Below, in pieces: positions 1 through 64,000 of a stretch of DNA of 64,000 bases (the stretch's first letter is position 1; every line of letters starts with the position of its first letter). This DNA is from Ascidiella aspersa (lineage: Eukaryota), in NCBI GenBank assembly GCA_963924565.1, contig OZ004611.1:24552001-24616000 (forward strand), written 5' to 3'. The translations under genes were made by a program, and so were the position numbers. The notes under the pieces are model-generated. The model ran no database searches. It was not told the origin of the DNA and was given only the letters and a program-made list of their open reading frames with translations.

Positions 1-921
1 ACCTAAAAAAATGACGTTACATGCCCACATCTATAGACAGAAAGTGACATGAAGTGCAAGACTAGCAAATGTAGTGTACTGTATATGATATTTATATATG
101 CAAAACTCTCATATATGCCAATTAACGTTACCACAGTAAAGTAGAAGTTTTTCCTGCCGAACAAGATTTAACTATATATATATATATTAGCTTTTTAAAA
201 ACAGAAAATTACTGCAATATAGTTAGAAGTTAGGGATTAAGCATGTGAGTATTAACTGTAGTCTGTAAATGAAAAGTGTGAAGCAGTTTGTTTGTAACTG
301 TTAAAGTAAATACTTAAGTGGGTTTGATTATACCAGGTTTTCTTGTTTTAAAGATTATCCCCTATACTTTAAAGGAATTAAATGGGTTAGCCAGGTAACA
401 AAGGTTAGCCAGGTAACAAAGCCTATCTAAGTCATCATTAAGTAGGCTATTAAAAGGTTGTTTTGATATAAAAAATCTGGGTGTCTAATTATATTCAAGA
501 AATCTCTCAAAATAATTCCAGTTGGGTAACATTTACTCTATTTTTAATTGTCCAACCTATTCTTATGTGTCTATTCCACCATTATAATAAATCTATCACG
601 ATGTTATTCCACCAAAGATTGAAGAATAAGTAGAAAGCTTGATTGAACAAAACAAACTGATTTTTCATAAGTACGAACAAAAAACCTGAATAATTATTGG
701 TAATTCAGATCAAAGCTATTAAATGCCATAATAAAATTCCTTTTATGCTAAATATAAAAAAAGTATTATCATGGCAACAATTGGTCTTGCTATAATAGAT
801 AGAAGGTTTTTATTGTTTCACACTAATTTGGATTTTTTTAACTCAATACTTTGTTAAGACAATTAAAAGGCCATATGTACCTAAAGTACATTACCAACAT
901 GTTTTATTTTAGAGTACAGTT

Positions 922-3900
922 ATGGCTTCAGCAAAACCTGCAGTGGCTGATGTAGCAATTTTAAGGCTTGCCGAAGTTCATGCAAACCCCAAGAACAAAA
1001 AATGGTCTTATGGAACTGCTGGTTTTCGTGGAAAGGCATGTGAAATGGATCATGTGTTCTTCCGGATGGGTCTTTTGGCAGTTCTCAGATCAAAATGCAA
1101 GAAAGCTGTGATTGGGGTTATGGTAACCGCATCTCATAACCCAGAGGTAAATTTTTGGTACATTTTTAAAGTAATGACAATTAAAAGGCAATTCTAGTGT
1201 GAACGTATTTTTTGTTGTTTGGCACTATTTGATCAATTATTTTTTGTAAGCACAATATAATGATAGGACAGGAGGTCATGGAAAACAAGTGAACCTTGCG
1301 AATAAGTTTGTGATCATATAAACTATTTTAAAAACTGTATGCTGTGCAGCTTAAATAAAATAGGGTGGTCCCGTTTTAAATCTAGCAGAAAAAAATTGGT
1401 AAGATTTTTGTGTGTAAATACGTAAATGTACTTACTAGTTGAACAAGCCCCAAAATTGTCGGATTAAACAAAAAAAAGCTTGTAGTGTTGAAATTATTAA
1501 CATTTCTGTAAACAGGTTGTTTTAAAATGTATTTCAGTGTTTTACTTAATGTTTGTATGTGTGTATAAAACAATTGTCAATTTGTTGTTGTTTAAAGTTT
1601 AGGCTATTATGTAACCCAAGTGTTTATGAATAATTATATTATACTATTGTTTTGTAGCTACTTCCGTCAAAATTGTCCTTTGTCCTTGCATGTCCTTGCA
1701 TAACAAGCGTAAATAATGCAATGAATGGTTAGCAGCCACTCATAAACTTTATTGCAAATTTTAGTCTACACTTTAGTAAAAGCAAAATGTTTTTTTATTA
1801 TTTAATTTTTATTTGAAATACATGTTTCTATGGAACATTTTAGCATCTTTTAGGAATCCCAAATAAAAAGAGTGTAAAGTAAGAATGCCAAAATTGTATG
1901 CCAAATTTTCAAACTTTGTTTTTATTTTTAATTTTGCTGCAAAAATAGTGGTACCCCAGTATTTAAAAAAATATATTTATGTTCTACCATTTGTGTTATT
2001 AATTATGTTTACCACAAACTGTTGAAAAAACAGATGAATTGCCATTTGTTAAGTAAAATAAGTGTTTTTTTAACATTACAGGAGGATAATGGCATAAAGC
2101 TGATTGACCCCCTGGGCGAAATGTTAGAAGAAAGTTGGGAAGCTTATGCAACTTCTTTGGTAAATGTTGAAAATCATCAGATCATTGAAAAGCTGCATGA
2201 AATTGCCAAAAAGGAAAATGTTGACATGGAACAGTCTTCTTCTGTGTTTACCGCTAGAGATACAAGGTATTATTTGTTTGGCGATTAACTTTGTCATCTT
2301 ATTAAATAAATTTAATTGCCTTACATTTTGTAAAAACAAATTTATTTATATTTTATTATATTGATTGCATGTTGCCTATTTATTTTTCTTTATGCCAGGT
2401 AGTTGATAAATTTATAGCTAATGGAATTCTTTAAGGAGAACAATCCACCTTTAAGTAGTTTAACGATTAGTGGTATTAAAACCAGGGCAGCAATTTAGAA
2501 ACAGTTCGCCTCTACTTATTGCTGTAACACTGCTAGGCTGGCAGACAACAAACATTTACTGAGTGGTTTGGTAAACACTATTGGCACTTCGCTGGCACTC
2601 CCACAACAGAAAGTTTTCTCCACAAACTCCCAAGCAAGAAATCGCTACAGTGCTTTATATTAACCAGTAACCACCAAGCATGATCTTACAAACTCTTTTC
2701 AAATATTATCAGACAGATTTTTTGTTTAGTACCTATACATTTTGTTTGATTTTAAGAAATTTTTTTTTAAATTTTCTTTAAAACTCAAACATCAAATATT
2801 TACATTGCGAAATTATTAGTTTGTGTCCTTTTCAAATTTGTTGAGATGTTTATCAAAGTTGTAAAATACTGTTAACCCTTAAAAACACAAAACACATAAT
2901 TGGTTGATTGGGTGATCCATATTTTTTGTGTTTTGCTTCAGGCCAAGCAGCATTTCGTTGAGTCAATCTGCCAAGGATGGCATATCTGCTTTGGGGGGCA
3001 GCTGCAAGGATTTTGGTCTTCTGACCACCCCACAACTACATTATATTGTATACAAATACAACACAGGTTATAAAGATGTGACTGAAGACTGCTATTACAC
3101 TCATTTCGCTGATGCTTTTAAAGCCTTGGTAAAAGAGGTAAAATCAATAATTTATACTTGAAAATTTGAGACTGTTACAATTTGCTAATTGCCATACCAC
3201 AATCAACAAATTGTAAAACAAACTTCGGGCCACCCTGCTGATCCAGCAAAAGGAAAGAAAAAAACTCTTAACACCTGTGATAATTTTAATTAATACTTTT
3301 AAAGATGTATATAAAGATATTTAAAAAAAAATAATTGTTCTGCAATCCATCCTTGCAGAATTAAGATCTATTCCATGGTTTTAGTTGTAACGAGTTCAAA
3401 AAAGGTTATGTTATTTTTACCAAATAGTGCAACACTTTGGTTTATTTGAAACCACTTAATTACCTTTAATATGAAATTGCAGCTTATTACTATTACACAA
3501 TATGAAGCTCATTCACAGTAGAATCACCCAAATTTAATATTATCTTTTTGTGACTGTATTGCTAATCGGGTCGACCACAAGCTATTTAAAAATGAGAAAA
3601 AATGTTGACCAATGGTCCCTAAAACCCTGTAATCTTAACTCTTGCACAGGCTGCTTTGCTGAGGTATGTTGAATATTATTCTTTTCAAAACTTGCCTACT
3701 TTTTGCAGAGGTCCGATATTTCAGCTGTGACGGTTGATTGTGCAAATGGCGTCGGCGCTCCAAAGCTTCAAACTCTGTATGAGCATCTGGGCAGTAGCAT
3801 TGACTTGGTCGTTCATAACAACAGTGACATTGGGAATGGAAAGCTAAATGAAAAGTGCGGAGCTGATTATGTGAAAATTCAACAAAGGGCCCCTGTTGGT

Positions 3901-6900
3901 AAGTGCTATGTTTGACTCCAAGCTTACATGTGTATTGTGTATATCACTTTATTATAGTGAATTTTAGTTTGTGCTATTTTTACATTCTAATTCCTAACGC
4001 TTTTTTACCTCAACTGTCAAGCTATATAATTATATTATTGTAAATGTTTGAGTTGCCAACCCTTTAACATTGCGTATTTTTTCACTCTTATTTACAATGC
4101 ACCACGCAAAGTTGTTATTGTTCAAAGAAGATTGTTAACGAATACGGACCAAAAAAACAAAAATATCAAAATTACTTAAAATCTTGTTGTACTCTTTCTA
4201 AAGTATTTACATTTAAAAAGGCATTCTCTCTTCTGTGTTATATCTGTTGTATTGTGCACGGCCAATTTAATCGCACACCTGCACTATAGGTTGGCCACTC
4301 CTGTTGCAATGTTTGTGCTTTTATTAAATTTAATAAGTTTTGTTTCGCTCTGTTTTTTATTTACAGTGCGGTTTGCTTTGGACTTTCGTCTAAATTGGTC
4401 ATTACGACTGGAATAATGCTGGAACGTTTTTGTTGTTGCAGGATTAAACATGGAGCCTTACCACCGATACGCTTCTTTTGATGGCGACGCTGATCGTATT
4501 GTGTACTACACCCTAGACAGCGACTGCAACTTTGTTTTGTTGGACGGCGATAAAATTGCCTCGTTATTTGCACTCTACGTCAAAGGCCTATTAACTAAAG
4601 TGAGGTCGCTATAAACTGCTCTGACTTTATATGAGTTAATTAGTTTATGGGCCAGTTACAATTAGCTGTTGATACTAGCGCTATTTATTAGGTCTATCAA
4701 AATTCGCCAGTTTATACCACTAATGAAGTAAATTCCAATAATCTTGTGTGATTTTGTTTTTATTCATTTTGAGAGTTTTACGCTTTGCTTCGTGTACGAA
4801 ACATAGTACTTTTGAGAACAACTTGAGAAAAAAACTAACATGATTTCACACTTTCATTCCATTAGTACGTTATGTATATTTGTTTAAAAAGCTACCCCAA
4901 ATCATCCGATCATTATGTTGATGGCTCGCCTTAGAAAAGGACAATGCCTACAAAAAAATACCCTTCTGCAATCTAATTCCGATTACTTTTAGCTGTTTAT
5001 ACTGAACTCTACCATATTTGCCCAGGCAAACCTATCATATTTCTACACTTTCAAAACCCCATTTAGTCCCCCCTTTTGAGATTTATTATTTGGTCCATTG
5101 CGTTTTTACTTTCCACAATTATTATATATGACAACGCTGCAATTAAATGACTTCATTCATATCCTACGTCCAGGCAAACCTCTCTGCGAAACTTGGTGTT
5201 GTGCAAACCGCTTACGCAAACGGCAGCGCCACAAAGTTCCTCAAGGAAGAACTCAAGGTGGAAGTGGCGTTCGCGAAAACCGGCGTCAAACATCTCCACC
5301 ACAAGGCCAGAGAATTCGACATCGGCATTTATTTCGAAGCCAACGGTCACGGAACTGTAAGTTGATTGGTGGCAAATGCTATAAAAATAAAGTCATTGAT
5401 TTATGTGCTGTACAGAGCAATCAACAGGTTTGCATGTTGGTTGTGGCTGTGAAATGCAGTGAACTTAAAACCGGATTTTTTTCCATTTATGTTGAGGTGA
5501 AATTCATAAAACGAAGTTTAACAAAATATTTCTGTAAATATTTGTAAACGATTTTATGCTTTCAATATCATCTTATTTGAAAGCAAGAGTTTTTCTTAAA
5601 TAACATTTTATTGTCTGCGGGAGATTCCTTTAACACCAAAGTGCTCCACTTTGTTAAACCAGTTGATTCGATCGTACGTCATTTTAAATGTTTTTTTAAC
5701 CAACCTGTTGGCATCTTTTGTAATTGTCAGATCAACGTGAAAAACGAATGGCAAGAAATGTTAACACAAAGATGCGCCGACCAAAGTTTAGGAGACTCTG
5801 AGAAAAAAGCCGCCCATCAACTTCAAGTGTTTTTATCCGTTATCAACCAGGTATAATTTTAACTTATTTTTTCGAAGTTTTAAAGAAAAAATAGATTTTT
5901 GGTGTATGTTAAATTTTGAATTGAGCCACTAAATAGGTTCAAAATTGTTATTCACACGAATTTAATTACATTCTGTGGATCCTTGCTGTTTACTGTCTTC
6001 CTCTCATTAAATGTGTTGTTTTCAAGACTACACACAGTTTTTGTTTTCCATCGGAGATGCGTCCTGTTTTTTGGCCTTTAGTATTACCAGAAATGTGGAA
6101 CAGCCTGTGGGGATGGTCTTTCCTAATCACGTATGCACCTTCACGTCATGCGGTTAGTGCGTACAAACATTTGCTTCCACTATTGATTACATTCGCTTTC
6201 CTGGTTAAAGCCAGTGGAAATCTTGGCAGAAAGCACAAACAATTTTTACGCTAGGCCGAATACGGTTGAGCCAACAATTAGATTGCTGGAAAGTTGGCTA
6301 ATGTGTTATCGTGTTCTATTAATTATTTAGCCCTGCGAACTGGTATGAACTGTTAGCAGACCTTGTTTAATGATAAAGTAACATATCCGGTACATTTTTG
6401 TATCACACGAACCGGGGTTCCGCGGCTTAAAACGTGGTTCAAATTCTAGAACTCAAGGGTGTCAAACGATATCTTAGATATTCTGAATTCTAAGGGTATG
6501 CACCATTGTCCTGTGCACGATTTAAGTGCAACAAGTCAAAAATATTTTTCTGCATAGTGCGCAATCGTTGTGTATTGTTTTCAATTTTGTTTGAAATCAA
6601 AGTCAATGAATTAACTAAAAATCCCGTATGCGTGTCGATACCAAACTCGGACAACTAGACAATTCTAGTTGTTTGGTTCAATGGATTAGAACGTGTTGCT
6701 ATAGTTCTGATCTTTTTTTCCCGATTTTTACCAAAAATGCTAAAAAGTCGTTTTTTAGGTTCCCCGTCGGAACAAATATTTAGCAGTGCAGGTAAATAAC
6801 ACAGTCCTGAAAAGCAATCTTGAAATCTTTGACATGTGCAATCCTATAAAAAATGCGGTTTTATAAGAAATGATAATCAATAAATGAAAGTCATTTTAAG

Positions 6901-9900
6901 CTGATTTTAGTTCAAAATTTTAGTTCAATTTTAGTTTTATTCTAATTTTAATCTTTGGAGCATAATGTTTGGCGATTGTAGTAAAACGTAGTAAGAATAT
7001 CAAAGGCCATACAGAAGTAGGTATCACTTCAAACATTTCGATTATCTCTTTACTTATTTAAATCTAGTTATCCCGTTTATTGTTTGCCAAACGTGAAAGG
7101 GTTACACAAATAAGCTACTTTAGGCAATATACCCGTTAAAAACTAAACCGTTTCGGATATTGAGTTTAAAGCCTGTTGGATTAGAACGAACGAGTTTACA
7201 CTAAAAGCGTAATCATTATTGATTTTCGTGTTGGCCGGTTGGGATAATTACGAGTCTGTTTTGAAGGTACATTTACATGTAACGCAGCTAGATGAACGCA
7301 GCTAGGTCACTTTGCCTGAAAATAAAATTTGTTTAATTTAACGCGTTCAAGGTTACACTCACCTGTTTGCTTGTTTTGACTACGGTATATGGATCCAAGG
7401 CCATATATTCTACTAGTCTATTAGGGCTACATCTTTATTGCCGTTAAATTGCCCGGTATAATCAGGCAAGTACCGAAACAACCACTTCGAATTCGCCATC
7501 GATCAACACATAATATAAGACATCTGCACTAATGATTAATTGAGATGTTTTTTGATAAGTGTCCCATACAACAGTGCTTCTCAGGTTCTCTTTGTGGTCT
7601 CCCAATTACTATACTCCCAACAAGATGCTTATGGACTGCGTAATTTATTCAGTTATTCATGTGCGTTTTTGTTTTTGTACAATTGTGAGGACCAACTTAA
7701 GATAGGGGTTCTTGAACTGGAGTCCATGGTCTAGGCGTGTACTAAGACTACTTTTAGGGGGTCCTTTAAAGCCTGATTGAAACTTTGGTGTATAATTTAA
7801 AAAAACAAATAGTTTTTCAAAAGAATAGAGTTTAATAGGGTATAACGATTTTTGCTTTCAATGTCCCACATCATGTTATCTATAAATCAGCGAAGTTTGT
7901 TCATAGTCTGATACGAAACTGAATCTGTAGGTCAATTAACCTTTACCAATCGGTCGGTTTTAAGTATTGATGTCACTACCGACGCTTCAAGGCCCACAGG
8001 TAGACCAGCTCGATCGGGGTAATTAATGCTAATGAGGCTATCTTGTATATATAGACCTCGCAACGTCCGTAGTAATACCCTCAATTTGCACCAGCGGACT
8101 CTGGTTATATTGGTCTATGACCTGACGGCGATGCTATTAGTCATCCCTGTGTTTTAGACTGTAGGAGACGCAATGTCCGATATGCTGGCCGTCGAGGCGA
8201 TCTTGCATGCCATCGAGTGGGGAGTGCGCGAGTGGAGTCAGATGTACATCGAGCTTCCCAACAGACAAATGAAAGTCAAGGTGACTCGACTGTTTAGCAC
8301 AATGTTTCCAAAGTTTTTTGGCTTGCGGCACCCTAAAAATTCTTAACTATTTCGCGGCACACTTTTAGCAGAACAACAAAAGAGTAATTTTATAATCGCC
8401 CTTAGCGCACGACGAACTATATGTAAATCTCTGAATATTATTAATTTGTATTGGATAGGGCGAATTTTGGTTTAAAATACTTGCGTATATGCATATTGCT
8501 AATACAAATTATTTTCCAAAATTACCCAAAGGTTGGCGACACACTTGACAATCTCTCGGGGCACACTAGTGTGCCGGAGCACACAGTTAGTGAATCAATG
8601 GTTTAGCAGTTGATATATAGAGCTTATATCCTCACAGTTTGCTGCATAAACCAAAATTAATCCCATGAGTTTTAAATTTGTATCTACCTTAAAATAGGAA
8701 AATTTGTTTTTGTTGAAAATAAGGTGTATGTTCGATAGGGTTTAAATATTGAACCAAATATATAGCTTTTAAAGTTTAGATTTGCCAAAATTAGGTCTTT
8801 AGTTCGGCCTTGTATTTTTCGTTGCTCGTATGTATTGTGCATTAGTTTTCAATTACAATTGTGACATTAGGAAATGTTTTGCCGGATAGTACAGTTCGCA
8901 AGCACCCGTGGGAGGTAAATCATTCGAAAAGGGGCATATTTGACACTTTGCTTTTCGACACTATTGAGAACCCTCAAACATAATTCAAAAGTTAATCATA
9001 ATTTTTCCTAAAAAAAACTAGGGAACTAAAATAGCCAACATAATAACCCTCACTAACAAAAAATTCCCCATTATGCTACAAAAAATACCGCTCAGTACAG
9101 GATTGTCACAAATACTTTCAATCCTTAAATGTCTTAGATTGTAGTTGATTATTATTGAAGAGTCCCCAACCCTTTTTTTTTCCGAAATGAATTTAAGTTA
9201 AATGTCAATTCAAAATTCTACTTTGGACAAAGATGTTATTATAACCGCCAAAGTTTCGATTTCCTAAAAGGGAAATCTTCTCCAGGGCAATAAAAAAATA
9301 GGTTTTCTTTGAAAAGACTTAAATGTCCAATGTCCATGAATTTGTTTATAAACCATATTTTGTAGCCTTATTGTACTATTGTTGTGACACAAACCCATTT
9401 TTAAAGGTTGCCGACCGCACTGTGATCGAAACCGTCGACGCCGAAACTCGAACCGTGAACCCTCCGGGTTTGCAGCAGGCCGTCGACCAGCTGGTGGCGC
9501 TGTTTCCCGAAGGCCGGTCGTTCGTGAGACCTTCGGGCACCGAAGATGTGGTTCGGGTTTATGCCGAGAGTGACACACAGGTAGAGTTGTATGGCTTGGG
9601 CCAGACCTGGGCAAAATACGGCCCGCAGGCCAGATCCGGCCCGCCAAGCAATATAAATAATTCGGCCCGTGGCTCATTTTCAATAAAACATTTTTAGGCA
9701 AAAACAGGCCTTAACATTTTTTTTTCTTGATTTCAGAATATTGTATTGTTGGGCGAACATATAACTCTTGTAAGGCATCCTCACCAATTGATATTTATAG
9801 ATTCTTTTAAAAGGAATCGGACGGCTCGCCAAGACACTTTGTGTTTCTTATGCGGCCCGCTGTCAAAAATAGTAATTTCCCACTCCTGGCGTTGGCGAAC

Positions 9901-11084
9901 CGTACTTGCATTGCCGCTAAACCTTTTATGACTGTAGTTCTCAACCGTTTTCATCCCGTGGACTCCTTTAACCGCTATTTAAAACTCGAACCCTCCAAGA
10001 AAAATAGCACATGTAAATTTGCCAATATACGAAGAAAGGGCATACCCATTTAAAATCTCAACCTTGCAGTCGTTACAGGAGTACTAAGTTATCAGTTTCG
10101 CAACATATGGCTTACCATGGAGATACGGTCTAAGGTGGCGGCTCCTAAAATTCGAAAAACGAGCCAAACTGGCGTTTTTCATATTCCATTGGTCAAATAT
10201 TTTATAATGTGTGATGGCCGACTATTGAGGGTTTGATTTTTAATGTCAGTCTATTTTTATCAGTAAGCAAGATATATATGTCTATTGTATATATTCAGTT
10301 TCCCGTAATCTATAAAGTCATATGTTAACCCATAGATATATTATGCGTAAAGACATCTATCGACCATCAGTCCACCATAGATACCAACAACAAGGTCAGA
10401 TAGAAGCAACATATAGACAGATAATGGACAAGGCCATCTAAAGACAATCAAGGAGATCATTAAGCCACTATAGATAAACAATCGATCAAACATATTTCGA
10501 CCGCCTTAATCACCTGCCTTTAAAATGATCATTAAAGCCTTATATGGATCACCAATCTGCCATTTACGCTTTATTGTGTTATAAATAACCTTGTAAATAA
10601 GCTGGTGGCACAGCCCTATTAAAGTGGAAGAGAACACTTCGCAAAAACTAAAGAGCACCACATTTTAGTAGTTCTTCTCTCATTTCATTGGACAAACTCA
10701 GTTGTTCAGATTTCATGAAAATCTATTATGACACTTTCCCTATATAATTTTGCAACACAACGTTTATATTTATAAAACTACAAAACTATAAACGCAATAT
10801 TTTGGTGAGATTAAAATAAAAAATGCTCAAGTAACAACTAATAACGGTTGCCCTGCATAACAGATTTCTATCAATTTGCCGTGCACTGACGGACCTATTA
10901 AACCGGCGAGCCTCTTGGAATCTTAAACCCTGTATTACGATAATGAATAAGAACCTCGGCAACCTCAGCATATAACGTCTATTTTGTATCTTTCCAGGAA
11001 AATGCCAATTCTCTGGCGGAAAAAGTCTGTGCAAAGGTTTATGAGCTCGCAGGTGGAGTAGGCGAAATACCCAAATGCTCATAG
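922..11084 (+). CDS. PGM3: Phosphoacetylglucosamine mutase (PGM3/AGM1), 10 coding exons, 546 aa
   Basis: Exons 922-1146, 2082-2266, 2942-3137, 3709-3898, 4442-4599, 5174-5356, 5731-5850, 8158-8280, 9407-9580, 10998-11084. All introns GT-AG and phase-consistent, total 1641 nt. Family motifs: YGTAGFR, catalytic TASHNP, metal loop [41 protein letters not shown]. Confidence 0.97.
8300..8600. mobile_element. Non-autonomous hAT-type MITE in PGM3 intron 8
   Basis: Degenerate TIRs CAATGTTTCC.../...GAATCAATG, subterminal GCGGCAC/GTGCC motifs, and a perfect 8-bp TSD GTTTAGCA (8292-8299 and 8601-8608). Confidence 0.75.
9602..9900. mobile_element. hAT (Charlie/MER-like) MITE remnant
   Basis: Starts CAGACCTGGGCAAAATACGGCCCGCAGGCCAGATCCGGCCCG and has repeated CGGCCCG subterminal motifs, again at about 9853. 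The right end is imprecise. Confidence 0.55.
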
Positions 11085-13444
11085 GGTCGTCCTTAGTATA
11101 GTATAAAGTAACGACTGAGCACCCAACTTGTAGCAGTTTTTATACATTTTTATTCTTACTACATATCTGTAGTGTGCGCTGTGTATTTTTTTTTTTTTTC
11201 GAATGCAATTGTACCATTTCAATAATTTTTTTTCACCGAGAATTTTCTAGTATTTAATGCAATAGTAGCGAGTTAAATACACCATGACTGCCACTAAAAT
11301 GAATTATTGCCCTTCAGTAATCAAGGATAGCAAGCAATTAAGCCTGTTATATAATGTGCTTACAAGACCTTCACATTCATTTTTTTTAATTTTTTTTTTG
11401 TGTATACCGTGTGCAAAAAAATTATGTGCCGCAAAATACACACCGTTGCAATTTCAATTATAAAGGGGTAGAAACTTATCCAACTTTGAGTGTCGTACGA
11501 CCTGTAGTTATTCTAGAAAGTAGATATATCTACTGCTGTCCGTTAAATAACGGTTTAACTATGACGGCTTCAATGGACAGCAGACTGTTCGTTTCAACAT
11601 TCTGCAAATTTAGTGACCGTGACGAAATTGTTTTTTGCAGTATTAAATATATCTGTTTTCGAAATGTGTTAAGGTTTGTCATTGGAAAAGTCTGCAAAGT
11701 CGCGTGGTGCTTTTGCAACAGAATCTGTGCAAATGTCAATATTTTCGAACCCACGTTTGTTTTGTTGTATTGTAATTAAAAATTTTAAAATAGACTCACG
11801 GCTTGTCCCATCAATATTTAGTTTTGGTCAAATTTTTATTCATCCAACTAAAGTAATTTTTCTGTTCAAATATTTTTCCTTGAACACTATTTAATAGCGA
11901 ATATTCCTATCTAACCAATAATGAATGATAGGCTTGAAATCGAATTTAGAATAAAATTTCCCTTCTATTTTTTGACTGTCATTCATTATTGTTGAAAACT
12001 CCCACCCTGCTATTTAGGTCGAAGCTAATGAGTCGTTAAATACGTAATTGTTATTTGATGGATTTGTTTTTGTCTTTTAGCTATTTTGACTTGTACAATA
12101 TTGACGAATTTCGTCTGAGATTTTTGAAAGACTTTCGTAGACCAAATCTTATTTGAACAGACACTTTCTTCAAACCGATGCTTTATGGTAAAATACATGA
12201 TGTGATAAAGTTTTCTGTATACCGAAAAAGAGTTAAGTGCAATTTGAAATAAACTTTCGCTTTTGTCTTTCTCTTGTTCATGAAAATACAGGAATGATGA
12301 AATGTTCCCGTTCCCAACCTCAAAATTAACATGCGCTGCTTGAAAGATTACGCGACGCGTCTTTTTACACTTCGCTTTTGCTTTAAAAAGTCATCACTGG
12401 CCAATGATCAATTTGTACAGGGTACCCGTTTCCTTTTTGTAAAGTTATTGTTCAAAAATTATTACTGGAGTATTGGCAGGCTTAATCAAGCTTTTGGACA
12501 AAAATAAGTGTTGTAACCATTAACCAAGGGTGAAAGTAGAATAATTTTAATCACGAAACACGTTACCATTTTCCCAGATGACGCCACAATGACTAAAATT
12601 TTAGTTTTACCATATCTTTACCTGCACGGCATATCTTTACCTATACGGCGTACCTAAAATTGTATTACAGGAAAGCCGTTCCGGCTTAACTCTCACCACT
12701 GCCATAAACTAATGTTAAGTTGTAACCAAATGTTAATTGGCCCCAATCAAGTCCTGTTTTCCGTTGTTATCTCACTGAGAACCAAAAAGGCACGGCATTT
12801 GCTTTTTAATAAATTACGTATACGTATTGCCAACATCGGCACATTTTAATCCGGGTTTATCGAATTCGGATTTTCGCTACTTTACACCTGTGCACTGTTA
12901 TGGCTTTGCATTTGAGGTCGGGCTCCAGCTTTGGTTTGCTTGTTGCGAGACAACGTTAAAGTCTGTTTTGGTATTTTGTATTTGGCTCCGATTGTGGTGT
13001 TAAACCGTTTCTGTCAGTTTAACATATTAGACAACACCAGCAGGTGTTGCCGCATAATCGCCGATTAAATAAATGGTGAAAAACAAACAGTTGTCAGTTT
13101 CTTGTTCGCCCTTTGGAAATTCTTGCACGGAAAGACGAGACTATAACCGATTCCCTTTTTTCTTTTATAAAACTTACCGGTTGTAAAATGACAAAATTAA
13201 TTTTTTTAGGAATTCTACCTCTACCATTTGATTAGCGTACATCGTGATTTATATTGTGTGATGATTTTAGATACCCATGATGCTTTTGGTAGCGTATACA
13301 TTTATCATATAACATCCAAACAAACTGATTTGTGGTTTACTAAGTTATGTACTGGGGTTAATCGTTCAACCAGAATCGTTTGTTTTTCACCATTTGATTT
13401 GAGTTAATTCTGTTATTCGTAAGGAAATTCAGATTAGGCTATAG

Positions 13445-14212
13445 CAGTGATTCCCAAACTTTTTTTCTCGCGTACCATTTTGAGCTTTTGTACAGTGTTC
13501 ATGTACCACCTAAGTTAGGCCTACATCCGACTAAAATATCTCAAACTATAACTATTTTAGCATATAGATAAGAAAATGAGCATGTAGCTGTATTAAAGTT
13601 TAACAAATGTCATTCCAGGAAGACATAAAAGCCATAAATTATACAAAACACAGCAAATAGTTTTAATACGATGGATGTGAGAGCCAGCGCACCTCCGTGT
13701 AATAGAGAAGACAGGTGTAATTGGAACTAACATTCTCCCAAAGACGTTTAAACAAGGCCAGATGTTTTGACGCAATTTACTGAGCTTCTCCATTGTGTTC
13801 AATAGCTATAAACCCGTACCTTAGGTGACCCTGACTGTACTTTCGTTTAAACATGTTCCTAAATTTTTAACAAAATGTAGTTCTCTCACTATTCCTCTAT
13901 TTTAGAAGAAATTAGTAGTACTATTCAATAATAATATGATTGAAATATCAATACTACACTGCTGCTATTAGTTCATTATTATTGCACACATATTAAACCA
14001 GTTAGCGTTTTATTATCTTGACAAGATAAATGTTACGACATAAACGTGCAAAACCAAAGGTAACTAAAACGACATTACAAGTTACCCAATCTGAACGTTT
14101 TAAAAGTTGAAAGTTTTCGCAAATTTATAAGTATGCTGAAGTTAGTCGCGTACCACCTGAAAGATTCTTGCGTACCACTGGTGGTACGCGTACCACAGTT
14201 TAGGAACTACTG
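13445..14212. mobile_element. Non-autonomous hAT element
   Basis: TIRs CAGTGATTCCCAAACT / AGTTTAGGAACTACTG, repeated GCGTACCA subterminal motifs, and an 8-bp TSD GGCTATAG / GGTTATAG (7/8 match). Confidence 0.8.
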
Positions 14213-14297
14213 GGTTATAGGCTACGTCTACCTCTATTCTTTTTATTGCTAAAGTGATAGTTCGACATGTTTTTAAGGATTATTTAGATGTACTTTG

Positions 14298-14386
14298 AAC
14301 AAGGCCCACAAAAAGCATTTTAACAAGGTTCACAAAAAGCATTTTAACAAGGTTCACAAAAAGCATTTTAACAAGGTTCACAAAAA
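14298..14386. repeat. 24-bp tandem repeat, about 3.7 copies
   Basis: Unit AACAAGGTTCACAAAAAGCATTTT repeated head to tail; the first copy has CC instead of TT. Confidence 0.9.
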
Positions 14387-14482
14387 TACGTCTGGGGTTT
14401 CAAGTCAGACGAATGTGGCGACCATTCTGGAAGCTTGTTGAAATACGATTTAGTTTCTGTATAAGACGTGACACAAAAATAG

Positions 14483-14600
14483 CAGGCCTGCGGAGTCGGA
14501 CTCGGGACTCGACGGAGACGGTTTCTTTTGCTGGAGGCGCGCTCTAGTTCATTTAGTTTTGGTCGGACTCTGGTTATCTTTAACCGACTGTGGGGCCCTG
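14483..14600. mobile_element. Short MITE of the GGAGTCGGACTC family
   Basis: Ends CAGGCCTGCGGAGTCGG / CCGACTGTGGGGCCCTG. Same family as 43883-44520 and 61509-62130, with another fragment at about 14945-14990. Confidence 0.6.
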
Positions 14601-15424
14601 AAAAACTAAACTACAAGTCCTGAGGTTTTAAATTAATAATTGTTTATACTGCTATCAAAGCGACTTGTTAGACTTTGCGTAAAACAACCCAAGTCCCGAT
14701 CCGACGTGCGATCACAGTATAAAATTTCAAAACTGATATGTGCGAAAAATGAAAATTTTAAAACTGTATAGTAGCAACTGATGGAATATTTTCCAACCTT
14801 GTAGGCCTACTGTGGGCGGAAGAACTATATGACACTTCTATCAGTGAATTGCCGATTATGCACCTTATTTTAGTTACCGTACGCAAATAGGTGAAATACA
14901 GTCTGTAGAACCGTACACGAGACTGGACGAAATCAAACGTTTAGCCGGAGTCGGACTCGGGTTTATTTTTTTTTGCCGGGGTTGGTCTCTCAAAAATACT
15001 ATTTCGAATTCCAGCTTGGGGTTTTAAACTAAAAAGTGTTATGTACCACTGCTATAGGGTTCAACCGAAAGTCCTCAGATATATTTTTGTCTTTTTTAAA
15101 TAGCTTTTTTGCCAACTTAAACCAATAAAAAACATTTTGGCGTCATAGTGCACCAGGGCTCCAACTCACAAAGTTACGGCCCTTTACAGTGGGCTATTTT
15201 TGGCACATATATCTCCCAAATATTAATATTAAAGCTTCTTTAAGATTAGCGGGCGTGCCTTTGGAGAAAGTATATTGAAAGTATCAGTACTAAGTACGTT
15301 TTAAAACGCAAGATTGGCGCAACAGGCAACATAAAACATTTGATTTTAAACTCTTGTGTAAAAGGATTATAAACATACGTAAAAACGCCTGTGATTGTGA
15401 TTAGAGATTACAAATTCAATGAAA

Positions 15425-15920
15425 TCACTGTGATCTAGCCCTTCTGAAGCTTCGTTTTGACCAACGATTAAGGCTTACGTATCATCAGTACACCGAAAGC
15501 CATCGCAGACTCACCGAGTCTATCGATCAATGACGCAAGCAGGGCAGGCTAGAAAAACAACTATAGCCTGCAGTGAGGTTCGAACTCGCGACCAGCAGCT
15601 TCAGAAGAACTAGATCGCAGTGGTTAACACACATATGTGTGTCCATGTTTCATTGAATAATGATAGGTCTATGATTACTGTAGATCCTCTTAATATGAAG
15701 TTGCTTGTACTAACAAAATGTGGCAAGCATTGGCGTATGGTTGTTTCTCTACTCTCTCTTCTCTGAGGCTGATGTGTAGCGCAGTTGGTAAAGCCGGTAT
15801 GACCGGAGGTTGTAAGTTCGAACTCACTGCAGGCTAGTTGTGTTTCTAGCCTGCCCTGTTTGCATCATTGGTCGACAGATTCAGTGAGTCTGCGATGGTT
15901 TTCGGTGTACTAGAGATAAC
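15425..15920. repeat. Inverted pair of tRNA-containing repeat copies
   Basis: 15770-15920 (+) has an A box (TAGCGCAGTTGG), a B box (GTTCGAACTC) and a trailer. 15425-15595 is an inverted copy of the T arm and trailer. Homologous to 37738-38080. Confidence 0.75.
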
Positions 15921-18900
15921 AAACGATAAACAGTACACTCGCTCGAAATTGTTTATAAATTTGAAGCTTTTCGCGCGAGACGTCGTAAAATTGGTTCGGC
16001 CTGTTTGAAAACTAAGTGTGACCTCTGGACGGATAAAACTCAACCTCTGTTTTCTTGCTTCGGATTTGTTATTTTTTCAGCTTGTTGGACCTCTTCAAAG
16101 TAGTTTATTTTTTTAATTTTTACGTTGAAAACTGCTGATCTCGAAAGAAAACATTACATCGAGTCGCGCGTTGGCGCAATTGGGTAGCTTTTGCGGCGAT
16201 TTTCTGCGATTTCTTAAAGTAATAAAATCGATCAGCCGCTTAGTGTGCGACGTTTAAAATTAAATGCTTAACAAGTTGATTATTATACTTTCTTTGTGGT
16301 ATTGCTTTTTACCATAACACAACATGAATCTAACTTAACGTTCGGGTATAACACAAGACGGATTGGTTGACTGATTTCAACAAATGTGGTTTGACAGCCT
16401 ATATACTTGTGTTCAAAAATCGCCACAACTGTATTTAATTAACTTGACGCAACAAACTTGTGCCAAATGTTATGAAGGACGAAACCTTTTTTTTACGGTC
16501 CAACAACGTCATTAAACGGCCGTGGCGTTCGTTCCGGGCGCGGGCTTAGTTATCAATGATTAACCAGCAAGCTTTCCCTAACAAAATGCCCCTCGGAATT
16601 GCTGGCCATAAACTCCCCACGGTGAAGCGCACGCGCAAGAACATAAGGCAGTTTTCTCCGAAGTGTGGCAATCTTCATGACGACTTGTTTGCTATGGCTT
16701 ACGGTAGGCCATCAAATATTTGTGTGCCAGATACTCGTTTAAATTGGAATAACAGAGCCTAAGTTGTTTGTGAACTCCAACGGTGGCCAAGTTGCTCGCT
16801 AACTGAGCCCCACTTTACGTTTACATAATTAAAAGTTACAACGACTGCTTTTAATCAGAAGAGTTCCGCAGAAGATTTTAGGCTACAAATATTACTTTTT
16901 ATGTTTTTGAAGATATTTTTGCGAAGCGACTATATACTGCACATTATTTTATGCTTTATTATTTGGTTTTGAGTGAAACATATTTAAAACATTATTTTTT
17001 TAAGCGTCGCGTGGTGTTAATATTCGTTTTATGACGTCACGTGGTGTTAATATTTGTTCGGTTTGCCAATAATATTTGCGCTAAAGTACAAATACAGCAA
17101 CCAACAAACCTCAAATAACAGATGGTAATCGTTCAAGTATAAGATAAGTTGAATCTTATGGTCAGTGCGACATTTGCAAAAGACGAAATGTAATCTTTAC
17201 ATGTCACACACAAATCGTATAATATTTTCGCAGTAGCCGCCGTTTTTTTTTCTGAAGTTTTAAAAGTCAAGCGTGATTTCTTTTTCCGGCTACTGGCTGG
17301 ACCCGTTGAAACTCTACAATCCATTATTCCCTTGCAGTGGTATTACTACTAATAATGGCAAATTCATTGAAACGTAAGGATTGCTTAGAAATCATTAAGT
17401 GTATCAGGCTATACCTTGTAATTTTTTGGAGGTATCAAGTTGTTGTTCAGAAAAAAGATTAGGGAACACTAATGTAAACTAAAATACAGTGGTGTTCTCA
17501 ACATGTGTTGTACTTCTTTTGAAACTTTTGTTGGTATGCAGCGTCAGTAAAAGGCCACTATGTTACTACTAGGGATGAAACAAGTGGTATAACACAATTT
17601 TTTTTCTTTTAGGCGTTTTTTTTTTAAAACAGACAAAAATTAAAAGTAAACATATTTCATTTGTCTTAAAAAGACTTACATGTCCAGAATGTAATTATTT
17701 TGGTGAATTTCTGTATATTTTTTAGGGTTCTTATAACGGCACACTATACCCTGCGCATAACAGTAATAAAACATTGCATATACGTTCACATAAGACTCAA
17801 TTAGCTGTTTGTTGATTTAATTTAACCTACTGATGTTGCACCGATTATTTTATTGTTTGCGTGGGCAGTCGATTTTGGGCGAGCTTGAGAATACATTTAG
17901 GAAAGCTTTATAACTGACGTTTCTGCCACCTTTTCAGACGTTGGCTGCTCTTATTGTTTTATGTGTTTTGTTGTTATTTACGTGAGCTTATATCAATACA
18001 GTTTACGACACGTGTAGCGCTTGGCATACGACAGGCCGTAAAGTATAGATATCCTGAAATATTAGTGTAACACTCATACCAAATCAAATCACACTCACTT
18101 TCGGCTTAGTAACTTTGCGCGTTTAATGTAAACACAGTCAACGACACGTCGACGAAAAAATCACGGACACGTACAAAAAGCGCGCAGAGCGGAAATGGCG
18201 AACGTATAGAGGGTTAAACAGGCTACTCTGGGTCGAACGGGCGATCGCAAAACTGGAATGCAAGCCATGTATTTTACGAATGCCGTCGAACGGAAACATA
18301 CCTGATTTTTTACTGTGGCAAACGAACGCGCGAAACGCAACAAAACGCAGGAACACAAAGGAAACAAACACGCATCTGGCAGAGCGACGTTGCAGTCGCA
18401 AATTTTTTATGGGGTTGACAATGAACGTTGGCGGACGAACGACATCGGTTTTATAAGACAATCGCTTTTGAACGTGCAAGTATAGTAAAATGATTGCCTT
18501 TTGTTGAGATCCAATTTGTGTCGCTGTGTTATTTCACAGTGATTGTCACGAAATCAGGTTGATTGGGAAAGGGTAATTCCAATGATTCAGGAGGGGGGGG
18601 GTGCGGGTTAATCTGCGTTGCTTTCACAGGATTCGAACGAAAAATCGCAGCGTGCGTAGCAGTTTTCTTCCGTTGGTGCTACAGCAGAGGCGCGTACAGG
18701 ACACACGAGTTACAATTGCACAAAAAAAAACAAGAAAAAAAACGAGTGTTTTCTGCGTTTCGCGAGGAGCTTACATGGAAAGTATACATACATACGCTGT
18801 TACATGGAACCTTTATGGACGACAAGACGCGTGTTAAATATAATGGTAAGTGCTGATGCCCTTGGAAAAAAGAAAGAGTTACGCACGGTATACGAAAAAC

Positions 18901-19982
18901 GATAAACGATAAACCAAACACAGGTCTTTAGGGCGGTCTAGGCAAACATATATATTTCAGGGAGATTTTCTAGTGTTTTTGCGGTTTAAAATCGACACGG
19001 CAAGTGAGAAGTCTACTCTAGTGTACACAACAACGAGACGGTTTTAAACAGTGCTTCTTAAACTGTTTCACTTACTTGCCAGTATCGTGGCAGACTACAA
19101 AATTAAAATTAGCGACGAAGCTTAAAATCTGACCGGATTCCGTTCTCGAGAATGAAAGCAAACTGTTGAAAATGCAAGGCAAAAATATTTATTCCTCTCA
19201 AAAAGACTGAGAATATCCAGAAGGTAATTATTTGTTAAGGAATCCGGTATTTTTCCCGGTGGCATATGATTATGCTTAATGTTAACTCTACAGCGAAACC
19301 GTTTAACGTAATTGTAACTTTCACCCCAATAACCGACAACTGGTAATCGGTTAGCAATAATAAGTTTGCCGCAACTTTGAGAGTTGTATGAAAATGACAA
19401 ACATTATATGGTTGGAAAGTTTTGCAATAAAGAAAAAAATGCGAACAGGCAGTGAATTAGCTCAAGAAGCACTGACAAGTTTTCCGACATAGTACACTCA
19501 CAAACGTGTCAGACAAGTGTTCAACAAAAAATCGAGCCATAAAACATAATTATCACTTTAAGTATATACTAAAACTGAATAGTGACAGCAATTTTGCGCC
19601 ATAAAGTGTTTATTCTAACGACAGAAGAATTGCGTTTGGATTTTATGTATATTTGATCCAAATTGATATTAGCAACTGTCGGATCATACTGTGTCGAAAA
19701 GGGATATTTTTGGTACTACGGGAATAAAACCTTCAAGCTTGCCAAGATGGCTCAATTTAATCCAGAATTGCCATTTTACTGGGAATATATTGATAATAAA
19801 GAGAAAATTGAGTGTTCGTTGTCGAAAACGGAAATCCAGCCATAACTTTTCCGAAATCCCGACTCGATTCACCACGCTTATATGGGACCCGCCTCTGTCC
19901 ATCCAAAATGCACTACTTCAGGCCGGTGCGAACAGCAGAAAGCAGACTCCAGGGGGGCCTTACCGTTTTTATTTTGCCGCCT

Positions 19983-22900
19983 TTACTTAACAGCTTCGCG
20001 TTCGGGCGAGTTGGCAATGTCCTTGAGCAGCTCAATCAGGTTGGTTAGGCCGAAAATGTAGCCGTGATCGGGTCCGTCGTGTACAAAGCAACTGTCCATG
20101 TCCTGGTGCGTCGATTTAGCGAAGTCTATCATACGGATATCGACGCGTACCGCATCGCCGGCGGCGGCGGGACTCGAACCACCCACCTCGGGAACTTGCC
20201 CGTCTGGCTGGCCGTCGTACATGACGAGCAACGAGCTGGAATAGAAGCGGTAGGTGCGCAGGCGCTTTAGACTGTCCCTTATGGATCGAAGGCGCTGCAA
20301 AACAGGCAGAAGCAGCTCATAGCGCGTTCGGTGTCCATCGTGGAAGAAACGACGCAGGGTCGAGCGCAAACCGGTTTTGTCCAGTTTGCGCCCGTAGTAC
20401 TTGTCCAGGCAGAAGACCGTGCCGGATTTGGCGTCGAACACCTGCAAAACAGCGCACGGTTTAGGCCCAGATTAAAGCGAAAAAGTTTATTTGATTCTAC
20501 GGTTAAAAACCTAATTTTCACTCTTCAGTTTAGTGAATGTTCATAAACATGTGTGTACACTGTACAACTGTGTCCTATCGGCCGAGGTCGTGAGTTCAAT
20601 TTTCACCACATAGATACGGTACTTTTCTAAACGTATCTCGGTTGCACGGAAATCCTTATAAGCCGATTGATTTCAGTAGACCCTCATTGGACTTCCGGCG
20701 TATCTGTTACGTTAGTTCGAAAATGCGGTATTAGTTGAAAGCAAACGAAACGATTTAAGATCTAATCTTAAGATCACAAGAACAAACGGCATTACTGTTA
20801 CCCTTGCCTGTTCAGCAAACAGGCGCACACGCAGAACAGTTGGGGATTTACTTTCTTGGAAAACGAAGGGACTGAGATTGAGCGATAGCTTTAATCGTGA
20901 CTGCCACGCCCGCTGTTTTGACAAATCGAGTCGGAGTTGCTGCCACTTGCTCAAACACCAAGTGCGCATTGGTTTTGTGCTGCTTGGCGAGCCATTGCCG
21001 CAATTGCAATATTGCAAAGCTCAAAGTGTAGGAGTGACCTATGACTCTCCGTTTTCATCGCCCTTTTTTGAGCTTTGCACCGCCTTAAATACATAAACGG
21101 CCAAAAGCCTCAAAATGCACGAGCAAGTGTACGTACCAAGTGTTTGTTGGGTCATGAACTGGGCTTAACCACACAACCCGACATCACAACTCTCGAAATC
21201 ACAAGTCATGCAATGCCTGCATTTTCACGAGTATAGACAGGGTCACGAATTTTTGTTTCCATCAAGGGATCGAAGATTTTAAAGCTAATAAACGCGAGCC
21301 GGATTTAATTTTTTGTGTTGATTTTAATGAAAATGTAAAGATAAAATCATTATATTACAAGATTATAGTGAGTTATATGAAATTGTGGTTTGTTTTAAAA
21401 CTTGATCAAATTTTTGCTCAGTTTTGCATATTTTTCGTGAATTAAGTAATGTATTTCGGATAATTAGGGAAGTATGCCGGGGCCGGAAGAATCGAACCGG
21501 CCAGCCGAAGTTTAATGGCTCCTGGTGTAGATGGCGTGAAAACGCAGTATAGTCACATTCTAACCCTGCATAGATTTGCGTATCAAAGTCAAGTGCTTGA
21601 CTCTGCATTGTGCACATTACGTACACTAAATCACAGCTTAATCAAAGAAGAGCACGTTCATAAACAGCTGTAACGTGCATTTTAATGTGTTATCTTATCA
21701 TCGGTGTATCATCTGTACAGAATTTAAAGTTTCGCAGGTTTACGAACAGTTGCCGGGCGTATTACAAACGTGTTGTCGTGTAAAGCCGCCTGAAAATGTC
21801 TGAAACGATATAGCACGTACCGAAAGCAAAAGCGTCGACCAACGGAAGTCGTTAGGTTTGCGTTCTCGATAAATCATTTTAAAAGTCGTAATTACCATCG
21901 TCCGGCGCGTCAGGCCACCACATCACAAATGGTGGTTTCCTTTTGTTTTTAATTAATTTAAATTAAACCGGCTTCAATTGAACCGGAATGTATGTATGAC
22001 GTTGTCGTAACGATTTTGACGCCGTTCAAGTCAAGCAGGTGAGTTTAACTATCACTAGGGGTTACTTTAACCTGATTTTGAAAAGTCCAAGCGGAAGAGC
22101 ATTTAGAAATTGGGCATTAAATAGTGGGAATACAATTCCAAAGTTCAGCAAAACTTGGCCAATGATCTGTAAGCGGAAAACACAAAATACCGCCACCCTG
22201 TGACAAAAGTCCATAAACACAATACAATGAGATACCGTACGACATATTATAGTTTTAATTCTTTACGCGACAACGTCGTAACACTTCCTGTTAACAAAGT
22301 TCAAATCATCCAGCACGTAACGCATCCATACACACAATAGCGGTGTTACGCCACAAACAAAGAAAGCACAAGGGCCAGTGTTGGCGAAAACCAGGAAAAC
22401 AATAGCAAATGACGTAAGTGTTTCGCGTCGTCCATCAGGAAAGCGAACGGGCGGTATAACTTAACGATTGTAATCTCGTGGTGTAACGAGGCGCACTTTC
22501 TTTCAAGCTTGCGTTGTAATTGCGGTTTAATGGAACTCAAACAATAGCTGGTAGTTTAATTGGGGGAAATTAGTCCATAATTAAATTCCGAGTAAATTTG
22601 AATAGCTTAAGATAATTTCTCCCGTTCTAATTACGCGAAAATGTGAATTAAAATGTTGTATTAATCAATACCCTTAAAATTCACATTTAATTGTCAAAAT
22701 TAAAAAAATGTTTACTGGGTTACGTGCATGATAACGCATTTTCAACTAAATTCATTTAAAAAATAACCTTTAAATAACCTGTAAAATTGTCATAACTTTT
22801 TGCAAGGCTACAATATTACACCATAGCCTATAGGGCAGAATTACGCGATTTTAGGGTAACCGAGATTGCGTTCAGATATTTGCTCTTCAGGCGTCATTAC

Positions 22901-25900
22901 TACACAATTTGTCAGCTTGTTGTCAAAACAATCCACTCGAGTTATCAAAACTCACTTGAGCTCAGCTGATAAAACTGCAAACGTTTGCAGATGCTCACCT
23001 CGATAAGTTGGCGCTTTTTCGCACAACGGATAATTGAGTTCTTTAACAAATAACCGTCGAATGTTAAAATGACGCCTTAGAACGATACTAGGTATTGACG
23101 AATTGCAACCAAGGGTTATTATTTAATTAAAAAAACATCTTTAGAGAACTATCATAATGCTCAGTATTTACAACTGCCCTGGCGTGAATTTATTTTGCCA
23201 TGGATATCTATCACATTTTAAAAGGCACGTTAGGTTGATTTTTTTTTTCAGCACGTTAGGTATAGCAGGTCTGTTCAAACTACATTAGACGGGTCTGGGT
23301 TTTTTTCTTCTTGATTTCAGAATATTTTATTTGATAAATTAGAGAAAGGCATGTTCACCTATTCATACTCTTACCGCCTATTTAAAACAGGAATATGTAT
23401 ATTTCGTATCCAATTTTTGAACAACATTTCTTGTTTCTCATGCGCCCCCCCTGTTAAACATTAATTGCTCCCCTAGTCTAGAGTGATTTATTTTAAAATT
23501 ACCAACTCTTAGATATTGAGAACAACGGTTAATGGCTGTCCTAACAGAAAGGCATAATACTGCATCAAAGGCAAAAATAAAATGACAAAGGACGGCAACC
23601 AAAAAAGGCAAATAAACTACGCCGCTCAGGTCAAGAGAGTCGGTTTTCGGTTGCCGGTAAGCTTTTGTGTAACTTAGCCTCTAAGTATGTCACACGCCCT
23701 ACAACATAAAAGACGCGTTGAGCATGTACAATCATCGGATCTGTACGTTAGCACTATAGCGGCAAAATAATCGTCGGCTCGAAATGATTTACAACCGACT
23801 TAAGCCTGCTGAACAACACTTGTACAGTTCACACCCGGGCTTGAATGTAATGCGCGCCAAGGACATAGGGGTCACAGCTCACAACATGGCCGTACTAGAT
23901 TCGACACTCGTAAAATCATGAGTAATTGACCCGAATTGCGGTCAACGCATATCATAGTACATCGAGTTTTATCGGCGTAACTACGGGTAATAAGGGCACT
24001 GATTTTGCTTGATAAGTCGTCATTCACTTTGAAAATGTTTTAGTACATCGCTTTGCATCTCCGATTTTCTCAATTTGTTTCTTTTTATTGTACATATTTT
24101 TATATTAATCTTTTTAAATATTTGTGTGAAATCACTTACAATTTGACCTGATGAAGCACGGTTGGGCGAAAGAGATTTCAATACAATTCGTCTTTATATA
24201 GTGCCACCTGATTCATATATTTTTATATATTGCTCACATAGCTGTATTAGGTTCAAAGGTCGTAAAATCCCAAGTGATTGAATGAATTCCGGTCGGCGCT
24301 GAGCATAGTACATTCCGGTTACGACTTTCTCCCCACCTTTCAACGTAAAAGCTACGCGCGGGCCTCGATTTGTTTCTCAACGTGATTCAGCTGGTGAATC
24401 GATAATTTCCAACTCGAGGTTTTCAGAAATGGTCTTTCGAAAATGAACTCTCTCGTGGTAACTCTGTGTGCTTTTAGAAACCCCCGTGCACATTATTGAC
24501 GTTTTTGGCACTGGAAGTAAACCTCGCCAGGGTTGTGTTGCTCATAGGAAATGAACTGTAGTCGTTATGGCGTGCGCATATCGCACGAATGCCACTGGTG
24601 CTCTTCAATTAGCGTCTCATCGACTTACTGTAACTTCCGTCCGCCTTTGAGCGTGTTCTTATTATTGGCCCACGTACATTAACGGCAGATTTTTTAGGCG
24701 CAGTTAAGACGTTTGGGCGCGATATATTATACATAAGCTGGATTAGTAATTTACCTAGTTGTCGCAAATGTAACGTAATAGTCCACAACAGAAAAGTTGT
24801 CATACTTTCTGCGTGTTATGACGTTCATCGGCCTTGTATTTAGGAAACCCGGTCAACAAACCCGGTTAAACGTTTTCTTGAGCCTATAAGGCTTGAAGCG
24901 TTACCTACTTTCACGCACGTACTTTGTCAATTTGAGCTGCTTCTTTGTAAGCCTGCGACAAATATGGTGCCATTTAATGGTGTCGGACCGGTGCATGGCT
25001 GCACGATGCCATAGCGTTGGGTTTCAACCGCTGGAAAAAGAGTTGTACCGCCTGCCCGGTTTAGGCGATATTACGGCAGCAGGATATGCGTCGAATGGTA
25101 AGGTTTCGTGAGCAACTGAGAAACGTTGCGTGGCCTATACGTGCGTCGTGCACCTGCTGATGATTTTATTAATTACCGACTACGGGCGACCGGGTGATAT
25201 CATAGGGTGTCGTGCAGCTATTTTGCGCGAAAGAGCTCTGCAATGATATGACACAGGCGTCCGGTTGTTTTCTATGCACGCACAGAACAACTTTTGCTCG
25301 TTACTTTTTGTAAAATTCATAAGGGATGGAAAAGGGCGGCTCTTCTAAAGTTGCAATCAAAACCAGGGTTTGCCAAGTTACAAATAGGATAAATATCAAA
25401 ACTAAGTATTTTTGTTGAGCAATAAAACAGCTTACAGCTGTAACACTACACCAGTATTGTTGCTAAAATCGGTAATGAAATGTATTTAGTAAAAAAGCAA
25501 TTTTTTCCAACCTATTTTTGTACTTGACGATAAAAACTAGCATGGTATTTATATGATTAGTCAGGATTTACCATGGCATGTTTTCATGTTGCTTTGCTAA
25601 AATTATTCGCACACCTAACTAAGCATTAAAGAACGAGTTTATCTTAATTAATGGAAATTAACAAAATGCAGACAAACATCTTGTAGATTTAAACGCAAGA
25701 ATCAGACATTATTACCTAAAAACTGCCATCCAATTCACACTGGTTACACAAAGGAATTACACCTGAATAACACGCTGTTAACTACTTATGCTGACCCAAC
25801 ACTTGTGCGGTTGCACTGTCCGGTGAATTGCAAATTGAATACAAAGTGCTTCATCAGGTGAAACATGAAATCCTAAAGTAAATCTAAGAGGTCATCAAAT

Positions 25901-28900
25901 TACCTTTACAGAGCCAGTACTTGGTTTTAAAGAGAACTTTACAGATAAGTCACTTTGAATTGAATGGTAATTTTGCTGTTACCTAAGGGTGTGACTGAAA
26001 AGTAGCTAAGATTACTTTAAAGATTAAAAATTTTATAAAAAAAAATTGAGCTCCAAACTTTTAATGCCCAAAGGTGTCCTTATTTGGTAAACCCGACTTA
26101 CATACAAGGCAATTTAGTTGCAGTTAATACTGATAACACTGTCAGACACAGTTATCAACTGACACGGGAATTTAACAATGGCTTTACTATACTAAATAGT
26201 CATATGCATGTATTATCCTAATGTATGATAAGAAAATAAATGGAGTGTCCATTATTATTAGCAAGTAACTTTCAATGGGCTAAATCACAGCTGTATTCAC
26301 ACATAAATAAACCGTTCACTTCAAACTGATTCAATTTATAAATACCTTTATAATCATATTACTTAACCGCCTGACAATTCTTATTTTCTATCTTTTACCT
26401 GCATCCCTGAAAGCCGTACTCCGAGCTGTTGAGTTGTAGTGGAGGCGCATTTAATCTCATGGTGGTTTTTCTTGCACTCATCATCATAATCTCCATGGAT
26501 ACGAGTGCCCATCTTCAGATCCAAAACGCAAGGCTTGTGGAATTGGGATGTCACATTTTCAAGAAGGATAAATTCTGTTTTGTCAAAAAAAATAAGCATG
26601 ATTTTGAGATTTTACTCTTATGTACACTGGTTGACACCAATCATAACATGTTTTTAATTAGATCTAAATTTTATACTTTGTTTCTTTTTCATAACAAAAA
26701 TGCCAACCAAAAGTCTTGTGACCTAAGTGAACGTACAACATAAAATAAAAACATTGAAAACAAATTGCCCAAATGTAGCAGCATAAAAAAATATGACCCA
26801 ACGTCTTTGTTTATGTCTTTATTTATCAATCAATCATGTTTTTTATTGATGAAATACAAAGTTGGTTACATAAAAAAATTGAATGTAAAGATACTAATAA
26901 AACTGTCTATTAAGCTCTGGTTTTATTAAAGTTGATTGTAGTTATGTCAGAGGAACACCATTGATTGCTTTACCATGACAGAAGAAAACTCAGTTGCAGC
27001 TAGAACTCAGTGAACCTACAGGCTTGCTTGACATTTAAAACCATCAAAAACTAATGGGCATGAGTATTGTTAATTAAAACCACTAAACTTTGAAAAGTCG
27101 GTCGAAACGCGGCCAATTGGGAAACTAATTGCAAACGAGGTTTACTCACGCTTAATGACTTTGTGCTTGCTTTCCAGTTGTCTCTTGAGACCCTCTTTGT
27201 GAACTTTAAATATCCAGGGGTTTACTGTTTGGTGATTTGTGGTTGGCGTCTGGCCAGAGTGACATCCCTCATCCACAAACACACTTCCGGTCCGCCGCAG
27301 CTTTATTCTGCATCATGCAAAGAGTACACAAATTAGGCACTACTATAAACAAACCAGCGAAGAGCGGTGCAGGCTGCACGGCGAATACATTGCCTTTATT
27401 CATGGGATACAACTTATTAGTATCTAACTGGCATGTATGCTAAGTTGAAATTAAACCATAAGTTACACAAAAAACTCCAGTTACTTTCTTTGATTGGAAA
27501 ATATTTTTTATATGCAAGTTTGGTTTAATTCATTGCAAAGTAAAGTAAGTTTTACTAAACCACATTAGGAGAGGTGTTTTAAAAAAATGTAGTAGGTGGC
27601 TAAACTTAACAGTTTGGTGCACATCTTAGTTTAGGTTCACCAAAGAATATAAAAACAATGTTTTACGACCTTGCAAGTTAATCATTTAAATACTTTTTGC
27701 AAACCAACTTATTGTAATACGGCACTTTTGTAGTAACACCAAATCCAGTCAAAATAACTAATCTATCCATTTTTTTGAGGTAAATGTAAGGACGTTACGT
27801 GGTGGAGCTGCTGGATTCCAAGAATTTGAGATGCGAAATGCTTAAGGTGACTTTGTTGCAGGGGGAAATACTTGCCTTTTGCACACACTGGTGGATTTGG
27901 ACTTTGGTGTTTGTTCCATGGCGATGGTTTGTAAAGTAATATCCTGAGAAATAAAAATGTCAAAGTTAAACTGGAGTCCGGGTTTGAAAACAATGTGCAA
28001 AGAAAACTTTTTACGAGTAATAGTAAACCTTTTTACAACAACTATAGACGCCAAGTTTGGGGTGCTCAGAACACCCTAGTGAAAACTTGGGGCTCAGCTC
28101 CCCTGAACAATGATAAATCTTCCTGTGAAATATATATACGTTATATCTCATTTAATGCAAGCGTTTTGAATCTCTGACAGTTACTTTTTAGCATTATTTC
28201 TCATGACAGAATAAAAGTGTGAAATATTAAAGTTGCAATATATAATACTTCTGACATGAACTTTTTTTTCAGCCTGTTATAGTGACGTCATTTTTAGTGG
28301 AAAATTTAAAATCAAAAGTCGGTGTTTACGATTCCAAACGCTAAAAAAATCTATTTAATAATAAAGCTGAATTTTTTGTATGCACACAAATTTATATCAA
28401 GGGCAACTTAATGGTGATCAAGTGTTTTATAAAACGTTCAACGTAATGTTGTTTCTAAGCTTTGACTACAAGGGAAAGCTACAAAAACAAGACAAGGCCT
28501 GGTACAAAGCAGTCTAAAGTGAACCAAGCGTGTCACGAAGCAAGTCACAAAAGCCAATCAGGATGTTGTTGAAAGCTGACACTATGCTCATTGTACCAGC
28601 ACGGAGCACCACACCTTAATCAGAAATAGCACCTGGACTACACAGTTATATTCAATTCAACCTTTTCTAATCATTGGTTCAATCTCACAGTGCAAAGGTT
28701 TTTATGCCTGTGTGTGGATTTCTGATTTGAATGAAGTAAGTTAATTATAGTCCATTGGCTACCGTCATAAAATAACTCAAACAGAAAGCCTAATATACTA
28801 ACAATTAACAGCCTAAGGATTACCAGTATTTAAATTATTACCCCGTTTTTACCCACAAATCCTGATTTCTAAGAAATAATTAGTAAAGATACTCTTATAT

Positions 28901-30195
28901 ACAACTCAAATATACACAACAAATAAATCCATGGCAGTTAAATATAAGCATGTGTACTGAGAGAAGGCGTTCTTTAGCAAATATTTGTAGAAATATATAA
29001 TTAAAAACCTAAATTACTGGTATTTACCTGTTCCTCTTCACTGCTATCCGATGTTGAAGCATCATCCTCAGATTTCCCAGCCATTTCAAGCCTCGTGTCA
29101 GGCTCAAATGGATAAGCTGTGAGGGCCACATACCCATCAGGAGTTTCTTCAATGTTTACATTCACAACACCTGTAAATAAATTGATATTATTTCACACTA
29201 CCATACAAAAAATCACTTCCAGAAATATTCACAAACACAAGGTTTAAAGCCATTTGGCATATTTCTATTTTTTTTTAATTTATGGCGACATATGGAATAG
29301 AAGGCCTACTTAAAAAATCAATAATACCTTATTGTTCTGTAAGAAACATCTCAAATCAATACATAGTATACAATGCAGTAAATTTAAGAGATATCTTTCT
29401 ACATTCTGATATTGAATAGTTATTTTTTGTTGGATTTATATTTACCATATTTCCTAACCTACCTTTATATCTAGGTGCAAACTGTTTAATATCAGCAGGT
29501 AAAGACTTGTAGAAGAAATGTTCACGGTAGTTTAAAGGCTTGCAAACAGTTGTCTCATTCAGGCACATCATAGTTGCTCGGCCAGCCACCTTGTAAATAA
29601 ATGTCTCAAATAAATAAGAGAAATTTTAGTTGGGTTTAGACTGGAGTTAGTAATTTGGGTTTTGAGTTGGTTTACATGTACTAAAAATACATGTTTAAAA
29701 AACTAAAGCACAATGTAATTACTGCTTTACATACCCAAAGTACGTCTGGTGTTTGAGTGCAGTGTAGTGAATTCACACTTTAAACAAACAAACCATCGAA
29801 ACAGTCTATACATTATACAACTTGTATCCCTAAACCTTTTGAGTAAAGTATACCTGTGTTATTATAGGACCAGACCATAATACAGCATAGGTTAATAGGT
29901 TAGATAGACCATGAAAAAGCACCCAAAGTTTCTATTTGGATGCGATAAAGGTTATTTTCAACTGTAGGTTGTTTATAATCACAATGTCCACTCAACGAAA
30001 AGTACCTAAAGTGATAAAAATAGAGCAACTGATTGACAGAAGTCTATTTATGTTTAATCTTGTTGTTTTGAATAGGTATAAAAGAAAAAAAGATCTTCAA
30101 ACCTGGTGTAGAAATGGTTCCAGAGTTATTCCCCGTCCAAAGTTTGCAACATCTTCGTTAAGTTGCAAGTTGTGAGCACTACTCATAATCACCAT
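19983..30195 (-). CDS. IP6K: Inositol hexakisphosphate kinase (IP6K family), 7 coding exons, 407 aa
   Basis: Exons (minus strand) 30103-30195, 29463-29589, 29028-29170, 27876-27943, 27150-27307, 26399-26574, 19983-20441, total 1224 nt. Phases are consistent when the GC donor after 27876 is used. Motifs LEPFLHQV, CKPL..RE..FY..LP, NPW, FILLENV, PCVLDLKMGTR (PxxxDxKxG), YRFYSSSLL, RMIDFA, DHGYIFGL. Confidence 0.95.
21238..21524. mobile_element. Degenerate hAT-type MITE in the last IP6K intron
   Basis: CAGGG.../...CCTG ends with GCCGG subterminal motifs; flanks GTATAGA/GTGTAGA resemble an imperfect TSD. Confidence 0.45.
24143..24183 (+). ncRNA. Degenerate minimal hammerhead ribozyme (Penelope-like remnant)
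   Basis: TTGAC-CTGATGA-A-GCAC-GGTT-GGGC-GAAA-GAGA-TT-TCAA. Both core boxes are present, but stems I and II each carry a mismatch. It follows a T-rich tract. Confidence 0.45.
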
Positions 30196-31014
30196 GTCGC
30201 AAGTAAAAAACGATAAATTAAGGAGTAACTTAACACACAAAACACACGCAGACAGAGGCAAAACAAAAGGTGTAACTGCAATGCAAAAATTCTAATGTGA
30301 ATGATGTTGTTTTTGGCCCCAGGCCATATTTGCACAAGATTTTGATTTTTTTATAAAAGGTTTTAGTTCAGAACTACTATGCTGAATTCGAAACTTGTTT
30401 TGCCTGCAATAAAAAGTTGTTACAAATAAAACAAATTTAGATTCGTATCATTTTACTTTATATCAAAACCTCTTGTTGGTCAAACATTTTATTGATTACA
30501 CCTTTAACTCCATACAACTTTAAATCTAGGCATGCACACACACACCTCTAATGATGTTGTTGTAAAGTTATGCAACAAATAAAAATAATGTAACAATAGC
30601 GGAATTATATTTTAATAATTATTTTCCTGAGACCATGTAAACTCCTATTTATACTAACCCACTCCAACATTTAAACTATTTGCCTCGTTTAAAACATCTG
30701 ACAAACCTAGCAACAGGACAAAACATATATTTGGTGATCTTAATCTTACCAAACAACGCAAAAACTTTTGTTAGTAACTATAGACATAAAGAGGTTGAAA
30801 TTATTTTTTTTCTTGTTGTTTTACCACAAATGCTGTTTGAAATGGAGGATCATAAAAAGAACCACACAACACCAGTAAAGCATCCCCAAAGCATCTTATC
30901 AGAAAAAGTGAAATAAATACAGCCCTGGTTAATGTATTTTTTGCCCTAAGAGTTTGTTAGCTATATAGTGGTTATACATGGAAACAAAAACAATATCATC
31001 CAAAAATGAACTGA

Positions 31015-31197
31015 GGTCTAGAAATCCTACTATAGCGTTAAAACAATTATTAAAACAACGCACAATATTTGGGTTAGGTTGTCAGTTAGTATTTTGGGTG
31101 AGGGTTGAAGTATAATTATTTAATAATACCCTAAACAACCCAAACCCGCACCCTTACCCAAATAATGTTCGTTGTGGTAGGATTCTAGACCAGCACC
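31015..31197. mobile_element. MITE with GGTCTAGAAATCCTAC terminal inverted repeats
   Basis: GGTCTAGAAATCCTAC (31015) is inverted with GTAGGATTCTAGACC (ending 31191). Internal GGGTTAGG/CCCTAA-like motifs are also inverted, and GAACTGAG is repeated on both flanks. Confidence 0.6.
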
Positions 31198-31516
31198 GAA
31201 CTGAGTTCTACAACGTCTTACTTCCTTCACCAATTATATACTGAATGGCAACTGCTAACCTTCGCTGCATGTCTGTTCTGTAGCCGAGCGTATCAACTGA
31301 CTCGGCAACAAAGTCACACAGGTCCTTCCTTTTCAAACAAGGACGTGCTGCTACCGCAGCCTAAGCAGTTTTTTCAACACCAGAAAACTACAGCTAGTGT
31401 CGACTACACAAGTCAACGCTATCGAAACCCTCAATATACTGATGTTGCGCAAGATTTCGCCGTATGAACCTCGGTTTCTGCGAAGTCTGGCTCATAAAGA
31501 AGCAATGTTTGACTTG

Positions 31517-31542
31517 TGACGTCACGGCAGCCTGTCACGTGA
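31517..31542. promoter_or_regulatory. CRE (TGACGTCA) plus E-box (GTCACGTGA) in the CpG-rich putative IP6K promoter
   Basis: Both palindromes lie 10 bp apart, upstream of a minus-strand donor (GAA|GTAAG, about 31220) and an acceptor (ATTGCAG, about 30404) that would give IP6K a non-coding first exon. Confidence 0.45.
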
Positions 31543-33214
31543 TAGTTTTGACCCTCCATTGTCTCTCGTTTGGAGTTTACGATTTTCGGCGAAGCATTTT
31601 TGTTTATATTTCTGTCCAAATACGGCGCGTGTCAGTTCTTACTTCTTTTGTATTGTACTGATTCACGCAGTCGGTATTCTTTTGACCATTTAAGCTTTAA
31701 GGTAAAATTAACTGACACAGGCGGCATACGTAGTTACAAAGCAAACAATGATGACAGAATGTTTATTAAGACTTTTTTGTGGAAAAGTGGTGAATAAACA
31801 GCAATGTTTATATTGCAAAAGCTAAAAAGTGTAAAATATGACCAGCTAAGCGAAATGGAAAAACAACAAACCGAACGTGCTTTCATTTTACAGCATAAAA
31901 CATTTAACAAACATGTTGGATTAAGTTTGGGACATGCAACAGGGGAGATTTATTTCCGGTCATACACGGAATGAACTGTTATCGAGTTGAATGCTCTCGG
32001 AAGTTAAGTTTGGAAATTCAAACTCGCGTTGGGCAAACATCGTGGTTTGCTGATCACGTATGTTGTGCGTGATTGCGAAATGCGCCGGCGCGTGATTTTT
32101 CCAGACCTGACGGCGTTCATTGCGCATGGGCATAAACGCACGTGTATAAGGCAAACATTGAAAAAACGGATGGTAGTGGCCAATGGTTGTGTCGTCGGCT
32201 ATGTACAACAGTTGTATGCCTTTGGCAATTAGGATAGCAAGAATCATGACAAAGACATACAGTTATAAATGCAAATAACTGAAGGTGCAAATACCTAAAG
32301 TGCTGGCTTGTATTGCTTAGCCATTTCAATATTGGTTGTGGCAAAGACGTTGCCACCTGTTAGAACCTATAATACAATTTTTTTTAATTGGCAAGAATAT
32401 ATTTATGCAAACTTCTTTAACTGCAGTAGTTCACATGGTTAGATTTATTGAGATTAATTGCGCACCAAGTTCTACATAATTTGGGAAAATTATAAAAGCA
32501 ATAAGAAGACATAGCTTATTTAATTTAATTTCAAATTTATTCATGATATTTTGTTCTTGGTGTTTTATTTACTCTAAGCTTACAGAAAGTTCGGGAAACT
32601 TTACTGGTAAGCTTACGCTTAAGATTTAGGTCGATTTAATTTGTCTTTTGTGTTTATTGCTTCGTCGTTATAACCTATTGCTATTGTAAGCAGTAAGGCC
32701 TAAATTAAATTGTTCAAAAAGTAAGTTGTACGCGTTTAAAACATTATTGAAATTTAGACCAGTCTTTGGCATGGTATTTTAGGCAGAGGTATAAATTAAA
32801 AAGATGAAAACGATTTCCACCGAAACGAATAGAAGTTTTCGGAGGTGGCGTTACATAGAAAACTAAGGTTATATTTCGATGTAGCATACAAACATGCAAC
32901 TGGAATCTTAGTTTAAATACATTCAAAGAGATGGCGGAACGACGGGCATGTCTCGGTAAAAAACGTCCCGCAAACATTTATTTTAACGGCGTCCTAGACT
33001 AGATCCGGTTTATTTTAACCACTGATTTTAGGTTAAACTAGGGCATTTAAAGCGCTTCGTGAAACGTCAAACCAATGTTGCAAAACCAGCGAAACTGCTT
33101 TAAAGTTCTTTTGACCCAAATGACATTAGGTTTAGCAAGCACTTTTTGCAATTGTGCAACAACACAAATTGTGTTTTTAAACGTGTCTGATATTAACAAT
33201 ATCATGTTGTAAAT

Positions 33215-33689
33215 CAATTGTCGGCAAACTGTGGGCCGCGGCCCAACTGTGGGCCGCAGAGCCATTTTTAGTGGGCCACGAGTTACATTTGAATAGCTTA
33301 GTGTTATAATGTAGTTGTAGGCCGCGTGCTGATAGTCGTACATTCATTGCACTTTATTTTAAAAGTTGGTGTGGCATCAAATTTTAAAATTGACTCAACT
33401 TGGAAAAGGCCCACGTGCCAAATGTGGTCCTGGGAGCCTGTCGAACTATATTTTTTCCCAACTTGTACTGTATGTAATTAAAAAAATTCGCGCTCATATT
33501 CTTCGTTTTATAGTATGTTTTACATTATGATATGGCAGTGTTTTGGGCACCAAGACGCCGTATTATATTTCAGCTTAAAATCAAATATCCTAAATCCGCC
33601 ACTTTTTCGTACTAGTTTTACGTAGTGGGCCTTCAATAGCTCTGTGGAGAGTACTTTGGGCCACGACAAAAAAAGTTTGCCGACCACTG
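33215..33689. mobile_element. Non-autonomous hAT element
   Basis: TIRs CAATTGTCGGCAAACT / AGTTTGCCGACCACTG, GGGCCGC/GGGCCAC subterminal motifs, and a perfect 8-bp TSD TTGTAAAT (33207-33214 and 33690-33697). Confidence 0.85.
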
Positions 33690-33885
33690 TTGTAAATGAT
33701 GGAAGTATAGTATATTTCAATGATGAAAATAACGGCCCAAATAGACGTTAAAAGCGACATGCTTTATTTTCAAACGTTTCGGCAATTTCTAATGCCATCA
33801 TCAGTGAGATGTATGTTTAAAGCTTTATCATATTATTTACACTGTGCAATATTGATTTATCTTAAAGCAATACATCATGCTCCAT

Positions 33886-36800
33886 TTAGTTTCTGGTATT
33901 GACTCTTTGCTCCCTAACATTCGTTTTGTACTGCTGCTTCTTGCGTGTACTCTTTTGAATGTATCGTTTGCGAAGCTTGTATCTGGAAAGCGAAAAAGCA
34001 AAGCCTTATGAAAACAGGCGAAACCGATTTATAGCATATAGCAACTTTGTAGATAAATAAATAAAACTTTTACCTAACTTGTTTGCTTAAGTGTATTTGT
34101 GATTCTTATAAGAGAGAGTTTAAATTAAATGACAAATTAATTGACTTAAAACAAAGGATGTCCAACAAAATCGGGTCTGACCAGATGCCCTGCCCGATTT
34201 CAAACATTGTTGTTCGTTGGATTGTAGGGTGGCATGGACGCCTATCCAATACCAAATTAATATAGGAATGTCTGGCACAATTTGCGATCCAACAAATTGA
34301 TTTTCCACCTTAAACGTCGCACATTTTATTTGTTTTGTTTGTTTGACCATAATCGGCATTTAATGTAAAATATGGGATATCCATACTATTAGTAACTAGT
34401 TTAATCCTTAAACCTCAAATTTACCTCCATGGATCCTGGTTCAACCCCTGTACTAGTTTAATTGTTCAACCTCAAAATTACCTGTTGCAAGTGAAAAGGT
34501 CAGCGACTTGCATCACACAGCAAACGTAGCCGCGCTGGAAGTGCTTGCTGTTCCAGCCGTAGATGAAGCTGTTTATAGAAGAGTTGCACATCCCCAGCCA
34601 GGACGTTGGACGCTTCACTGGAAAAGCAAATGGCGATTCGAGCATTGTTAATGAATTTGTTGTTTGTGCAGGAACAGAGCCTAGACAGTTGACTAGGATG
34701 GATTTAAAACTAGGGAGTTTTAATCTTTTCAAACTGGTTTAGAGTTCATAAAAGTAAAATCGAAATCGAGCTAAACACAAACTTGTTGTGCAGATAGTTT
34801 AGTGAGGTTCCATTCGCAAATTATATCGAATCGGAAAAGGGAAAGACTTGTGATAATTTGGTTCAATTGCTTCCTGTGTGATGAAATTCTTGTATAAACT
34901 TTAACCTGTCTAAAATTACACTTGAATTATTGGTATTCAGTGCAATTTTCGACGAATTAGGCAAGCTAAAAAATTATTAGTAATTAATCCGTCTATTACT
35001 GTACCGTATGCCCAAATTATATACAAGAAAACGAAAACATTGTTACTTTTCTTGCCCGTATTTTGTTTTCACAACGGTTGTCATCGCAAATATTCCATGT
35101 TTACGCAACCTTTAGAATTTCATCGTTTAAAATTCATTGTGGCAGATGTTGTCGACCAAGGGAGAATGAGTTTTGAGTTTACAAAGGAGAAATTTGATAT
35201 TTATGTATTTATATAGGATATCACGATTGAGTAAATTGTTCATCGTCAATGTTTGTAAAAATTGTAAAAAACTATTTGTTTAGGTCAAGTTGCTTACTAT
35301 TGAATATAATTTTTGTGCAAGCACCAGCGTACGTATTAACGTTTCGTTTACCTTCTTGCCTTTTATAAGGCTGCGTTTTAGGCAGGAGTGCATAGAGGCA
35401 AGCTGTTTTGCCGCCGAATTGTTTGCCCTCTGTTTAGAATCAGTGGCCGAAAATGAGCTGTGTTAGAAATTAGGTTCCAATTGAAATTATTAGGGGAGTG
35501 ATAAAGTAAGCGCGGGGTTTGGAGTTGGGTCAAATGTTGTATAGGCCTTATTCTGGCCATTTAGGTCTTATTCCGACTATAATTTAGGTCTTAGCCGATT
35601 TAGACGATATTACGACTATAGGTATGTCATATTTAGGCGTTATTCCTAAGTGTTTTATTTCGACGGGGTTGAACGGTCTTCAGGCTGGAGTCCGTAAAAA
35701 CTTACCACTCATTTATCACAGCTTTTCTCTGTGACCACAAGATATTGAGCTATGTGGGAAACAGGCTTCAACAAATAGGAGTAAAACAACAGTTTGCCGG
35801 CCGCAATGCTGAATTTTTTGACTAAACTTTAACATCGAACTTTAACATACTTAAAAGTAGAGATAGACCGATATATCGGTTTACCAAATAATATCGGCCG
35901 ATATTTGGCTTCTACCGATATATCGGTATCGGTAAATGTTGGCCGATACTTTGGCCGATATTTTAGTACGAAAATAAGATTTAATTTTGCCTGCGTTATT
36001 TGAATTTTATGTCAATTATTTTAAGTTTTCCAAGGTATATAAAAATCGATATCCGTTGACAAAATTGTAAAAAATCGGTTATCGGTATCGGTTCAAAAAA
36101 GTGATATCGGTTGATCTCTACTTAAAGGTGTGTTTAAGTTTTGTACATAAGCGTTACAATTCCAATATTAGGCCTATGAGGTTAAATGACCGACGAATGA
36201 CCAAAAATGTATATCTAATTTATAAATGGCTGAAAGCAATATTAAAAACTAAATGCGACATTAAGAAAGTTCTGTGAATTCCAAAAAATATAACTGAAAT
36301 ACATTGTGATTTAAAAACTAAAGCTAAAATTTATACTACACAAACACGAAAAATTGCACGAAATTTGTGGTCGACATGTTTTTTCGGAGATTATATATTA
36401 ATTTAAGTGGTCATAATCTGCCTGAAAAAAATATATTTAGAAATTTGTTTTAACGGAGTCATAGAAACCACGTACGTTATAATCAGCACAAAAATTTACC
36501 ACTGCCACGAATTGCAGTCTCCTTTCTTAAATCTTGCCCTTTAGCATATAGGCTGCTTCTTGCTTGTGAACCTTAAACACTGAAATAGGGATCACGTGTG
36601 ACAAAACAGGGCAAGTCGGAAAAAATCGTTTTCGCCGAAAGTCGGACCGCAAAGCAAAGGTAAAGCTATAGGTCTGCGGTGGTAGCTCTACAAGCGAAGC
36701 ATTTCTGCGACAGGCATGTAGCGGTCTCAGATGAACCACAATGCAACAAGGGCGAACCGTAACGGGTTAGCGAAGAACCATTATGACATTACCGAAATGA

Positions 36801-39800
36801 ATCGCCCGTACATGGAGTATGGGTTAAATAAGAGCTTTTTGTATTTAACCGAGTGTTTCTCATCCAGCGGTATTTTATATATAACATTATATAATACTGC
36901 TGGATTAGCAACACTCGGTTATATATTATGGCAGCAATAGCTTATTTCTTTTTGTATTTATCGAGCGTGACAAATCGCTTTAAAAACGTACGCTTAATTT
37001 TGATGAAATCGACAGCAGCAGTGAACAATTGAGCCCGGATTTTATTAAGCGATAAACTGCCCTCTAGCGCCCAATGAACTGAATGATATGCGAAACGTCG
37101 CCCTATGTAACTAAAAGTTGGTGTCCTGATCTAGCCTTGTTTATCCCCCGCGTTGTTTTAAGGAAACCAGCTTAGCGTGAAAGACTGCCAATGAGCTGAA
37201 AGTGGCAGTTTTTTTTTATCTAAAGGCAACGATTTTGCATTTGTCGTCTATACAACAATAAATAATACCGCATTACTGAACGCCTACAATGGCTACGTGA
37301 TTTATACCGTACCAAAGCAAACATTTTATAAAATGTATCGAATCCAAACAATCTAGGTAAGAAACGAAACAAAGTGATTTAGCTTGTCCAAATGGCAAAC
37401 AACTTCTCTACCAGCGTTTGACTCAAAAAGTTAATAGAGATTAAGTTAAGTGCAAAATTGAAACCCGAAAGCTATGCTTCAAGTTTAATATGTACATATG
37501 AGTGATATATATCTATCGTATGACATCTAAACACACTGATCTTTCCATTTATTGTACGAGCGTTCAGTGTCATTCACCCTGACGAAGGCGGCTTGTATGT
37601 TGCCGAAACGTTGGTTAACAATTACAATTACCAGAGGAGCTGTTTTTGATTTATATTACTATGCCTGGTAGCAACAGTTTATACACTGATTTATTTTTAG
37701 GTTTTATTATTAGTTTAAGTGCAATTAAACCTGAACACACATATGTTTGTTTACAACTGAAATCTAGGCCTTCTGAAGCTGCATTTTAACCAACGATTAC
37801 AGCTTACATATCATTAGTATACTGAAAGCCATTGCAGACTCTTGACCGATCTGTCAATTAATGATGCAAGCAGGGCAGACTAGAAAAACATCTGGCCTGC
37901 AGTGAGGTTCGAACTCACGCCCTCCGGTCCAAGCCGGGACCGTCGCTCTACCAACTGAGCTATGCAGGCTCAGACGGGAACGAGTCGAGAAACAACCATT
38001 CGCCAATGCTTGCTCATTTGCTTGCATCATTGATCGACAGATTCGGTGAAGAGTCTGCAATGGCTTACGGTATACTAATAGTTTAAGTGCAACCAGAATC
38101 GTTTTTTTTTTACCATTCCAATTCAGTCAGAGTTAAAATTGGCTATGTGGTACCAAAGTCAACCTATATAAGAACATTAAGACATTGCTGTGAGCTATAT
38201 GGCAAGGGATGTGGCTGTTATGGATACCATACAGCTAATTAGTTGCTCGCTATAGTTTCAACAAACTTGTTTCGCACGAAAGACGTACCTAAAAGAGAGA
38301 CAAAACTCACGATGCGGATTTCGAATGTCAAAGTCCCATCCAAGAGAGGAAAGCAGCACTACGCTGCAATAAGGAGTCCACGAAACCAGAAAGCAGACCA
38401 GAACAAGCACTATGGTGTGCAGGAGCTTTGCTTCTCTTTTCTGCATCTGTGGTGCCACGTTGCGCGATTTCATCGTCATTTCCGTTGCTTTCCTGTGTGA
38501 AAAAGCGTTTTTTTTTTCTAGTTTTCTGCGGTTTGCCTGGTGAGATTCATTAGGCCTTATATTGGTTGACCTGTATCATTGCGGTCGTGATGCCCGTACA
38601 TTGTCCTACCGCAAACCAATGTTGAAACGACCGTCCTGTTAACAATTAGCCACTCCAAATTATTAATAGGATTTCAATTAATAGTTGTTACATTTGGCCG
38701 TATAGTGAATATAGCTGATGAAATGATTGTAGTCAGCAATAAGGCATATTGTTTTGTTTTTCGCTTGGTAAGTGATGCTGTCTAAATTTACATGTGTTCC
38801 TCATATCCGAGTATTTAAGAAAAGCTGTTAATAATATTATACTTAAAGAGAAACCGTTAGTTCGCTATACATAACCGCCTTTAAAAATATTCAGTATATG
38901 GATTATATTTATATGATAACAAAACACATTGGTCTGCATAAATTTCGCCATGCGGAGATACAATACCTTGATTGAATTACTTCAAGATGTTTTTCGGTCC
39001 TCAATTTTGAAACAAAAAAACAAACTGATTTAGAAAGTATTAACAAGAGGTTTAAATTTACAACCTTACGTTTTTGCAAAAAAACGTTTTTTGTCAACCT
39101 TTTCATTTTATGTATTCGTACCGCTTGACACGCTGGAATAGAATCCAATAGCAGAGTATGGAAATAGTTAGAGGAACGAAGTATGCCAGGGTGATGTAGG
39201 ATATCATGAACTGTGGCTTTGCAACGTCATCCCATGCGCACATGCCTAAAAACACAGCACGGAAAATGCGTGAAATCGTTCCACTACATAACAAAAATTA
39301 CGCTAATTGTATTTTATAAAGATGAATAACAATCAAGCGATGCCGCAAGTTTAGTTTAAATCAAATCAAAAGGGGTGTTGTTTTGTTGGTATTAACCATG
39401 AAAAGAGTGGTAAATCTACCATCATCCAATTAAAAGTATATAAAGAAAATAACTAAAACACTCTGTCAGCAGTTTCCCTCTGTGCACCCATCCACCTTTA
39501 TATAACTTATTTGGTATAATATTTTTTAGATAGTGGTACTGTCTGAAGACTCTAGAAATTGCTATATGTAGTTTATCCTAATTTTTTAATCCATGTGCTT
39601 TACTTTTGACCTAGATACCCCGGCGCAATTTATCTATAGTTAAGTAACTTACATATCAGCAGAACGTAAAGGTACTCGTTTCAAGTCCTAATTTTAAGCC
39701 TTTAAACATCATGTTTAACAAAAATAATTTCTTATTTAGGTAAATACTTGCTCCTTCGTCGTATATAAGTAGCATTTTGTTGTTGTGTGGTTGGCGGATT

Positions 39801-42112
39801 AATAGAGGCGAAACGAGCATTGTCGACCAACACCAGATAAATATGGCCGTCAAAAAAGTGGTAAGCGGTCTTTTCAGCAGTTTCTTCTTTTGTACATTGG
39901 TGACAGCCAGTCTGAATAATAGACAAACATCTTGATGTGGGCTTTTAGCTAGAAGTAATACAAACTACCCACTAGGAATGTAAACCGCTTTACTTTCACT
40001 TTTTATTTTAGGCAGGTCTTATCAAACAAGTTATTTTCCCTTAACGACTTAAAACCAAGTCAAGTTGTTTGTCTCAAAGACTTAAGTCAATCCAATTTAT
40101 TGACTGGATTGTGTTATTATCCTTAAGGTATGGTTATTTTTTCTCCTAATTAGTTTTAAAGTGAAGGTAATATGTTGAGGCGAGGCATTGTGTTTTTCAT
40201 TTTTAAATCCTAATAATAACTACGTGGATTTCGTTTTCCTGTGGATTTTAATTTTTTTTACTAAACGCTCCATGCATACCATATGGCACTTTTTTAAATA
40301 AAATTTAAGCCAAATTGAAGTGCTTGAGCGTAACAACCAGTTTCTTGTAACTATATCAACTTATTGACTTCATTTTGCTAATGACAAAAGGACTATTTAA
40401 AATTCTGTCGTATGCTGAATAAATTCCTTTTCTAACAAACTCCCTTAGAGCATCGTTGGCAAAGCGGGAATAAATGAAGAACGAAACATTACTATAAACC
40501 AGATGTAAACGACACCGTTTTATAAACTGATTATATATGCCCATTTTCTCCACACTGCACAAAGCCGTTAAATCATAAATAAGGAACACAGTACATCAAT
40601 AGAATCTGACGATTCAACCATTACTTGTAAATTCTAGAACTAAAAGCAAAAAAATTGTTTGAAAAACCTAAAAAAAAACGAACTTGCCTTTGCGCGCTGA
40701 TAAACATGAGATTTTCGATGCTAGCGTTGCAACTGAGCACCAGCAGAAAACCGAGAAAGGCACAGACGGGCTCTGAAACCACGCTCTTATTGTGATTCAG
40801 CATGTTGGCGGCCGTGATCGGAAAAAGCAGGGCAGTAACTATAAGGTCTGCCAGCGCAAGGTTGCAGATAAAGATGTTGCCGGTCATGCGACGAAGCTCC
40901 TACGAAAGTATAATGTAATCAGTGACTGGATTAAACCGGTTTGAAGCGGTTCGCGAAAATGATTTCTACTTGATGTTGCGATGGCGGACAAACATATTGT
41001 TTTTGAGCCCTGCAGTGAAATTGCCTGTTTTTTACGATCCATTCACACAATATAAGATATTTCAACACCTTTTTTCTGTCGATGACATAAGTTTGATTTA
41101 CATCCAAAATTTAATGTGCGTTGGATAGCAATGCTTCAGCTTAACATCGTTTGTGGAAAACACGAACTATGTAAAAAGCATACACATTGTACAGGACTCG
41201 CTCAATGAGGCTGTGCAATTCAAAGCGTCAAATTGGGCTGTTTAAAATCGCAAAAAATCTGCCTTGCCGTTTATTTTGTGAGGTGTATATGTTTTCCAGC
41301 AGTAGATTTGTAGAAAGCTTAACGCAACCACGATTGGTTTTATTAGCCTTCTTACTATAAGGGACTGTATATTTTAGATTTAGGCCTAAATGCCAAGAGA
41401 TTAAAATGATTGAATAATAAATTAACAATTTGCCCTAGTGAGTGGTTTAACAGTTTTCAAGAAAAGTTAACTTACATTTTTTTGTTAAATTAGTTAAATA
41501 AATTACCTTCCAATTTATTTTAATTAGTTATATCCGATAATATCGAATCGGAGCCGATACCCGATGATAAGTTGGTAGCATCGGTGCTCGTCCGATTCTA
41601 GGGAGGTATCGGTGCCGATCCGATATCAAATTAATATATAGGATTATTCAGCCATGTTTTTTTTATGCAATCTAACTCGGCAATTTCTCCCTCGAAAGGT
41701 ATTTTTTTAACAAATCGTAAAATAATAACTGGACTTAACCAATCTTATTTACGTTAAAGCAAATTGATAATTACCTAAAAATATCATTAAACGTTTTAAT
41801 TTTTTAATTTAATCTATTTTTTGGCATTGTAATGACGACATTCGGTATAGGATCGGATTGCGAAAATTTAGTGAGAAAAATCGCGTATCGATGTCCAGTA
41901 TCGGATATCCCTGATCTAAATACGTTTTCTTTTTCTTTTGGTTTACAAACGATAGGTCTACTTGGCAATCATGTGTGACTTGTGCTTACTTGCTGGGTGA
42001 TGACAGCGTAAACTATAAGAACATTTCCTATAGTTCCTATCACCGAAATCAGGATCATCACAGTAACAAGAATGAGTTCAGCTGCTGATAACGCTTCTTG
42101 CGTTTCCAACAT
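33886..42112 (-). CDS. Class A (rhodopsin-family) GPCR, melatonin-receptor-like orphan, 7 exons, 345 aa
   Basis: Exons (minus strand) 41990-42112, 40688-40899, 39748-39911, 39122-39245, 38311-38492, 34482-34617, 33886-33982, total 1038 nt, phase-consistent. TM1 GTIGNVLIV, TM2 GNIFICNLALADL, TM3 Cys, ECL2 Cys (MCAW), TM5 YFVPL..CY, TM6 CFLVSWTPY, TM7 NSSINSFIYGW. The melatonin-like label rests on remembered TM1-TM2 similarity only. Confidence 0.9.
35858..36120. mobile_element. hAT-type MITE with CCGATA subterminal repeats
   Basis: TIRs TAGAGATAGACCGAT / ATCGGTTGATCTCTA and an 8-bp TSD CTTAAAAG / CTTAAAGG. Related fragments at about 41530-41915 and 46890-47170. Confidence 0.8.
37573..37618 (+). 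ncRNA. Minimal type I hammerhead ribozyme
   Basis: Stem I TTCACC/GGTTAA (one mismatch); core CTGACGA; stem II GGCGGC-ttgtat-GTTGCC; GAAA; palindromic vestigial stem III (AACGTT); cleavage triplet GUU. It lies within a 142-bp insert (37541-37682) flanked by ACACTGAT direct repeats. Confidence 0.75.
37738..38080. repeat. tRNA-containing repeat, second locus, with an inverted partial arm
   Basis: 37738-37975 is a minus-strand copy (tRNA-like unit plus about 150 bp of trailer). 38015-38080 is an inverted copy of part of the trailer. Clearly homologous to 15425-15920. Confidence 0.75.
37894..37969 (-). ncRNA. tRNA-like cloverleaf with a non-canonical anticodon arm (tRNA pseudogene or lookalike)
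   Basis: Acceptor stem GCCUGCA/UGCAGGC, D arm GCUC-AGUUGGUA-GAGC and T arm GUGAG-UUCGAAC-CUCAC are all perfect. The anticodon arm CGGUCC-CGGCUU-GGACCG is 3 nt too long. A T5 run begins 6 nt downstream. Confidence 0.6.
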
Positions 42113-43882
42113 AACTCTGAAGCTTTGGTTTCCTGAATACAATTAACACTTTAACGTAAAAAATGTTAGTCCAGAAATTACTCAGGTTGGATTGTAAAAT
42201 CTAAAAAAAAGTCTTGCAATTTTTAAAACAATTCAGGTAATTGTTTGAACCATATAATCAGTCTGAAAGATTGTTCTCTCATAATATAATGCTATACACA
42301 TTCAGTTATCCACATGTAATTGTCATACAACTAAACAATCTGCGAAAATAGTATCATACTTATCCAATGTTGTTGTTCTTTGTCTCAACTCCATTGTACA
42401 CACAACTGAGCAATATTGACCGTACAAGTATTTTAATAAAAACTGTCTTACCAACTTGATTGGAAACCCAGTGTCTTGATCCGGCCTCATCGGTTGTATT
42501 CATAATGTTGCTTTCTTTGCGAGAAATTACTCAAATACTGTGGATTCCCGATTTGCTAAAACTATCGAAAGTTAAATATTTGGCACATTTATTTTTCTAC
42601 AAATTGTTTGCTTGGCAAGTTATATTTAGACCGATTTTTTCAACTTGGTGCTCTATGAGTCTATGTCGCCTGTCTTTTCATTTTTCATCGAATTGCCTGC
42701 ATTATCTTTGCTTTGTAAAGAAGTTTAAAATTGAATATTTTGCTACTAATACTTTTTTCATATAGCACTCTTTATAGTAATCTATCATTATGTCTGTTTA
42801 CTCGTTTTCGAATCACATTTCCTGAGAACAAAACTTGTGCACTTTCGTCTATGCTATAATCCTAATTTTATTTTCACGTTTAAGCACAAATACATTTTTG
42901 GTTTAGCTCTATATTATGATCAAACTTTATAGTTTCACGTAATTGAATCATTTAACATCCATTATAAGCGTTATTTGCTCACTGCATGTACTGAAATGAA
43001 AATGTTAGGACTGAAATGTTAAGTTCTCTCTTAAACTAAAAAGAGCCCTTCAAACAAACTCTCTTAGTGCACCATTGACAATGCGAGAATAAATGAATGA
43101 CATCGTTGCAATATAAACCAGGTGTAAACGCAATTAAACGGCACCAATGGATAAATAGAGTATATGTCCATTTTATCCACACTGCACAAAGCCAGGAAAT
43201 CATTAATTGCGGGCTACAGTGGCATAAATGGAAAACGATTCAACCGCAATAGCGTATGAATTTTTAAACTGAAAACAAAAGATATACAACAATACGTTTC
43301 TTAATACATAAAGGTTAAACGTATACACTGGTCATTATTTTAGAGTAAAATGTCGTGGCTTTTTGACACTAATTGAATTGAATTCGGTTGATTTTACAGT
43401 TTTACTAATCGCAAACAAAGTGCCACGAACATAAAGGCTGAAGGTTTAGTTAGACGAAGCAGTGTTGAAAATCAATAAAAATATATCCAAAATGTTTAAA
43501 AAGGTAACTATTGTGTTTGGGTTTGATATTCCTATACTAGGATGCCAAATGGTTAGAATGCTTTTTACTAAAAGACAAGAACACATAAAATTAAAAAAAT
43601 CCGCGTTTGACGTGCAACTTAAAAATCTGCGTTTGGAACTACATGAACCGAAAAGCATTACTATAGCTGAAACGCCCACATAAATAACGTTAACCCACAG
43701 TTGTTCCCATTTAGAGTAAAACCATAATTTTTTGGAACTTAAAAAATACACACTTGCATAATACATTTTCAGGATACAACTTAACACAGCGGACGACTGA
43801 GAAAAAACGAATGTTACGTAAATTAGGTCGTTGGCGACTCGAATATTAGCCTATATTGCAGCATCTACAGTACAAATTAAAG

Positions 43883-44520
43883 CAGGGTCTGTAGAGCCGT
43901 AGTCGGACTCGAGACTATTTTGGACTACGGAGTAGAGAAAGACTCTTATAGACTCTTATAGTGCGCTTGTGCAGTAAGTTTGGAATCGATAAGATCGCAA
44001 CTGCAAATTGGAATGGTTGAATAACAGATGGTGAAAGATCATTCAACACCAAATTGTGGTGCTTTTGAGTTAAAGACAACCCTATGAGCGGATTACTGTA
44101 TGTTTGCTTTATTTTTAGGGGGATAAGTAGCACATAGGATGATAGAGTCGGTTTCGGATTTGGGACTCGGCGGAATCGTTAAATTTGGCTCGAGTTGGAC
44201 TCAGGACTCAGGAATGGGACTCATTTTTATGTTTTCGGTCAACGTCGGACTCGGGTTGTACAAAACCGACTCCGCAGCCGGCTTTAAAGCAGGGTTCGGA
44301 GTCGGACTCGACATATTTGGTTTGTTTAGCTAGAGTCGGACTCGAAACTCGGGACTCGAGTAAGACATTACCAAAATTTCAAACTAACAAGGCAGCCAAC
44401 TGTAAATTGTAAAGGTGTACGAAAATCGCACATTTTGCCGGAGTCGAACTCGGGACTCGGAATCGGGTAATTGTTTTGTCCGAAGTCCGACTGTTATTTT
44501 AAACCGACTCCACAGTCCTG
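43883..44520. mobile_element. MITE of the GGAGTCGGACTC family (copy 1)
   Basis: Ends CAGGGTCTGTAGAG.../...CCGACTCCACAGTCCTG with many internal GAGTCG/GACTCG units. Duplicated at 61509-62130. Confidence 0.7.
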
Positions 44521-44537
44521 CTGCAAAGTATCAGTTT

Positions 44538-47500
44538 CTAAGCCAGTCCTCCTTTCCGACACCTTTCGGTGCACATCACCAGCGCAGCGCTGAGCAGCGA
44601 ACAGAAACCGATTATATAATACAGGCGTGAAATCGGCAGAACGATGCGGTCTTTTCGTGGGACGTAATCGAACCCATAACCGCTTTCCTCGAGCTCTATC
44701 AAGTAGCCGAAGTTGTTTAGAAACAGTTCGACCCGATTCGAATCGTTGGCCGGCACAAGAGCGGCGTCCGTGATTTGTGCGGCGAAATTCTCGGAACCGG
44801 GCCAGAAACCGCGGTGGATGATTTTACCGTTGCCCGTCGCGCGATCCATCAGGTCGTAGACTATGTGCCAAGCCTGAAAAAAGGCCTCCTTGTTGGAGCC
44901 GATGTGCCACACGAACGGGCCCATGTAGTGCAGCGTGCTCGGGTACACGTTGTCGTCGTACACCAACTTTATGTTGGTCGTGTTCTTGCCCAGTTTCGTT
45001 CGCAGGATTCCGGTAATGAACACGTCCTCCAAATGCAAGTCGTACCTGTCGATCAAACAGTCAATGAAATTTTATTTGTTTAACTAGTTGTTTTCGTTTT
45101 TTGATTGGTTATTTAAGAGCGACCCCCTAAACTAAAGTTTTAATCTATGAGAATTACATCTGATTTAACGTTCTGTCGACAACCAAACGCAAGCGTTACA
45201 AAAATGGGTTTAAAGCAAAAATTTACAATTATCTGATAGACCGCGCTGTTAATTCACACAAAAATTAATACTGCAATTTCGCAAATCAATTGGTGGACCT
45301 TTTGTTATCGCTAACCTCCAAACTGCGACAAGCTTTATTTTATTATTATGTTCAGAAAATAAAATGTACTGACATCATGTTTTAAATAAATGAACAAAAT
45401 ACTCTTATGTTTTATATTACGAGCGTGAAGCATCGATACGTTAGCTATAAGCCATCTAGTGTCACCTTGGAGTGATTTGAGCTTGCCGATAGATGTCGCT
45501 CAACATGGGGAACATCATCACGATAAAACCTCCGTGACAAAACGGAGCCAGATACCCGAATGAGTAGGTTTCCTTCGAGAGAGAGTACTTCCCCTCTCTG
45601 TAAAGAAAGCTTTAAAGTTAAAAAGATTCTGAAAGACTAAAACAGGTGTATTGCAGTCACGGCTGAAGTGTAAGCGTTGAAATTAGTAGGACAAATACAA
45701 ATACACATATTTGTCTTCAAAATAATGGAATCAGGCGGTTATGTTTAAGAAAACCTTTTTGAAATTTAAATGTCTTGCTTACTTAAACCTCTACATTAAG
45801 ATAAACTTTATAGTTGAAATTGTATTACATATTTATTGCCCCAATGATTTAAGACAGGGGGTTTCTAGCAGCTTATAGTTTTAGGAAATGCTCCACTGTA
45901 ATAAGCGGTGGCGAAAAAATTAACTTCAACCCTAAACCCCGTGAACACAGTTTATTTTTTTTGTTGTTATCGTAATTTATTTGTTTATAATTCTTGTAAA
46001 ATAGCGTTAGAGAAACGGAACTCTACCTTGCAGGTCCAATTTGTGCGCTGTACATGAATGGACAGTGCATCGTTCCGTCTTTGACGAACTTCCGCTGATT
46101 GGTTGTGAAGTAATCGTACGTCAGCGCCATATTGATGACGCAATCGTCGTCCGTAAATGCGTAGTAATCGCTGACATCACCAGTGACGTAGGTGACCCAT
46201 TGGTAGGCTGCCAACACTTTGTCGGGCAAGGTGGCGTAGTCATCATTGATGTCACATTGGAGAATGTCGCCGTATTTTTTGTTTTCCGCTTCTATTGAAG
46301 CCTGTAGTGTTTTGTTTTCTACTCTTCCCACAAGGAACAATGTGACAAACCTGCAGAAATTTAAACAACCTGAAAATCGTTAAGTTAATCGGAAGCCAAT
46401 GCCCGATACCAAGGTGTACTATTAGTATTCATCCAATACTATGTGGCAGACTTGGGCAACTAGATTTATTTTAGCTTTTTAAAATTAGATTAGAATTAAA
46501 ATTAGAGCATTTACTGAAATTCCTAAAAAAATAATTTTCGACTAGAATTTGAACTAGAATCACATTTAATTATTTACAATTAATTTGATTTAATCGTAAT
46601 TTATTCTTATAAGAACGCGAATAATAAATATTTATGTGCTATTTTTTTTGTTTTTAGACAGTAAAAATTACATACATGTCGTTCAAACCAAAGAGTTTAA
46701 AATTGAAATTCTGTGTTTTAACTAAGAGACTAAAAATGCCGTTGGACAAAGTAGGATTTTTGGTGAAATCTGAATTAGATTAGAACTAGAATTAGAGCAA
46801 ACTAGAATATTACAAATTGGATTAGAAATAGAATTAGCCGCATTTGCTCTAATTCAATGAATTTAAAAATTAGAATTATTTGGAAGTCTGCGGTATCCGA
46901 TATAGGGTGGTAAAGACCGATGCGATATAAAATTTATCTAGGAATCTCAGCCGTGATTTGCTATTCAATGGGGGAAATCCGAAAGATAAGTTTATCAACA
47001 AATGTTTGGGTAGAAACTGGAAGTAAATAAACTTATTAACGATAAATTTCGGTCTAATAACCTAATACAATACTTAATTTAATTTGGTATCGAATCAGAT
47101 CGCAATATTTTTATGATAAATATCGGGAATTCGGTATCGGAATAAAATGACAAATACAGGGAATCCCTATTAATATGTATATAGCTTTGATCTTACCACC
47201 TCGTGTGATATATCAGCAAGGTGTTTACTAAAGAAGACTTGCCTGCGATGGGGTAATAGCACCTCAGCCAAAGTAAGCTACTTTAAACCAGTGTTTTAAA
47301 AGCAGGTTATGCGAAGGGTACATTTTATAGTGTCTACTAAAATTACATCGAACACTATATAGTTCTGGTAGTTTGGTCAAGAGTTGTGAAATGAAATTGG
47401 AGCTTTTGTACACCAGTGCTCGTTAGAAATCACTTCAATTTCGTACACCTGAAGCATATAAACTGGCACCTGATATACCGTCAAAAACGGCAACCTGCAT

Positions 47501-50500
47501 TTATTAAAATTTATGTCGTCAGATAAGCAAAAATCGAATCGAGGGCACAAACCCATGACATTTGTCAGGGCGGTCTACAAATGCGTTAGTTTAGCAATCA
47601 CGATGCCAGGATGATACAATGCATGTGGTTACCCCAAAGCGCCCAATGGTTCTTGGCCGATGCGGCTTCCTAACCAGCACGGTGTTAATTAGCACAGATG
47701 TTAAAATCTTCATTTAGCTCACACCTCTTACCTTCTGTTGTTAATTTTTGCTACAGCGCCCCACGACTGTCTAACGTTGTTTCTTCGCTCTCTCGAATGC
47801 ACAGCCGTTTTCACGATGATCAGCATGAATATTTTCCCTTTACTGAAGTCGAAAGCATTCGGTCTGCACATGAGAGAACAACAATAATAATCTGTTAGAC
47901 ACAGACACGGTGATAAATCCGCAAAACATAAACTTGCATTATACATGCGCAAATTTAGTAAGCGCAATTTTCGTAGCTTTGAAAATCCATTTTACTGGTC
48001 ACCCCAACCTTTCGTAAATAATTTTTATTTAAAGAAATCGACAACTTAAAAGCACCGCAAGTCCATGTGCTTCGACAGTAAATTAGTTACATTATATTAA
48101 ATTACCTATTATATTCATATAAATTACAAGGCCACGGACAGCTGATCCTTCGTCTCGTAAAACTTTAGCATGAAGAGAAACTAGGCCTACTTGTGAGGAT
48201 TCAGTCGATAAACGCTCTAGTCCAGTGGTTCTTGATTTTTATGTAGTTTGTTTCTGTGCAGCCTTACTCCTGTGGAGTCAATATCTTCGCAACTTGTTTG
48301 TCCAAATGAGCTCGACAAAAACCAACACAGCGAGCTCGAGCAATTTTTTGTGTGCCCATTACGTCTGGTCTCCTATATAAAAGGTTACCCTAATCAAACC
48401 AAATAAAGGCAATTTTTTGTCGCGCGATTAAGAGTTAATATTTTGTATTTTTCTGTTATCTTAGTGATATGTAATCGCAAAATACGGAATTGCTTTTAGT
48501 ATGATATTTATTTTATATGTACGGGGACGCAAGGAACATGACAATTACCAAAGGGGGCACGGTAGAAAAAAGAACCACTTCTGACCCTAATTTCTAAAGA
48601 ACTAATTTGCGTTCATTTGAGGACTTGCATAATATAAAAATGGGCGACTTCCGAGGTACATGCTTCAAGCTAACGATAGGTTAATATGTGCATATTACCT
48701 TCAGGTTAATTAATTCGGAACTTAAAATCTTGTTTAATTGTTGTCGCCCCTTTATGAGGATGCAGCTGACAGCGATATTGCCCGATAGCGTCGCGCCTTC
48801 CTATTATAATACGGCGGTAAAACGACACTCTATGGTTAAGTCAGTGTTCCCCAACCCTTTTTAGCGGCCACCCTAATACTAAGCGTAAGTACAACAGTAG
48901 TCCAATTATCTTCACTGAACTTTTTATAAGCGAACAAGAAAAGAAAATAACATTTTTAAGTTTAAATTTAGTTAACATAATCCAGGTCTTTCTATTGCTT
49001 TCGTGGTTTTCCTAAATTTAGAAAAATTAAACGAAGTCCTGCTCAGAACCAATTTCAATAATTCTAATCAGGTGAACTACTGCAGTCGGCGACCAAACAA
49101 ATACAACGGCGACCCAATTTGGGGTCGCGACCCATAGATTAAAAACACTGGAGGTGCGAATTGAACTATCCCACCGGCTACACGCGCTAAATGTATATTA
49201 ACCTGCCCAACTTACGAAGTCACCAACACCAAATTTGGTGGAACTAACACAAATTTGGAAACCCGGTGTTTTAAAAAAGACTGATTTTAATCCGTTCCGG
49301 TGACCGATGTTTATGTTGAAGTTATTTTTCAACATGACTTACCTATCTCAGGTTAATTCAACAAAGTCAAGTTAAGGTATTCGAAAACTTCGACACCGTA
49401 CGCGTCTGGTAATAGTATAAATTGCTTACTGCAACAGCCATTTGCTGGTAATATTCCTGGGCTTGTGTTCCTTTTTAAAGTTGTCCGGCACATTATTGAA
49501 TTCCGTTCTTTTGTCTGGACCGTCCAGCAACTTACGCTCCAATTTCCTAAAAACAATAGTCCAGATATAAGGGCATCTTTTCTGCTAAAAAGAGTTGTCC
49601 ATATCGTGGTGCAATATGACCATATTGTATCGTACATAACGCCTGAAAAAACCATTTTGTCGACTTTGCGAGTTAGGTCGAACGCAGGAAAACAGCAGGT
49701 TTTTAGTAATTATTTGTTTTGACGGCGCCACGTAATGACGAACCAATTTTAACATGAAAGTTTAAAGCGTTTGACACGCGAAACGCGTGTATTACATTCC
49801 TGGAGTTAGTATATTCATGGTTTCATTTGGCACTAAAAGCGGCTTGAGTTTGATTGTTCTGGTGCGACAAAAAAATTTACCTGTTGCATATATTCTTGTT
49901 CAGTTACAATGGCCCGTAAGTGTCTCAATTTTAATTGCAAGGCTTCTAAACACCGTACAGTGTTGCCAGTTGCCCCATGTCTGATTTAGCTACTTTCTAC
50001 TCTACTGTGAGTTTTTCATATTGTGAGGCTCACCGGACAACAAAATGTGGCTAAATAACAATTGCCTTATACGTTGGGTTTTCTTTGTTGTTTGAGCATT
50101 TTCAAAATTTAGATCAATAGTAAAACAATCTTGTAGCCATTTAGAGTAAATACTTGGTCTAATTAAACCAAAAAGCTCAAATATATTTTGGCTTCGCGCG
50201 GGACTATGGTGTAGAATCATTTTTTATCTTTCTCTAGTAAAGGATGGCAAAATATTGTATTTTTAATAGGGCCTATATATACATTTGTTTTTTTTAGTTT
50301 TTTGTTTTTTTTTAACACGAAAACAAAACGCTATGGCATAATATCTAAACCTGTTAAATTAAGTTTAATATGTTTGCCGCCTTCTTCTTGCATTTATTTA
50401 GACTTTACTTCAGTTATATATTTTTTGACTCAAATTAGCAGGTTTCTTAGGTCTTCCTGTTTTATCAATTTATAACGACCTCTCTGAACAATTTCATGCC

Positions 50501-51808
50501 GACCCTGGTCCACGCGAACCAGAAATATTTTTAGTGGTTCGGGTTAAAAAGAAGTTTAGGAAGTTTAATAACCCCTGCCTTAAATCGACAAAATCTCTCA
50601 CCTGAGTCCTTTATTTCTTTGCGTTTCGACAATCAGACGTGCTGGCTGAATGTGTGAATATATCTTGTTGCTAATAAATGAACAAAACAAAAAATGTTTG
50701 AACAACAAAAGCCGTTTATTAGGATTCAATAACTATGTATTTCGAAATCACATAGCCTACTTTGGGGTCGGGGTGGATTTGAGCCCATTTGTTTTAAGTG
50801 GATTAGGGCCTATTAGTTTGGAACTTTTTAGTTTGTACGAAACTTCGCATTCAAGCATTCAAAAGACTCGTGGAAACTTTACAGTCGTCGAAATCGCACC
50901 ACGACTTTGGCAGCAATTTGTCAGATTTAAAACGGAAATTTTCGTGTTCGACGTTGTCAGTTCTCATCGTTATGTAGTTAAGCCGGAAATACTATTAGGA
51001 TGCTACATTGGTATTGCTCGCAACATTACACAAAATAAGCGTAGCACATTTTTGCCGGTTTAGCATTCCAATTTTATCGTTTTTTCGAACTGAATCTAAA
51101 CCAGGAGACAGCTGACTCGATGAACCTTACGGTCTTTCGCTGTCTCCTGGGAACGTCAAATATTTCAAAACATTGTGATTTCGGCGATTCTCGTTTTTTG
51201 TTTTCGTTTTTTGACGTTCCAAATAAAATATTATCCTTATCCTTATAGACCCATCTAAACTTTTTAATCCTAGATTTCTGGCAGAATATTTGGCAACAAT
51301 TTAAAGCTGCCTTACAGCACTTACATTTTAAAGCTCATTTTAATGCCATTGGGTCAAGAAATACTTTATTACATAATTGTGTTCAGCATTTAGATGTTCT
51401 GAAACTGCCTATATAATCGATCGCGTTGAAACTATGATAGAATTTAATATGACCCCTTTTTGAAACAATATTTAGCATTCTATTTTCTAACCATGAGAAT
51501 TTCGCTTTCGACACAATTTAACGACAAATATGTTTGGTTTGTTAAAGTTGTCTAGAGAAAAAAGACCCTAATTAATCTGTCAAAATAAGTTATCCAATCG
51601 TACAATGCTGGACACAAAGAGTTATTGAAAACGTTATATACTTGTAAACAGGACTTCCGCGCTTATGGTCTGTCAGAGTTGGCTGTCTTTTCTGTCGAGG
51701 AAGCTGTTTTTGCCACAGAGAATTCACGTTGCGTTCCATCGCGATGAACAAAGCAGTGCATGCGATCCCGATCAAAAATACGCTGAACAAAAAACGATTC
51801 TTGTACAT
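44538..51808 (-). CDS. GT31 beta-1,3-galactosyl/GlcNAc-transferase-like protein, copy 1, about 459 aa
   Basis: Exons (minus strand) 51642-51808, 49430-49546, 47732-47863, 46027-46350, 45466-45597, 44538-45045, all introns phase 2, total 1380 nt. N-terminal signal anchor FLFSVFLIGIACTALFIAM; motifs RRNNVRQSWG, LFLVG, E..KYGDILQ, D.Y.TL..K, TDDD (DxD), PFCHGG, LEDVFITG. The stem-region exons are less certain than the catalytic ones. Confidence 0.88.
46447..46890. mobile_element. MITE rich in TAGAAT/TAGATT units
   Basis: Inverted ends CAGACTTGGGCAA / TTTGGAAGTCTG with repeated TTAGAATTAG-like internal units. Confidence 0.5.
48842..49150. mobile_element. hAT-type MITE
   Basis: Ends CAGTGTTCCCCAACC / GATTAAAAACACTG with GCGACCC subterminal motifs. 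No TSD visible. Confidence 0.6.
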
Positions 51809-52344
51809 AATTGACCCTAAACCGACTCTGTAAAACATAGTCAACTCACATAAAACAACATTCATTTGTCCTCCATTTATCTCTAAACCTGATGTTCTAC
51901 GAATGTCGCATGTGTCTTAAAATTGTTCGAAAGATAATTAGGCGGCCTCTTATGTTTCAAGCTTGTGTTGCCTTTTCGACTGGTAGATATAATAGACTGC
52001 ATCAACGTCGTTTTTTATGGACCGTTCTTGTTACATCTAAGCTGCTTTCAATACGTTCACAAAAGCGTGTTTTTACTCATACAAGTTTCTTCCACCAAAA
52101 CGACAACCAGACGTTTTCGTGAAGGATTAAAACAATGCTGGTCCAACCAGGGATGACGTCAAAGTTACAAGCTGCGACTGTTTCCCAATATACAACTCAT
52201 TTTTTATAAGAAGAGTTCAATTACGGTATACTATAGACCAGTGATCGGCAACCGCCGGTCCGCAAGGAGTTCGTTACCGGTCCGTAGCAGGGTTGCCCGA
52301 TTAAAATTTTGATTTAAACCCAACTCATCGGTTGTATTCATAGT

Positions 52345-52878
52345 TGTTGCGGTCTTGCAACATCTTTAGCCGTTAGTAATTACTTAAGGAATACTAAATT
52401 AACACATTCAGTACCCAATGGGTTTTAAACATTCGTTCATTTCATAGGCGCCGGTTACCACGATATTACCTCGCGAATCTGTGTATGACTATAGCATGTG
52501 AGGTCACGCGAGGATTGTGAAATTTAAGCAAAATGGTTTGATTATGTTTCGTTATTGTTTCAGTAGTGATAAGTTTTTGTTCGAGAATGTTATAGATTGT
52601 TAGTGTTTTGTCTTTTTGTATTGATGCGGTTTTGAAGATATATTCTATGATAGGTAAAGTGTTATGTAAAATTATTTGATTAGTTGTTGATTGTTCAGTT
52701 GCTAATGTATGTAAATTATCGTTATTTGCAAGCTCGTTGTTGTGTGAATAATTAATAATGCTAATTACCTTTTTTGGTATTTTTGAGAATCAGGCAGATA
52801 TTCTTACTAAGGCAGAACATTAGCGCTGAGATACAAATTATCAGAGCTCACGCTAAATTGTTGTTACAAGTCGTAAAA
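52345..52878 (+). repeat. 5' LTR
   Basis: TGTTGCGGTC...GTCGTAAAA; matches 59594-60127 with 2 substitutions seen. Confidence 0.95.
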
Positions 52879-52879
52879 T

Positions 52880-52897
52880 TGGTCCTCGAGTGACTTG
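52880..52897 (+). promoter_or_regulatory. Primer-binding site
   Basis: TGGTCCTCGAG begins 1 nt after the 5' LTR. It resembles the tRNA-Tyr PBS TGGTCCTTCGAG with one T missing. Confidence 0.6.
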
Positions 52898-52972
52898 ACG
52901 TTTTTGTTCTGCTAAGGTAATATTTGTAATAATACATTATAATATATATATTTTTGTTTAAATTTGATAATT

Positions 52973-54720
52973 ATGCAGTCAGCAAAGAAAGTTTTAACGC
53001 ACCTAACGGATAAAATTTTGGACGTCGATGACGATATTGTAGGCACATCGCCCAATGAGAACGATTTAACTACGCTAGCACAGGAGCGGTTGGCAGCTAT
53101 TGACCGTTTGAATGCAGAAATATTAGAACTTCGGCTGTCTAATACTCAACACCTCAATGCTTTAGATCTCTCTCGACATAACACACGTCAGTTGAAAGAA
53201 CAACTTCGCATAGATCATCAGGCACACTCGTTAGCGATAAAGCAAAAGGAGACTGACGTGAAACAACTAGAGAAAATGATAAAAAGGATGATCGCGTTAG
53301 ATCAGTGGCGTTGTCAGCTTTAGCAAAACGGCCAGCAACCGCTGCTATCCTACAGGAAATTCAAACAACCGTTTCTGAAGCAGCACCCCCGTATACGTCC
53401 CAAATTTATCCCGAACTGCCTACCAGCAGTGCGAATACCGCTCACACAATATTAATCACCGAAAATAATCCGCCTGATAGTGCAACAACCCCTTCTACAA
53501 GCAGAGCTCATTTTGATACAACTTTGCCTTCCTCGTCTGCATACACACCCATTTATTCTCGTGAAATCCCTGAGCCGCGAGGTTTGTTTTCTAGCAGTGA
53601 CGAGCCTCAGACGTTAACCCTTGACAACTCGGTTAGAAAAAAGGTTGATTTAGCACAATTAGTACGCTGTGTACCGGGACAGGAAAAGATTTGGTTTGAA
53701 TTAAATACTAGCAATCTGCAGAAACATGGTTTGACGACACAAAACATTTTAACGACCCTACTTGCAACGACTGATTTACACGCAGACCTAAGGAATTATT
53801 TACAAGCTTTAATCGTAAATGCAAATATGAATGCTGATCAGAAACTAAGAATCTTGGGAGTATACATAAAAGAAACATACACTAAAACTAAATTGGCCAC
53901 AATGCAGGGGCTTAGAAAACAACTTGAGAGCATTAAATTAGATAATACCTTCATTTCTCCTTTGCAGGCCATCAGCACTATTTTTGCACAGCAAGGTTTG
54001 GTATTGGATGGACGGGCGACCGATGATCCTCATATACAATTAGTTCAGGAAATTTTGTTACAAAAATTACCAACCACTATTGCTTTACAGATCGAAGGAA
54101 AATCTTGGTTTGAAACTCGGAAGATATTAAGTCGCTTGCATAATATCTCACAGGCAAAAACAACGGACAAGCCTACGGATCTAGTAATGTATAGCCATCC
54201 GACTGACAATATGCCTGTTTCTAATCCAACAAAACCTTTTGACTTAGATTCTATAACTAGTGATATGAGTGAATTGCGTGCTTTAATACTACAAAAATCG
54301 GAAAACGAGCAACCACTAAATAATAAAATATGTCTTCCATCTTCACAGGAGCAGCAAGAGATCCATAAGTATTCGGTCTTTCACATTTGCTCGGAACATG
54401 GCCATTTAGCACCTGACTGTGACATAACAAGGATTATGCACAAAAAGGGCTGGAAGGTAACACGTGACCCATCGGCAAATCTTGCTTCGATTGACCCTTC
54501 CATTCCAAAATGTCTTCGAGGACGAAACTTCAGAATGCCCTGGACTCAATTTCGTGGAAATGACAGGTTCAATTATCCGCAACAGGACCGCAATGATAGA
54601 GGTAGGAACGATTTTTACCATTCCACCCGACATGCAACGCCACCACAGGCTTTCCGTGCCAATTCTAATCGCTTTCAAAAAAACAAATTTCGGGTGCTGC
54701 CAAGTCCTTGCCAGCTTTAA
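52973..54720 (+). pseudogene. gag: gag-like gene, frameshifted at about 53310
   Basis: ORFs 52973-53323 (coiled-coil-like) and 53305-54720 (P/S/T-rich linker, helical region, degenerate knuckle F-x2-C-x4-H-x4-C, basic tail). It lies between the PBS and the protease. Confidence 0.75.
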
Positions 54721-57700
54721 GCCCCCAGGCAGTGTTTTTACCTAATGACTATCCTATTTTAGCATCTGTTAACAGTACTAATCTGCATTTATTTGTAACT
54801 GATGAGGTCACTTGCCAACCATTTTTATTGGACACGGGTGCATCTTCCAATATCGTACATTCTTCTGCATTAGGTTCTACGAGTGAAGTATTACAATCTA
54901 ATTCGACATTTAACACATTAAATGGGTCGATTGCTCCAATTGCTTCCCAAGGAAAAGTAAATCTATCAATAAATATTTCAGGCCAATCACGCAGTTTGCA
55001 GTTTGAAGTTTTAGATTGCACGCCATGCAACATAATAGGGTTGCCTGATATAATGAAATATGATCTATTGCCGGAAAGCAGTCTGGCAATACATGGCACG
55101 CACCAGGAAGCGGCCCACGTATTAACAATTTTGCGCTCAGCTGACAAAGGACTTTCTAATAACAACATTTCGTATGATCAGGCCTGCAGAATTGCTAACT
55201 CTCAACAGCCTCGAACTAAAGTTGAAACGCCTGCGAAGACTTTGATTTCACCAAATAAAATTGATCCAATAATTGATTGATCCAATAAATCGTCATCCGG
55301 TTTTCTTAGTAAAAAAAAAGCCAAGTGGATTTCGAGTGGTGGTTGATTTTAAAAAGTTAAACTCTTTGATGACGACAGACGATTACAATTTGCCGAGAAT
55401 GGATTCTGTGTCGAAGTACATCCAAGGTAAAAAGTTTTTTTCTTCAATTGATTTATGTAAGGCTTTTCACCACGTTCCGGTGAGTCCAGAGTCTCGTAAT
55501 TACCTTGGCCTTGCCACTGAGTTCGGGACGATGGCCTGGTCACGATCTCCGATGGGCATTAGAAATGCGGCCCGAGTTTATCAAGCAAATATGGACGTTA
55601 TAGCTAAAGAAATATTAACTAACTATAATGAATGGCGCACCAATCAGGGCATGCAACCCGTCGCGGAAGCTGTAAAAACCTATATAGATGACATATTAAT
55701 TTCGACGGCAACCGAAGAAGAACATTTAATTTTAATCGATTTAACCTTTAAGATGTTATCCCATTACAATTTGACTGTAAACAAGGACAAATGCAATTTT
55801 GGAAAAGATCGCGTAACCTTTTTGGGCCACATCGTTTCTGCTGAAGGTGAACAGCCGCTGCTTTCACGACTACAGGGTTTAAATGACCAACCTTTGCCGC
55901 GCACGATAAACGATTTACGCAAATGGCTTGGTGTGGTGCGATATGAAAAACGTCACGTTCCTCACTTAGCAGAATTAACAGTTTCACTAGATCAAATCGG
56001 CAAGAATGTCAGCGCGAAGGAATCATCTAAAACAATGATTCAGTGGACACGCGAACTTTCAGAAGCGTTCCTCTTGACACGTGAAGCCATGTTAAATTCA
56101 GCGACCCTGCGTTCTTATGACCCAAGCCGCCTTTTGCAAATTGCAACTGATGCATCTGGCCTTGCAGCAGGAGCAGTTCTTTTTCAATTGTCCGCAACAA
56201 ACAAAATTGAACCGCTGGGGTATTTCAGTCGCGCTTTTAACTCTGCTCAACAGCGCTATTCGACATTCGTACGCGAACTGCTTGCCTTACGTTTAGGTTT
56301 GCAATATTTTCGAACGTACCTTGAGTCCAACACTTTCATAATCCATACCGATCACGCCCCCTTAATGAAGGCTCTACAAGGAGGCAACACGCCTCTTAAA
56401 GGATTGTCAGCGGGACTGGTTAGGTCAAATCCTTGAATTCAGTTTTGAAATAAAGCATGTAAAAGGGTGTGACAACATAATTGCTGATTATTTCAGTCGT
56501 GAGGGCTGCAACACGTCTAACGCATCTCAGAAGACATTTTTATACTTTGCAAAAACCCAGTTTCCCCCCTCTCTGTCTATAAACCGCTTGCATAATCTAC
56601 AACTAGAAGCATTCTGTCAATGCAAAAGCAACCAATGTGCTAAACGCCACGTCAAACCGTCTCAAATAACTGATCTACCTAAAGGGCCGTTGATAATGTG
56701 CGACGAGCCAGGTTTACTTGACCGTGTTTTGTTACCTACAGAACCTTCACAGCGTTTTGTGTTTGATTCGTATCATGGCTATACCCATCACGGCCCGAGC
56801 ATAACTTGGAATGCTTTGCGACAGATTTATCATGGTCCCCATTTTCGCAAAAACATATTGCGTTGGTCTAACGATTGTCAGGTTTGCATAAAAAACCGTC
56901 CGAAACGCTTAGAAGAGGTACCGTTAAAACCATTTCAATATCCAAGTGGAAGATTGCGCACTGTTCATATGGACGTTTTTGCATTACCTCCATCAACTAC
57001 CAACCCTTCCTATACCAAACTTCTCACAATGATCGACCGCGACAGTTCTTATGTAGTTCTTGCGCCCCCTTTACATGAAACCGCCAGTCAAATCATCGAT
57101 GCATTTCGCAAATTCTGGCTCGCCTATTTTTCCGCGCCTGAAGTTCTAGTGTCTGACAATGGCCCCAACTTCCGGTCAAATGAATTTCGTTCTTTCTGCT
57201 CTGATAGCAATATCGAACATCGTTTGTGTACACCTTACAACCCCCGCGCAAATGGAAAAATTGAACGCATGCATCGCTCTCTACGTGATCTAATTTCTGC
57301 TCAGCCGTATAAAGAAGCGTGGTTACAATATCTAGCGTGGTTACAACTTTCCATAAATTCTATGTGGCGCGAACAAATGAACACTTCATCTTTTCAGTCC
57401 CTTTTTGGAATAACGCCACGCACTCCTGTTCATGTGACTGCACCGCTTTTGTCCAGTTTTCCTCCTGAGCACACTGGAAGTGCTCCGGGTCTGATACATA
57501 GTCGACTGCCTCAGAAATCTGTAAGTGACGCTGCCCCATCTCGTTGGGAAGACGCCACTCATGCCTTTTTGCCTGTTCGTTCGCGCGGAAATAAAATAGC
57601 ACCTGTAAGGGAAGGTCCTTTCCGCATTGTACGTTTGACGCGCACCAATGTAACTGTCGATTTGTCGCAAAATGAATTGCGCACGATTCCGCGTGATCAG

Positions 57701-57781
57701 GCATATCACTCCACACGAGTATGCAAAGGAATGCACTTGCACCCGTGTGGAACGACAAGTAACTCTTTGCATAGGAACTAA
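54684..57781 (+). pseudogene. pol: pol: aspartic protease, reverse transcriptase, RNase H and integrase, with 2 frame breaks
   Basis: PR LLDTGAS...IIG (54708-55280); RT RVVVDFKKLN, IDLCKAFH, PMGIRNA, YIDD, FLGH; RH TDAS, RELLA, TDH, continuing in the next frame as NIIADYFSR; IN HHCC, VHMD, SDNG, GKIER, GPF (56588-57781). Confidence 0.95.
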
Positions 57782-59579
57782 TGAAATACGCGTACCATCA
57801 TTACGTAACACCTGGGTAAAATTTCGATATTCATTGCCAGCTGACAAACTACCATCTCTCTACGTTAATTCGTTCACCTTATTATCTTTGTTTTTAACAA
57901 CTTTACTCGAAAAGTTTGTACGGATAAAAGCGGTAGTAACGGTTGGGTCTGCCTCTTACCTAACTAGAAATACGTCGATTGACGATTTCGTTTACTCTGT
58001 AATTCCTAATATTTGTGACACTCATCTCACAACCCGATTACAGGTTTTAAATGACGCAGAACCTTGCAGCACAGCAGGTTGTGTTGGTGCCCTTCGCCTT
58101 TCAATCCCTGTTGGCACGATAGGTCATTATAGGACAAATGTACGCGTACATGACGACGATAATAATGTGCCCGGATGTTCAGAGCCTTATCTCAGTTTTT
58201 GGTCGACCACCCAACAGATTGGCACCATTTACCGAAAACCAAAAACTGCCCCTCGCATCTTTGTAAACATATCGCTATTTGAACCTCGTTTTTCTCACTT
58301 TTCGTCTAATGAATTAATTGTTACTATACAACAACGGGGTAATTTAAACGCTCGTCTCCTTGATTTATTTTTGTTAGCTTATCCACAAGAATGGTTTCCC
58401 AATAACACCATAATAACGAACCGTAAAGCTTCCTTTCCTGTTCGTTAGCTACGGACCGCGCATGTCTAAAAAAAAGTCGCGCCCCTTCATGTCGTTTAGC
58501 AACTGGTTCTCCAAGGGTCGCCATAGCACATAAAATAACCCTTGCCCCTTTTTGGCAATGCAAGTAATATTCCAGTAGCTCCCGTACGTTTTAGACCGAC
58601 TCACTTTCGTACAAAGCGTTTTCTTTTTATGTCTTTGATTGCTTGTTTGTTTTCCGAGGCAACGATTCACTATGAAATGCACAAATTTAAAACAGAACTG
58701 AATTCTAGGCTAAATACCCTCCAAAAACAAATAGACCAAAAATTCACGGCTACTGAACTCCAGATCCAAAGCATGGCTTCTTCCTTACAACAAACAAGTT
58801 TTGCAGTTGAAGATTTACACGACGGGACAGAAGCACTCGCCCGCGACTTGCGAAACTTTGAACAAATGCAACTTTCCGAAGACCGTCAATTACTCCGCCT
58901 AATACAACAAAACCGTCTCCTTGGGCTACAAAACCAACGTGAGCAACTTGAGGCGTCTCAAATTTCTCTCGCCACTTCCACCGCTGAACGTGATTTGCTC
59001 CGTGCCTGCCTTCGTTCACTACACACCCTTGGAAACCTCACCCGGGATAACACTTCGGTTTATTCCTTCACCTTATCAAAAGGCATTCTAAGACTTTCTC
59101 GCCTTGCAAAAATTGAGTCTATGGAAGCCTCCAACACTTCCGATACGAACTTCACCGGAATAAGCGCGATCCTTCACCGACAAGACACAAACATCTCTAA
59201 GACACTTGAAGAAGACATCGCACGTCTCGACAACACAAGTATGAATCTAACGTTCACCTTTCGTCCTTTGGTTTTCACTGAGGATAGCCACCTATTCAAC
59301 TTCTCGCATGACGATTTTTTTGCCGATGCTGGTGCAGGACTCAACTCAATCGAAGGCGTCCTTGACACAGGACTAAACGACGTAAGGGACGTCGTTGACA
59401 ACACAGTAGATGACGCCACCGGACTTTTAGGCCAACCCCTTTTAATGGTTGCAATCATCGGAAGTTCGGCGCTAGCAGCATTTTTACTTCTCATCGGCGG
59501 ATGCTACGCATGGAATCGTTTTCGTCACAGTCAAGACAATGGCAAACACCGACAAGGAATTGCGTTATCAACTCTCTAA
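57672..59579 (+). pseudogene. env: env-like envelope/fusion glycoprotein gene, interrupted around 58430-58560
   Basis: ORF 57672-58448 has a hydrophobic signal-like stretch, Cys residues and sequons. ORF 58542-59579 has RTKR followed by FLFMSLIACLF, a long heptad repeat, 8 NxS/T sequons after the cleavage site, the TM helix LLMVAIIGSSALAAFLLLIGGCYAW and a short tail. Its stop codon abuts the PPT. Confidence 0.8.
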
Positions 59580-59593
59580 AAAGGGGGGAAGCA
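59578..59593 (+). promoter_or_regulatory. Polypurine tract
   Basis: AAAAAGGGGGGAAGCA directly before the 3' LTR. Confidence 0.85.
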
Positions 59594-60127
59594 TGTTGCG
59601 GTCTTGCAACATCTTTAGCCGTTAGTAATTACTTAAGGAATACTAAATTAACACATTCAGTACCCAATGGGTTTTAAACATTCGTGCATTTCATAGGCGC
59701 CGGTTACCACGATATTACCTCGCGAATCTGTGTATGACTATAGCATGTGAGGTCACGCGAGGATTGTGAAATTTAAGCAAAATGGTTTGATTATGTTTCG
59801 TTATTGTTTCAGTAGTGATAAGTTTTTGTTCGAGAATGTTATAGATTGTTAGTGTTTTGTCTTTTTGTATTGATGCGGTTTTGAAGATATATTCTATGAT
59901 AGGTAAAGTGTTATGTAAAATTATTTGATTAGTTGTTGATTGTTCAGTTGCTAATGTATGTAAATTATCGTTATTTGCAAGCTCGTTGTTGTGTGAATAA
60001 TTAATAATGCTAATTACCTTTTTTGGTATTTTTGAGAATCAGGCAGATATTCTTACTAAGGCAGAACATTAGCGCTAAGATACAAATTATCAGAGCTCAC
60101 GCTAAATTGTTGTTACAAGTCGTAAAA
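59594..60127 (+). repeat. 3' LTR
   Basis: 534-bp direct repeat of 52345-52878. Confidence 0.95.
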
Positions 60128-61508
60128 ATAGTGTTGCTTTCTTTGCCAGAAATTACTCAAATATTCTGGATGCCCGATTTGCTAAAACTATCGAAAGTTA
60201 AATATTCGGCACATTTCTTTTTCAACAAATTGTTTGCTTGGCATGAAGTTATATTTAGATCGATTTTTTTAACTTGACGCTCGATGTCGCCTGTCTTTTT
60301 ATTTTTCATCGAATGGCCTGCATTATCTTTGCTTTGTAAAGAAGTTTCAAATTGAATATTTTGCTACTAATACTTTTTTCATATAGCACTCTTTATAGTA
60401 ATCTATCATCATGTCTGTTTACTCGTTTTCGAATCACATTTCCTGAGAACAAAACTTGTGCACTTTCGTCTATTTATGCTATAACCGACCTAATTTTATT
60501 TTCACGTTTAAGCACAAATACATTTTTGGTTTAGCTCTATATTATGATCAAACTTTATAGTTTCATGTAATTGAATCATTTAACATCCATTATAAGCGTT
60601 ATTTGCTCACTGCATTTGCTGAAATGAAAATGTTAGGACTGAAATGTTAAGTTCTCTCTTAAACTAAAAAGAGCCCTTGAAACAAACTCTTAGTGCACCA
60701 TTAACAATGCGAGAATAAATGAATGACATCGTTGCAATATAAACCAGGTGTAAACGCAATTAAACGGCACCAATGGATAAATAGAGTATATGTCCATTTT
60801 ATCCACACTGCACAAAGCCAGGAAATCATTAATTGCGGGCTACAGTGGCATAAATGGAAAACGATTCAACCGCAATTGCGTATGAATTTTTAAACTGAAA
60901 ACAAAAGATATACAACAATACGTTTCTTAATACATAAAGGTTAAACGTATACACTGGTCATTATTTTAGAGTAAAATGTCATGGCTTTTTGATACTAATT
61001 GAATTGAATTCGGTTGATTTTACAGTTTTACTAATCGCAAGCAAAGTGCCACGAACATAATGGATCAAGGTTTAGTTAGACGAAGCAGTGTTGAAAATCA
61101 ATAAAAATATATCCAAAATGTTTAAAATGGTAACTATTGTGTTTGGGTTTGATATTCCTATACTAGGATGCCAAATGGTTAGAATGCTTTTTACTAAAAG
61201 ACAAGAACACATAAAATTAAAAAAATCCGCGTTTGACGTACAACTTAAAAATCTGCGTTTGGAACTACATGAACCGAAAAGCATTACTATAGCTGAAACG
61301 CCCACATAAATAACGTTAACCCACAGTTGTTCCCATTTAGAGTAAAACCATCATTTTTTGGAACTTAAAAAATACACACTTGCATAATACATTTTCAGGA
61401 TACAACTTAACACAGCGGACGACTGAGAAAAAACGAATGTTACGTAAATTAGGCCGTGGGCGACTCGACTATTAGCCTATATTGCATCATCTACAGTACA
61501 AATTAAAG

Positions 61509-62130
61509 CAGGGTCTGTAGAGCCGCAGTCGGACTCGAGACTATTTTGGACTGGGAGTAGAGAAAGACTCTTATAGACTCTTATAGTGCGCTTGTGCAGT
61601 AAGTTTGGAATCGATAAGATCGCAACTGCAAGTTGGAATGGTTAGATAACACATGGTGGAAGATTTTTCAACAACAAATTGTGGTGCTGTTGAGTTCAAG
61701 ACACCCTATGAGCGGATTACTGTATGTTCGCCTTATTTTTAGGGGGATAAGTAGCACATAGGACCATAGAGTCGGTTTCGGATTTGGGACTCGGCGGAAT
61801 CGTTAAATTTGGATCGAGTCGGACTCGGGATCATTTTTATGTTTTCGGTCAACGTCGGATTTGGGATTCATTGAACCGACTCCGCAGCCGGCTTTAAAGC
61901 AGGGTTCGGAGTCGGACTCGAGACTCGACATATTTGGTTTGTTTAGCTAGAGTCGGACTCGAAACTCGGGACTCGAGTAAGACATTACCAAAATTTCAAA
62001 CCAATAAGGCAGCCAAATGTAAAGGTGTACGAAAATCGCACATTTTGCCGGAGTCGAACTCGGGACTCGGAATCTGGTATTTGTTTTGTCCGGAGTCCGA
62101 CTGTTATTTTAAACCGACTCCACAGTCTTG
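61509..62130. mobile_element. MITE of the GGAGTCGGACTC family (copy 2, duplicated with the segment)
   Basis: Paralog of 43883-44520. Confidence 0.7.
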
Positions 62131-62147
62131 CTGCAAGGTATCAGCTT

Positions 62148-64000
62148 CTAAGCCAGTCCTCCTTTCCGACACCTTTCGGTGCACATCACCAGCGCAGCGC
62201 TGAGCAGCGAACAGAAACCGATTATATAATACAGGCGTGAAGTCGGCAGAACGATGCGGTCGTTTCGTGGGACGTAATCGAACCCATAACCGCTTTCCTC
62301 GAGCTCTATCAAGTAGCCGAAGTTGTTTAGAAACAGTTCGACCCGATTCGAATCGTTGGCCGGCACAAGAGCGGCGTCCGTGATTTGTGCGGCGAAATTC
62401 TCGGAACCGGGCCAGAAACCGCGGTGGATGATTTTACCGTTGCCCGTCGCGCGATCCATCAGGTCGTAGACTATGTGCCAAGCCTGAAAAAAGGCCTCCT
62501 TGTTGGAGCCGATGTGCCACACGAACGGGCCCATGTAGTGCAGCGTGCTCGGGTACACGTTGTCGTCGTACACCAACTTTATGTTGGTCGTGTTCTTGCC
62601 CAGTTTCGTTCGCAGGATTCCGGTAATGAACACGTCCTCCAAATGCATGTCGTACCTGTCGATCAAACAGTCAATCAAATTTTATTTGTTTAACTAGTTG
62701 TTTTCGTTTTTTGATTGGTTATTTAAGAGCGACCCCCTAAACTAAAGTTTTAATCTATGAGAATTACATCTGATTTAACGTTCTGTCGACAACCAAACGC
62801 AAGCGTTAAAAAAATGGGTTTAAAGCAAAAATTTACAATTATCTGATAGACCGCGCTGTTAATTCACACAAAAATTAATACGGCAATTTCGCAAAATCAA
62901 TTGGTGGGCCTTTTGTTATCGCTAACCTCCAAACTGTGACAAGCTTTATTTTATTATTATGTTCAGAAAATAAAATGTACTAGCATCATGTTTTAAATAA
63001 ATGAACAAAATACTCCTATGTTTTATATTACGATCGTGAAGCATCGATACGTTAGCTATAAGCGACTGATCAAACCATTTAGAAAATGCAATTTTTTAAG
63101 CTAGGTTGTAAACCGGCCGTGTCCCTCTAGTGTTACCTTGGAGTGATTTGAGCTTGCCGGTAGATGTCGCTCAACATGGGGAACATCATCACGATAAAAC
63201 CTCCGTGACAAAACGGAGCCAGATGCCCGAATGAGTAGGTTTCCTTCGAGAGAGAGTACTTCCCCTCTCTGTAAAGAAGCTTTAAAGTTAAAAAGATTCT
63301 GAAAGACTAAAACAGGTGTATTGCAGTCACGGTTAAAGTGTAAACGTTGAAATTAGTAGGACAAATACAAATACACATATTTGTCTTTAAAATAATGGAA
63401 TCAGGCGGTTATGTTTAAGAAAACCTTTTTGAAATTTAAATGTCTTGCTTACTTAAACCTCTACATTAAGATAAACTTTATACTTGAAATTGTATTACAT
63501 ATTTATTGCCCCAATGATTTAAGACAGGGGGTTTCTAGCAGCTTATAGTTTTAGGAAATGCTCCACTGTAATAAGCGGTGGCGAAAATATTGACTTCAAC
63601 CCTAAACCCCGTGAACACAGTTTATATTTTTTGTTGTTATCGTAATTTATTTGTTTATAATTCTTGTAAAATAGCGTTAGAGAAACGGAACTCTACCTTG
63701 CAGGTCCAATTTGTGCGCTGTACATGAATGGACAGTGCATCGTTCCGTCTTTGACGAACTTCCGCTGATTGGTTGTGAAGTAATCGTACGTCAGCGCCAT
63801 ATTGATGACGCAATCGTCGTCCGTAAACGCGTAGTAATCGCTGACATCACCAGTGACGTAGGTGACCCATTGGTAGGCTGCCAACACTTTGTCGGGCAAG
63901 GTGGCGTAGTCATCATTAATGTCACATTGGAGAATGTCGCCGTATTCTTTGTTTTCCGCTTCTATTGAAGCCTGTAGTGTTTTGTTTTCTACTCTTCCCT
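62148..64000 (-). CDS. GT31 beta-1,3-glycosyltransferase-like protein, copy 2 (3' exons only)
   Basis: Exons (minus strand) 63697->64000, 63137-63268, 62148-62655. Open frame and intact splice sites, near-identical to copy 1 (TDDD, PFCHGG, LEDVFITG). Confidence 0.9.

What the first reader, a model, noticed from the sequence alone, without database searches (positions are those of the whole stretch)
37533..37690. Hammerhead ribozyme in a 142-bp insert flanked by a target-site duplication
Seen: an intact core (CUGACGA...GAAA...GUU), a 6-bp stem II, a stem I and a palindromic vestigial stem III, inside 37541-37682 and bounded by ACACTGAT direct repeats. It lies antisense within GPCR intron 5. 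Known: minimal type I hammerheads with a palindromic stem III occur in the terminal repeats of Penelope-like elements and in retrozymes, and cleave as dimers. Inference: this is a truncated Penelope-like terminal repeat or a retrozyme-type monomer.
Basis: partly seen in the sequence, partly recalled or inferred. Interest (0 to 1): 0.7.

Follow-up and report, generated by a model that had tools for sequence, protein, structure and literature searches.

The report
Penelope retroelement stub with hammerhead
This is the broken-off end of a jumping gene, one of several hundred such copies in a sea-squirt genome, and it carries a real but well-known minimal self-cutting RNA motif that points away from the host gene it sits in, so it is ordinary mobile DNA.

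Summary
A minimal type I hammerhead lies at 37576-37615 (+); 0 of 500 shuffled windows give such a motif. Reads of the same species show that 37541-37683 is a repeat at about 400-1200 times the flank depth, and its edges fall on the two ACACTGAT copies, so the target-site duplication is credible; no empty site was seen. Other copies run on upstream of 37541 in shared sequence and stop downstream in unrelated AT-rich DNA at two ends 32-37 nt apart; 10 of 15 joints shown are inversions. This is the Penelope-like (PLE) pattern: 5' truncation, optional 30-40-nt tail, inverted copies. The same hammerhead form in other animals follows an RT/GIY-YIG-type ORF in 22 of 47 contigs. It is not a 142-nt retrozyme monomer: there is no tandem continuation. 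No ORF of this family was seen and cleavage was not tested. The copy is solitary and antisense in coding intron 5 of a GPCR, so probably inert. Such motifs number thousands per animal genome and are already listed for Ciona. New member of a known kind; low interest.

The parts
37533..37540 (+). Left copy of the target-site duplication (ACACTGAT)
   Evidence: single-copy read depth (3-7x) up to the bin ending 37535, and clipped ends of family reads at 37541
37541..37683 (+). 5'-truncated 3' end of a high-copy PLE-type family (end of the pseudo-LTR plus tail)
   Evidence: Depth 404-1189 times the flank mean of 5.0; family continues upstream, ends at 37683
37576..37615 (+). Minimal type I hammerhead: stem I 37576-78/37613-15, core 37579-85, extra A 37586, stem II 37587-92/37599-604, GAAA 37605-08, palindromic ACGU 37608-11, predicted cleavage after U37612
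   Evidence: Sequence; descriptor hit with 0 of 500 shuffles; pair-keeping variants among copies
37648..37683 (+). Optional 3' extension ('tail', about 32-37 nt): other copies stop at 37646-37651 or at 37683
   Evidence: Clipped ends behind 37647 (657 reads, agreement 0.48) and behind 37683 (1517 reads, 0.42) in the DNA run; the same ends in both contig sets
37661..37683 (+). ATG and seven open codons running off the element's end; possible start of the PLE ORF captured in the tail (inferred, weak)
   Evidence: Frame open to the end; A and T of the ATG vary in about 1% of DNA reads while neighbours 37652, 37653, 37660 vary in 15-35%; Pro-Gly in frame with an ATG also in relatives' tails
37683..37690 (+). 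Right copy of the target-site duplication; its first base is also the family's last base
34618..38310 (-). Host intron (fifth coding intron, 3693 nt) of a rhodopsin-family GPCR gene; the stub is antisense to it
   Evidence: Pfam 7tm_1 on exons; in-frame exon 5-6 join; open six-exon chain

Best explanation
The insert is a dead-on-arrival 3' stub of a Penelope-like retroelement family in an ascidian genome. Inferred mechanism, from published PLE work: the element's GIY-YIG endonuclease nicked AT-rich DNA in the GPCR intron; its reverse transcriptase started internally on the element RNA at the outer of two start sites, about 71 nt past the hammerhead cut site, which gives the tail; copying stopped after about 143 nt; repair of the staggered nicks left the 7-8-nt duplication. 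The hammerhead is the one that PLEs carry in their pseudo-LTR. It lacks stem III and can form an active core only with a second copy pairing through the ACGU palindrome, probably with protein help. Here it is alone, has a 3-bp stem I, and lies antisense to the host pre-mRNA, so it very probably does not cut the GPCR transcript. Shown here: motif, copy number, edges, truncation, two 3' ends, inversions. Inferred: the link to a PLE ORF in this genome, the insertion chemistry, and inactivity. Whether the master copy codes for its own protein or is mobilised in trans is open.
For: Motif matches the published min-HHR traits: long stem II, short stem I, extra base before G10.1-C11.1, palindromic 15.2-16.2. 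Depth 404-1189x with edges on the 8-mers. Shared upstream continuation (0.73) against mixed downstream flanks (0.42, 0.48); two 3' ends 32-37 nt apart; 10 of 15 joints shown join opposite strands. These match the PLE traits of 5' truncation, 30-40-bp tail and inverted copies and 8-10-bp duplications. Variants A37576>G, G37591>A and C37592>T keep stem pairs. The same motif form in metagenome contigs follows a PLE-type ORF on the same strand in 36 of 61 loci, 22 of 47 distinct contigs; L001's ORF has RVT_1 and GIY-YIG matches. The 69 nt after the hammerhead resemble those of 14 such relatives: 9 of 3000 shuffles and 2 of 3654 window segments score as well.
Against: The likeness to relatives' 3' ends is modest: I picked the 14 relatives by eye from 41 sequences, and a profile built from them did not find the stub in a blind window search (not among the 10 hits at E<=20). 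No empty site was seen. Only 15 of 136 joints and 40 of 138 variant rows were displayed. One listed stem variant (G37591>T, 31 of about 2150 reads) breaks a pair. No two-sided compensatory change within the family could be shown. The fall in depth toward 37541 is partly an alignment effect of loop II indels.
Confidence: 0.85

Rival explanations
1. A monomer of a non-LTR retrozyme: a short tandem repeat unit with one hammerhead, spread through circular RNA.
For: Size is near the range of retrozyme units, solo monomers are common, and retrozymes derive from PLE pseudo-LTRs. Family sequence occurs in the RNA run (578 reads laid).
Against: The 142 nt are not a unit, since copies extend upstream. 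Reads passing 37683 go into unrelated sequence (agreement 0.42). No 37683-to-37541 joint among the 15 of 136 shown. No tandem copy in the window. The retrozymes described carry canonical type I motifs, while minimal ones go with PLEs.
Confidence: 0.06
2. A stub of another kind of hammerhead-bearing mobile repeat (SINE-like or Terminon-like) that does not depend on a GIY-YIG PLE.
For: The family's 5' part was not seen beyond 30 letters of read consensus; hammerheads also occur in schistosome SINE-like repeats and Terminons.
Against: The tail, described as shared among and unique to PLEs, and the inversions are present. No poly(A) or simple repeat at the 3' end. The closest 3'-end match, L001, is an RT + GIY-YIG element.
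Confidence: 0.06
3. A host-adopted ribozyme that affects the GPCR gene, through an antisense transcript or by cutting the pre-mRNA.
For: A second sample with different flanking variants appears to hold the left junction (contig 9 of X2 spans 37200-37569, 29 nt into the stub, just under the tool's 31-nt bar), so the insert is not private to the assembly.
Against: Wrong strand to cut the pre-mRNA. The predicted monomer fold pairs the catalytic core with the cleavage strand (-14.3 kcal/mol) rather than stems I and II (-10.8), and two copies co-fold best in another shape (-30.2 against -19.9 for the hammerhead dimer). Published min-HHRs do not cut as monomers and cut weakly as dimers. Persistence of neutral inserts is ordinary.
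Confidence: 0.02
4. Chance: neither the motif nor the direct repeat is real.
For: Rfam reports no hammerhead; folding z-scores are weak (-1.5 to -2.4 for the motif, +0.3 for the whole insert); a flanking 8-mer is common when edges are free (22%).
Against: 0 of 500 shuffles give the motif; read depth shows a repeat with exactly these edges.
Confidence: 0.01

Closest known systems
Minimal hammerheads (min-HHR) in the pseudo-LTRs of metazoan PLEs (Cervera and De la Pena 2014, PMC4209133)
   Same: Core, extra base before stem II, G10.1-C11.1, long stem II, short stem I, palindromic C-G with no loop III, GUU cut triplet; mostly single dispersed copies ascribed to truncated PLEs; thousands per genome. 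The supplementary alignment already has Ciona intestinalis and Oikopleura dioica rows.
   Different: Stem I is 3 bp here against 4-5 bp described for Schistosoma mansoni. The sequence differs from the Ciona row shown, so this looks like another family; I had no repeat library to check whether it is named.
Poseidon element of Anolis carolinensis (PAc; Frangieh et al. 2024, PMC11167929)
   Same: Hammerhead near the pseudo-LTR/ORF junction; two 3' ends downstream of it, 30-40 nt apart; AT-rich targets; no RNA-seq ends seen at the cut site.
   Different: In PAc the ORF starts at stem II; here the only candidate ATG lies 49 nt past the cut site, inside the tail. PAc is a full, biochemically tested element; this is a 143-nt stub with no ORF seen.
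Penelope elements of Adineta vaga (Arkhipova et al. 2013, PMC3846280)
   Same: 8-10-bp target duplications, 31-bp optional tail that holds the first ORF codons, inverted pseudo-LTRs, solo pseudo-LTRs.
   Different: There an empty allele proved one duplication; here none was seen. This copy has no inverted partner.
Non-LTR retrozymes of animals (PMC7229834; preprint 10.64898/2026.07.22.740005)
   Same: Short, non-coding, low-GC repeat with a type I hammerhead; PLE-related; solo copies in introns occur.
   Different: Retrozymes are tandem units with a hammerhead in each; this family shows mixed flanks after its 3' end, truncation, tail and inversions.

Membership tests
min-HHR (type I, PLE-associated) | Conserved core CUGANGA ... 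GAAA ... UH in type I order | tested here: met
   no core position is among the 40 of 138 variant rows shown
min-HHR (type I, PLE-associated) | Extra base between 9 and 10.1, G10.1-C11.1 pair, long stem II | tested here: met
   A37586; G37587-C37604; 6 bp; traits
min-HHR (type I, PLE-associated) | Palindromic 15.2-16.2, no stem III of its own | tested here: met
   ACGU 37608-37611
min-HHR (type I, PLE-associated) | Stems kept by covariation among copies | tested here: inconclusive
   Within the family three one-sided pair-keeping variants and one rare pair-breaking one; no two-sided change shown. Across other animals' motifs the free third pair of stem I is kept in 27 of 28 with all four Watson-Crick types, stem II pair 4 in 21 of 28; that speaks for the class, not this family.
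min-HHR (type I, PLE-associated) | Self-cleavage as a dimer or with protein help | not testable with these tools
   Needs in vitro assay; energy estimates do not favour the active fold
Penelope-like element (EN+) | ORF with telomerase-like RT and GIY-YIG endonuclease linked to this repeat | not testable with these tools
   No genome held; none in the window; present only in other animals' elements with the same motif form
Penelope-like element (EN+) | 5'-truncated dispersed copies with a fixed 3' end | tested here: met
   Shared upstream continuation, mixed downstream flanks
Penelope-like element (EN+) | Optional 30-40-bp tail at the 3' end | tested here: met
   Ends at 37646-37651 and 37683 in the DNA run and both contig sets
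Penelope-like element (EN+) | Inverted truncated copies next to each other | tested here: met
   10 of the 15 joints shown (of 136) join opposite strands; each rests on 1-3 contigs
Penelope-like element (EN+) | Partial tandems forming pseudo-LTRs on both sides of an ORF | not testable with these tools
   Needs an assembly; seen only in other animals' contigs such as L030
Penelope-like element (EN+) | Short target-site duplication | tested here: met
   8-mers coincide with edges set independently by reads; no empty allele seen
Non-LTR retrozyme | Head-to-tail tandem units, each with a hammerhead | tested here: not met
   No tandem copy here; reads leave 37683 into unrelated sequence. Rare arrays elsewhere are not excluded.
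Non-LTR retrozyme | Abundant monomeric circular RNA | tested here: inconclusive
   One RNA run, 6% read: no back-joint among the joints shown and no pile-up of ends; library type is not suited to small circles

The most novel reading that the evidence does not exclude
The family has no coding master in this genome. It is a short, PLE-dependent non-autonomous element with about a thousand copies, transcribed on both strands, so that sense copies in host transcripts (such as the second minimal hammerhead at 33770-33807, sense to the same GPCR and with the same ACGU palindrome) can be cut in trans by hammerheads of this family, as a genome-wide cross-family dimer system that trims host RNA.
Probability: 0.05. 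Interest if true: 0.6.

Novelty: new member of a known kind. Interest (0 to 1): 0.2.

Why it matters
Little, as a single locus: minimal hammerheads in truncated PLE ends are counted in thousands per animal genome and tunicate examples are in print. The modest value is as a clean natural example: a clear duplication, and a family whose two 3' ends mirror the two internal reverse-transcription start sites measured for the Anolis element. It would matter more only if lone or cross-family hammerheads of this kind were shown to cut host transcripts in cells.

Tried and rejected
Rfam at gathering and at E<=10: no hammerhead, only a tRNA-like hit nearby; not taken as evidence against, because my descriptor and shuffles settle the motif. 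No whole genome is held. Family-specific pattern in metagenome contigs: 0. General pattern in viral contigs: 0. PLE ORFs from related loci against the window by tblastn: no hit. Blind nhmmer with a profile of 14 relatives' downstream sequence did not recover the stub; only the position-fixed test did. A hairpin over the tail looked shared by eye but was not supported: predicted folds differ among the window and 3 relatives. RNA run X22: no reads on the unique flank and no pile-up of ends; not used for or against cleavage. Empty site: not among the joints shown; X1's flank contig stops at 37479, which proves nothing. Protein search with the GPCR exon found nothing at E<=1e-8. Second hammerhead: only two 7-nt direct repeats around it, no edges to test them, not called a duplication. 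A first attempt at the full GPCR chain failed through an indexing slip and was redone. Lunse et al. on dimer cleavage (PMC5785218) was not held; known only through a review's passage and citation. Searches of earlier scan findings by sequence, place and a long word list gave nothing. A paper search for 'hammerhead ribozyme' + 'ascidian' + 'Penelope' gave 0, but the 2014 supplement lists Ciona, so no claim of a first tunicate record is made.

Full report
Observation. ACACTGAT occurs at 37533-37540 and 37683-37690 and nowhere else in the window, with 142 nt between. On the + strand lies a type I hammerhead: stem I 37576-78 with 37613-15 (3 bp), core CUGACGA 37579-85, an extra A, stem II of 6 bp (two G.U) closed by G37587-C37604, GAAA, the palindrome ACGU without a loop, and a predicted cut after U37612. 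A descriptor for this form finds 2 motifs in the window and none in 500 dinucleotide shuffles. Rfam reports no hammerhead, and folding z-scores are weak. The host is an ascidian-like animal: the best matches of an IP6 kinase exon are Clavelina and Ciona proteins. The insert lies in a 3693-nt intron (38310-34618) of a minus-strand rhodopsin-family GPCR gene; it is the fifth coding intron in the open six-exon chains that can be built (80 chains, differing in upstream borders). The hammerhead is therefore antisense to the pre-mRNA.

Is it an insertion? An 8-mer on both sides of a chosen motif is not rare (280 of 1272 test positions), so the repeat needed independent edges. In the DNA run the flank has a mean depth of 5.0 and the six bins wholly inside the insert have 404 to 1189 times that: several hundred to about a thousand copies, mostly diverged (322 of 11783 reads laid on the whole stretch are 99% alike or more). 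Clipped ends fall at 37541 and 37683, on the inner edge of the left 8-mer and on the first base of the right one. Only 8 of 63800 positions have an exact 8-mer repeat at spacing 149-151. The duplication is thus credible, 8 nt with one shared base or 7 nt. No empty allele was seen, but only 15 of 136 joints were displayed and flank depth was low. One contig of a second sample with different flanking variants runs 29 nt into the insert, just under the tool's bar for bridging.

What kind of repeat? The two edges differ. Before 37541, 455 clipped reads share a T-rich consensus (agreement 0.73; 0.74 in the RNA run), so the family goes on upstream and this copy is cut short there. Behind 37683, 1517 clipped reads disagree (0.42) and are AT-rich: this is a true end with many different targets. 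A second set of ends lies at 37646-37651 (657 reads at 37647, agreement 0.48; also in both contig sets), 32-37 nt inside. Ten of the 15 joints shown join opposite strands. Papers give these as PLE traits: 5' truncation, an inverted truncated copy alongside, and an optional 30-40-bp tail (PMC8557442, passages); a 31-bp tail holding ORF codons and 8-10-bp duplications (PMC3846280, passages). For the Anolis Poseidon element the tail is the stretch between two internal reverse-transcription start sites downstream of the hammerhead, targets are AT-rich, and the hammerhead cuts only with protein present (PMC11167929, parts 1-2 of 4). An ATG at 37661 opens seven codons to the end of the stub; its first two bases vary in about 1% of DNA reads against 15-35% for three neighbours. 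It may be the ORF start; this is a weak inference.

Conservation of the ribozyme. Among the 40 of 138 variant rows displayed, none is a core position. A37576>G, G37591>A (723 of 2153 reads) and C37592>T keep their pairs; G37591>T (31 reads) breaks one; loop II takes substitutions and insertions. No two-sided change within the family could be shown.

Link to a PLE ORF. I saw no ORF of this family: none in the window, and a family-specific pattern found no metagenome contig. A general pattern for the same motif form gave 0 viral contigs and 61 metagenome loci on 47 distinct contigs from other organisms. In 36 loci, 22 contigs, a match to a PLE-type ORF ends within 700 nt upstream on the same strand; 15 loci with room had none. 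L001's ORF ends 115 nt before the cut site and matches RVT_1 (E 1.3e-6, just under the curated cut-off) and GIY-YIG (E 7.4e-5); L030 holds 3.9-kb tandem copies. At the third pair of stem I, which the pattern left free, 27 of 28 distinct motifs pair, with all four Watson-Crick types. By eye, 22 of 41 distinct downstream sequences form one group; 14 run through a tail with Pro-Gly codons, most with an in-frame ATG, 6 break off at the T-rich stretch before it and 2 earlier, the same two-end layout as here. The window's 69 nt after the hammerhead align to those 14 better than all but 9 of 3000 shuffles and 2 of 3654 window segments. Against this: the group was chosen after looking, and a profile of it missed the stub in a blind search of the window. 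I count this as modest support.

How it works. Inferred from the papers above: nicking of AT-rich intron DNA, internal priming at the outer start site, abortive copying of about 143 nt, repair with a short duplication. The hammerhead has no stem III and needs a partner through ACGU. Published minimal hammerheads do not cut as monomers and cut weakly as dimers (PMC4209133, parts 1-2 of 4; review PMC6765202, passages). This copy has no neighbour of its family in the window. Its best predicted monomer fold ties up the core (-14.3 against -10.8 kcal/mol), and the hammerhead dimer (-19.9) is not the best co-fold (-30.2). It is on the wrong strand to cut the GPCR pre-mRNA. Family sequence is present on both strands in the RNA run (578 reads laid on the stretch, none on the unique flank); this cannot be assigned to this locus. 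I take the copy to be inert.

Rivals. A retrozyme monomer would need tandem units with a shared continuation after the 3' end (PMC7229834, passages; preprint 10.64898/2026.07.22.740005, part 1 of 5 and passages). That is not what most copies show, though rare arrays are not excluded. Another mobile class or host adoption are possible but have little support. Chance is excluded.

Comparison and verdict. It works like, and meets every sequence test for, the minimal hammerheads of PLE pseudo-LTRs; the ORF link and cleavage remain untested. The 2014 paper counts thousands per genome, mostly single copies, and its supplementary alignment has Ciona and Oikopleura rows (one supplementary file could not be searched; preprint supplements are closed, and the Lunse paper was not held). 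New member of a known kind; interest 0.2.

Noticed in passing
window 33770-33807 (-): A second minimal hammerhead (CUGAUGA, 4-bp stem II, same ACGU palindrome, 3-bp stem I of other sequence), unrelated in its flanks to the first and sense to the GPCR gene, about 680 nt past exon 6, whose end has a donor-like GT. No clear target duplication.
   Followed up: partly
window 37722-38079: A separate high-copy repeat right beside the stub: about 60-bp inverted arms (37813-72, 38019-79) around a tRNA-like core at 37894-37969 (-) (Rfam 53.9 bits; ARAGORN calls no amino acid), with related pieces at 15427-15912 and read depth of 1300-3400 over 37725-37808.
   Followed up: partly
RNA run X22 laid on 37627-37682: One expressed transcript elsewhere in the genome holds a 56-nt diverged piece of the family with fixed flanks (84 and 68 reads, agreement 0.99 and 0.96), almost all with the first mate on one strand; its ATG-equivalent is changed.
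   Followed up: no
window 53257-59579 (+): LTR-type retroelement: a long gag-like frame, RT/RNase H and integrase matches in separate frames, and a further 346-aa frame that looks env-like by eye. Flanking sequence is duplicated (frames at 52466-52789 and 59715-60038; 43446-46298 resembles 61072-63968).
   Followed up: no
window 40688 (-): The GPCR's exon 2 may end at a GC donor (AAG/GCAAGT); one of several open chains.
   Followed up: no
L030 1068-8968; also L022, L044: Head-to-tail arrays of 3.9-4.1-kb PLE copies with one minimal hammerhead per unit; in L030 a separate 352-aa ORF without Pfam match lies between the hammerhead and the 797-aa RT ORF.
   Followed up: no
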